From Callorhinchus milii (lineage: Eukaryota): a DNA stretch of 64,000 bases. The translations under genes and the position numbers were made by a program. Below the pieces are notes generated by a model. It was given only the letters and a program-made list of their open reading frames with translations, was not told where the DNA came from and did not search any database. The DNA lies in the NCBI RefSeq assembly GCF_018977255.1, contig NW_024704742.1:105154001-105218000 (forward strand), written 5' to 3'. This document shows, piece after piece, positions 1-64,000 of this stretch (its first letter is position 1; each line of letters begins with the position of its first letter).

Positions 1-910
1 TAAGATGTGAATTAAGATTCAGCTGTTATATTAAAATAAACAAAATGCTGAAATGTTTGGGAGACAATTGGATCATCATCAAATATAAATTTTAAAGGGA
101 AAACAAAAGAAATACTTTAGCTATTGTCGGAACATGATTCCCAGTACTCAAGAGCAGTATTAAATGATGGTTGTTCACTCACAAGACAGCATGACCAAAT
201 AAGATTGGACAGGAAGAAGAAATAAAGTGCCAGCGGGGAAAGAAATTTGGAAGACAATAAACTTCACACAAAAAGGATTGTGCTATATTTATTTATTGGC
301 TTTGGATCTATTGAGTTTGTGAAGAACAACTTGTTATTTTAAAACAAACCACCTGAATGCCATGTAGAAAATAAAGCTAGGCAAGTTATTTTCAAAATGT
401 AGAATTTAAAACATATTGTAAATGCAAATGTTACGGAACATTTTAGACAAAGGAGTGCAAGATTGTAAATAACTCATAATTCAATTTATGTGTGCTCCTA
501 GTAATTCCAGTTCATGAGTGATTCTCGCGTAGCTGTAGATAATCTGTGCATTTTATTTTGGAAATCATCACAATTAATCTTAAACTCACAAATTATAAGT
601 CTAATGATATTTGCAGCATTTACTCAATTCCAGCTTGAGTTACAGTAAGTCCTACCATACGCTGGTAACAGCACTGCACTCTGCTGCATAGCAGCAGAAC
701 CGAATGAAACCACAGGTGCGAGTTAACTTGCACAGAATAATTGTCACATCTCTGGTTCAAAGGGAAAATGGTTGCAGCTGACAATCCGTAAGGATGCGCC
801 AAAACATTCTAACTACTGTGATGCAGCCTGATCATCACTTTGAACAACGTCAGAAGAAAGAGCAAGCCATCAACTGAGCCCTGTTAAGTATGTGAACACT
901 GACAGGCTTT

Positions 911-931
911 TTATACATAATATATATTATG

Positions 932-964
<33 letters not shown>
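911..964. repeat. Compound (TA)n(CA)n microsatellite
   Basis: Seen directly. Confidence 0.9.
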
Positions 965-966
<2 letters not shown>

Positions 967-3719
967 ATCAAAAGATTAAATAGCTATGTTAAACTGCCTA
1001 TGTTATTAAGGCTACCCAGTACCATTTTCACAAGCAGGCACGTTGGGACTAAAAATTATCAGCTCATAACATCCACCTCAGGTAATGATAGATAAAGGGT
1101 CATCTGAGGATAAATGAGGCAGGGGGATTAACAACAACTCAATGTCTGCTTCTTATGCCACTGAAGTTATTATCTCAACAATATGTGCATTCGTAAGAGC
1201 TGGTATATCAGTGCAACAGGGAAAGCAATAACCTTTTATTTGCCATGATTCTTTTTGGTGAAGTTTCATCACTGCAAAATATGTCAATATTGGAGAATAT
1301 ATTTTAGGCATCAGTTCTCTACAAATTAAGCTCTCCTTATGAAGCTGAAACTCACTGGATATTTCCTTTCTTAAAACAAATATGACTGTAAGGTGATATT
1401 CAAGTTCAAGTACCACCACAATCTATTCTGACCTGAAGAACAGGAGTACTTAATGGCAGTCTTGCTATATGAAGAACAAGGGATTCTGCAACAAGATATT
1501 CCAGTTTTGTCAACTTTGATTTATTGGTAATAATATTTGTTTGTTGAACAGATCTTCATTTAGTCTATTGCAGTTGGTTTTAGTAGAGAGACTGGATAAA
1601 AATCAATTACTAAAATGATCAGAGAATGTAGTTGACTTGGGACATCCTCCCGATGCGAAAGGCACTATACAATGTAATTTTGTATTGTAATACATTGGTA
1701 TTCTTGCAGAATCACTGTGCAAGCAGTATAAGAAACAAACTACTAGGAGTTCCTTATCTAATTTCCCAGGTGCAGAGATAAGGACGTACATTAACAATCC
1801 TAGTTGTTCAACCATAGCCAGTTGCATCACTATTCCATTACACCATCCTGATTCTAAAATAAAGAGTTGTATAAACACTCATGTCTGGTTATGTACCAGT
1901 TTGTCTATTTAGTCATCTACACAGCCATCAGTCTGGATTGGCGTTAGGAAAGTTGAAATCTGTAATTAGTCCCTTCTCACTTACGAAAACTAATCTTGCC
2001 TCCACACCAATGGTTAGAACAATTTATAAATCATTTTTATTATTGGACAATTATTCCGAATCCTTGATGTAGAACCAGCTAAATTTATTCTTGCATTGCA
2101 GTAAATTTTTTATAAAAAGTACAACTACAATTAAATGCGCAAACAGAACGTTCCACTCCGCAAGGAATTATCAGTTGCTAATTGACAGACAAACAGTGGA
2201 ATCTATTCAAGAAGGTAATCTGTGGATTACACCCACGGATTACCCATGAAAGGCAAAAAAGGTAATGTGATGAAGCAGCCAAAGTGATTAAGACCAGTAT
2301 TAAACAAAAGGAGAAGTATACGTAATGGTGAGGGAAAGTGGCATGATTTAAACTTGTGAGGATTATGGAAAGCAACAAAAGGAAAAAAATGAAAGCAAAG
2401 AGGGAATATGAAAAATCTACAAATGGTCTCAAGCAGAGTGAAATGAAGATTCATAAAATTAAGAAAAACGAATGGTGGAGATAAACCCACTAGAAATAAA
2501 TTTGGATTAGGAGAACAGTAAAGAGCACAGGAGCACTGAATATGTTTACAGTGGAAAAGGAGGATACAATACCAGAGTTACAGGAAGACTTGAGATTTTT
2601 TGAATGGTAGGTATTTACAGGGATTATAATAAACCAAACAACCGTGATAGGTAAACTAATAGGAATAAACCTAGTCAAATCCCCAAAACCAGATTGTTGA
2701 CAGCCAAGGGTATAAAAATCCTCCTAACCCTACCCTCCACCCCTGCTTATCTCAAACCGCAGCTCAGGTCCAAGTCGCTGACTGTCAAGGGCCTTGGGAC
2801 GTTCTCCCGATGTGAAAGGCGCTATACAAACGTAATTTGTTGTTGTTATTATAACGCTAGTCCTAATTACCTTCCAACATTAAATTAAATGTTGAAAAGC
2901 CCACCCGCCAATGACAGGGTGGATAGGGTGGGAGACATGAACCAGGCCAATGTAGAGACGTGAAGCAGATCTGTGCTTTACAAAGTGAGATCAGTCATTG
3001 TGGGTATGAAAACAATACTACAATCTTGACAAAAATCTATTTTCTGTTTGTTAAAAGTAATCCCGAGAGATTTGAATAGAGCATGCTCTTTGGCCCAGTT
3101 TATTTCATCTTTCCAAATACCAATCTTATTGCTGTTCCACAATACCAACACGCTATTTCTTGAATGAATTAAGTGTTCTGACCTCAACAAGCCTTCTGGC
3201 AACCCACTGCAGTTTCTGCTTATAATAATCCTTGCATTCGATATTGCGCTTTTCACGTCTTCTAGACGTCCCAAAGCACTTCACAGAATATGCTGTAAAG
3301 TGAATTGACTGTATATTTGTATAAAGTGAATATTTCCTGGTGTCTCCATATCTTGCCTTTCAAAACATATGACTAGAGATCTTGAATGTTTACCTTCTTG
3401 AATTGCTGTCTTGCTTTATTTAAAAGTATTTGTCCATGCTTACGTTCTCTATTTCATTAAGCATCTTATATACTGCTGTATGATCCCCTCTGAGTCATTG
3501 CTCAGTGATCTTTGAGATCTTCATAAAATTTCAAACAAAACTAACTATAATTGGTTTCAAACATAGTGATGGTAATTTAAATATATTCATTCGGTTCAAT
3601 TTTCATTTTTGAGCAGAAAATCAAACTCCTCTAACAGGAGGTTTCAACAACAAAATTACATTTGGAGAGCGCTTTTCATGCCTTTCTATATAAAGTAAAT
3701 GGGATATGAACTCCAAGTA

Positions 3720-4100
3720 TTAGCGTGTCTCAGCTGGTAGCTCTTGCTTTGGAGTCAGAAGGTTATGGGTTCAAGCCTCATATCAGGACACAAGTTCATA
3801 GTCCAGGTTAACACTTGAGTACAATGCTTGGGGAGAGTTGGATTTTCAGAGATTCCATCCTTCAAATGATTGCCTGTTCAGTGAATGTTAAAGATCCCAT
3901 AATACGGTTTATAAAGAAAAGCTTGCTGTGGTGTCCTGGCCAACAACCCACCCATACAAAATTGATTATTCATTTCAGGGCTGTTTGGAGGAAATTGCTA
4001 TGCACCTTGGCTGCAGCGTTTGCCTGTAAATCCTGTGAAATACTTTAAGATGTTTTGAGAACAAAAGGCGCAATATCAAATGCAAATTTCATTATTATTC
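3720..4100 (+). mobile_element. Old Deu-domain SINE (SacSINE/AmnSINE-like); related copies at ~4480-4790(-), 38530-38845(-), 41305-41545(+), 59205-59360(-)
   Basis: Degenerate tRNA head (gagtcagaaggttatgggttcaagcc), Deu-like body (gttaaagatccca...ggtgtcctggccaac) and the shared core/tail. Confidence 0.65.
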
Positions 4101-5524
4101 TGCACCAAGTTTTACTTTTGATTGGGGTACTGCTCCACATTTCAAAAACTTTCTGAAGCAGAAATTAAACACAAATCAGCTGCTGTTCTGTTAACGTAAG
4201 TGTACCGTGCAACCCTATTTTTCTTTCCTCGGTATAAAATTGAGCTGGACAGATCCAGAAGGTTCCAGGTTTAATCGCAGTCTACACTGACAATGAGCAA
4301 TGGTATCAGTGCTCAATGCGAGGGAGAGAAAGCGAGAAAAAGCAGTCAATGCCCACTTGTAAATATCCTCAAAAATGCAGTTGATATTGTACCTTTCATC
4401 TCAAGAGGATGTCTAAACCCCTTCACGGGATACACTGTAAAGTGGAGAGATGTATTTTGTGGACAAATATGGTAACTAACACAGTAATATGCCACAAACA
4501 GCCATGAAGTAAATGACCAATTTTATTGGCAGGATTGTTGGCTTGGACATCAAAAGAAATTCCCTTCTCTTTTCAAAGAGTGCCATGGGATCTTTAACAT
4601 CCACCTGAACAGGCAGACAGTGCCTGGATTCAACATCTCATTCGAAGGAAGGGACCGCCGTTAATGCTGCATACCCCCAGCACTGCATTGGAGTGTTAGC
4701 CGAGACTATATGAGTTCCAAATCCCAACAAGGGCTTGAACTCACAACCTTCGGACTCAGTGGTAATAATGCAAACAACTAAGCCAGGCTGACACACAATG
4801 TCATGCAGATGTCAATTAAGCTCTGCTATAATTTCTCTCGTCAAATAACCTGCTGACAATAACTGCCTGGGCTCAAATGTGAAAATAGTTACTTGGGTTG
4901 CATACCAGAGGGCTGTCAGCACTTTTGACATCATACATGCACAGCAATCTATGCTTTTAAGAGGATTGAAAATTCAAGGGCCACCCCCCATGGTCTGCAA
5001 CCTGCAGAGACAAATAAAAACATGTTTTATTTGCCAGATCACAGGCAAATATAACAGCATTGATTTTCCACTAGAGCGGGAGAAATGAGATTGCCCTTTA
5101 CAGGCACTTTGCTGAAGCATCATCATCACCCTGAAAACTGTTGCATGAAATGTAACACAGCTATTTCTCTTCCCTGATGGACAGCAAATCTAAAGATTTT
5201 TTTGGCAATCGGAAAAGCTAACAATTCATGCCAGGTCTGAGCCACTGGCAAATTGAGGCTGATACAGCTTCTTCACAGCATTTCGCCCACAAATAGTCAA
5301 TTCTCTTCACTGTATATTCTGTGAAGCGCTTTGAGATGCCCAGAAGACGTGAAGATTATTATTTTTTATTATTACTTAATATTAATGTTGAAAACCGATT
5401 TCAGGATGGTGGCCAAGCTATTCAACTATTTATTCCAAATACAAGAAAAGTTGCAGGCGGAATCTGGAATAATAAACACCATTTTTGCAAAAGGTCTCAT
5501 TTCACCACAATAAAAGCAACATGA

Positions 5525-6015
5525 TAAACAACAACAACAAAATTACATTTATAAAGTGCCTTTCACGTCGGGAGGGTCAGGTCGAAGAGGAGATGGGTCT
5601 TGAAAGAGGCAAGGGAGGGATCAAGGCAGAGGGACTGCTAGATGGAATTTTAGAAGGTGGGGCAGAGTGCTGGAAGGCCCGCCCACCAATAGTGGGGTGA
5701 GCGAGACAGGGGACATGAAGCAGGCCGGAGCCCGCTGAGTACAGGGAGTGAGCAGGATGGTAGGGGGTTAGGAGGCCACAGGGGTAGGGGGAGCAAGACC
5801 GTGGAGGGCTTTGAAGGTGAGGACCAGGATCTTGAACTGAATCCTTTGTGTGATGGGAAGCCAGTGGAGTCGAGTGAGATTGGGGGTGATAGGGTCACAG
5901 AGCCTGGTGCGGGAGAGGACGTGGGTTAGAGTTCTGGATGATCTGTAGCCTGTGGAGGGAGGAGTTGGGGAGGCCGACAAGCAATGAGTTTGCATAGTCA
6001 AACCTCGATGTAATG
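5525..6015 (-). mobile_element. L2 LINE 3' fragment; further L2 fragments at ~13865, 15000, 16975, 21050, 36330, 36600, 39750, 40050, 43120, 44160, 54995 and 56255
   Basis: SRFDYANSLL and LHWLPITQRIQFKIL motifs; (TTG)n tail. Confidence 0.85.
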
Positions 6016-6404
6016 AACAACAAATAGTAACACCATCTTGTCAGTGGCAAACAACCCAGAGGGGTAACAAAATTGATTTGTAATTCACTCATCCCATAAT
6101 TGGATTGGAATTTGACTGCTTAGATTTATCAAATCTGCTTCATTTTCAGAAGTAAAATATCCTATATTTTACGATTATCAAGGAGCATACTTTGCAATAT
6201 TTCCCATAAAAATAACTGGCTGAAATACCATGGGTAGTCCTCAAAGAGTTGTGAGCATAAACCTATCTCGCATCTTCCTCTGAATAGTTGCCTTTTTGAC
6301 AGCTAGAATTACTTGAAAAATAGGTATTTGGACCATGACCAAGCTCCTTGGAAAAAAAATCACCCATTTGCTCAACTGTCCAAACTGCATGTGTGTAAAA
6401 TAAT

Positions 6405-6722
6405 AAATAATAATAATCCTTCCATTTGATATAGTGCTTTTCATGACTTCTAGATGTCTCAAAGAGCTTTACAGAACATACTATAAAGTGAATTGACTGT
6501 ATTATTTGTGGGGGAAACGCGGCAGCCAATTCTGCATAGCAGTGTCCCACAAACAGTCGTGGATTGAAGTGACCAATTTTATTATTGTTCGTTTATTTTT
6601 CTTGAGGGATTATTACAAGGCGTGTGGAGTAAGGAAACTTGCCCAAGGTTTTGCTCTGCTGGGAATCGAACCCAAGTCTCTCGCTTGCGAGACAAATGCT
6701 CTAACCACTGAGCTACAGAACT
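6405..6722 (-). mobile_element. tRNA(Ala)-headed SINE with Deu-type core and L2-like tail
   Basis: Reverse complement of the family seen at 52950; ends next to the N base at 6729. Confidence 0.9.
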
Positions 6723-7081
6723 CTTAAANCTGTGCAACTCGTGCTCAAGTTTCAATTTACAGAAGATACAAAATATTAGTCAAAACAAATTCTGGTCACT
6801 TGTACTAGCTGGAAATAACTGATAAAAAACAATATTCCCAGTATTCTCTTTTGATATGTTTACTGATATTTTCTCGATTGTCAGGGAATGCAGTAAAAGT
6901 GTTCTGATGCCATCTGCTGTTACAGTTATAACAGTTCAGGCTGTTACAACTGTCGATTAAATTCAATTTACAAAAAAAACAGATTTCTGCACCAGGCTGA
7001 ATCGCATTTCTTTAACTCAATCTCCAAAGGAAACCCCATAACAATACCCATTTGCAGATCCCTCCAAACTACAGGACTGTG

Positions 7082-7420
7082 GAGTGCTGTAGCTCAGGTT
7101 AGAGCACTCGCCTTGCAAGCGAGAGACCTGGGTTCAATTCCCGACAGAGCGAAGTGTTGGGCAAGTTTCCTTACTCCACGTCTCTGTTTTCCTAGCAGTA
7201 AGTTGATTAGCGGATTGCTTTTCCAGGGATAATAATCCCTCAAAAAAAAAAAGAGTAATTTGGTCCCACTGTTTGTGGGACACTGCTGTGCGCAATTGGT
7301 TGCTGCATTACCCCCACAAATATACAATCAATTCACTTTACAGTATATTCCATGAAGCTCTTTGAGGTGTCTAGAAGATAATAAAAGTGCTATATCAAAT
7401 GCAAGGATTATTATTATTAT
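7082..7420 (+). mobile_element. tRNA-headed SINE, longer subfamily
   Basis: A/B-box head, extra internal segment (cctagcagtaag...gcggattgcttttc), (TTA)n tail. Confidence 0.9.
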
Positions 7421-8649
7421 CAAACTACCCTCTAGTTTTGTCCAGTGGGATGAAAGTAGCTCCTTAAAAAGTTTAGTTTCGGCTATTCTAGTTTTGCAGA
7501 GATAGCAAAAATGGAGCACATTCATATAACCTGAATATCAAACTGACAGGTGATATAGGCTGATATTAAATTGAAATTCAGATGGAAAAGAATCATAGAA
7601 AGTTTACAGCTCAGAAGGAGGCTATTACATTAATCATATCCATGCTGGTGCCAGCTTCCCCACTGTGTCCAAGTTCTCAAATCCCATTCCCCTGCTCTTT
7701 CCTCATGCCTTTCAATTCCTTTTCTTCAGGTAATCATTCTATTCTATCTTGAATGCCGTTATTCTGTTACGTGACATTATTGGTCTTCCTGGCCTGAAAG
7801 CATGGAGATCATGGAAACATGTGGTGATCATCCGAGACAAAAATACGCTTTGGGATGTGATATAACCCCCAAGTAAATAACCAACCCCTCGCTTTCTGGG
7901 CTGACAAATGAAGAGTTGTCATTTGGGAGAGGTACCAGAGAGCTGCCAGCACGAATGGCTGGAACAGAGACAAAATGATGAAACTATAATGAATTATGTT
8001 CAGGAAAGAAAATAGAAAAAAAATCACTAAACTAGACTTGGCAATTGAATATGCCACAGATTCTAGAGAAACCTAACGCATGGTGAGTGGAAAGAGAAAG
8101 GAAGAACAGAAAACAATTCCAAAATATGGAATATTTTAAAACATCAAGCTTCCCTACAGCAAAACACTAACCATTATGTTAAGGCTACTTCGTGCCAAGT
8201 GATCCTTAAATAGTGTGCATCATTGAACAAGACAAGCCCCAAGCAATTCTTCAATTCTTCGGTGCAAAGAGTTAACTTCCAAAGCTTTTGGGAAATGCAA
8301 TGTTATTGATGAGTTAAATCCACTTTTCGCCTGAGCCCAACGAGTGAACAAAGGAATAAAATAAAGCGAGTTCCAACTCCGTATGCCAGAAAAAACATCA
8401 TGTAAATCACACACCAAGCTCACAGGCCCATTGCTCCTGGAGGAAACATCCACAACTGTACAAACTAGAAAGAGGAAGTTTAACTCAGATAACCAACAGG
8501 TTGAGGGAAATGGATTTCTCTGAGGCCGTGGCATTTTCAGCTCACCAAAACAGACACTGAAACATTTCTGTATTAACCCCCAAATTCCCCAAAATAAGCA
8601 TTTAAAATCACAATGAAACAAAATCATATCGCAACTCTTCAATTGCAAC

Positions 8650-9150
8650 CCCTTTGCCGCCTCCTCCGTGGTTCTCTGATGTTATCTGAACTTCGATTTT
8701 TTGTGCCTAATTTCTATAGCTTATTTTCCTTAGAAGTCACCAAGTGGATAGCAGATACCCTGCAAGCTTCCTGGTGAGCAACTACGGGCAACACAGTTCA
8801 GCCACTATGTTCCTGTCCACAGATCGGACTGGCATCTCTTCCCATTGAGCAATGGTTCCACCAGTTGGAGAAGCAGAGCTTGAGCAGCAGTTGCTTACCC
8901 TTCTCGACTCCAATCAGTGGATTCCAAGCCGGGTGTGGCTGAATGCATGTTCACGAACCTGACTCCAGGTTGTGTCTTCCAGCAATCGTCGCCCAAGCCT
9001 CAAGAGTTTCCTCAACAGTTTTCTGACGGATATCAGACTTCAGCGTGGGGGATAATTTAGATCTCTGTGTAAACAGAACACTTCTCTGCACTTGAATTGA
9101 ATGCAGAAAGTAAATCAACTGATACACCCATTTACTACAAGAGTGAGACA
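8650..9150 (-). pseudogene. Fossil Myb/SANT-like DNA-binding gene of PIF/Harbinger type
   Basis: IQVQRSVLF...EAWATIAGRHNLESGS*TCIQPHPAWNPL..EK, then a GTAAG donor; fits the MSANTD pattern (VLF...AW..IA...N....RT..Q...W..L) if the TGA is a decayed CGA. GGG codons at ~8660. Confidence 0.5.
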
Positions 9151-10304
9151 CGTATTCTTGATATCATCTCTCCCATTGCTTGAGGCATCCCTGTGCTTTA
9201 AAATGTATTCATCCCAATTAGCCTAATATACAGTTTGAAATTTCTTTTTGCAAACTTGTCTTCCAGTGGGTTCTTTGGTTTAGTATTTATGGTATATTAA
9301 TTTTATTTATTATAGTTTTAATGTTATTGGCATGAAATACGTGTTCAGACAGAAAGAAAACCATTCGTCTTTCTGCTGCCCTCCTAATGCTTGCTGATAA
9401 GATTCATTTGTTCCACACTGCCATAGCAAACAATTTATTGCAGCTCACTCGACAGTTATAGCTGTGCATTGGGCAATACATCTCAATCAATATACTCAAC
9501 AACAATTTTACCATGTCAAATAATTTGGGTCCTCCTGCATTTCACAAATGTTTACAAAGTACCGCAGGCATTACATTTCTGCCATTAGAGACTCGCAGCA
9601 GAGCACACCAAAGTGAAAACTATCTCCAGCAACAGAAAACTGTTTAACATTTCAGTGTCATGGCATATTCCTTTCCAAGTCGTATTATAGTTTTTATAGT
9701 GATACCATAGATAATCATATATTGATAGTTTACATAAACATTTGATCAACTTAATAGTGGTACACTATCATTAGCCTACCAAATGTAATCAGAGATGCTG
9801 TTTAGCATTAGATTTCCAACCCACAAACCAGATAAAAAAATGGCACCTCCAGTTAAAAACAAATCATAGATAAGTTGATGCAAACAAAAGGTTTTTTTTA
9901 CATGAATTTGTCTTTTTCTCTTGAGTTCCCGGCAAGTTGACAAAATTGCACATTGATTTGAATCAATACTGCTCCGATTCCTCTAAATATCAATATTGTT
10001 GTGCACATTTGGCTGCTGCGTTTCGCCCCCAAAATATAATCAATTTGCTTTACAGTATATTCTGTGAAGCGCTTTGAGATGTTTCAAAGACGTGATAAGA
10101 TGCAATATCAAATGTAAGGATTATTATTATTCCAAGGTTGAAAAAAGTCAGTAATGCAGGGCAATCTCATTATTTTGATTTGGTTTTGGACATTATTTTT
10201 AACCTTAGAATCTAAGTCACATAATCCAAAACCTGTCACTAAAAAAACAAGGCCAACTGTTGGCTCATCAGGTAGCCACCAAAGTCACTTCCTACACATG
10301 CATA

Positions 10305-11600
10305 CTACGACGACGACTTACATTTATATAGCGCCGCAGAATAGCCTCGCGGAATGCTCGACAGTGGCAGAGTCCGACGTTGAGCCAGGGGGAGATCAAG
10401 GGTGGAGGTGATCATAAGCACGATCAGAAAGCAAGGTCCTTAGGCAGGATTTCAAGGTGGGGAGGTAGGGGGCAAGGAGGAGGGATTGAGAGAGAGGATT
10501 CCAGAGTGGAGGGTAGAAAGGAAAGCTGGGGATCGAACTGGATGCCTAAGTTGCGTACAGGTTCGGTGAGTCTGAGGGACAGCCCTGGAAGATTGAGGAG
10601 TTCAGATTCACAGAAGATGTTGACAGGAACTAAAGAGTACGGCTTCTGTCTTGCTGACATTTAGCTGTTGGAAGTCTGCACTCTTCCTGGCCTTGATGTC
10701 CATCAAACAAGCTAACAGGACATCAGTGGACTCAGAGTCACAGCTGGAGGAGGAGAAGTAGATTTGTGTGTCATCCACACACTTGTGGAACTTGACCCCA
10801 TGTCTGGGAATGACATTGCCGAGAGGGAGCATGTAGATAAGGAAAAGGTGTCAAGGATGGAGCGTTGGGATTCCCCGCAGGTGATCGGGCAGGGGCAAGA
10901 ACAAAAACTATTGGCCAAGATTAAAAAAAAACAAGTAAAAGGTATCACTATGCAAGTGAGAGACCTGGGTTCGATTCCCAGTAGGGTGAAACCTTGGGCA
11001 AGTTTCCTTACTTCATACGACTGATAATAATCCGTCAAAAAAAAAAAACAATAATTAATTGGTCATTTCAATCCACGACTGTTTGTGGGACATTGCTGTG
11101 CTCTATTGGCTGCCGCATTTTGCCCACAAATATACAGACAATTCATTTTACAGTCTATTTTGTGAAGCGCTTTAAGACGTCTAGAAGATGTGAAAAGCGC
11201 TATATCAAATGCAAGGAATAATCCTTGATTATTCTTATTATTATATTATTATAATTATTATTATTATAATATACTTAATATATTATTATAAGATGTATTG
11301 TTGGCGGTTTGTTAATTAGAACTCGAACCGTGTGAGTGCGGTACCACTAAGGTGGACAAGGGAGAAGAGGTGGTAGACGGAGGATAGTGTGATCGACTGT
11401 AGCAAACACGGCGGAGAGGTCAAGGAGAACGTGGAGGTAGAGGGAGCCCTGATCACAGAGAGAGAGAGAGGGTGTCATTTGTTACTTTGCCGAGTGCTGT
11501 CTGTGCTGTGGGCAGGGCGAGAACTGGAAAGGAGAGGTTCGAGTCGGGAGTGGAGGGATGGGTGTGAACGAAGTTGATTTGTAATGATGCGTTACAAAAT
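10305..11600 (-). mobile_element. L2 LINE remnant interrupted by a SINE
   Basis: HGVKFHKCVDDTQIYF (decayed YADD) and RNLGIQFD motifs. Confidence 0.82.
10945..11290 (+). mobile_element. tRNA-headed SINE inserted within an L2 remnant, with expanded (TTA)n tail
   Basis: Same family. L2 sequence lies on both sides (10305-10890 and 11340-11600). Confidence 0.85.
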
Positions 11601-13011
11601 TTTGGCCAGGAAAGGCTCTGCACAGGAAGCACCAATGTCATCTCTTTGCATGCCCACAGGATGTAACTGCAGTGGCAACCTGACGGCCGAGAAGGTATCC
11701 ATTTTACTTTGCTTCTCTAGAATTCAGGGTTTAAGACATTGAACTCTGACAACTACGATATGAAGTGGTTGCTGTTTACTATGAAAATTCTTGAGCAGCG
11801 GTGGCCAACCCATGGCCTGCGGGCCAAAAGTGCCACCGGGCGCGTCAAGAAGTGAAGAACTTCCCACTAGACTAGGTACATAAGAACAGAAGAATTTGCT
11901 TGGTGAAAGATGACCAAAGTCCACCTAGTCACCTTCCACCAACCTTGCAGTCGCTTGACATGTCGTGTCCCAAACTACATACTGTATCCTGAGATATTAT
12001 TTTCTGGCAGAAATCTATCTAATTTGTTCTTGAAACAAATGACATTTTCTGCGTTAAATCAATATTGTTTCTATTTATGGTGCAGACATGAATAGAAATA
12101 TTCAATCAAGAAAAATGTGTTTGTTTGGCTGCCACTAAAGTTACTTCCTGGCCACTACTGCTCTAAAGCAAGGTTTATCTTTAAGTATTGAATTAAATAA
12201 ACTGTTCTATGAATTTTCAATATAAAATACCTTACTGCGAATAGGCAGGAATCCAAATTTAGAAATCAGATTCCATCAGATATGACAATTCCACACATAA
12301 CATTTTATAGTCACTAAAATCTTCGACACATTCAGGGTAATTTTAGGAGATAAGAACATAAGAAATAGAAGCAGGAGTAGGCCATTTGGCCACTCGAGTC
12401 TGCACTGCCATTTAATAAGATCACGGCTGATCTTCTAACCTAATTCCATTTACCTGCCCTATTCCCATATCCCTAAATCCCTCTATCCTTTAGAAATCTA
12501 TCAACCTCAGTCTTGAATATGTTCATTGATACCATGAAGGGTTTCTTTGAACAGAGGGTAATTGAAAGTTACCAGACAGTGTGGTAGAGCCCAAGAAACA
12601 TGAATCACGTACGTAACAGCTAATGTTGTTATAGGAGGGTGGGTATTCTAGAAGAATCAAGTGAACAGGCTGCAGGGTTACTTTGTCCAAACCTCTCCAG
12701 TGAACTTTTGAGACAGCTCTAATTATCTGAAAGCTAATTCATAAACTAGGGAGACCGATTTTACTTCTTTATGCCAAAATGTATGTTTCGAATAGTTAAC
12801 AAATAAATCAGTTTACCCTCATACATCTATTTCTTCCAACTTCTAACAAGCTACAAGCACAAAGTGGCTCTTTGTGGCCCACAAGAACATGGAACATACC
12901 AGACAGCCCCCAAATTATTTTTGATTCAGCGGAGGCAGCGGTAAAAATTAATGTTTTATCAGAATGTAGTTGAACTTTTGTTCATTCAACTATCAAACTT
13001 GATGATCTTAC

Positions 13012-13201
13012 CATGGAAGTGATGGATCTTGCATCCTCTTCATAAGCCATGACGGGAGGTGGTTCTTTACCATCATTCTCTGTCACCTTTCGTTCCAACA
13101 TTTCCTTCTGTGCAAAGAGTTTAGCTTCAGCACATTTCATCTGCTGCACACTCTGTCTCAACTCCTCCAATGCCTGCTTCTGACTCAGCAACAACACAAT
13201 A
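13012..13201 (-). CDS. FER: FER coding exon 8 (190 nt, FX region); the gene continues beyond the left edge of the window
   Basis: [66 protein letters not shown] acceptor, ATG|GTAAGA donor. The eight exons total 1239 nt in frame. Confidence 0.97.
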
Positions 13202-14245
13202 CTGGAGAAAAGGAATTTTGAACAGTTGCATTAGCATCTTCACTCTCAGGCAATCAGTTGATACAAAAGTAAAAGAATTAGAGAATTCACACACGCAGTT
13301 AGGATCACAAAGTTGTTATTGTTCATTGAAAAGCACAAGCCTTTTTTTTCCAACTATCTTATAGCTTCACCTAGAGTGTAAAACAACAGTTTTGAATTAC
13401 AGGATAGTAGCTGGGGGCTGATAAAATCCTAACCAATGTTGTAATGGGATGAAACCATCAGTCAGTGCTTTTTTGCAAACAGAATTCTATGCATTCAACC
13501 TATAAATGGAAATTCCATGATAGAAAACAACTCGAGTAGCAGAATATTGGGCTAATCTATATGTCATTTTCAGGAATGGATATTTTTAATCCTTTCACAA
13601 ACCAATGTATTCACAATTTTCATTCTGGACTCACTGCTCAAAGCTTGACAATCTTTTATAACAGATCTACTCTTCAATTCATAAAAACAAAGAAACTTGT
13701 TTAATATTTTGGAAAATATAGGAGATAATGATCAAGCAGTATTGTGTTGCTCTTCCTTTAAGGGCTCCAGCATTTGAATTCTATTTACGACTTCAAACAC
13801 AACTATAATGGTTTTCACTTCTGAACAGATCCAACTGGTTGATCGAGGTGGCACCTCGTGCATGCTCAACAAAACAACAACAACAAAATTACATTTGTAT
13901 AGTGCCTTTCAATCGGGAGGATGCCCCAAGGTGCTGGACAATCAGTGTTTCGGACACAAACTGGGGGTCAGGATCGGGGAGGGTGGAGGGGGGGGGAAAG
14001 CAGGGTGATCGAAAGCACGGTCGAAGAGGAGGAGCTTGAGATGGGTCTTGAAGGAAGCAAAGGAGGGGCGAGGCGGAGGGACTGCGGGCACAAGAGGCAG
14101 GAGCAATATTTACCACAACGTAAACATTAAAGTTTATATTTTTATTTCAAGATGCATTAAATACTTTGGTGCATCCGGCTTTGTTTTCAATTTGACTAAA
14201 AAAAAGTTCTATTGCTTCTTCCTTTTGTCTTTTTAATCATGTGCA

Positions 14246-14265
14246 ATAGTGCCACCTAGTGGCAA
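14246..14265 (+). promoter_or_regulatory. Candidate CTCF binding site
   Basis: ATAGTGCCACCTAGTGGCAA, a 19/20 match to the commonly used consensus AYAGTGCCMYCTRGTGGCCA. Confidence 0.65.
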
Positions 14266-14554
14266 TCAACCGGTTGGCGACCCCTGCATTAGATGGTGCA
14301 CCTCATTGTACCACGTAATGCTCCACCTAAAAAGCAATTTTGTTCAAACAGAAAATCCACCCATGAACAGGCACACCTCTCTGGCTTTGCAGTGACATGC
14401 CCTTCATATCAGTTGTCACGTGCAGAGCAGGCTGACCTTCCACATAGCTGAAGGAGGACATGAAGCACTGAAAAGGTGCTATTAAAGGTAATAAAATGTT
14501 GATTTTCCAAGCTACTTCAACATTTAAGTGAGTTACCCTGCATCTAGTACTTAC

Positions 14555-14677
14555 TCAGATTTCTTTTCGTATGTCGTTGAAGCTTCATCGATTTTCTTCT
14601 CCAATTCCAGCATTATTTCTTCCTTGCTGCTTATAGTTTGTTGAGTTTGGTTCAATTCCTCAGATGTTGCTTTTATC
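14555..14677 (-). CDS. FER: FER coding exon 7 (123 nt)
   Basis: IKATSEELNQTQQTISSKEEIMLELEKKIDEASTTYEKKS(D); TAG acceptor, GA|GTAAGT donor. Confidence 0.95.
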
Positions 14678-15971
14678 CTACCAGATTATTTCAAATAAAA
14701 CCAAATTACTCACAGTTTATTGTCTTTTGAAAAAGTGTTATAAAGTTAAGTCATCAGCAATTAATCAGTTGAATAAAGTTTAGAAGCTTCCAATATCAAC
14801 AAAAGGGCTTTCATTAAATCTTTCAAGAATTTTGAATGTAAGTGCAAATGCATTAGAACAACAATTTGCACTTACGTAATAATAATCCTTGCATTTGGTA
14901 TAGCACCTTTCATATCAGATCACGCCCAATATGCTTAATAGGATGATTGTAAAGTGTGTATTTGTGTATATAACGCTCCTCACTCAGAGAGAATGAGTCT
15001 CAAAATGTTTTACAAAGATGGGAGTGGGAGCCCAAGTTGAGAGAGAGATGGGGGGGGGGGGGGGGGGAGGCGGCGGGAGGGAAACAGGGGAGACAACTAA
15101 AGGAGCGGTTAAAGAGATGGGTTTTTGGGAAAGTTTTGTAAGCAGACAGAGGGGGAGAAGCAGAGGGATTTTGAAAGAGTTTCAGAGGCCAGAGGGAAAG
15201 TGAAAGTTCCCTGTCAAGTGTGGGATAGGGTTGTCTGCAGAGATGAAGCAGGCCAGAGTTGGTGGAGTGGAGGAAATAGCTGTGGAAAAAGGGGCACAAG
15301 AAGTTAGAGGTAGTGTGGGGCAAGCCATGGAGGCATTTGAAAGCAAATTCGAGAATCTTAAAATGACTACACTGATATACAGCATGCTAACAGTACAGTA
15401 CTTCGATTTTACATTCACTTTCAGCAGTAAGTGCACTTATTACTTTCAACATTAAGTGACACTTACAGTGTTCATCTTCAGAAGAAGCACTTTTTGCTTC
15501 ATGCAACAACAAATTATTACATTTGTATAGCGCCTTTCACGTCATGAGGACGTCCCAAGGTGCTGGACAGTCAGGGAACCGCTCCCTGACATCATATTTA
15601 CATGACATCACTGACATTATGAATATAAACTTCTAAGTGTTGTTGCCTCAAGAAGGTGGTTGCCATAATCTCTTAAGGTCTAATTTCTTAACAATGTGTC
15701 ACATGCATGAAAGGGGAGGAGAGACAATTGTTGACAAAACCACTCAACTATTTCAGATGCAGAACTGAGTTTTGCAGAAACCTCTTATAGCAGATGGCCA
15801 TCTGGAGGTGTCACTTAAGAGTTTAAATTTGTGAGCGTGATGCAAGCAGCAAATAAATTTACATTTAATATAATTTTTTTTTGCTTTTAAAGTACTGGAA
15901 CAAGACAAGTACCATCCAAAATCAGTTATTCAATAAGTTGAGGGAAATCACTGTGGGGTGAAGCAACTTAC

Positions 15972-16091
15972 GTGGCTTGCAAGCTTTCTGCTGTTAAATT
16001 ATTCCAAAGAATTTCATTCGCATGAAGGTTTTCCATATCTTCTAATAACAAAACATCAAATTCAATGCCTGTCTCCTTAATTACCGGTGAC
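15972..16091 (-). CDS. FER: FER coding exon 6 (120 nt)
   Basis: [39 protein letters not shown](T); CAG acceptor, AC|GTAAGT donor. Confidence 0.96.
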
Positions 16092-16375
16092 CTGTAAAAC
16101 AAATGGTAAAAAAAAGTTGCATGTTGCTTCAGGACAGGATGCTAAAGTTCAGTATAATGTTTTGAAATGTAAAAAGCTGCAACCAAGAATTAGAACTGCA
16201 ACAAAATATAATCTCCAGTACCTATTACAATTTACCGATGCCTGAAACAAAACAGTGTTTAACCATTCAAATTATATTAAATTTGTAAATATTTTCCCAC
16301 TGATATTAAAAGTTATACTCATTTTTGCAACACATTGATTTATGTTTACAAATAGATTGACAAGGAATACATTAC

Positions 16376-16513
16376 CTATGATTTTCAATGAAGGAATTGT
16401 ACTCCGAGCTGGGGTCAATCTGTTCAATGGAATTTTGAGTATCTTTGTGGATATTTACTATTTCCTCTGTTACAAGGCTAGTGATTTGGGTGTACTCTTC
16501 TAGAATTCCCTTT
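16376..16513 (-). CDS. FER: FER coding exon 5 (138 nt)
   Basis: [45 protein letters not shown](R); TAG acceptor, AG|GTAATG donor. Confidence 0.96.
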
Positions 16514-16569
16514 CTACAGAGGAAAAAGTGAAAACAAAAGAAATATTATATATTATAATAAATAATATT

Positions 16570-16870
16570 AATTGTAGCATTTGATACAGCGCTTTTCACA
16601 TAGTCTAGACGTCTCAAAGCACTTTGCAGAATATACTGCAAAGTAAATTGACTGTATATTTGTGGGAGAAATGCAGCAGCCAATTGCGCACAGCAGTGTC
16701 CCACAAACATTCGTGGCCAAATTGAGTGACCAAATTATTATTATTTTTGTTGAGGGATTATTATCCCCAGAAAAGCAATCCGCCAATCAACTGACAACCG
16801 GGTTCCTACTTACTGCTAGGTAAACAGAGGTGTGTAGAGTAAGGAAACTTGCCCAACATTTCGTCCCTTC
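16570..16870 (-). mobile_element. SINE, longer subfamily, 5'-truncated
   Basis: Core and tail match the family; about 55 nt from a FER splice acceptor. Confidence 0.85.
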
Positions 16871-19315
16871 GGGTGAAGCAATATTTACCTTGCTTCTTCT
16901 TTGAACAGTTCAAATAGGAAACACGTAAGAATCTGCCATAATGGAGAGACATATCCCAAAGGTAGAGTCCTTTTAATAACCGCCTATCTCTCCAACCTTC
17001 TCTCTCCTCACAGCACTATCTTCTGCCTCTGCTCTACTGGTCTGGGCCTCCTCATTTGTCCCTTGAACCCTCCACTCCACCATTGGCTGCCGTGCCTTCA
17101 ACCATTACGCCCGAAGCTATGGAACTCCCTTCCTCAATCCCTTCGCCTTGCCCCTTCTTTTCCCATTTTCATACTGTGCCTGAAGACTTTCCTCTTCGAC
17201 CGTGCCTATGGTTACCTTCCCCCTATCCCTGGTTTACCATTGGGCTCCACCATTGTTAGGCGCTCTAGGACGCCACCCAGTGTGGAGGACACTATATAAA
17301 TGCAAGTTGTTGTCGTTATGCCAAGAGCTGAGAAACCACCAACATTTTTCTACAATCAACTCAACACTTCCCTGAAGGGCCCTCCTCCCGCAGCAACAAA
17401 GAAGAAGCGCAAGCAAGTATCCAACACTCAACAATCTTCTGAAGCTCCCACAAGAGATCATGAACTCGCCCAATTCAAATGGAATCATAAATTTGACAAT
17501 AACATTGATTTGACTCCCCTTGATCTTCAACTCTTCTCATCCCCTACCAAACAAGCCAAAGAATACCTCTACCACTGCTAAGGAGTGACAATACCTTAAC
17601 ATACAGAATTCTTTCAAGATTCTCAGTGAGGTTGATTGAGTATGATAAATGTACTTCGATGTGTAGGAGAAAACTCCTCACCACGCTGTTCTCTTTTTTT
17701 GAAATTAAAAAAAGTGTAGTGTCCCTAAATATTTTTCTAAGTTTCTCCCCACTGGTATGTCGCTCAATGTTCCTGATTCGGCCTACTCTTGCTGGTGTAC
17801 AGTTCCACGGGTGAGGCTTGGCAGTGAGTGTTGTCAGGCCACTCAATTGTCACAGGCGAACCTGACTGCTCTTCAAGGGCAATGCACCATTGCCATCCAG
17901 AATGTCTGGGAGTCTCTCCCCCTCTCTCTCGCACACACATGCGCATGCACGTACAGATGACCTAAATATCAAATATTTAAATTTACCCCACTTCCCATAA
18001 AATATTATTGCACCTCCAGCTCCAATAATAACCTGAAGCAAATTGATTTAGCAGCAAAATAACATGCAATTTACATATTTTGATATCCACAATGCAAATA
18101 CATTTCTGATTGTTACACAATTTCTTTCTAATGTTAATTTCGTAAATAATTCTGTATAAACAATTTTTTGCAATGATGGAAACTATAATTTCATGAAAAT
18201 TTTAATTGAATCAACTATTGAGGCTACTGCAAGTACCCAAAGAAACTATGGTATGTGAGAGAACAGGGTATATTTAAGTATCCACAGTATTTGAAAGAAT
18301 GGTGACTTAAAGGCAACAAATGAACTGGGGGGTCTGCTAAACCAAATTTACATTTTGGAAAACATTTGAAATTAGTGACTGAATTATCACTGGTGTAATG
18401 AACCATTCTTTTGTCAGGTATTTTCCTGAAAATTCATCATAGGTTCAACAAAAAGTTTTACCAGACTTTCGTCAGCAATTGAAAAAAAATCCTTCTGATG
18501 TCAGAGCCCTTTCAGGAAAAACATCATTGCTTTAAAGTTGTGAGTTGTAAATTAAACCAATGAGATAGACAACAAAGTCCTGATGATGAAAAATATTGTA
18601 AATCACATTTGTTATGTTCAGCCCAGATTCCCATTGACTCTCCTCACATGTTAGTTTTAATATTGTACTAGTTTGTAGTTTTAATGTAATAATAATCCTT
18701 GCATTTGATATCAAGTCTTCGAGACATCTCAAAGCGCTTCACAGAATATACTGTAAAGTGAATTCACTGCATATTTTGTGGGCGAAACGTAGCAACAGAC
18801 AAAAATGAAATGTGTTAAGGATAGCAAAAACAGAACATATTAGAAATGCAATTAAAACCTGAAAGCAACAGACAGGTTAGCATTGTGTTAATACAGACAA
18901 TGTTCAGTTGATAATTAAAAAATATCCTCAAAGCCCACAAGCATGTTCATAAGCTCTTAACTGTTTTCCCTCCCACCTGCCCTACAAAAGATACCAATAA
19001 TGATTTAGTGTTGAAATGTAGAATGTTTGCAGACAGTCTGTACAGTGCAGTTTTCAAAAGGAACCCAAAGCACAATGAGAGGAAATGGTCAATATTAGTT
19101 AAAATCAAAACAGTATTTGATTTTGGGCGACATCAACTCTTCTAGATCTACAAATGGATATCCAGAGAAAACTGATACAGTTTTGAAAGTGTAATCTGTT
19201 TTTCCGTCTCCACATCCTTATAATTTCTCCTATAAATTTTTTAAAAATCCACAAAATTACAGAGTCTAGGAAAATAACACAAAACCATTCAAATTTAATT
19301 TTCATGTTCTTATAA

Positions 19316-19631
19316 ATAATAATAATCCTTGCATTTGATTTTGCGCTTTTCACGTCAGGAGAACGTCCCAAAGCGCTTCACAGAACACACTGTAAAGTGA
19401 ATTAACTGTATATTTGTGGGCAAATGCGGCAGCCAATTGCGCACAGCAATGTCCCACAAACAGTCGTAGATTGAAAATGACCAATTTATTATTGTTTTGT
19501 TTTTTTGGAGGGATTATTATTAGGCTCTGTGTGGAGTAAGGAAACTTGCCCAAGGTTTCGCCCTCTGCCTGGAATTGAACTCAGGTCTCTCACTTGCAAA
19601 GCGAGTGCTCTAACCCTGAGCTACAGGACTC
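19316..19631 (-). mobile_element. Full-length young tRNA-headed SINE
   Basis: Nearly identical to the copies at 54206, 57905 and 60140. Confidence 0.93.
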
Positions 19632-22600
19632 TGGACTTATTTACAGTGGTTTGGAAGGATGCCTTTAATCATACTCTGACGCATCAGTAAGAATGAGAGT
19701 TCACTTAATCCTGTAGTTTCAGAATATTTTCTTTATATTTTATAAAGAATCTGAAAATAATAAGCCTTGCATTTGATATAGTACCTTATCACATTATAAC
19801 AACATCTCAAAGCGCTTTGCAAGATTTTACTGTGATGTGTTGTGACTATGTGTTTATAGATGGACTTGCCAGCCAATTTGTACACAGTAGTGACCCAAAA
19901 ACAGCCACAAAATGAATGGCCAATTTTATTTGGGGGATTGTTGACCAGAAGAAACTACGCAGCATTGAAATAACTTCAACTTTATAACATAAAATACTCT
20001 TGCACCCATTTATGTTTCTCCAAGATGATAGAAGACAAGACAATAAGCATATACAGAAATTACTTTCTGCATATTCTTACAGTTTTGTCTTATATCATCT
20101 TTCATTTAATGACATTTTCACTGTAAATCTAAATGTCAGTGCAGTATAAACTGAGCAGCAAGTTAACACAAACTCATCAGAAGCACCTGTTCCACCCCAC
20201 CCCCCATCCAAAAGCAAAATGACTCATCTTATTGAAGGAAATATCCATACATAAAACTTAATTAAAACCATAAGTGTCCCACAAACAGTCATGGATTGAA
20301 GTGACCAATTTATTATTTTTTTTCTTTGAGGGATTATTATCAGGCGTGTGGAGTAAGGAAACTTACCCAAGGTTTTGCCCTGCCGGGAATCGAACACAGA
20401 TTTCTCGCTTGCGAGGCGAGTCCCCTAACCAGAGCTACAGGACTCCACTAAATCCTAGAATCATAGAATATTACAGCACAGAAGGAGGCCATTCGGCAAC
20501 TCCCCCGCTCTTTCCCCATATCCTTGCAAATTTTTCCTTGTCAAGTAGTTCATCACCAGAGCCACAATACTAGGAGGTTTTTAAAAAAGTAGACCCTTTT
20601 TCAAGTAAGCTGGAAAACACTACTCTGCCACAAAACAGTACTCAGCCATTACGTTTTGTTCCAATTGTACACAAAAAAATTCTGACATGTTGAGCCAATT
20701 GGCTCAAATGTAGAGGTTTTTAATAAAGGGAATGGAAACATCCACTCATGCGGTGAGGAAATCATTGAAACAAATGCCACTCTGCAATAATTTGGAGGCA
20801 GAAATAAGGTACATATGCTTGGCAAACTCTCAGAGCAGCAGCAATCAATACACTTGTGTTTGTCTACAAAATACAGTCACTACATTTTACAGTAAATTCT
20901 GTAAAGCGTTTTGAAATGTTCTCCTGACATGAAAGGCGCTATGTCAAGTGTAAAGATCAATATTAGCCCGACCCTCCTTCCCAAGAGAGATTTTGGTGGA
21001 TATGGAGGGTTCCATCGTTGATAGATGTCAGCCAGGCTCAATTGGAAACAATCTTGCCTCTGTGGAACTCCATCCCACAGTCCCTCCACCTCACCCCCTC
21101 CCTTGCATCCTTCAAGACCAGTCTCAAGACCCTCCACTTTGACCGTACCTTCGGTCACCCTCACCCCTCCTGATCCCAACCAGTCCCTGACTGTCCAGCG
21201 TCTTGAGACATGCTCCTGACGGGAAAGGCACTATACTGTTGTTATTTGTTGTTCAGCCAGGAAGTTGCGAGTTCAAGGCCCATTGGGACTTCCAGTCTGG
21301 GCTGACATTGCACGAGAATCTCTTACAGCAAGTCTCCAGTTGTAACGTTGACTGTGTTTTTAGTCACTTTTCCCCTCCCACCCCCTTTGGCTCCCATCCT
21401 CAGCTCGGGTGTCAAGTGCTTTGAATATTTCTCCCAATGTGAAAGACTCTACATCAAACCCAAGGGTTATTTATTACTATTCCTGTTCTCAGCTGCACAA
21501 GCTGAACAGGAAACTCTTCTCTGGTGGACTCACAGCTTGTCCATCAATCAGATGGAGACTCACTCGAGCTCCACTCACTCAGTGGAAAAGCTCACGACTA
21601 TTGGCATAATCTCAGTCAGCAGTTCAATGTGCTGCTGAGCAGTCAAGTTCAGTTGTCCTGGTTACAGTACAAGCAGAAGTCAGATAGTTCAAAAACCAAT
21701 CGCTACCATTCCTTACTCACAATTCCACAAATTAAGAATTAAAACTCACATACCAGTGAATAACCCAGTCAAATGGCAACACAGATGACTGTATTCACAA
21801 GTTGCCTGGCCAAGTGATATTGAGCTGGAATTCAGAACTTGTTTTTTCTTTAAACAAGAGAAAACAAGAAAATTATGCTACAAATCAAGCTTAATCCGGT
21901 TTCCATATACCAAGTGAAAGTGATTTAGTAAAATTACAATGTGTAAGGTCAGTGGAACTATCAGTTTCGTGGTGTTTCCCAAATGCAGGCTTAGCCTCTA
22001 TTTAACCATAAATGTGCACAGTGGAGATCACTAAGTGAACAGATCATTACTTCACGAGAGAGCAGCCCTCAAGCAAGAAATTACTTGGGAGGATTGTCAT
22101 AATGAAAATTAGTTCAGGAAGTTACGTATCCTTGTGTTAAAGCATGTAAATGTGACATGGCTTTAATGGAATAGCCATACAAGGCTTTAATTAAAAAAGG
22201 AAATCAGTTTCTGATGAACAGACTTATTTGTGGAGTTAATTTCACATGTGGTAAAGTATTTTTATAGTAAAAAGCGGCCAAGTTCAAAAGGTAAATAATA
22301 ATTTGGTTTCAAAGGAAACTCAAATTTATTTTATTCATATTGTCTCTAGAGCAACAAAGCAACCTCACTACATTGCACAAGTTAATTTTATGCTGATTTT
22401 TTGGGGGGGCGGGGAAGGGACCACTGGTAATGGAAGTTTGTTGTTGGAATGAACATACATGAAGTGAGGGTGAGGACAGAGAAGAGAATCAAAACCGTAT
22501 AGTTGAGTCTGCTTAATGTTTACTCTGTCGGACCAGACAAAGTTATAATATTATGCATACAAGAACAATAGGGGAACTTCTATAAACACTCACAAACATT

Positions 22601-24808
22601 TCCAGATTGTTCTGAAGGAATTTACAATTTCAAGGATAAGGAAAAACATTTTTAAAAAATCCAATATTGTACTTTCATGACAGTGTAATATTGGCTATTT
22701 AAAATTAATAAAATCAGGTATTTTTGAATGTTTTTTCTTTGGAATTGAATAATAACAATAACAGCCACCCAGGGGCATTATAATACTGCACCATAATGGC
22801 TTTGTCTCATTGGATCATCCGCCTTCCATCAACCTGCTATTCGCTCTCATTGGGACATCTGCCTGTCCACCAACACATTCCATGCTCTCATTAGACCATC
22901 CACCTATATCTTCATTAAGGATTTCAGGTACTGGAGCAACTCTCTGGACCTCTCCTGCAGCACTCCACCCAGACAACAACAGCTCTCTTGTTAATCGGCA
23001 CTACAAATTTGCCTAACTGTCGAATTATAACATTATACGGCTATAACAATACGCAAATTCAAATGTGCCCAAAACACACCAAGCACGGCCCAGACTAGCC
23101 ACCAGTATTATGTGGGTTATGTGGGTTATTATGTGGGTTACATTAATTGGCAATTTAGCATTATATAAGCTCGACCTAATTTTAATTCACTTGATAACTA
23201 TCGCTACCTTTAATGATATGCAATTCTATTTATCCATTGAATAAACTTTGCAAAAAACAATGATGCTAATGAAATACTGTACACAAAGGGGTTAATATCC
23301 TACATTGTGTATTGCCCCAATTCAAATCCCACATATAACTTTCAGCCAGATCAGCAGAAGGGTTTCCTAACTCCACAACTCTTGTAACCACATGTAACCA
23401 CATGGAAATATTGTGGACATCGCTTCCGAGAAGAACTTCAAACTGTGGTATTTGCTGCTAAAAGGCAAAATGCAAACATGCAAGTATCTGCCTCAGTTAA
23501 GTGGGTTAAAAAAGGTAACATCTGGGGATCACTTGAAATTTCATTATCCAAGACAATGCAGAATTTAATGCAAATCTCAACCATCATTGTCTGTCTGTGC
23601 TAATTCTATCCTCTTTAAAGATTAACTGTTAAGAGATTAACTCTTTGTAAACAGAGGCCAATAAGCTCCAAGAGAAGTGTCACTTCTACCATAGTTACTT
23701 GCTGCCAGGTTTAGAAAAGAAACTGGCCAATACTTGAACTCTGGCGAGGAATGATATTGATATGCTCAAAATAATATCAAGTCTGGAAACAGACGAGTTG
23801 GGCAAGTCATCCAAGCAAACATTTTCTGCCTTGTGATCCTATATGGAGTGGTTTACACACCAAGCAACAGAAGCTCTCAGTATATAATAGTAATACAGTG
23901 AACATGAGGTTCAGCCCCCATGATACTACAGTATCCGTATCTAAATAAACCAAAAGGTGAAAGTGATATTTGATACATTAGGTGCCATATACAACACAGC
24001 TGGAGATAAATCATGTCTGGCCAAGAAATATAGTTTTCATGTAATAGTTTGATTGTATATGAGCTGTATTTAAATAATGACTTGTATTTGAAATTCACAA
24101 TACTGCACTGAGATCTTAAATCTGAAGGGACTTCAGATACTGCAATGTTCACTTGGTTATTATGCTCTAATTGCCATTTGGCACATTAACATTTATCCTG
24201 AGCACAGCTGTGCTTTCCAGCCTGAAAGAGAAGCATCTGTTACAAGTCAGGGAGGAAGGTGTTTGGAAACAGTAATATGACTTATGACTTTTCTGCAACA
24301 AACAGTTCACCACAATGACAAGGCATTCTATCAACAACCGAATTATCATGACCGATTACACGGGTACCTACAGTGTTAAAATTAACTGGAATGTCCTAGT
24401 GAAAAAAGCAGGTATCCAAACACACTAACGTCATCTTGATCTCTGGTGAAATCTGAGCACTTGAAGGGTTGACTAATTGTCAACTTCTTTCAACTGCAGG
24501 CATATGGGGAAAGGAAAAGTAAATGAGACTGAAAGGATTGCTCTTAAAAGAGTCATCACACAATGGGACGAATGGCCTTCTCCTCTGCTATTAATTTTTA
24601 TGGTTCTACGATTCTCTCTTTTCCCATCCCCTATTTTATGTGGAACATACCTGACAGTAGAGGAACTTGGCACTGTTCTTGCAGCCCACAAGCACAAACT
24701 AAATCTTGAATTAAAGAAGCAACCTGTGCACTGCAAAGCTATTCATCAATATATCTCACTTCCTTTCATCCCTAGGAGAACACAGCAAACAAGTAACTTA
24801 AACAGTTG

Positions 24809-24843
24809 TTTTAGCTAAGATCAAGTGTAGCATCTGTTCATAT
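24809..24843 (+). pseudogene. U2 snRNA-derived fragment
   Basis: ttttagctaagatcaagtgtagcatctgttcatat vs U2 TTTTGGCTAAGATCAAGTGTAGTATCTGTTCTTAT, 32/35 identical. Confidence 0.8.
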
Positions 24844-25017
24844 ATTACTCCTCGGGTTGTGCACCTGATAGTACTTTCCCCTTTGAGGTCCAGATCATGT
24901 ATTAATAATCATTGCATTTGACGCAGCGTCTTATCACGTCTTCCAGACGTCTCAAAGCGCTTCACAGAATATACTGTAAAGTGAATTAACTGTATATTTA
25001 GTGGGTGGACATACTAG

Positions 25018-25135
25018 ACTCTTTTGACAAAAGGTCATCAACCTGAAACGTTAACCCACTTTCCTCTCTCCATAGATGCTGCCTGACCTGCTGAGTGTTC
25101 CCAGCGACTCCTGTTTTTTTTTCAGATTTCCAGGA
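25018..25135 (+). mobile_element. Penelope-like element terminal (pLTR-type) fragment with a degenerate minimal hammerhead motif
   Basis: ttgacaaaaggtcatcaacctgaaacgttaac...ctctccatagatgctgcctgacctgctgag resembles the recalled chondrichthyan Penelope-derived repeat (ctgacgaagggtc...cgaaacgt...gatgctgcctgacctgctgag). Confidence 0.65.
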
Positions 25136-28100
25136 AAGCTGTGACCCGAACCTCCCAATGATTTATTCGTGGTGGCAAGCAACTGCCAATAAAAACTATG
25201 TCTTCAGCCCTCTGTTGGCCGGGAACAGGATAGGAAGGGTTCTGATCTGGGGAGTTGATTTGCCCTCACAAGGAGGAGTGGAGACACTGGGATACAGATC
25301 TACCTTGGGTCCTTGACAACTGGCTCAGAATGGGCTTGCCTGGGATGCAAAGGCAATCTGGCCACTTGATGTGCTCAAGTGGTCGGGATGCAAGGAATTG
25401 GGTGCATGCTGTTTTGACAATTAGGGCCCAGATTTGCATGGGGATCCAGCCTGCCCAGGGAGCAACCTAAATCCAGTTTGTGGAATGTGATTCGGTTTAA
25501 TTTGGCTTAGTGGGGGTGAATGGGGAAACCTTGCTCAACAAAAAGAAAAGAACTTTAACAGCACAGAAATTTACAGGGAATGCTCATTAATTTAAAACTG
25601 CAGGAGGGTAAACAAGTCTGAGAACTAAAATAGTTGTCATCGCAGACACAATAGCATAGACTGTGCTGTGGGCATTCTATGATTCGGAATCCTAAATGGA
25701 CATTACAAAGTCTCCACAGCTGATTTACACCATTTGTTCAAGTGCATTTAGGAGTCACGTTCTACAGAAAACTCACTTATAATGTAAGCACATTTGAATA
25801 TAGATAACAGCCCACAATGTTAACACTCTCGCACTGAGACAAATAGATCGTTACGCCTTATTTAGGAACAATAATTTTTGAACTGAACTTAAGTTACAAT
25901 TTAGGGCTCACTTGAACAACATGAAGATTTCTATTGGCTGGACTACAGTAACCACAGCTGGCTCTGGCAGACCTCCACAGAATGGAGGGTGTGCATTTCC
26001 CATGAGCAAAGTCACGAGCCTTTGGGAGTAAAAAAAACATTTTGAGCAGATAGATGTAACCAGACAAAGTATAACTTCCTCCTAATTTACTTCTAAAAGC
26101 GGGAAATTGCACGATGAAAATTTGCAGGCGAAAACTAATGTGTAATCCCATTATAATGCTGTGTTTGGGATCCATAAAATCCCACATTATTCTAGTGAGA
26201 CCGATAGCAGGTTTTACTGTGCATGTACGCAACCGGGCGGCATGCAGGGAGCTCAATGGCTGCTTTCCACGTTAGATCGGGCACATGATTGGGAGCTGAA
26301 TGACCCAAGTCTGTCAGCGCTCCCAAGGGTTTCCTGCTTACGGCTGTTTTAGTCCAGCTCAAGCACCGCTTGGCATTAAATTCCTGACCCAATTTATGCT
26401 ACCCCACCATGAAACTATCGTGTGTGCACAGCAGACTGATGTAAATCTGAGGCCTGAATTTCCACACTGTGGCACCCAGTAAGACTATTCTGTCTTAAAA
26501 TGTAAGATTGCTGAAAATGTGCGAAATCTATCTTAGTATGATTAAAAAAAACTTCACTCAATCCACGACTGTTTGTGGGACACTGCTGAGTGCAATTGGC
26601 TGCTGTGTTTCAACCACAAAATATACAGTCAATTCACTTTACAGTATATTCTGTGAAGCGCTTTGGGACATCTTGAAGACGTGACAAAACACTATATCAA
26701 ATGCAAGGATTATTATTATCTATTCAAAGCTTTATAGACGGGCAGGTTGTCCACAATCCCGGCCACAACTGCCAAACTCCAATGAAAGTTGGCGGGTCAC
26801 CACTTAAATGGCTGATTTCCAGATCATTAAGTCACAAATCATGTCACTTACTACTATTCAGTGAAGTCACCACCTTTCAATCTTTTGGAATCTCTCCTTA
26901 ATTAAGTAAACTTGCAAAACATATGGTTAAAATTTAGGATGTGGATTGCCCTTCAGGATGCATTGGTCAAGGCAGAATATCCTTTAACTTTCACAAGGGA
27001 ATTAGAGAGATAGCTAAAGAGGAATAACCTGACAAATGTGGAAAACCTGACACAAGAGTTGGGTCCACAGTATTCCAGGGCACTGCTGATGACAGCACAG
27101 CCAGCCTGGCTCATTGGCAGGACCTGGAAGGGCAGACCAGTCACTGGGGGCAGGGAATTATACCACTCAGCTCCTGCAAGCCAAAGCCCAAACAGGTTAA
27201 GCAGTTCCAGCTGAACAAGCAGCTGGAAAGCTTGACAGATGGCAAAAATCAGTGGCAATTTATGAGGTTTTCGATGGTTAGACTCCATCAATATCCCAAT
27301 GCACACTCTGAGGTCCCCAAGCCTCGACTTTTGCCAACCTGCGCTTTCTGGAATTAGGTAAGCGCGATGTGCCCCTCCAGGGAGAGAGTACGCATTCCAT
27401 TCCAACAATCTATCTGGGATTTCCACATGTAGATGGGATGCATGGAAATCTCTGTTTGGTTTGGATACTCTTAAGCATGGTGATCGGTTTCCCTCAGACA
27501 TCTGGCTGACCAAAGAAAAACCTGCAGGGCTGTTGGGAAAAGGCAAATAAATTGGACAAAATGGATTGCTCATTCAAAAAGCTAGCAGACAATCGGCCAA
27601 AATGGGCTTCTTCTGTGCTGTAAACATATTATTCCTAATTATTATCCGATTTCAGGTAATTGCACTCTAGCTGGTATTGTTGGTACTATCCTGGAAGCAT
27701 TTTCTTCAAAACTTAAGATGGACTCGGACAAAAATATATTCATGCAACCATCTTTCTGCAAAAACTTACTCAATGACCTTTTATTTGCTACAAACAGCAG
27801 CAGATACTTGTACTTTGCAAACTGGAATGATGTTATCCATTATTCAACCTTAACCATCAGATTGATTTGCCCTCATGCACAGCTTGCCATACATAGGCTT
27901 CTTTACTGAGGAATGACACGCTTGCATGCAGTCTTAAAGTTCTTCATTTTAAGATACTCAAACCTGTTAAACACTTAATTGAGAAACACAAATTATATTC
28001 CTCTACTGTGTATGAATGTCTTTTTTTGCAGGATTCAAAATTTGCATGATTCCATTTTACAAAAAAATTAAGACTTTCCCCCAAAGCCACACGGCCCAAA

Positions 28101-28142
28101 AGTGCCCTTTATAAATGGTGAATCATCTAAAATATTTCTTAC

Positions 28143-28326
28143 AGTGCAAGAATCATTTCCTCCTGCATCTTCTGTAGGGAGTCGAGCAAGAGAGGAAGAG
28201 CTTTATCATAATACTGTTCCTGGTGCAGCTGGGCTCCCTTAACTGCTAACACATACTGGTTGTGCAGATTATGGAGTTTCATGGTGGCCTTGTCAAATCT
28301 TTCTTTAGCTTTTTCAGTCTCCTTTC
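28143..28326 (-). CDS. FER: FER coding exon 4 (184 nt)
   Basis: (G)[60 protein letters not shown](L); CAG acceptor, CT|GTAAGA donor. Confidence 0.97.
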
Positions 28327-29615
28327 CTGCAAGAGAATGGAAAATGGCATTACAAACTCAAACTACAATGAGAGTTATCATCCCACTGTTCGTTCTTAAG
28401 AACATCCTCAAATTCTTGTTTTAGAAATACAATCATACTGGAACAAGAAAGAGCTCTACACTCTGTTAAAAACTGTAATTGTTCCAAACTAATTTTAGCT
28501 TCAGTTGATGTTACTGAAATCATAACTAACATATTCTGAAGAAACTAAGCAAGATGCAGTCTTTCCTGCAGTACAGACATTTTAATAATAATCCTTGCAT
28601 TTGAAATAACGCGTTATCATGCTGTCAAGATATTTCAAAATGCTTCACAGGATATACTGTAAAATGTGGGTGAAACGCAGCAGGGGTTACACAAAACAAT
28701 GTCCCACAACAACAACAAATTACATTTGTATAGCGCCTTTCACAGTGGGACAATATTCCACAGAATGAGTGACAGCCATGGAATGAGCAACCAATTTTAT
28801 TTGGGGGATTGTTGGCCAGGGAAAAATAGTATTTCTTCCTTCAGAATTAATCTAAATACAAGTGGACAGACATTCTGGAATCCTCAAATATGTCAAAAAT
28901 AAAAAAAGCTTGATGTGCATTTCACTGGAAACACCATCTCATGGTATCTCACCATCTCATTTCACGTTCAAAAGATCTCTATGTCTGATGGAAAGATATT
29001 GGAATAGGGGGAAGAAAGAAAGCCTTTACAAAAATTAAAAATGTCCTGAAAAGAGCGAGGATGTCAGTGGTGTCTAAAAGAATACTTTACTTTTATGATT
29101 CACTGTTAACTTTGAGCGCTCCAAACTCAGCGATAGAGTGGAGCACACAAAGAGCATAAGCTGCCTCCACTTTGCTCCAACCTCAAACAAATCTTTTACC
29201 ATGGTGGGAATTTTCCATTTCCAGCAACTATCTTGCAATTTAAGTGAGACTAAATATTTTACTCAACAACAACTTGTGTTTATACAGCACTCTTCACTCG
29301 GGGTAGCAAACTACGAGCAGTTTGTGCTGTATTTAACTCTATATCAAAGAGGTAAAATGAAACTTTGCTGACAATCAATGCCACAGAAACACCTCTTCCT
29401 GGAACAATTTAAGTAACTGAAGCGACTTATTGACCAATTTCCCTGAAACATGTTTATGTGATAAATTATGAATGTGGATAATATTCTGGTTAAGTTCAGA
29501 AAAGAAAAATCCCCAAACTAATGCGGATTTGGTCAATGGATGGTCTGAATGGAAATATACATTTTAAAAAAATGCAAAATGTAAACTACTGGACACTGAA
29601 CTAAGTAATGGTTAA

Positions 29616-29770
29616 TCTATACTAATAAAACGACAATGTCTGTCTGTCTCCGCTTCAAGAAGAATCTCAATAACCGATTGACGTAGAGACATGATTTATA
29701 CCTCAGCGGAAAGGTCTTGCATCTGGAATTGATATGGGCATAGTCCTTTTGGGCACCTCTTATCATTCAT
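29616..29770 (+). mobile_element. Probable non-autonomous Helitron 5' end
   Basis: A|TCTATACTAATAAAA followed by a (TGTC)n microsatellite; no clear CTAG 3' end found. Confidence 0.4.
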
Positions 29771-32511
29771 GAGTTATGACCTAAAATGTATTTCAGTTTT
29801 GCATTTTTCCCTGCAGTTACACCTGGTGGCTGCCAAGTCAAAGTGACGCCATGGCATCGTGCAGTTACACCTGGTGGCCGCATTGGCTGACCGTGGCGCT
29901 GTGGCATTGTGCGTCACAAAGCACGCACATAGCCAGGCCGCGACAAGATCAAAATAAAGAACACAGACAAAGCTAAGCAGTGACAACAACAAAATTACAT
30001 TTTTAAAGCGCCTTTCAGGGGAGGACATCCCAGTGATTATAAATTACATTTATATTCATCATTATAAAGATGCCTAAGCCAAAATCAAACCTGTCCAGGA
30101 TAACTAAGTGTGTCTGTCTGTGTGCCAATCTACATTCCACGTTGGATCCTTTGGTTGCAAGTGAAGCGGTCACTTATAAATTTTAAATGAACAAAGACCT
30201 CAATTTAGAAAAGTTGGAAATCTGCACATTAACAGAACCAGAACACATTGAAACTGTTGTGCTCAACAACTAAGACTTAAATTTTATTTGATGTGAACTA
30301 TGCAACAAGCACAAGAACATATCAATAAATTGTCACTCACTAAATAACACAACCAAAAGTCATTGGAGAGTTAGTTTTTGAAGCTATTTTGACAAAATCA
30401 TTTCATCGTTTCAAAAGATGTACCAAACTGTAAACTGAAGTGTAAACTGAAAATAAATGCTATAGAGGTTGATGTCAGGACAAACTCAGTATTACTACTT
30501 TTAATTCCAACAGTTTTAGACAACATAAAACATCAGTAAATTATACAACAAATGATGCTGTTGAAAAACATTTCTGGCACACTGCCCCTGCTTGACTAGC
30601 TATGATCACCATATCCCTTAGGGTTTCGGTTTACAAGGTTACCAGGAGCTCAGTGGGAAGAATCTTTTCCCCCAGTGACCGACTGGTCTGCTCCTCCATT
30701 CCTGCCAATAAACTTGGCCTCTCATCAGCAGTGCCCTGGAGTACTGCGGACACATCTGGCTCAGGAATCAGACAACTGAAACTGCCACAGAGGACAGAGT
30801 CAATTCCAACATTCTGTTGCGAAACACATCAACTTGTCCCCAAATCAGCTCAACCCCACGTGTCTCTTCCTCAAAGTGAATATCAGAATTGTCCCTTTTT
30901 ACTTCAGAATATTCTTACCAAATCCTGATCTTCTGACCAAAACACAGGTTAGGATTAAACGCTACCAAGCATTACAGCCCATAATTCTGTTAACTTAACT
31001 GCTTCAATTGCACAAGGTGAAGAACTGTACAATGCCCAGCTCCTGGTTCTAATCGTTAAAGACCTAAAGTAATTGTTTCCATCATCTTCAAAAAAATCAC
31101 TTTCCACTTTCTACACTAAACACTTTTCAAAAAATTTTTCCAATTCCCACCCTTTACGTGGGTTAGCACTGCAAGATGCTATCCAGTATGAAAGGCCTAT
31201 ATAAATGCAAGTAGTTGTTGTGAACAACAAATATTTGAACATTACACTTATTACATTGGAAGTGGAAGGCGCACTGAGTCAGTCAGGAGGTGAAGTTCCC
31301 AGCTGGTTTTAAAGTTCGATTCCACTTCGTATGGGGATTTAAGATCAAGAAGGCCACCTTTCTCATCACTTCCTACCCGGCGCCTAAAACACAACCGCAC
31401 TATAAGGGGCAGACAGTGAAGATAACCTCCTTGATGTCAATCACTTCCTACACATATGCACTACACCGGAAGTGACGTCAAGGGAGGAGATATTGACAAT
31501 GTGCCTCCCCCACTCTTACAATTTTAAAACAACTGGGTGCTACATCTACGACATAGACTGCGTGCCCTCCACTTCCCAGAGACACAACAGCTCAAGTATC
31601 ATAATCAACTATTACCAGTACCAATACATAGAATAGCCCAAGGTCAGGGGCAAGAACAAGCAAGTGAATGGAGAGAAACAGAAAAACACATGCGAGTCAG
31701 TGTGACCGTAGGCTAAGAGACTGAGCCGAGACTGAAAAGAGAGCGAGCATTGTACTTAAGATACAGCGAAAAAACAGAGACAGGCACAGAATAAGTGGCT
31801 AAATATCAAAGAGGAAACAACAAACCTGTGAGGGTAAAAACAGATGGGAAACAAATCAGTATCAGACACAATTTGCAAAACACAGAGAAAGCAAAAGTCT
31901 CAGAAAGAGAGAGACAGACTCACATAAACATGTCTCACAAACTGAGAATAAAGCCAAAGGAAGACAGGATAGGGAGAGAGAGAGAAACAAAACAGGTGAA
32001 TGAGATGAAGACAGAAAGTCGCACAGATACAAACAAAAGACAGACTTATTCACAACGTATAGTCAAGGTCACTACAACAACTCTACCGATCTTCATTCCC
32101 AGGTAAGCCCTCCTCAATACTGGAATGGGCCACTTAAAAAATCATGCAGGATTTATATTTTAGGCAGAAAATCACAACAGAAAGCACTGGAAAGATCCAT
32201 TGTGAAGTAAAGTTCTTTGTTCACAAATATATCAATATGTTCAAAGCACAGGATCGTAAGAATACAGAAACAAGTCATTGTAACTTGAACTTTAAATTTG
32301 TCAATGATCATTCTTGCTTTCCAATATTTATGAAATACACAAAATATAAATGGAAACAAGATCAAATTTATGAGATATATTGTTATATTATCAGTATTTT
32401 TTTTACTGATTGGCATATCATTCTCCAGTCTTTGTTCAACAGGATCTTAAAATGCCAAGATAGCAATTTAAATTCTGCAATATTTATGTTTGAAATGTTT
32501 TTAAAAATTAC

Positions 32512-32611
32512 CTTTTGAAAGGGCCTCTTTATATTTCTCTTTTGCACAGTTAGCTTCTTTGGCTAACTGTCTGTATGAAGACTTCAGTTTTTCAAGTTCA
32601 GTCTTGGTTAC
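32512..32611 (-). CDS. FER: FER coding exon 3 (100 nt)
   Basis: [33 protein letters not shown](G); TAG acceptor, G|GTAATT donor. Read by hand; not in the ORF track. Confidence 0.96.
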
Positions 32612-33156
32612 CTAGATAAACAACAAATGTTGCAATGAAAAGTTAGCTTCTGCATGTTTTCATTGAATTATTTGACTTCAATTTGTTTTTATATAACAGT
32701 TTGGAAATAGCAAGAGCTGAAAAAAGTGAAGATATTAAATTTTACACAAGGTACATTAAAATGCAATGAGTACTTCCTACTTAACTCAACAATATAACTG
32801 ACCCAAATCAGAAAACATTCTATTTCAACGGAGAAGGTTTCCTATGCTATGTTGATCCATGACTGTTTGTGGAACACTGCTGTGCGCATGTTTCACTCAT
32901 GAAACATACGGTCAATTCTGTGAAGTGCTTTAAAGATGTGACATTGCACTCTATGAAATGCAAGGACTATTATTAAATATATTCCTATTACCGACCATTG
33001 GTGCCAGTCATCACATTTGACGGTACTGTGGATTCTTAACACAATTCTAGAAAATACTGTTTATTTTGCAGAGGACGAATAAAAGTTAAATATATCAGAA
33101 AGAAATTTATTTCCTCATTTTTTGGTTCCTTTTGTCACCTCTTCTGCTGAAGAAGG

Positions 33157-33385
33157 CACGTAATGCTGGAGAGTGGTTTCACACCCATCTCTCCAGTGGT
33201 TCTTGTTAGGAAATGCAGTGGAATCAGATTCAACCACAATTAAATATTTCAAGAGATTCCTTTTTAGTCCATAAGAAAAGTTATTTAAGGAGTTCTTCCT
33301 TAAATAAAGAAAATCAAGATTATAATCCCTCTTCAGGTGGACAAACAGATATTAGAAGCCATTATGCATCCAGAGCTCTGCCCGT
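33157..33385 (+). mobile_element. Highly decayed Gypsy-type pol remnant
   Basis: VMLESGFTPISPVVLVRKCSGIRF, then after a frameshift QLNISRDSF and HYASRAL (RT start and RNase H-like motifs). Confidence 0.4.
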
Positions 33386-33874
33386 AATGTATTACTTCCT
33401 TTACATTTTCATCAGAAGTGTCTGGAATCCAGAGTTTGTTTGAACAGACAGTTCCATCCATCTTTGTAGATTTCAAAAAAGATGAGGAGGAATGACACCA
33501 ACTGTTCCAATCCATGCAACTTGTTGCTGAATTGTTGGCTGGTTAATTGCTAATGTCTGTGCAAAACCATCCTAACACTGGATAAACAATGGAAATATTC
33601 CAAGATGTAAGCCAAGACCCAACTCAACTGTGCTGTTGAAAATGTAATTTGTGATGTGAATTAAGTTCTTGATGTTTAGAGGATGTCCAGTATCCACTTT
33701 GCAGGTGACTTGCCAACTACCTTTGTTCAATTGTAATACTTACTTTGTCATGTAAATCTCTTCTGGACTTTTTTTTCCCCCAAAAACGTGAGGCCTTCCT
33801 TTCTCCACAATGCAAATATGATCCTGTAAAGGTTCTTTCCAGCCACAGTGCTCCCTCAAAGCAATCAACCAACA

Positions 33875-34740
33875 AGAACAACTTGCATTTATATAGCACC
33901 CCTCACACAGGATAATGTCCCATAGCACTTGACAGTGGTGGAGCACTACTCTGAGCCGGGGGGAGGGGGAGGTGACCGTAGGCACAGTTGAATAGTAAGG
34001 TCTTCAGACAACCTGAAAATGGGGATGGAAGGGGCCAGGCGGAGGGATAGAAGAAGTCTTCCAGAGTTTTGGGGCGTAGTGGCTGAAAGCCGGGCCACCA
34101 CTGATGGAACGGAGGGCATGGGGGACATGCAAGAGACCGGAGCCAGTCGAATGGAAGCTGTGGGTTGGGGGGTAAGCAGGTCAAAGAGGGAAGCGCCAGG
34201 GCATGAAGGGATTTGAAAACGAGTTTGAGGATCTTCAAATCACCCCGTTCGGTGATGGAGAGCCAGTGGAGCTTCCAGAAACGGTGTGAAGGGGATACGG
34301 AGTTCAGTACAGGTGAGTATGTGGGCAGCGGAGTTTTGGATCAGTTGGATCATGTGTATGGTGGAGCTGGAGAGACCTGTGAAGAGGGCATTTGAGAAGT
34401 CCAGTCAGGAGATGACGAACACATGGACGACTGTTCCGAATGCGTCCGGGGGTAAGGTACGGTCGGAGGAGGGCAATGTGGCGGAGGAAGGTAGTCGTGG
34501 TCAGGGACCCGATGTGGGGAAGGAAGGACAGCTGTAGATCGAACCTGATGCCTAAGTTGCGCACTGGTTCGGTACGTCTGAGGGATAGGTCGGGGAGGTT
34601 GAGAAGGTCCAAGCTGCAGTATAGAAGACGTTGACAGGAGCCAATGAGTATGGTTTCCATCTTGTCAACATTGAGTTGTAGAAAATTCTCGCTCATCCAG
34701 GCCCTGATGTCCGCCAGACAAGCTGTGAGAACATCGGCGG
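33875..34740 (-). mobile_element. L2 LINE remnant
   Basis: MSENFLQLNVDKMET...RNLGIRFD in frameshifted ORFs; L2 tail at ~33880. Confidence 0.88.
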
Positions 34741-37239
34741 ACCTGGAGTTGCAGCCGGATCAACTAAACATTAAAGATATGATGGTGGGGAGGGGTAGAG
34801 AGGTGGCCCAAGAGACAGCAAAAAAGACAACGAGATGAGGTCATCCTAGGTGTATGGCTATAAAATTGGTATTAACTGTTTATTTATGCCAGTATCCATA
34901 GACATGTGCGTCCAAAAAGCAATTCCAAAATACAATATGGTGAAGCCCTGTTTCTTCAAACTCTTTTGCAGCCAGTGTTGATGGTTTGGATTCCAGATAA
35001 GGAATGTTTCAATAACTCCAATGCTGGAGGGATGAACTATGCGCAATGATTAGACAAGGTAGGGGGTTTCTATTTTGAGCGGAGACGAATTAAAGGGGAC
35101 CTCTTAAAGGTGCATAAAATTTAAAGGAGATTTGAAATCCAGATCCATACTTGAGGTTGCATCAACAAGACAACATAGGCTCCGAGTTATAAAGAGCAAT
35201 TTTAGGTCAGATATCATTAAGTTTATCGCTACACAAAGGGCAATCAACAACTGGAACAGGGTGCCAGTGAATATGGTAGAGGTTAGGACATTGGACATTT
35301 AAAAAGCAGCTCAGCAGCTTGATGCAGCAATGTGGGGGAGGGGGGGGGGTGTTCTGGAGGGATGAGATTGGATGGGCCAACGGACCTTCTTCATCCAGAC
35401 CAATCTTGGGATCTTTAAAGTGGCCCTTGAAAGTCTATGTATACACTTCATGTATCAAAAATAGCTTCCTCAAAAAGAGGTCGTTTTCAAGATGACAGCT
35501 TGCAATATTTTCATGTCAGAATTGTATTTCAAACACTTTTCAACCTTGTTGCTTGATTAAGGAATGGAATCAATTTAGGATTACTAAATATTGATCCCAT
35601 ATATGTATTCTATGGCATGGTGGCAAATACCAAACTGTACTTTAATTGTCACCTATCATAACTTCCAAAGACATATGTTTTGATATCCTATCATTCCATT
35701 TTTAGAATATATTCACTGCATTCTTTGAACATTAAAAGTACAACAGTAGATGTATCATTACTCCCAGGTCCCTTGCCAAGGCTCCCTTTCCTAACTTGAT
35801 TAAATTCATTATATACTTTTTTAATCTATGTGTAAAGCATCAATTTTAAATTAAATTTTTCAAATGACTGCCCAATTGGATTGCTGCCAACCGCATAAAT
35901 TACAGTACTGAAACTTGCTTTCCACAGTGGCCTATAAATCTTTGGAATTGTTCTGTACATCACCTCTCAACAGTTGTGATGGTTTACTTATACACACCCA
36001 GTTAATCAGACCTATAATTTGTGCAAGGTGGGTTAAGTTTATGTTTGGACAGTAGAGATCTGGCTTCGCCAACCCACATCCTTTCTGACTAATTAGGAAA
36101 GAGCTGCTGGACAAAGATACAGGTTCCAGATCGCTGACACTACAATTTTTTATATAAAAGACAACTTTTTAAAAAAATGCCCACACTGTAAATGTTTATT
36201 ATGAAGTAATTTTTTTTAGTTGATTTGGGTTCCACACCACTTAATCAAATATAGGTAACCGTGGTTTAGAGGTTGATAAGTTGTAATGACAAAACATGGT
36301 TAATAACTGACATTGACATTTTAATTCAATTTGTATCGCGCCTTTCACATCGGCAAGATGTGTCAAAGCGCTTCACAGAATTGGCTGGGAGCTGAATTCC
36401 AGGGAGGGTTGTTGATGAAATTGCTGTTGATAAGATTGGTTTTAATTTGGATTTTAAATTGTGCGGTGGGGGGGGAGGAAAGAGGTGGAGGGACTCCATC
36501 CAGGATGGAATTCCAAAGAGCAGGAGAAGAATGGCTAAAAGCTCACCCAGTTCAGTTCGAGGACAATAAGCAAATTTCCTGTAATTGAATATGGACACGA
36601 TGGGAGCATCTCTCTCAGCTATTGCCAATGTCTCCTCAATTCTTATCCAAAACACCGCCACCTGCATCCTCTCCTGCACCAACTTCCATGTGTCCATCAC
36701 CCCAGTCCTCATCAGAAGCCACTGTTTCTCTGCCTCTCATGGGATCAAATTCAAGGTCCTAACCTTTAAATCCCTTCATGCCCTAAACACCTCCAATTTC
36801 TCTGATCTCATCCCCTGCAACCTTTACCCTCCCAAGCTTTAAGCAACACTTCTCTACAGCCACTAGTTTGACAGCAAGAAGTGACAGCCTAAGAATCACT
36901 ATCCCGCAAAGAAATCAAATCTTTCTGCAGTAGAGTGCTGAAGCTGCATCTCACCTGTAATAATAATTCTTGCATTTGATATAGCACCTTATCACATTGT
37001 TGAAATGTCTCAAAGCCCTTCAGAATATACTGTAAAGTGAATTGACTGTACATTTTGTGGGTGAAATGCAGAGGCCAATTGCGCACAGCAGTGTCCCACA
37101 AACAGTCGTAAATTGAATGACTAAATTATTTAGTAATGTCACGTATTAATTACTATATTTATAATAATTATTAATCATCATTATTAATGGTGTGTGAATG
37201 CATTCCAAAATGGCATCTTCAATCTGAGCTATGAAATAC

Positions 37240-37413
37240 CTTGCACATTTCAGCCTCCAGTTGTTGCTGGATACTGTGATAGCTTTTCTTCAGTTGTTGC
37301 TTATCTTTGATCATCATGGTCAGTCTGTATAAAGGTCCCACATTTAGGTCTTCAGCATGTGTCCTCATTATCCTGCTCAACTGTTCTGTCTGTTGCAGCA
37401 TGCATGCCCAGGA
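37240..37413 (-). CDS. FER: FER coding exon 2 (174 nt)
   Basis: [61 protein letters not shown] acceptor, AAG|GTATTT donor, phase 0/0. Confidence 0.97.
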
Positions 37414-37655
37414 CTGGAGGCAAGAAGAGACAAAACAGTCCCAAAAGATCAGAAATAATCTTTCAGTGTTCATCCAAATATTTAGTTTATCAAATCAAAG
37501 GTTCTTAGTTAACATTTTCATAATTTGCTAACAGTACCATTGGAATTTCTATTTAACTGATACATTAATAAAAACATTATCTCAAAAATTTAAGAGAATA
37601 TATATTTTGATAACTGGCTATTTTTAACATTACACTCAGAAAAGGCTGTATTTAC

Positions 37656-37865
37656 CTTGGGGACATTGGTAATACAATCCACTGGTGAGGAGGTATCATG
37701 CTTCTCCACTTGCTGATAAATGTTCTGCAGCAAAGATGCATATTCTTTGTCACTTTTAACTCGTAGGACCATAAACTTCTTTAATGTCTCCAGAAGTTTA
37801 AGCTCAGATTCTTGCAGTTTTAGCAAAGCCTCGTGGGAATTCGGAAGATCACTTCCAAACCCCAT
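37656..37865 (-). CDS. FER: FER tyrosine kinase, first coding exon (FCH/F-BAR N-terminus); whole exon 37938-37656 including 73 nt of 5'UTR
   Basis: Translates to [70 protein letters not shown], matching the vertebrate FER N-terminus (MGFGSDLKNSHEAVLKLQ...). Strong Kozak CAACATGG; acceptor tttacttttcAG before 37938; donor AAG|GTAAAT. Confidence 0.97.
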
Positions 37866-39093
37866 GTTGAATAAGGCACTGTAGTATCCACAATGTTAAT
37901 GACAGTTCAGCACACACTGGTTACAGCATTTCCCTTCTCTGAAAAGTAAAGAAAAAATAACATTTGTGCTGTCATCATTTTATTTAAAACATATAGGTTT
38001 GCATAGATTCAAGAAACCTTAAGTCACATCAATGCCTGCTTAACATCTTGGTTTTTAGTTTGGAAATTACTCTTACACTTCAACTTTGACTAATTTATTT
38101 TAAAAATCAAATTATAAGTTAACCAACATACTCAGCAATATAGTCTAATACCATGAATGTTGTTCAACTCTCTAACATACATTCAAGAAATGTTTCGACA
38201 TGATAAAATGCTGTTTCAAATACAGGAATTTCTTCACTTCAGAAGGTTGTTAAGAGTTTGGAATTCAATTCAATTTGGATTTAGAGGCAGTAGTAGTTTC
38301 ATAGACTGGATAGGCCAAATGGCTTCCTTCTGTGTCAAAAAAATTCAACTACAAATACAGTTACACCACTTTACAGAAAATTCTTCTGGGCTCCACTTGC
38401 CAAATCAGCATAATGCTCAGTCGTTCTGAGGAGGTCGTGTTCCCATACATCTTTTCTCAAATAAATAATCCTTTATGTAGCTCTGACAATGTTCAAATAT
38501 CTCAAAGTGCCTCGCATGAATTGTCACCAAATGTAGTGACTTCATATTTGTAAGCAAAACAGCAATTTGCCCACAACAAATAGCTATGGAAGATTGTTGG
38601 TCAGGATACCAGGAAACCTCTTCTCTCTTTTCGAACAGTGTCATGTGATATTCAATGTCAACCTGAACAGACGGATGGGAATTTTTAATATGTCATCCAA
38701 ATGACAGCATCTCCAACAAGTCGGCATTACCTCAGGATTACATTGGTGTCAGCCTAGATTGAGTTCAAACTCCTGATCTGTGATTTAAACCCTCAACCGT
38801 CTGACCCAGAGGGGAGATTTCTACCAACTGAACCAGGCTGAGCTTAGTGAAAGCAAGAAGATACTGTTTTAGACAAAGCAAAAAATATATCTTTACTCTT
38901 TTACATACTGCTACAAATATGGCTGTCAACAAAGTGATAACGATGAGACTGATAATAGAAATATCCGTTCACCCAAGTCATGGCTCACCAAGATTGTGAA
39001 GTCAGTGTGGACGTACTGCATTTTTTTTTAAAAAGTCTTTTTTTTAAAAAAAAGGAGTTGCCTGATAACCATATTGTTTTCTAAACCACAAAG

Positions 39094-39125
39094 GGTGTGT
39101 GTGTGTGTGTGTGTGGGGGGGGGGG
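39094..39125. repeat. (GT)n microsatellite followed by poly-G
   Basis: Seen directly. Confidence 0.9.
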
Positions 39126-42100
39126 AAGAGAAGACTGATTCAATCCCCATATTGCAGATGGTATGGATTCCACTATATAAAATTAGAGAGAGTACAAGAC
39201 TAGAATAGAAACAATTACTTACTTATTTCTTACGGAAACAATAAATCATCTTGGTGAAAAACGGAAGGGGTCATTCTTCATTACCATTTTTACCAGAGTT
39301 CCAATTACTCAGTGAAAGCAATGAGATAACATATTACTTTAATCTAAGCAAAAAAGTTCTCTCTCCTTTTTTAAATAATGCTACTAATATGTCTGGCACC
39401 TAATTAATAGTCAGAAACGCAAGATTGCAAAACTTATCGACAAACCTGCAAATTGTAATGCAAGCTTAAGGACCATGAAAGTTTTCTTTAACCCACAAAA
39501 ATAAAAACTGAGGGGAGAAGTTTAGGAGCTATTTTTGTGTAAGAAAAATTGAGGGGAAAATTGTTCCTCCACAAACAAAGAATAAATTGGGATTATTTTG
39601 TAACACTGAAAAAAACAGGCCAAACATTTGCAGCCTGAATTATAACATGAATTTGGGGTTATAAACCTGTGGCACTGCAGACCCCAATCACTACGCATGA
39701 TGCAGTTGACCTGTCTTTTGTATTAAACAGCCCCACCATATTGGGAATTTACTTATCCTAACCACCGTGGAGAGGGGGAGCGCCTGGGTGGGGGGGAGCA
39801 GGCGAGAAGGGAGAGAGTGTGAGTTAGAGAGGTGAGAAAGGAGGTGCAGGAGCGGGTACACGCGATGGGGAGAGAGAGAGAGAAAAACAAGAGAGAAGTT
39901 GTGAGGGCAGTTCTTCCTGGTTCACTGTCAGGATAGACGAGCAGAGTCTCCCTTGGCCATTGAAGGGAACCGAGGTGTGACACCGAGTGACGTGCAGTTT
40001 CCTCACAGAAAGCTCCCACTTTCCCCAGTGAGAATCTCCTCTATGTCCTTCATCCCCCCTTCCCCACCCTACCTCAACGTGCGATCTCCTGACCCTGACT
40101 GTTCCCTTTGCCCAGCGAACACTGGCTTGCTTCATGTCACCCCACCCCATCTGCCCCACCAACACCATTTTACTCCTCACTCTCTGGAGCTCCAGTCCCA
40201 GTCTCTCCGACTCGCTCCCTCCATCCTCTCTTTCAAGGCACATCAAGACCTAACTATTTGACCTTGTTTTCGGTCATCTTTTCCCCTCCCCACCTCCCTC
40301 AGCTCTCACCCAAAGCTCAGGTGCCCGGCCAACAATGTTGTGCACTTTGAAGCGTCCTTCCAACGTGAAAAGAGTGCTATGTAAATGTTATTATGGTCCT
40401 GGAAGGGAAACAAAAATATTGCTTGTGCAGCCTGCGGATGTTTCTCAAATAGGGCATCCGGCCCGCAATAGCCAAAATGTTGGACCACCCAGTTCTCGCC
40501 TAATACCTCCTGATCATTTTAACAAAAGTTTATTCCCAAACTTAGTTTCTTTAAAGAAACTATTTCCTCATAAATTAGGTCCTCCTAATTCACTGATTTA
40601 TTCTTCTCTATATCCTTTCCAATAGATCCTTTTTGATGGTTATATTTGCCAGAGAGGGCTGACAGCCTTAACAACATAAAGCAAAATCCTTTTGTGCCAG
40701 TCTCCACTGCTGTGGACTCCATGGTAAAGGTAAAAAACTGATCATAAGATCATGGCTTGATATTATAAAACAATTAATTCCACGATCATCCGTTTTTTTC
40801 CATTCAATTATGGAGTTCTGCAGTGTTAAAGTATTAAAGTTAAAGTATTCGCCTCACAAGTGAGAAGATCTGGGCAGAGCGAAACTTTCGGCAAATTTCC
40901 TTACTCCACACTCCTCCATTAACCTAGCAGTAAGTTGGAACTTTGTTGTTAGTCGACTGGTGAATCACTTTCCGGGGGTAATAATCAGTTAAAAAAAAGC
41001 TTTTTTCTTTCAAACTTGCTTCTCTCTATGGTTAATTTTACTGTTTATTTTCAAGTGCTGCAGGCCTCTTCCCACAGTCCTTATAATATGTACTGTCCTT
41101 CTAATAATTGCGACACTACTGTGCATAATTGGCTGCCATGTTTCACCCACAAATATACAGTCAATTCACTTTACAGTATATTTCGTGAAGTGTTTTGAGA
41201 CATCTAGAAGGCGTGAAAAGCGCCATATCAAAATGCAAGGAGTATTATTAATATCTCTATAAACCCTCAGGACAGAATCTCCTTTATTCACACCATTTCA
41301 TTTTAGGTGTCAGCCTAGTTCAGTTGCAAGCACCCTCATCTCAAGATCCGAAGGGTTTAAACCCACAACAGGATTTGAGTTGTATTTCAGGCTGGTAGTC
41401 CAATGCAGTTCTGGAGCAAACACTGCAATGGAAATATGCCATCCTTTGTATGAGACATTAAACCAAGCTACTGTCAGCGTGTTAGGTGATTATTAAAGAT
41501 CTTAGGACTCTATTCAAAAAGAAGTGTTTCTCTTAATGTCCTGGTCAAACATCTTCAAAATAACAATTGCATTGCTATTGAACCTTTCACATTGCAAGGT
41601 TGTCTCAAAGAGCTTCCCACAGCTGTAATTAACTGTGGATAAAATTGGGGCTACAGCTGAACAATAAATTGCTCATTCACTTCATTGTTGGGATAAAAAG
41701 CAGGAGTGAATTATTGAAATGTGATCAGATCAGAAGTGAATTACAAAAAAATTGTTTCAGTTAATTTTGGTATGTTTATGCTTGTTAGCTAATGTCAAGC
41801 TGACTTGCAGAATTTTGAGTATAAAATTATTAAAATGTTGCAAAAGAAACGCCCACTCTCATCAGCGTTTCCAAACCAAGAGAACCTTTGTCTGGTGCCT
41901 ATGAACTGTGATAGTCATCCCAGTGACAAAATACATGTAACCATAATATTGCCTATTGTTAGCCTGCTTATTCAATTAATGCAACACTATACATCTTTTT
42001 GCCTCAGTAATTAAATAAGCTATTAAACATACAATGCAAGTGACGTTGGTTCCTTTGTTTTCAGATTCCCGACTCTATACTTTGGCAATCTAGAACAGCT

Positions 42101-45100
42101 ATTCTATTCTGGCTGCACTTTATTGACAGGCGAAGTAGTGTGGTTATTCTCTGGCCGACTTGCAGGAAAAGCAGAGCGGTTAATTCCATTCTAGTCATCC
42201 CTTTGAAGCTAACAGGACCTTGCTTGCTGTGGGTCCGAAATGGGTCCTAGCTGGACAAGTACTAGGAAGTTTGCCAGACAGTGCTTTCAATAGAAAGCTA
42301 TGCAGTTTTAGCTGATTAAACTCCAGCAGTTCCTCAACGCATACTCCAGGGTTTCCAATCCTTGGCTTTTGCCAGTCTGTGCCTGATATTCTCCAGAATT
42401 ATGCAAGCAAAAAGTGTCCTTCCGGGGAAAGAGTGCGCATGCCGTTCCAAATATGAATTTTCATGGAAGCATAGTGATGAATTTCCACATGTCAGACACC
42501 CAGTTGACCAAACAATAAATTGGCTGTCATGTTTGCCTATAACAAGTCATTAAACTTTATTTCAACTCTCTATGAAGCACTTTAAGAAGTTACATTGAAA
42601 GGGTTATTTTTATCCAAAGTGGTATACACACCCATGGCTGTTTGTGAGACACTAGTCTGCGCAATTGACTGCTGTATTTCGCCCACAAAATATACAGTAC
42701 TTGACAGTACATTCTGTGAAGCACTTGAGACTCAAAGACGTGATAAGGCATTACATCAAATGCAAGGATTATTATTATTATTATTATTTCAGCGCCTTGG
42801 GACGTCCTCCTGACGTGAAAGGCGCTTTATAAATGGAATCTTGTTGTTGTTGTTGTATTATATCAAAGATAGTGATACAGTAAGTGGGTAGCAAAATCCT
42901 CTCCATCTTTTGGACCCATACTGAATCTTGTCTTACCAAGCTTCTATTGTGCCTCTAGGAACATAAGAATTAGGAGCTGGAGTAGGCCATTCGGCCCCTC
43001 GAGCCTGCCCCGCCATTCAATAAGATCATGGCTGATCTTCTCACCTAACTCCATCTGCCCGCTTTATCCCCATAATCCTTAATGCCTCTGTTCTCAGATC
43101 CTCGACTTAGTCCTAGATGAGAGCTAACTTTCTTCAGTAGATTGGCTCCCATCAGCGCCTCCACATCACCGTCCATGGTTGCACACTGCACCTTACTAAG
43201 CCAGTCAGGAACCTTGGCATCTTGTTTGACCCTCAACTATACTTTCTACCCACATCCATGCCATGACCCGCTCTGCCTTCCCCACATCGCCCAGCTCCAC
43301 CACTGTCTCACCGCAGGCCACCAAAACCCTCATATATGCATTTATAACATTGAGGCTTGACTAAGCAAAGTCCCTGCTTGTCGGCCTCCCCAACTCCTCC
43401 CTCCATAGGCTGCAGATCATCCAGAACTCTGCAGCCCGTGTCCTCTCCCGCCTCACCAATGGCAGACGGGCTTTCTGCCACTCTGCTCACGCCCTCTGAA
43501 ACTCTAATCCGCAGTCCCTCCATCTCGCCCCCCTCCCTTGCCTCCTTCAAGACTCATCTCCACTCCTCTTTGACCATGCTTTCAATTACCCTACTATCAA
43601 TTCCTCCCCTGCTCGCCACCCTCCCCAATGCCGACCCCCAGCTCAGGTCTGAAACAGTGACTGTCCACTGCCCTGGATCCTAGGTCAGGCTGTCTCATTA
43701 ACTCTCTTTGTGTGCGCTGCTTAGAAGTGCATATTGAGCATGTTTTACAAGCATTACTGTGAATTGGAGTGACTTTGTATTTGTAGGTAAACTCGGCAGC
43801 ATAATTGCACACAGCAATGTCTCAAACAGCTATGAAATGAATGACCCAATTTTATTTGGATAAAGTGACTTCAGTCATCATTTAAAAGCATACGTGAAAC
43901 CGTGTAGTTTCTTTTCCATGGTTGCAGTAAACAATCGCATTATGCTTTCAACAACAACTTGCACTTATATAGCATCCTTTACACAGAGTAGTCTCTGAAC
44001 CTCAAGGTTGGGTTAAATTTGTCCCAGGTTCAGCCACATTCTTCAATCTCTCTCATTCTCTTATCTGGCCACATAGTCATATGGGTTCTCCCTCCTTTAT
44101 GGAACAAACGTTTCAATCTTATTTGCATTCATTCTATTTTGCTATGATTTGAACTTACTTTCCCCAGCTATCCTTCGTACCCCACATCCGGTCCCTGGCC
44201 AGGGTGGCTTTCCTCCACCTATGCCACATTGCTCGCTTCCGTCCATAACTCACTCCAAATGCTGCCAAAAAGTCTCGTGCACACCTTCATCACCACCCGC
44301 ATTACCTATTCAAACGTCCTCCTCACCAGTCTCCTCTGCTTTACTATCTCTCCAACCTGCTCTCTCCCCTACTCTACTGCCTGCTGCCTCTGCTCCACTG
44401 GCTCCAGCCTCCTCCTTGTCCCCCAGACACTCCGCCCCACCATCGCCAGCTGTTCCTTCAGCCACTACGCCCTGACACTGTAGAACACTCTCCCTCAATC
44501 CCTTCGCCTTGGCCCCTCTCTCCCCACTTTCAGGTCGTGCTTGAAGAACTTCCTCTTCAACCAAGCCTGCGGTCACCTTCCCCCTGGCTCGGAAACGGGC
44601 TCTGCCGGCGCTCCGAGACGCCATCCAGCATGAAGGCTGCTATATAAATGCAAGTTGATGTTTCTGTAAGGAGCTGATCACTTTGAAAATCTTTTGATAT
44701 AAATTGAAAATTGATTTGATAAATTCTATAAACATACATAAACTGGGAAAATGGCTGATAAATTTAGAATCACATAGTTAATGGATTTCGCCTTTGAAAT
44801 ACTAATTTTAACATGTTAGAAAAGAACCATATAGAATACAACTTGCCAAGTACCATACACAATCTGGTCATGCAATACAAAATTTAAATTTATATTTTGT
44901 TTTTCACAATGGGAGAACGTCCGAAGGCATTTGATATCCTCCCAACACCCCAAGAGCACTTCAATGGCATTGTACGTTTTGAAAGATGATAAAAGTCTGA
45001 AGCTTGAAATCAAGTTACTTTCTAGTCTCTTAAGTTTGCCTCTTTGACCATATTAGGAACAGCAGTAGACAAAAAAAATTCAGAGGAATTCAAACATCTC

Positions 45101-48100
45101 GACTGTGACAATGACTCCAAATTCATAATTAGTCATGCATTCATAAAACCTCAGCATCTGCTGCTCTGTGATCGACAGGGCAGATCAAATGCATTTTAAA
45201 CACTGATGTGGATCCAGTGCTGATTTCTTTCCTTCAACTAAAAAAATGTATATTGTGAGCTGAATATTAGAATTAATACACAGAAACAAAGATGGCTATG
45301 CAATGTATTCATAGTTTGTAAAATGTAAAGCTGCATATTGCCGAAACACAAGTTAATTGATAGTCTATGGTAGAGTACAAATTTATCCTTGGAAAATCAT
45401 TCTGTATTTAATTTGGTACACTTTAGCTGCTAAAAAGTGATCACAGAAACTTTGTCACTTATTAAATAGAATATTTCCTCACATTATTTGTAATCATAAA
45501 TAAAATTAGATGTGCAAAATCAATATTATAAACCAAGAATAGATGAAAGAAAACACGCAATAGTTTATTTTTCATGAGCGGTTTGATCTGAATAAGTCGC
45601 AAGTGAAATTAATTAAGTTATTAGCAACACCAGGGATAAAGATACTATCTCCACAGCTTCTTACTGCGTATGGTTTATAAAATACATTAGGTAAGTAACT
45701 AAACCAATAAAATTTAGCTTCATTTTGAATGAAAAGTAAACTGATGCATGGACGAATTCTAGTGACATTCTTGTGAAATGACTTCCTCCACAAACAGTGT
45801 GCACTTTGTTTTCGATGGTGGCTTGCCCACAAAATATGAGACTTAATAGCTTTGTTTGATACCGATTAAAGAACTAGTATTGATAAAAGATCAGTAAAAT
45901 TTCATTGAGGTCTACGTCTTACTAGACCCATTAAGCAAAAAAAATTCTAAAGTACTTATAATTATGGCGAATAATTTTAGTCTTCCTCAATTTGGTCACA
46001 CATATTCTACTTAATACTTCCTCTGTGTTTTCCCAGAAAATACCGCTAACTCAAATTTTTATAGTCCCGTAGTCTGATCTTTTACTTCTTCATTCTTCTG
46101 TTGGGTTTCCACTTAACTCTCAAGAGGGCTTCCTGTTTTCATTTCCCTTCCATTCATACAAAAGATTATCACAGACTATCATTCTCTATTTCTGTATCCT
46201 TCTTAGAAACTTTTTTTCCTCATTCAACTTCTATAATTTAATTTAGAGATTAACATTCTCATAAAACAGAAAAGAATCAGAGTTGAGGAGTTGGAGAGCA
46301 AATACTCACTGCTTGTAGTCAAGCAAGAAGTGTGCAACAGCAACCGAAAATAATGAAAAAGCCAGTGAACAAAGTGGTTACGAACATTACCTGCATTATC
46401 TGATAAAATACCAGAACAGTTAGATTAAGGCTTTTGCAGCAGCACACCCACAGCATGATTTGAGTCACAGTTAAAAAACACATGCTGCCACAATCGAAAG
46501 ATTAAGTGAGATAAGCAACCAAACTTCGAAGCCACAAGAGCAGCACGGATTCAGGCGACTGTCACAGAGATCAAAGTAACCTTCACAAGCAAAATTTAAT
46601 TCCAATCAATTCCCCCGACTGACACACTGAGGCTATTGCCTACCCTTAGAACGCTTCCAACTCTACAATCTCCAGCAGGCAAAAACAATTTCAGGTCGGC
46701 TGACTGAAAATCTCACTATTTGTGCGTGGATTTAGACAACAGAAATAAGAATTACATTGAATTTTACACCACCAAACCAGGCCATTTGGCCCAACTAGTC
46801 TTTACCAGTGTTTATACTCAACATGAACCTCCATCCATTCTAATTCCTCCTCCCTAGCCTTTCGCTATACCAGTCTGTTTCTTTTTTATTTATTTCAAAC
46901 TTTTCAAACTCAACTGTACATGCAGAACAAAAAAAAGTTTGGATTATGTTTTAACGAGGAAAAAACAGTTTTAAAGTCAGTTGTTTATTAACTTTGCAAC
47001 TTCTCCCAATCTCCACGTGAGTTAAGATTTAGTGTTAAAAATGTGTTCTTTCTTGAGCTAACTGATTCAGCAGAGACAGAAGTCGTTCCTCTCACTTGCG
47101 AGGCGAGCGTGCTAACCACTAAGATACAGAACTCCAAGTTAGGAAAGGTATGGGGGGGGAAACAGTCAGGGTTCTTGCCCCTGATTACTATCCAGTGACT
47201 CTGAATTGGGTTTGATGACTATCCAACCAGCCCTCTGCAGTCACAAAGCGTGCCAACATTCACTATCAAGATTCACACATGCTGGCCATCTGGGCAACAT
47301 ACCAGAGGGTGCCAACAAAACAATACCTCCACTGAAAGGAAATATGGGTCAAATGTATTCAGGGAGTGGAAGCAAAAGAGAATTGGAGCAGAAAACATAG
47401 AAAAGAAAATTCAAAATTTCCAAATACAATTGGATGCCAATTTATTTCCTTTATTTTTTTTTCCCAAATAGCAACAAATGTCAGCTTTAAATAACAGTCA
47501 AGCACACAGAGATATTGATCAACTGTAGGGCAAAAAATGAACTGTGTACAAGAGCAAGAAAGACACCTCACATAAGTCAATAAGTTCCTAGTAGGGAGTT
47601 AATTAAAAATGGACATCAATTAATAAGATTGGCCCCAAAGGATTGAATGTTGTGAACATCCCAATCTCGCATTCAAACCCAAGAAATCTACCATTCAAAC
47701 CTACCACGTTATATCAGAATTCCATTGTGTATACCAATTTGGTGAGGAAATCAATTGAAGTATATAATAAGAGCAATGAGAAAATGGCTGTTTTCTAGGT
47801 TGTCAAATCATTACGGGAAATGTCACTGAAAGTGTGTGGCTTACAGAGAGTGACATCAGCAGCAACCTGGTGACACAGAAGGTGTGTTTTTTTAAATTGA
47901 GCATAGTATGTCAGCTAACTTAGTGTTCTGCTCCACAGTGATCCTGTGCAAAAGGTGAAGCCACACAAAACCAGGGAGCTTTGTTACAGGGTTGCTCCGT
48001 GTTTGTACTCTGGGGTGGCTGGACTAGCCTTTTTCAGTCCTGTGCAGATCTTTGTTCCTTTGTAAAGAATATTGGACCTCAGGATTGTTAACTTTTATTG

Positions 48101-48554
48101 AATTTCATTTTTTAAAAATCCTTTTTGCCATTGCTCGTGGAATTAAGCTTAATCATCCAAAATTCCAATTAGACTTGCTTATGCTCCCTAAAACAAATAG
48201 AGCATTTTAAATCAGATCAAGATGTAATGTACTGAGACCTTCTCACAACTGTAAGTTACCAGAATTAAGTTTCCAACACTGCACCCCCAAATCAATTTTA
48301 AACAAAACGTATGAACGCATGAGGAGTTTTAATTTATACTCTGTAAATACTTTCTTATTTTAAATGTAATAAACTAACATGCTCATGTCAAGTTTCAGAT
48401 CCCAGGGATGGATAAATTGCACTTCAAGGTTCCTTCTCTTTCTTCCCCCACCCCCATAAAAAGGTACAAATCATATTATTTTTATTTTGCTTCCTTTTGA
48501 CTCCACCCCGTGTGTGGAGTGATATATAATTGGAGGTTGGTTGTTGTTGGCCAA

Positions 48555-48596
48555 ATACAAGTATGACCAGAAAGATACAAGTATGACCAGAAAGAT
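48555..48596. repeat. 20-bp perfect tandem duplication (atacaagtatgaccagaaag x2)
   Basis: Seen directly. Confidence 0.9.
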
Positions 48597-48809
48597 GGGC
48601 TGAAAACTAATTCTTCAGTCAAATGCACTCTAAACATTCAACGTGAAGTTGTATCTAGCAACTTTGGGATGTCCTCCCGACGTGAAAGGCGCTCTATAAT
48701 TGTAATTTTGCTGCTGTTGTTGTAGCAACTCAACAGAGCTGATACCAAGAAGTCACAAACACTGAAGTTCAAGAAAGGCATGCATCTCAACTGGTCTGTG
48801 CATAAAATT

Positions 48810-49175
48810 AATAATAATAATAATGGTTGGATTTGATATAGCACCTTATCACGTCTTCGAGACGTCTCAAAGCACATCACAGAATATAATGTGGAGTGAA
48901 CTGACTGTATATTTTGTGGGCAAAGCCCGGCAGCCAGTTGCTCACAGCAGTGTCCCACAAATTGAGTGACCAAGTTATTCTTTTTTTACAAAAAGGGATT
49001 ATTACCCCCAGAAAAGCCACCTGCCAATTGACTAACAATGGGGCTCCTACTTTCTGCTCTGTAAACAGAGGCATGTGACGCGAGGAAACTTGCTAACGTT
49101 TCACCCTGTCCAGGAATCACACCAGGGTCCTGTCACTTGCAAGGCGAGTGCTCTAACCAATACGCTACAGGAATC
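48810..49175 (-). mobile_element. tRNA-headed SINE, longer subfamily
   Basis: Head, extra internal segment, core and tail all recognisable. Confidence 0.85.
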
Positions 49176-51359
49176 CACTGCTCTAACCAAAAAGGTACAG
49201 AACTCCAAAGTATTACAACCATTTTCAAAGTTACCTTGAAAAGTTATATTTCCCAACTGGTCAACAGAAAATAAAACAAAAGGGTAATCTGAAATTTGGC
49301 CACATTCAAATAAAGTTTAAAAAACACATATCAACAACTGTATTTAAGAACCATCTGGCTTGTAAAGCCATACTACTTGTTGCTGAAATTGCAGTTCTCA
49401 GAACTCCACCTTTTCACTGTCACAGGTAGAAGCCAAGTACTTGGAATCAGCTTTTCTTGCATCAAATGGAATTAAATATCAAAACAGTTGTTTTTTTAAA
49501 AAAGACTGAACTTGTATAGTATTGCATGGAATGAACATCCCAAAATACTTTTGAAAATCATTACAGACATTTGTGGGACATTGCTGTGTACAAATTGGCT
49601 GCTGCATGCATTTACATGGTCTCTGTGCTTAACACTGAATCATGTGAAGCACTCAGAGACATTTTAATGATGTGATAAAGAGCTATATCAAATGCAAGAA
49701 TTATAGCTGATTCAATGTTCTTAACACTGTAGAACATGCTTCATTGCTACATAGATTTGCTTATAAGGTTGGGGTGTGAAGTCGAATATTTACTTTCAAA
49801 ATCCAAAATGTGGGCAGAAAGCCAGCTGGCAAGCCACTTTAAAAAGCCGGCAAGCATTCCACATGCTATAAAATATCTAATAATGCATTTTCAGTTGTGA
49901 CATTAACAACACTACAAGTGCTGTCTGAAACTTGCTCAGTGTGAAAGTGAAAACTGCCAAATCTGATTATGATTTTGGAAGATAGACTCCTTAAGTAATA
50001 CAATGAATAGCCTTCTCATATACCAAATAGCTTGTACACCTGGCTGCATAATAAAAAGCAATAAAATCACAAGTGTCATACGTGATTAGATTAGCTGATA
50101 TTATTACAAAATGCTCTTTTGTCACATATGGGTCAATGACTTGTTCTCGATTTCTACATTTACAACAACAACAAGATTCCATTTATAGAGCGCCTTTCAC
50201 GTCGGGAGGACGTCCCAAGGCGCTGAAAGGCGCTTTACATTCTGTAGTAATAAACTGCATAGATAACCAACATTCAAACAATCCCTATGTTCAACACAAT
50301 TAAAAAGCTATGTCAATTACATTAAAAAAAATTACAGCTGTATTTTTTGAACAATGATCTTTTCAATCAACCTTTTAAACATTTCATCTACTTTGACCAA
50401 TTGACATATCAAGTTTATATCATACAACACCACGAGGACAATTCTACTCAACTAAACTGCACATTTTAGGAAGATGTGTATAGGAAGACCTATATACATT
50501 GTAAAATAGAATAGCAACAAAAATGTTAACTTAGTCACAATAATAATTCTTGCATTTGATATAGTGCCTTATCACAACTTCGAGACATATTGAATTATTG
50601 ACCCACTGCATTGCAACATTGAAAATTAAAAGTAATTGCAATATTTTCACAAAACTCAAGTAAAATGCATTTTTTGTTTAAAAAAATCATTTCTTTAAAA
50701 AGTGCCACAGCAGGAACTAATGTATAAAAAGTATTTTTTTTCTTTTAAACAGAAAAATGGCAGTAGTCAAGTTTGTATTCCAGCTTTTTCTAAATTACTT
50801 CACACTAACACACATGCCCATTTATTAGGAAGGAACTGAATCATGCACTAAGTATTTCTTTCAACACATTCTATGCACCACATAGAAATGTTATCTTTCC
50901 TCCCCCCAATTTAAAGCAAACTGCACAAACAACCCACGTTTAGGGTGGTGCTGGGTACTTGAAACAGAAATTATGAAAATATATAAATGAACATAAAATC
51001 CCAAATTGTAAGTTAAAAATCAATCTGAAATGAAAAATCAGTCAGTAAAGTATGGAAAACTTAGTTTTGAACAGGCAGGTGATAGACCAACTGTTCTACA
51101 CAAACCAATGTACCTCAACAGAAATTTACAGCAGAGAAAAAGGGCATCATTTTGATGTACCCACAAAACACAGTCACTCCACCTTACACAACATCATGTG
51201 TGGCGCTCCGAGACATCCTCCCGTTATAAAGGCACTGCACTAAATCTAAAGGTTACTATTAGAAGTATTATAATGTAATGAAGTGTTTCAAGACCTCAAT
51301 GTTGCCAACAGCTGAGTCTCTGCCATCCCATGACCTGAACTGGCGCCTCCAGGATACCT

Positions 51360-51875
51360 GTACCTGAGCGGCTCCTCTCTGTGGTGTACCTGAGCGACTC
51401 CTCTGTGTTGTGTACCTGAGCGGCTCCTCTGTGTTGTGTACCTGAGCGACTCCTCTGTGTTGTGTACCTGAGCGACTCCTCTGTGTTGTGTACCTGAGCG
51501 ACTCCTCTGTGTTGTGTACCTGAGCGACTCCTCTGTGTTGTGTACCTGAGCGACTCCTCTGTGTTGTGTACCTGAGCGACTCCTCTGTGTTGTGTACCTG
51601 AGCGGCTCCTCTCTGTTGTGTACCTGAGCGGCTCCTCTGTGTTGTGTACCTGAGCGGCTCCTCTGTGTTGTGTACCTGAGCGACTCCTCTCTGTTGTGTA
51701 CCTGAGCGACTCCTCTCTGTTGTGTACCTGAGCGACTCCTCTGTGTTGTGTACCTGAGCGGCTCCTCTGTGTTGTGTACCTGAGCGACTCCTCTGTGTTG
51801 TGTACCTGAGCGACTCCTCTCTGTTGTGTACCTGAGCGACTCCTCTGTGTTGTGTACCTGAGCGGCTCCTCTCTG
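51360..51875. repeat. Minisatellite, 26-bp unit GTACCTGAGCG(A/G)CTCCTCT(G/C)TGTTGT, about 20 copies
   Basis: Unit starts every 26 bp from 51360 to 51854; the last copy is partial. Two dimorphic positions. Confidence 0.98.
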
Positions 51876-52810
51876 CCGTGGCCGAGCGGCCGATGCTGTG
51901 GCTGTTCGCTGCCCTCCCGCCGGCGAGGGTTAGCCCCGGACGGTCAGACTGTGTTGCTCGCTGGCGGGAGAAGCGGTTTCCCTCTGGTTCACCTCGAGGC
52001 TGAGCGGTCGGGGAGGCGCAGACCGGGGGCCTGAGTTACCGCGGACTGGACTACGAGGCGGAAACATTGACAAAACCGCAGGCTTTTAAGTTTCTAATGT
52101 CAGCTCCTTCGACTGCAGCCGTTCCCAGGGAGTGCGCCTGCGCCAGAGCGCGCGAGGACCGCCGGGAGTCGGCGCGATGGCGAACCTGCGCAAGCGCGCT
52201 GAGCCGCTGCTGTGGCCGGGCATTGTCGCCCAGGGCTGGTGGGTTGACGCCCAATCGGCCGTGTGTTTATTGTTACTCCGCGTGAGAGCCGTTTACATTG
52301 CAATTTAAACCTGAGGAACGTGTCTTTTTCTCCCCCTTTGAAGACTTTTTTGTCACACAGTTTAACAATCACTAACTAACCTAAGTCGGGCACTCTGCTC
52401 CCCCGTTGTGGACAACGCGTAACATTGGGCTCCTTTTGGGCTAGTGTTTGGCTGACTTTGGGCTACAAACGTAGTCTGATTTCTGGCCGCCGCGCATGCG
52501 CGCGCTGAGCCCATTGGTTCACCGTCCGCTCGATCTGAGCGCGCGGGGGAGCTCCGATATTGGAAGGGAGCATGCGCATCACCGGCCCGAAATGGCGACC
52601 CGCGGAGCTGCGCTTTGTCAGCGCCACGCCTTGCTGTGTGCGCCTGCGCACGCCGGGCAACCCGGGATTGTAGTCTTTCACAGCTCTGTGCGTGCGCGCG
52701 CGCTGGGCGCATGCGCTTCGCTTGAGCAGTCCCCCGCCACGTGACGTAACCGCATCACGTGCTCGGAACAACATTGCCGCCAAAATGCGGCCGTGAAGGG
52801 ATCCGATGTG
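51876..52810. promoter_or_regulatory. FER: CpG island: probable FER promoter and non-coding exon 1, possibly bidirectional
   Basis: The only strongly CpG-rich block, 14 kb upstream of the FER ATG exon. NRF1 GCGCATGCGC at 52492 and 52707, GCGCCTGCGC variants at ~52134 and ~52640, CACGTG at 52738 and 52756, CCAAT/ATTGG at 52251, 52514 and 52559, YY1-like AAATGGCG at 52590, ZNF143-like GGGATTGTAGT at 52664. Confidence 0.85.
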
Positions 52811-52949
52811 GTTGTGTTCCCGCCTTCTGATAAGACATTAGAACGAGGTCCCGTCTGTCCGTTCTATGTGGAATGAGAAGAGAGTTTCTCACCCGTGTCC
52901 TGACCAACGGTCCCTCCAAAACAAAATTGGGCATTCACTCCAAGGTCCG

Positions 52950-53275
52950 GGAGTCCTGTAGCTCAGTGGTTAGAGCACTCGCTTTGCAAGTGAGAGACCT
53001 GAGTTCAATTCCAGGCAGAGGGCGAAACCTTGGGCAAGTTTCCTTACTCCACACAGAGCCTAATAATAATCCCTCCAAAACCAATAATAAAATTGGTCAT
53101 TTTCAATCCATGACTGTTTGTGGGACATTGCTGTGCGCAATTGGCTGCTGCGTTCGCCCACAAATATACAGTCAATTCACTTTATAGTCTATTCTGTGAA
53201 GCGCTTTGGGATGTCCTCCCGACGTGAAAAGTGTATAATAATAATAATATCCAAATGCAAGGATTATTATTATTA
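52950..53275 (+). mobile_element. Full-length young tRNA(Ala-TGC)-headed SINE
   Basis: Head GGAGTCCTGTAGCTCAGTGGTTAGAGCACTCGCTTTGCAAGTGAGAGACCTGAGTTCAATTCC (A box, TGC anticodon arm, B box); core ctgtttgtgggacattgctgtgcgcaattggctgc; L2-like tail. Confidence 0.93.
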
Positions 53276-54205
53276 AGGTCATTCCCCGCCCCCACTTGGG
53301 TCCAAATCCCTGACTGTCCAGAGCCTTGGAATGTAATTTTGTATTGTGATGTAAAGTTGTTTGTGTGCAAATTGGCTGCCACGTTCACCCACAAAATATA
53401 CAGTTACTCCACAGTATATCTTACAGGGCACTTTGAGACGTCCTCCTGGTGTGACAGGCACTACAGTAATACTTGTATGCCATATCAGTCGGGACCATAA
53501 CATCTAATATGACTTACGTCAAGTTCTTATGTGTGTGCTGCGACGAATCAACACTACATTTCTTGCGATGCAATGCAGTCGGCCGGTAAGTGCACATTCT
53601 TCGAATGGTATAAAATGTAATTTCCCGCAATTCAATGCAGCTGATAAGCATGGGAGTAATGGAGGATATGGGAACAGCATTATGCATCAGGAGATGAAAA
53701 ACATGACTAGTGCAAAGAAATCTAAGTGGTTTTGATAGGAAACTAAACGGGACTTGGATGAATGCACCACTTAGGCGATTATATGATTTATAAAGATAAG
53801 ACTTATGTGAGTTTTACTGTATATCAAATGCAAGGATTAATAATAATAATCCTTGTATTTGATATAGTACTTTTCACATCTTCTAGACGTCTCAAAGAGC
53901 TTCACAGAATATACTATAAAGTGAATTGACTGTATATTTGTGGGAGAAACATTATTATTATTATCTTAGAGGTCATCTTAATTCAGTTGGTGGAATTTCT
54001 GCATCTAGCATAAAAGGTTATGGGTTGAAGCCCTATGTTGGGACTTTCAGCTCACAGTTCGGATGTACATTTCAGTTATATTATAGAGCAGAAGTACTCA
54101 TTGTTGTACGCTTCATCTTTCGGATGAGAATGTTAATCCAAGGTTCTATCCACGTAGTCAGGCGGAGGTTAGTGTTCCAATGGCACGAATTGAAAAGAGA
54201 TCTGT

Positions 54206-54533
54206 AGTCCTGTAGCTCAGTGGTTAGAGCACTCGCTTTGCAAGTGAGAGACCTGAGTTCAATTCCAGGCAGAGGGCGAAACCTTGGGCAAGTTTCCTTA
54301 CTCCACACAGAGCCTAATAATAATCCCTCCAAAACCCAAAACAATAATAAATTGGTCATTTTCAATCTACGACTGTTTGTGGGACATTGCTGTGCGCAAT
54401 TGGCTGCCGCGTTCGCCCACAAATATACAGTCAATTCACTTTACAGTGTCTTCTGTGAAGCGCTTTGGGACGTCCTCCTGACGTGAAAAGCGCTATATCA
54501 AATGCAAGTATTATTATTATTAATATTATTATT
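54206..54533 (+). mobile_element. Full-length young SINE nested in an older Deu-type SINE (~53975-54790)
   Basis: Same family. The upstream flank has the Deu-domain motif ctttcggatgaga..gttaa.cc.agg. Confidence 0.9.
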
Positions 54534-55146
54534 ATCTTTTCCCAGTGCTCTACTCCCAGATAAATTGGCTTTGTGACTGTTTGTGGGATATTGGTATGTG
54601 CAAAATGGCTCCTGTATTTGCCTACAAATATGCAGTCATATAATAGCCAAGATAAATTGGTGATGGTATTAATAATATGTTTTGCCCACAAAATATACGG
54701 TCAATTTGATTACAATATATTCTGTGAAGTGCTTTGAGATGTCTTGAAGATGTGATGAGGCGCAATATCAAATCCAACGATTATTATTATTACATGGATG
54801 TAAGTGACCTTGTAGAATTGCTGACAACTAAACATGAACATTTTATAGATGTTATAACATTGGATTTAGAAAGGAATCAAATATCCAAGGTCATAAGAAG
54901 GTCTTAGACAAGTAGACATTCTTAAATAATTAATAGTAATCCTTGCATTTGATATAAATGCAATTTGTTGTTGTTGACATTCGGCCTTATTCGGAAGCCA
55001 GTGGAGTCTGGCAAGGATGGGGGTGAAAGGTCACGGAGCCTGGTACGGGAGAGGACACAAGCTGCAGAGTTCTGGATGATCTGCAGCTTATGGAGGGAGG
55101 AGTTGGGGAGGCTGATAAGCAGGGAGTTTGCATAGTCAAGTCTGGA

Positions 55147-56032
55147 GAGACAACTTTCTTCAGCTCAATGTGTGCAAAACTGAGGCCCTCCTGATTGGCT
55201 CACATCAGCGCCTCCGCACCTCAGGCGCTGACACCATCAGCATCCAAGGCTGCACTCTCCACCTCTCAAAGTCAGTCAGGAACCTCGGCGTTTTGTTCGA
55301 CCCTGAGCTGTCCTTTCTCCCTCATATCCGCACCACAACTGGCACCGCCTTCCATCACCTCCGGAACATCGCCAGACTACGACACTACCTCACCCCTCAC
55401 GCTGCTGAAACCCTGGTTCACGCCTTTGTCACCTCAAGGCTGGACTATGGGAACTCTCTCCTCGCGGCCTTCCCCTCCCTCCACAAGCTGCAGGTCATTC
55501 AGAACTCTGCAGCTCGTGTACTGTCCCGCACCAGGCTTCGGGACCACATCACTCCCACCCTCGCTCGCCTCCACTGGCTCCCCATCCCCCAGAGGATCGA
55601 ATTCAAGATCCTCATCCTCACCTACAAGGCCATTCACGGCCTCGCTCCCTCCTACCTCTCCGACCTACTATCCCCCTATCTACCTGCCCGTACCCTCCGT
55701 TCCTCTGGCTCCGGTCTGCTCCACATCCCCGCCCCAACCGCCCTACCATCGGTGGCCGGGCCTTCAGCTTCTCAGCCCCCAGGCTCTGGAACCCTATCCC
55801 CCAGTGCCTTCGCCGCCTCCTCCCTTTCCTCCTTCAAGGCCGGTCTCAAAACCTTTCTCTTCAACCGTGCCTTCAGCTCCCCTCTCGATTCTCTACCCCC
55901 TCCTCGCTCCTGCCCTCCCCTCACCCTGACCATTTTCCGCCTGCTTGGATCCCAACCCAACTGTCCAGCGCCTTGGGACGTCCTCCCGACGTGAAAGACG
56001 CTCTATAAATGAAAGCTTGTTGTTGTTGTTGT
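55147..56032 (+). mobile_element. L2-clade LINE, 5'-truncated
   Basis: ORF with NFLQLNVCKTE, RNLGVLFD, SRLDYGN and LHWLPIPQRIEFK; 3' tail ending (TTG)n. Confidence 0.95.
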
Positions 56033-57799
56033 GTATGTTATGAATGTGTGTTTGAGGAGTTCAGCGGTCTGCGGTGTGGCGAAGTCATAACATAACATGT
56101 AGGAGCAGGAGTAGGCCATTCGGCCCTTCGAGCCTGCCCCGCCATTCAATCATGGCTGATCTTCTAATCTAACTGCAGCTAATAACCTGATCCTGCCTAA
56201 TCCCCATATCCCTTAAACTCTTTTGCAATAAGAAATCTATCTATCTCAGTCTTGAAGTCGGGTGAAGTTGGGATGCGGAGATGGAGGAAGGTAGAGTGGG
56301 TCATGGCACAGATGTGCGGTAGAAAAGATAGTTGAGGGTCAAACGAGATGCCAAGGTTCTGACTAGCTTAGTAAGGTGGGATGTGCATCCTTGGATGGTG
56401 ATACTGTCAGCCCCTGAGGTGCACACGAAAAGGAAGCTGGCCATATTAGGCTAGAAACTGAAAGTGTACCGCACTTCTGGTAACTGCAGGTCTACAGCTG
56501 CGCTATACAATCACTCCCGTTCTAACAATGCACATTATAAAAAGTTTGTCCTGTAGTTTGTAACGGAGGAGACAATCATTGTTAAATGTACCAAGCCCTT
56601 TGGTGCTTTCAGAACTTAATCAGCCATGAAAGATAAACTCTGTTAATATTACTGCTTTTTCTGCATTCCATTCTGCTATGAAAGAGCACCCCTTCAGTTA
56701 GTAGTGGAGATCCCCTATAATTAAAATATTTGGGGGAAAAAATTCATCCTCTCACCCTTTTTTGTTTTTAACATGGAATCTCAACTCAATCCTTGGTAAA
56801 CTTAGAAAACATCTTTTTCAACCTCCAGAAAGAGTGTACAATGAATTTTTAATCCATTTTTATGTGGAGGGGGCATAATGTCTAAAGTGCTATGTCAAAT
56901 GCAAGAATTATAATGTGATGGAAAGGCATTTTTAAGGTTGAAGCAGAAATTGTCCAATTCACTGGTGGAATACATCTACTGCTGCCTCCTTCCAAGTACC
57001 AATTCACCAACCCTGGTTCAATTTGCTTACATGTCATTGAAAAGTATGAATTCCTGCTCTTTCATAAATAATCCTTTGCTTGAGAGGCCAGTTCCTACTC
57101 CAGTAGTTAGCCCACAAGTGCCCTTCACGTGGGTAAGCATTTCGGAGCACACTTAGGCATAGGGAATAGATTTAGAGGTTGAACATCAAGTTCTGTCCAG
57201 TACGTCATGTCAAAGGTACGATTCAGTCTACTGATTTTAATCATTGTTAAGTAAGTAACATTACATAACTAAATAATAAGTTTGTAGGACCTTGTCACGA
57301 AAATGGCTGCCACAATTGCCTAAAAAAATGCAAACTACACCTGAAAGCAATTACCTGTAAACTGCTTTAAGATGTATCATTGTGATAAGGTGCTATAAAA
57401 ATGCAAGTTCTTTCTGACTGACTGTACTCTATGTGCCTGCCTAATGTCACTGAAATATTTTACAAACCTTTTTGATCAAGGGTACATCAATGCTGGAAAG
57501 TAAATATTGAAATAATAGTTACAAGCGGCTCAAGCAGCTGGAACGTACTCATTATACTCATTGACTTATCTCAAAATAGACTCATTTACCTTCAAAATGA
57601 AATCACAGCTCATGGCGATCACATCTGAAGGGGGGAGAATTCACTTATCGGCTATTTTTTCACCCACAAAGTCAATTCATGTTACAGTATATTCTGTGAA
57701 GCGCTTTGAGACGTCTAGAAGACGTGAAACGCGCTATATCAAATGCAAGGATTATTATTATTATCACCCAGTGATTCTCAAACTGTGAAGTGATAAAAT

Positions 57800-58625
57800 G
57801 CTGAAAGAGTGATACAATTTTAAAAGATAGCCAATATGGGTTTATGAAGGGAGATCCTGCCAATTTAATTTATTGATTTATTTGACTGTGTGATAAAGGA
57901 GCTTGGAGTCCTGTAGCTCAGTGGTTAGAGCACTCGCTTTGCAAGTGAGAGACCTGAGTTCAATTCCAGGCAGAGGGCGAAACCTTGGGCAAGTTTCCTT
58001 ACTCCACACAGAGCCTAATAATAATCCCTCTAACAAAACAATAATAAATTTGTCATTTTCAATCTACGACTGTTTGTGGGACATTGCTGTGCACAATTGG
58101 CTGCCGCGTTCGCCCACAAATATACAGTCAATTCACTTTACAGTGTGTTCTGTGAAGCACTTTGGGACGTCCTCCCGACGTGAAAAGCGTTATATCAAAT
58201 GCAAGGATTATTATTGTTATTATTGATAAGGGTAAGGCAGTGCATGTTGTATATCTGGATTTCAGTAAGGCCTTTGATACAATTGCTCATGAAAGGCTGG
58301 TACTGAAAATAAAGAAAGCGTGAATCAGTGGAAGTATCTTGCAACAGATATGTAATTGGTTGACCGATAGAACCCAGAAAGAGGTGGTACAGGGAATGTC
58401 ATCAGGCGGGGAGAATGTTACCAGTGGAGTTCCACAGGGTCTGTTTTGGGACCTCTTTTATTTAACATCTTCATAAACCACCTGGAATTAGGAGTCACAA
58501 GCACAGTGGCTAAATTTGCAGATGACACAAAGCTAATGAAGGTGGTAGACTTCGAAGATTAACAGACTAGGTTACAGGAGGACTTGAACATTCTTGGGAA
58601 TTGGGCAGATCGATGGCAGATGAAT
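57800..58625 (+). mobile_element. CR1 LINE RT fragment, decayed and interrupted by a SINE
   Basis: YLDFSKAFD, SGVPQG.VLGPLLF and KFADDTKL motifs readable across frameshifts. Confidence 0.88.
57905..58222 (+). mobile_element. Full-length young SINE inserted into a CR1 RT fragment
   Basis: Family match. Removing it restores CR1 reading VIKELDKGKAVHVVYLDFSKAFD. Confidence 0.92.
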
Positions 58626-58629
58626 GATG

Positions 58630-58690
58630 AAGGTAATGGACTGCTATTCATTGTGTTGTGCATATGTGGGTTCAAATCCCATCCTTTTCG
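58630..58690 (+). pseudogene. tRNA-Ser(GCT) pseudogene fragment lacking the 5' ~20 nt
   Basis: aaggtaatggactgctattcattgtgttgtgcatatgtgggttcaaatcccatccttttcg aligns with vertebrate tRNA-Ser-GCT (AAGGCGATGGACTGCTAATCCATTGTGCTCTGCACGCGTGGGTTCGAATCCCATCCTCGTCG); many differences are CpG transitions. Confidence 0.8.
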
Positions 58691-59448
58691 CATTGCCTAA
58701 TATCGGTTCAATGAGGGATTGGCAGCATTCCTACTCAACTGTAGAAAATCTATCAGGGGTCTGTACTGCACTGTGGCCCTTCCTGTTCCTTGTATTCACT
58801 GAATAACTAAATTCACAGACTCAGTGAAAGTTAAATGTGCAGGTGACACCAAGTTGGGGAAATTGTGGAATAAAAAGAGGTAACAAAGAGAGCTTGACTG
58901 AGTGATAATAAAATCCTAGTATTTGAAATATCTCCTTAACACATTGTCAGAACATCTCAAAGCACAGGATTTACTGTTAAGTGTAACAACTGTGTATTTG
59001 TCAGCAATTGCAGCAGCTAATTTGCAAACAGCAATTTCACACAAACGGCCATGACGAATATGATCAATTTTATCTGAGACATTACTTGTCATTACACTTG
59101 GAGAAACTCCCTTTTTTCAAATTCCCTGAAGTACTTTGAGACATCTTCCAGACATGAATGGCGCTAACCCAAATTCAAGGATTATAACAATAATAATAAT
59201 ATACAGTATCATGGGATTTTTAACAGCTGCTTGAACTGTTGGCAAGATCTCAATTTAACATCTCATCCAAAAGACAATGCAGCATTTCTCTAGCACTGCT
59301 GTGGAGCGTCAGCCTAGACTATGAGATCAAAGTCTGGATGTGGGGCTTGAACCCACAAACATTCTTGTAAATCTTCTTTCCAATTTTTTTTATTTGCCAT
59401 TGTCATTAAAAATAAGCAGTGATAAGGTTCTTTACAAGTTTGGCTTAA

Positions 59449-59610
59449 GGGACTGAGATGGTACAATGGAGGAACACTACCCTTTCACCTCTGGGATCTG
59501 GTTTGGAATCTGGCCCAAATTGATGGAATAAAAGGTTTTTCTCTGCCAGCCAGAAAGGGCTAAGTAAAATTAGTTTTGGCAGTCACAACCCAGTTCCTAA
59601 TGATCATGAA
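59449..59610 (+). mobile_element. LF-SINE-like 5' fragment
   Basis: gggactg..atgg...cctttcacctctggg..ctgg.tt..aatc..gccca...gtaaaattagtt...gtcaca.cccagttccta is colinear with the recalled LF-SINE head (CCTTTCACCTCTAGG...GTGAAATGAGTT...CCAGTTCCTA). Confidence 0.6.
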
Positions 59611-60139
59611 TCCACAGCAAAACAGTGCCCAGTAATTTAGCACAAATTAACACTAAGTTGTCAATCTCAATCAGAAAGACTACAAAGATGCCCAGTATGG
59701 GAATGAAAATGTTATGATGATGCAACAGGAATTTTGCTTCTGAGGTTGATATTAAGTTACAAATAAAGTAGAATAAAGGAAGCTTTATACTTCCTGCTCC
59801 CAATTGCTCCCACCAGGGCTGGAGGCCTGTGCGTTTGTGCATGCGCAATTAAGTGCAATGCTCTGATAACTGTTAGTTGTTTTAATGTTATTAATGAACC
59901 AGTTATGCAGTGTCTTTTTAATAACTTCAAATGGACTGCCAAGAAGTATTAAAGGACCATTTTTTGAGCAGAGCATGAATTGATTTGCATTTTCTGCATT
60001 TTTTACGTCCAGCGCCCTGGGACGTCTTTCCGACGTGAAAGTGTCATTTGTTGTTGCGTTTATTACTACAGCAAGGTAAATAAGTAAATATGTATCCTGC
60101 CAAAGCACGTTTTACAACAAAGTCGAAATACTCAGGGGA

Positions 60140-60476
60140 AATAATAATAATAGTAATAATAATAATAATCCTTGCATTTTGATATAGCGCTTTTCACGTC
60201 GGGAGGACGTCCCAAAGCGCTTCACAGAACACACTGTAAAGTGAATTGACTGTATATTTGTGGGTGAACGCGGCAGCCAATTGCTCACAGCAATGTCCCA
60301 CAGACAGTCGTAGATTGAAAATGACCAATTTATTATTGTTTTTGGTTTTGGAGGGATTATTATTAGGATCTGTGTGGAGTAAGGAAACTTGCCCAAGGTT
60401 TCGCCCTCTGCCTGGAATTGAACTGAGGTCTCTCGCTTGCAAAGCGAGTGCTCTAACCACTGAGCTACAGGATTCC
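60140..60476 (-). mobile_element. Full-length young SINE
   Basis: Family match on the minus strand. Confidence 0.93.
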
Positions 60477-61034
60477 AGGACTTGTGTCTAAATGTCATTT
60501 ATTTTAATCTTCCCTTCTACCCCTCTTTAGCCAGATTGCATACCTGCATGGGCAAAGTCAGGATTGAGTCTGGCTTTAATGCCAAATCCCTCTAGTTAAG
60601 TAACTGCTGACACTCTGCTGACTGTGGCCACTTGGGTAAGGTACTCGAGAACACACAGAGAACTGTACCCCAGGAGAAGGAAATGAGAGTTGAAATGCTT
60701 TCAGAAGAGGAGAGAAAATCTTTGTGGGTTTATTTGCATAAAAACATTTGCATAAAAATGTTTTGTTTTAAGTTACCTGTTTTACTTCTAATACTGTTTC
60801 TCTCACATGGACCTAGTTTAAAAGCAAAGGCTGATGTTTAAGAGCCTGTGTGTCAAATCTGGGGCAACTATGGAAAAGAGAGAGCACCAGAGTTCTGAGG
60901 AAAGAGCTGCAACTTTTTTTAAAATATACAGTATATATACATACCAGATTTTCAACTAAAACTGCACAGATACTCAATATTCTAAATTTCTTATTATCCT
61001 GGCCTCATCCAGTTCTGAGTGACTGACTGCATTA

Positions 61035-61222
61035 AAAATAATAATAATAATTTGGTCACTCTACCCATGACTGTTTGTGGGACACTGCTGTGTGCAATTG
61101 GCTGCCACGTTTTGCCCACAAAATATAGTCAATTCACTTTACAGTGTGTTCTGTGAAGCGCTTTGGGACGTCCTCCCGACGTGAAAAGCGCTATATCAAA
61201 TGCAAGGATTATTATTATTATT
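61035..61222 (+). mobile_element. 5'-truncated SINE; similar partial copies at ~3220, 5280, 10000, 18690, 20272, 24900, 26555, 36960, 40810 and 42635
   Basis: Core plus tail agcgctttgggacgtcctcccgacgtgaaaagcgctatatcaaatgcaagg(att)n. Confidence 0.85.
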
Positions 61223-62171
61223 CTGTGAAGTGCTTAGAGACGTCTCGAAGACCTGCAATATCAAGGATTATTATTATTATCTCCTCAAGGTTATTTCAGT
61301 AGATGGCTGCAGTGTGACTGCTTCATGCTCATGTGAAACAAACTAGGTTTTTCGAAATGGAACCTTTTTGGCAAATTGCCACAGCAACGGCACCTAAACC
61401 TGGGTTTTAATCTGGATCTGACACATGCTATGTCTGTCCTTGAGGTACACGAAGCTCACTAAATTACAGCTCCAGGAAAATGACTTCCTGCAGCATAAGC
61501 AGATTTCATCTGTAGGAAGCCAGTGGCATGATTTCATTGATGAGTCATTGCAGTATCCTCCAGCCTGCATCATTGAATTTGTTTAACAGTATTCCTTTAC
61601 TGTGCTGGAGAAATCTGCAATAGAAGCACTCAGAGAGAATAATGGTATGTGGAGCTATCAAAAATAAACCTACATAGGGTATAAATATTGAGTGACTCAA
61701 TATCACCATTTGATCCTGAAGCAACAGGAGCAAATCTGATTCCAAAGTGACAATTTACTGTCGGATTTGAGTCAACTCTTTGTGATGGTCTCAGACTCTG
61801 GTTTCTGATCCAGGAGTTTTGCATTACTCCAAGACGATGTTGATAAGAGATCTAAAAAACCTGGCTCAACAGCAGGGCTTTGAAGAGTACAATTTTTCCC
61901 ACTTGGCTCCTTGCTAGCCAAAACCCTGTCAGATAGAAGAATGGTTCTAATTGGAATAAAACAGGAAACTTGCCCGACAGTGCTCACAAAGGCAAGCGAT
62001 TCAGTGTTAGCTACGTAAGCTCAAGCAGAACTCCGCAGTCTCCAAGTCTTCACTCCTGCCAACCTGTGTCAAATACTCCAGAATTAATTAAGCAAGATGT
62101 GTTCTGGGGAGAAAGTGCCTACTCCATTCTCGAAATATGAGAAATTTTCATGTGTAGATAGTATGCATATA

Positions 62172-62691
62172 GATTCATAGAATTATACAGCACAGAAGGA
62201 GGCCATTCAGCCCATGTGGCTCTTCAAAAGAGCTGTCCAAATTAATTGCACTCTCACGCTCTCCGTATAACACTGCAAATTTGTCCTCCACAAATATCGA
62301 TCTAATTGTCTCTTGAAAACTGTTATCAAATCGGCTTCCACCACCCTTTCAGGCAATGCATTCCAGAATATAACAATTCGCTATGTGGAAAAAAAATTCT
62401 CCTTACCTCCCCTCTTGTTCTTTTGGCAACTATTTTAAATCTGTGTCCTCTGGTTACAAACCCACCCGCCAGTGGAAACAGTTTCTCCTTGTTCACCCTA
62501 TTGAATCCCCTCATATTTTGATCACCTCTATTAAATCTCCCCTTAATCTTCTGTGCTCCAAGGAGAATAATCCTAGTTTCTTTAGCCTCCTCATAACTGA
62601 AGTTCTTCATCCCTGGTACTATTCTGGCAAATCTCCTTTGCAACTTCTCTAAGGCCTTGACATCTTTCCTAAAATGTGGTGCCCAGAACTG
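62172..62691 (-). mobile_element. CR1 LINE 3' end; other CR1 remnants at ~2200-2700, 3050-3540, 7590-7750, 12355-12530, 34840-35410, 42958-43110 and 56090-56255
   Basis: QRRFARIVPGMKNFSYEE...TRGHRFKI motifs and a typical 3'UTR (gaatggcctccttctgtgctgta...ttctatga). Confidence 0.88.
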
Positions 62692-64000
62692 AACAACAAC
62701 AACAACAATTTGGATTTATATAGCGACCTCCACACCTCAGAGCGCTTTACAATAACGGATCCCGGGACTGAGCCAGGGGGAAGGGGGGGGAAGGTGACCA
62801 AAGGCGTAGTCAAAAAGAAAGGTCTTCAGCAGAGACCTGAAAATGTGAAGGGAAGGAGCGAGGCGAAGGGAGTGAGGAAAGCAGTTCCAGAGCCTCGGGG
62901 CAATAGTGGCCGAAGGCACGGTTGCTGAGGGTGGAGCGGAGGACGAGGAGGAGGCCAGACCCAGAGGAACGAAGGCAACGGGTACGGTTTTGAGGAGAGA
63001 GGAGGTCAGAGAGGTAGGGGGTGCAGAGGAGTGCAGGGACTTGATTACAAGGGTGAGGATCTTGAAATTGATCCTCTCTGGGATAGGCAGCCAGTGCAGT
63101 CTGGCAAGGACTGGGGTGATCGGGGAGCGGAGTTTGGTGTGGGTGAGAATGCGGGCGGCAGAGTTTTGAATGATTTGGATTTTATGTATTGTAGTAGATG
63201 GGAAACCGGTGAGGTGGGCGTTGGAGTAGTCCAGCCGAGAGGTGACAAAGGCATGGACCAGGGTTTCAGTGGCTTTTGGGGAGAGGTATTGGCAGAGACG
63301 GGCGATGCATCGGAGGTGGAAGAAGGCGGTGCTGGTGAGGGACCGGATGTGGGGGAGGAAGGATAATCGGGGGTCGAACCTGACGCTTAGGTTGCATAAG
63401 GGTTCGGAGAGTTTTAGATGGAGGTCGGGTAGATGGAGGAGGTGAGAGCCGTGAGATTTTAGACGTTGACGAGAGCCAAAGAGTATGGCTTCCGTCTTGT
63501 CAATGTTCAGCTGAAGGAAGTTTGCACTCATCCAGCCCCTGAGATCTGACAGGCAGGCTGACAGAACATCAGGGGACTGGGGGTCGCAAAGAGAGGTGGA
63601 AAAATAGAGTTGGGTGTCATCTGCATACATGTGGAAATGTACCCCATGTCTACAGATGACATTCCCAAGAGGGAGCACGTAGATCAGAAAGAGGAGGGGG
63701 CCACGGATGGATCCTTGGGGTACCCCACAGGTGACCGGGTGAGAGCGGGAGGAGAAGACATTTGTGCAGATGTACTGCTGGCGGTTTGTGAGGTAGGACT
63801 CGATCCAGGCGAATGCTTTCACACTGAGGTGGATGACGGAGGAAAGGTGGTGGCGGGGGTTGGCGTGATCGACTGTGTCGAACGCGGCGGAGAGGTCCAG
63901 GAGGACAAGAGGCAGAGAGAGCCCTGGTCACAGATAGAGAGAATGACATTTGTGACTTTCAGAAGCGCAGTCTCTGTACTGTGGGCAGTGTGGAAACCGG
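62692..64000 (-). mobile_element. L2-clade LINE, ORF2 reverse-transcriptase C-terminal portion; runs off the right edge
   Basis: 361-aa ORF 63822-62737 with GVPQGS, HMYADDTQLY, LQLNIDKTE, SRLDYSN and LHWLP motifs; (TTG)n 3' tail. Confidence 0.95.

Follow-up and report, generated by a model that had tools for sequence, protein, structure and literature searches.

We consider it likely that a 20-unit minisatellite upstream of the FER gene of Callorhinchus milii is a mostly neutral array reiterating the splice donor of the gene's last non-coding exon, in which a donor among units 1 to 3 does the work and the rest are largely silent. The array is on the minus strand of the window, ie the whole 64-kb stretch of DNA that was analysed; the first coding exon of FER follows 13.4 kb downstream, and the intron that would contain most of the array is 13.9 kb long. 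All positions given below are those of the window.

The minisatellite, its host gene and the CpG island

The array was delimited with Tandem Repeats Finder and by pattern search. The program reported a period of 26, 19.8 copies, 96% matches and no indels at 51359-51872, with a score of 937, compared to 84 for the runner-up array in the window. On the minus strand, 20 cores of 23 nt run from 51875 to 51359 with 3-nt spacers between them, giving units of 26 nt; they are of minisatellite size and lie head to tail, as in the class of minisatellites that reiterate a splice junction. CAG/GT (the slash marks the junction of exon and intron) with 18 exon-side bases is present in 20/20 units, and the last exonic bases of these donors fall at 51858 minus multiples of 26, down to 51364. 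The donor reads CAG/GTACAC in units 1 to 19 and CAG/GTACAG in unit 20, and an extra CAG/GTATCC is found 6 nt past the unit-20 donor, at 51358. The end of the array (51352..51366, minus strand), where these last two sites are located, is likely the ancestral intron start. No ATG occurs on the minus strand from 52067 to 51331, and the array contains no stop triplet in any frame.

Two variant positions generate four unit types, represented by 10, 4, 3 and 3 of the 20 units in mixed order, and the spacer after unit 19 carries a private change. The initial annotation, made from the sequence, had described about 20 copies of a 26-nt unit, each with a CAG/GT and none with an ATG, finishing in CAG/GTACAG/GTATCC, and all of this was confirmed. 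Its variant code of two positions was also found, interspersed as claimed, but the private spacer change was missing from that description. The first and last units share one type and the inner units are mostly of derived type, which points to growth from a single junction. We propose that a tandem duplication at the edge of the CpG island would have copied the terminal part of the last non-coding exon together with its donor, and that the array would have grown from that one junction by slippage or unequal exchange.

When the four unit patterns were searched on both strands, no occurrence was found in the 64-kb window outside the array, and a search of a genome index returned no look-alike stretch in other genomes. 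Three open frames pass through the array; a coding role for them was rejected, as no ATG opens any of the three. A 122-residue reading of the upstream sequence and the first units gave 11 matches, at 25-49% identity, among 1.84 billion protein representatives. A junction-spanning or orthologous peptide was sought among those 11, and the three matches inspected were unrelated repeats.

The host gene was identified from its coding exons, eight of which map in order in the window on the minus strand, with boundaries fixed for the first four. The first coding exon (37656..37938, 283 nt) includes 73 nt of 5'UTR and the start codon at 37865, and its acceptor receives the upstream exon. Its product is 100% identical to a Callorhinchus milii kinase over 61 aa (87% of the query) and 80-87% identical to named shark and ray FER proteins; human FES is a weaker match (E 1.4e-9). 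Judged by sequence comparison, the coding exons are those of the FER orthologue and not of FES. The second coding exon (37240..37413, minus strand) has 174 nt, and its joint to the first was seen in two of the sequencing runs described below, X1 and X2, and not in X5 or X11. The protein matches and the transcript contigs together bear out the earlier assignment of the gene to FER and the use of the acceptor at 37938.

The ratio of observed to expected CpG was 0.92-1.17 in 500-nt windows starting at 51751-52501 and 0.40-0.65 in those starting at 51001-51501. Because the ratio drops between these two sets, the array begins at the edge of a CpG island, as had been claimed. The island (51751..53000, no strand assigned) is likely the FER promoter. 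It contains motifs that we take to be CCAAT, NRF1-like, ZNF143-like and E-box elements, and no TATA match. An Rfam scan of 50000-64000 returned no family besides four near-identical tRNA-like matches (RF00005) at 52956-53018, 54210-54272, 57911-57973 and 60408-60470. Each forms the head of a copy of a single young family of interspersed repeats, and the copies cluster upstream of the promoter. Fragments of a LINE-like reverse transcriptase are present at about 55119-55991 and 62740-63927.

Transcript contigs and the working donor

Of the thirteen sequencing runs listed as matches, none was on record as RNA, and four (X1, X2, X5 and X11) were aligned. X1, X2 and X5 were classed as RNA by automated guess, and X1 and X2 contain the spliced joint 37413-37656. 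Contigs of the runs were aligned to 37100-51352 only, stopping just short of the array. Record 1 of X1 is a contig of 951 nt with a depth of 113.5, covering 37237-37413 and 37656-37942. A further 281 letters correspond to exon 5 together with what is left of exon 4, so the arithmetic of this record is sound. The match continues for exactly 4 letters past the acceptor at 37938, and the last 206 letters match nothing in 37100-51352. Among the 15 joints listed (787 more exist) there was none from 37938 into the intron.

From the shape of this contig it follows that the upstream partner ends in TCAG, that the base preceding these letters is not T, that it supplies 210 unbranched letters, and that it is not an exon within 37943-51352. 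There are 642 upstream GT sites in the window, of which 26 give an overlap of exactly 4 letters, and 20 of the 26 are array units. The remaining six, out of 622 sites outside the array, are at 52311, 52999, 54253, 56187, 57954 and 63380; three of them sit in the tRNA-like repeat heads. Direct joins from 52381, 51993 and 53029 give an overlap of 2 letters and a join from 51358 gives 3, so that none of these four can be the direct partner in X1. The amplified piece is therefore probably the working donor of a FER 5'UTR exon, placed by the 4-letter overlap and by length. The array lies beyond the aligned stretch, and the place of the 206 unread letters is thus a deduction from those two quantities. 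X1 is the one run of the three RNA-like ones that is informative on the donor (the X5 contig stops at 37915), and its animal may carry an allele different from that of the window. The initial annotation held that the junction of exon 1 and its intron had itself been amplified; the array donors do predict the overlap seen in X1, but the label 'exon 1' is uncertain.

The fate of such transcripts in assembly was simulated with a 31-letter graph, in which the cleaning model is a crude stand-in for a real assembler. The exon start used, 52067, was picked from the 210 letters, so that recovery of this length is not an independent match. When one donor was used at a time, units 1 to 3 (3/21 donors) gave at least 210 unbranched letters and the other 18 gave 30 to 56. 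Eight mixtures were also simulated. An even ladder and two mixtures dominated by the last donor gave at most 50 letters at all five levels of cleaning. Mixtures led by unit 1 reached 210 once minor edges were cleaned away, and under the harshest cleaning so did series over the first units that fell as 60/30/10 or by halves. Since the even ladder and the last donor never give 210 letters, X1 excludes a ladder as the predominant outcome. It sets no limit on rarer use of the later units, because the cleaning of an assembly hides minor forms.

The donor of unit 1 (51852..51860, minus strand; last exonic base 51858) is likely the working one, as judged by the contig overlap, the simulation and precedent, although units 2 (51832) and 3 (51806) fit the X1 contig equally well. 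On the same modelling, neither the unit-20 donor nor 51358 is the dominant donor in X1. The question raised at the outset, which unit is joined to 37938, is thus narrowed to the first three units as the dominant donor; the far units, or even use of all, do not fit X1. The suggestion that 5'UTR length varies by multiples of 26 nt, to a maximum of about 500 nt, was not supported, at most 50 unbranched letters being simulated for an even ladder or a dominant last donor compared to the 210 observed.

Donor strength was estimated, crudely, as the energy of the duplex with U1. Array donors gave -7.1 to -7.7 kcal/mol, and the range over four genuine FER donors was -4.3 to -6.8; the values for 52311, 52381 and 51993 were -5.6, -6.6 and -7.0. 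RNA structure as the selector of the donor was rejected. The fold of the array region was no better than that of shuffled sequences (z 0.48), and the predicted accessibility of the array donors was 0.43-0.65 throughout, with no gradient.

The 210 letters can be placed in two ways. The simpler is a single first exon at 51858..52067 (minus strand), its length taken from X1 and its placement inferred. It misfits a strict first-donor rule, since the donor at 51993 lies upstream of unit 1, pairs equally well with U1 and would be skipped; its predicted accessibility is 0.34, compared to 0.64 for unit 1. The other placement, made on motifs and length, has a 107-nt first exon (52487-52381) joined to an internal 103-nt exon (51858..51960, minus strand) behind an acceptor-like site at 51961. 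Here the start adjoins the downstream side of the cluster of CCAAT and NRF1-like motifs and 51993 is intronic. Since this arrangement agrees with the motif cluster and leaves no skipped donor to be explained, the reiterated donor may belong to a second non-coding exon instead of exon 1. The strong donor-like site at 52381 and the acceptor-like site at 51961 could define a first intron of 420 nt inside the CpG island. An upstream frame of 14 codons, beginning at 52425, stops exactly at the 52381 site.

Precedents and alternative explanations

Reiterated donors have been described in other genes, and the FER array is probably a real example of this known class, which includes human F7 and the amphioxus 'mirage' minisatellites. 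The 37-bp VNTR in intron 7 of human F7 has a first unit that spans the exon-intron boundary, and the most upstream donor is used (Borensztajn et al. 2006, PMC1557585). In both genes copies of the donor recur in the intron; use of the first copy is shown by experiment in F7 and is likely, by deduction, in FER. The F7 array has 5-9 units behind a coding exon, compared to 20 of 26 nt behind a non-coding exon in FER, so that use of a later unit in FER would not shift the frame. PMC1557585 also describes IFI6 (6-16), with 25 pseudo-sites, and CBS intron 13, with 15-20 units, in each of which two sites are used besides the authentic donor, and the LMNB2 and PDGF minisatellites, in which the authentic donor alone is used. 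As described there, these four resemble FER in having 10-26 units with a reiterated donor, and the first one to three donors are used, as is likely in FER; they differ in unit length and sequence and in following internal exons.

The 25-bp VNTR of ABCA7 intron 18 starts at the exon 18 donor, and retention of one unit has been seen (De Roeck et al. 2018, PMC5954066). Its period is near-identical to that of FER, the reference has 23.7 copies, and the units contain the donor and differ slightly from one another. According to that paper its context is coding, unlike that of FER, and retention leads to a frameshift; alleles range from 12 to 427 units, and an effect of length on splicing was shown there. 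The amphioxus 'mirages' (Adh3 and the globins BflGb6 and BflGb9) leave regular splicing undisturbed (PMC3087553). Like the FER array they are tandem duplications of an exon-intron boundary in a non-mammalian chordate, with distinct boundary units. The mirages are lancelet arrays whose units reach 160 bp and are often found at the acceptor, whereas FER is from a cartilaginous fish and its array follows a 5'UTR exon. PMC10078293 added nothing specific to the comparison. Searches of a limited paper collection found neither this locus nor other minisatellites of the class in C. milii, nor a UPF3A VNTR with a splice donor in each repeat unit. With the FER array, a class represented in at least six human genes and in lancelets would gain one more locus.

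On the preferred explanation, the main mRNA would be spliced at unit 1 (or 2 or 3), following the most-upstream-donor rule as in human F7, and the remaining units would be mostly silent pseudo-donors, removed along with the 13.9-kb intron. The array is probably almost neutral, as it brings in neither ATG nor stop and would be spliced out together with the intron; that neutrality is made doubtful by ABCA7, where array length affects nearby splicing (PMC5954066).

The claim that the units form a ladder of competing donors was not borne out by the human cases described in PMC1557585, which use only the first one to three donors. In a weaker form, in which unit 1 is dominant, many later units are measurably used and copy number shifts the mixture of 5'UTRs, it is unlikely. 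In its favour, the donor is identical in all units, pairs with U1 no less well than genuine FER donors do and has a similar predicted accessibility throughout (0.43-0.65), and the resulting isoforms would escape decay, the array being free of ATG and stop. Mixtures falling off from unit 1 could be hidden by the cleaning of the graph, and second or third units are used in IFI6 and CBS (PMC1557585) and in ABCA7 (PMC5954066). However, even use or far-unit use cannot produce the X1 contig in simulation, the pseudo-sites of F7 are silent even at a consensus value of 91 (PMC1557585), and use beyond the third unit does not appear in the published cases compared. A graded series of FER mRNAs with 5'UTRs differing in steps of 26 nt, the mixture being set by allele length and the variant code, is about as improbable. 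If it were true, the locus would be a natural, decay-free test of competition between identical donors and a copy-number dial on a kinase, and 5'UTR length would be under a simple heritable control if use of later donors tracked allele length. As neither start nor stop codons come with the units, junction counts would measure the choice among 20 near-identical donors free of losses to nonsense-mediated decay, and many of the units could be told apart by the variant code.

A working donor outside the array, at 52311 or beyond the window, would make the array a plain intronic minisatellite with unused CAG/GT sites. We regard this as improbable, to just about the same degree as the weaker ladder or a shade more so. 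The 4-letter test is also passed by 52311, and an exon of 210 nt with this donor would have its start at 52520, next to CCAAT and NRF1-like motifs; the test would equally be passed by an exon beyond the window. Nevertheless, only 6/622 GT sites outside the array pass it, compared to 20/20 array donors, the U1 pairing of 52311 (-5.6) is worse than that of the array donors, and the site lies 70 nt behind a better donor, 52381 (-6.6), which the exon would have to skip. The X2 contig also bears on this explanation, in its favour in so far as it shows a partner that does not end in CAG. It is 459 nt long with a depth of 318 and ends at 37240, the donor of the second coding exon, and at 37940. The latter stop lies 2 letters beyond the acceptor and implies a second, abundant partner whose end is not CAG. 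An alternative first exon was the first reading of the stop at 37940; a back-splice is preferred, as it explains both ends. Fifteen single-event models were compared, and the length and both ends are reproduced by one of them alone, a back-splice from exon 3 to exon 2, which needs no outside donor and suggests an abundant 457-nt circular RNA of FER exons 2-3. The corresponding back-joint is absent among the 15 joints listed (787 more exist), and a two-event alternative, another first exon together with a skip to exon 6, would give the same ends. A search for FER circular RNA (circFER), in one paper collection, found none.

It is very improbable that the array is an artefact of assembly or much shorter in real DNA. 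The evidence consists of the assembly and of short-read contigs; against an artefact, the four unit types are interspersed without indels. A contig of X11, a DNA-like run (depth 8), covers 50576-51352 and then continues for 36 further letters before it stops. The numbers predicted past 51352 are 61 for the allele of the window and 36 for a repeated allele lacking the private variant, and a single-unit allele would produce no break. The 36 letters thus match a repeated allele without that variant, although a contig of depth 8 can end for other reasons, and suggest that the X11 array carries a different variant pattern at its end.

Other features of the FER transcript

A minimal upstream frame, Met-Leu-stop, is present at 37929-37921 (minus strand), 64 nt before the FER start codon. 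It sits in the first coding exon and is hence present whichever donor is used. Compared to the joint in X1 and X2, the database model of C. milii FER (P0001) is 9 residues short where the first coding exon ends, which suggests that the annotation uses an earlier donor. The fourth coding exon ends at 28143, and the X1 contig stops exactly at that donor, which implies a branch at this position. A 243-aa FER isoform of the whale shark (P0003) departs from the main sequence at the same point, and a short, F-BAR-only isoform of FER may be common to cartilaginous fishes.
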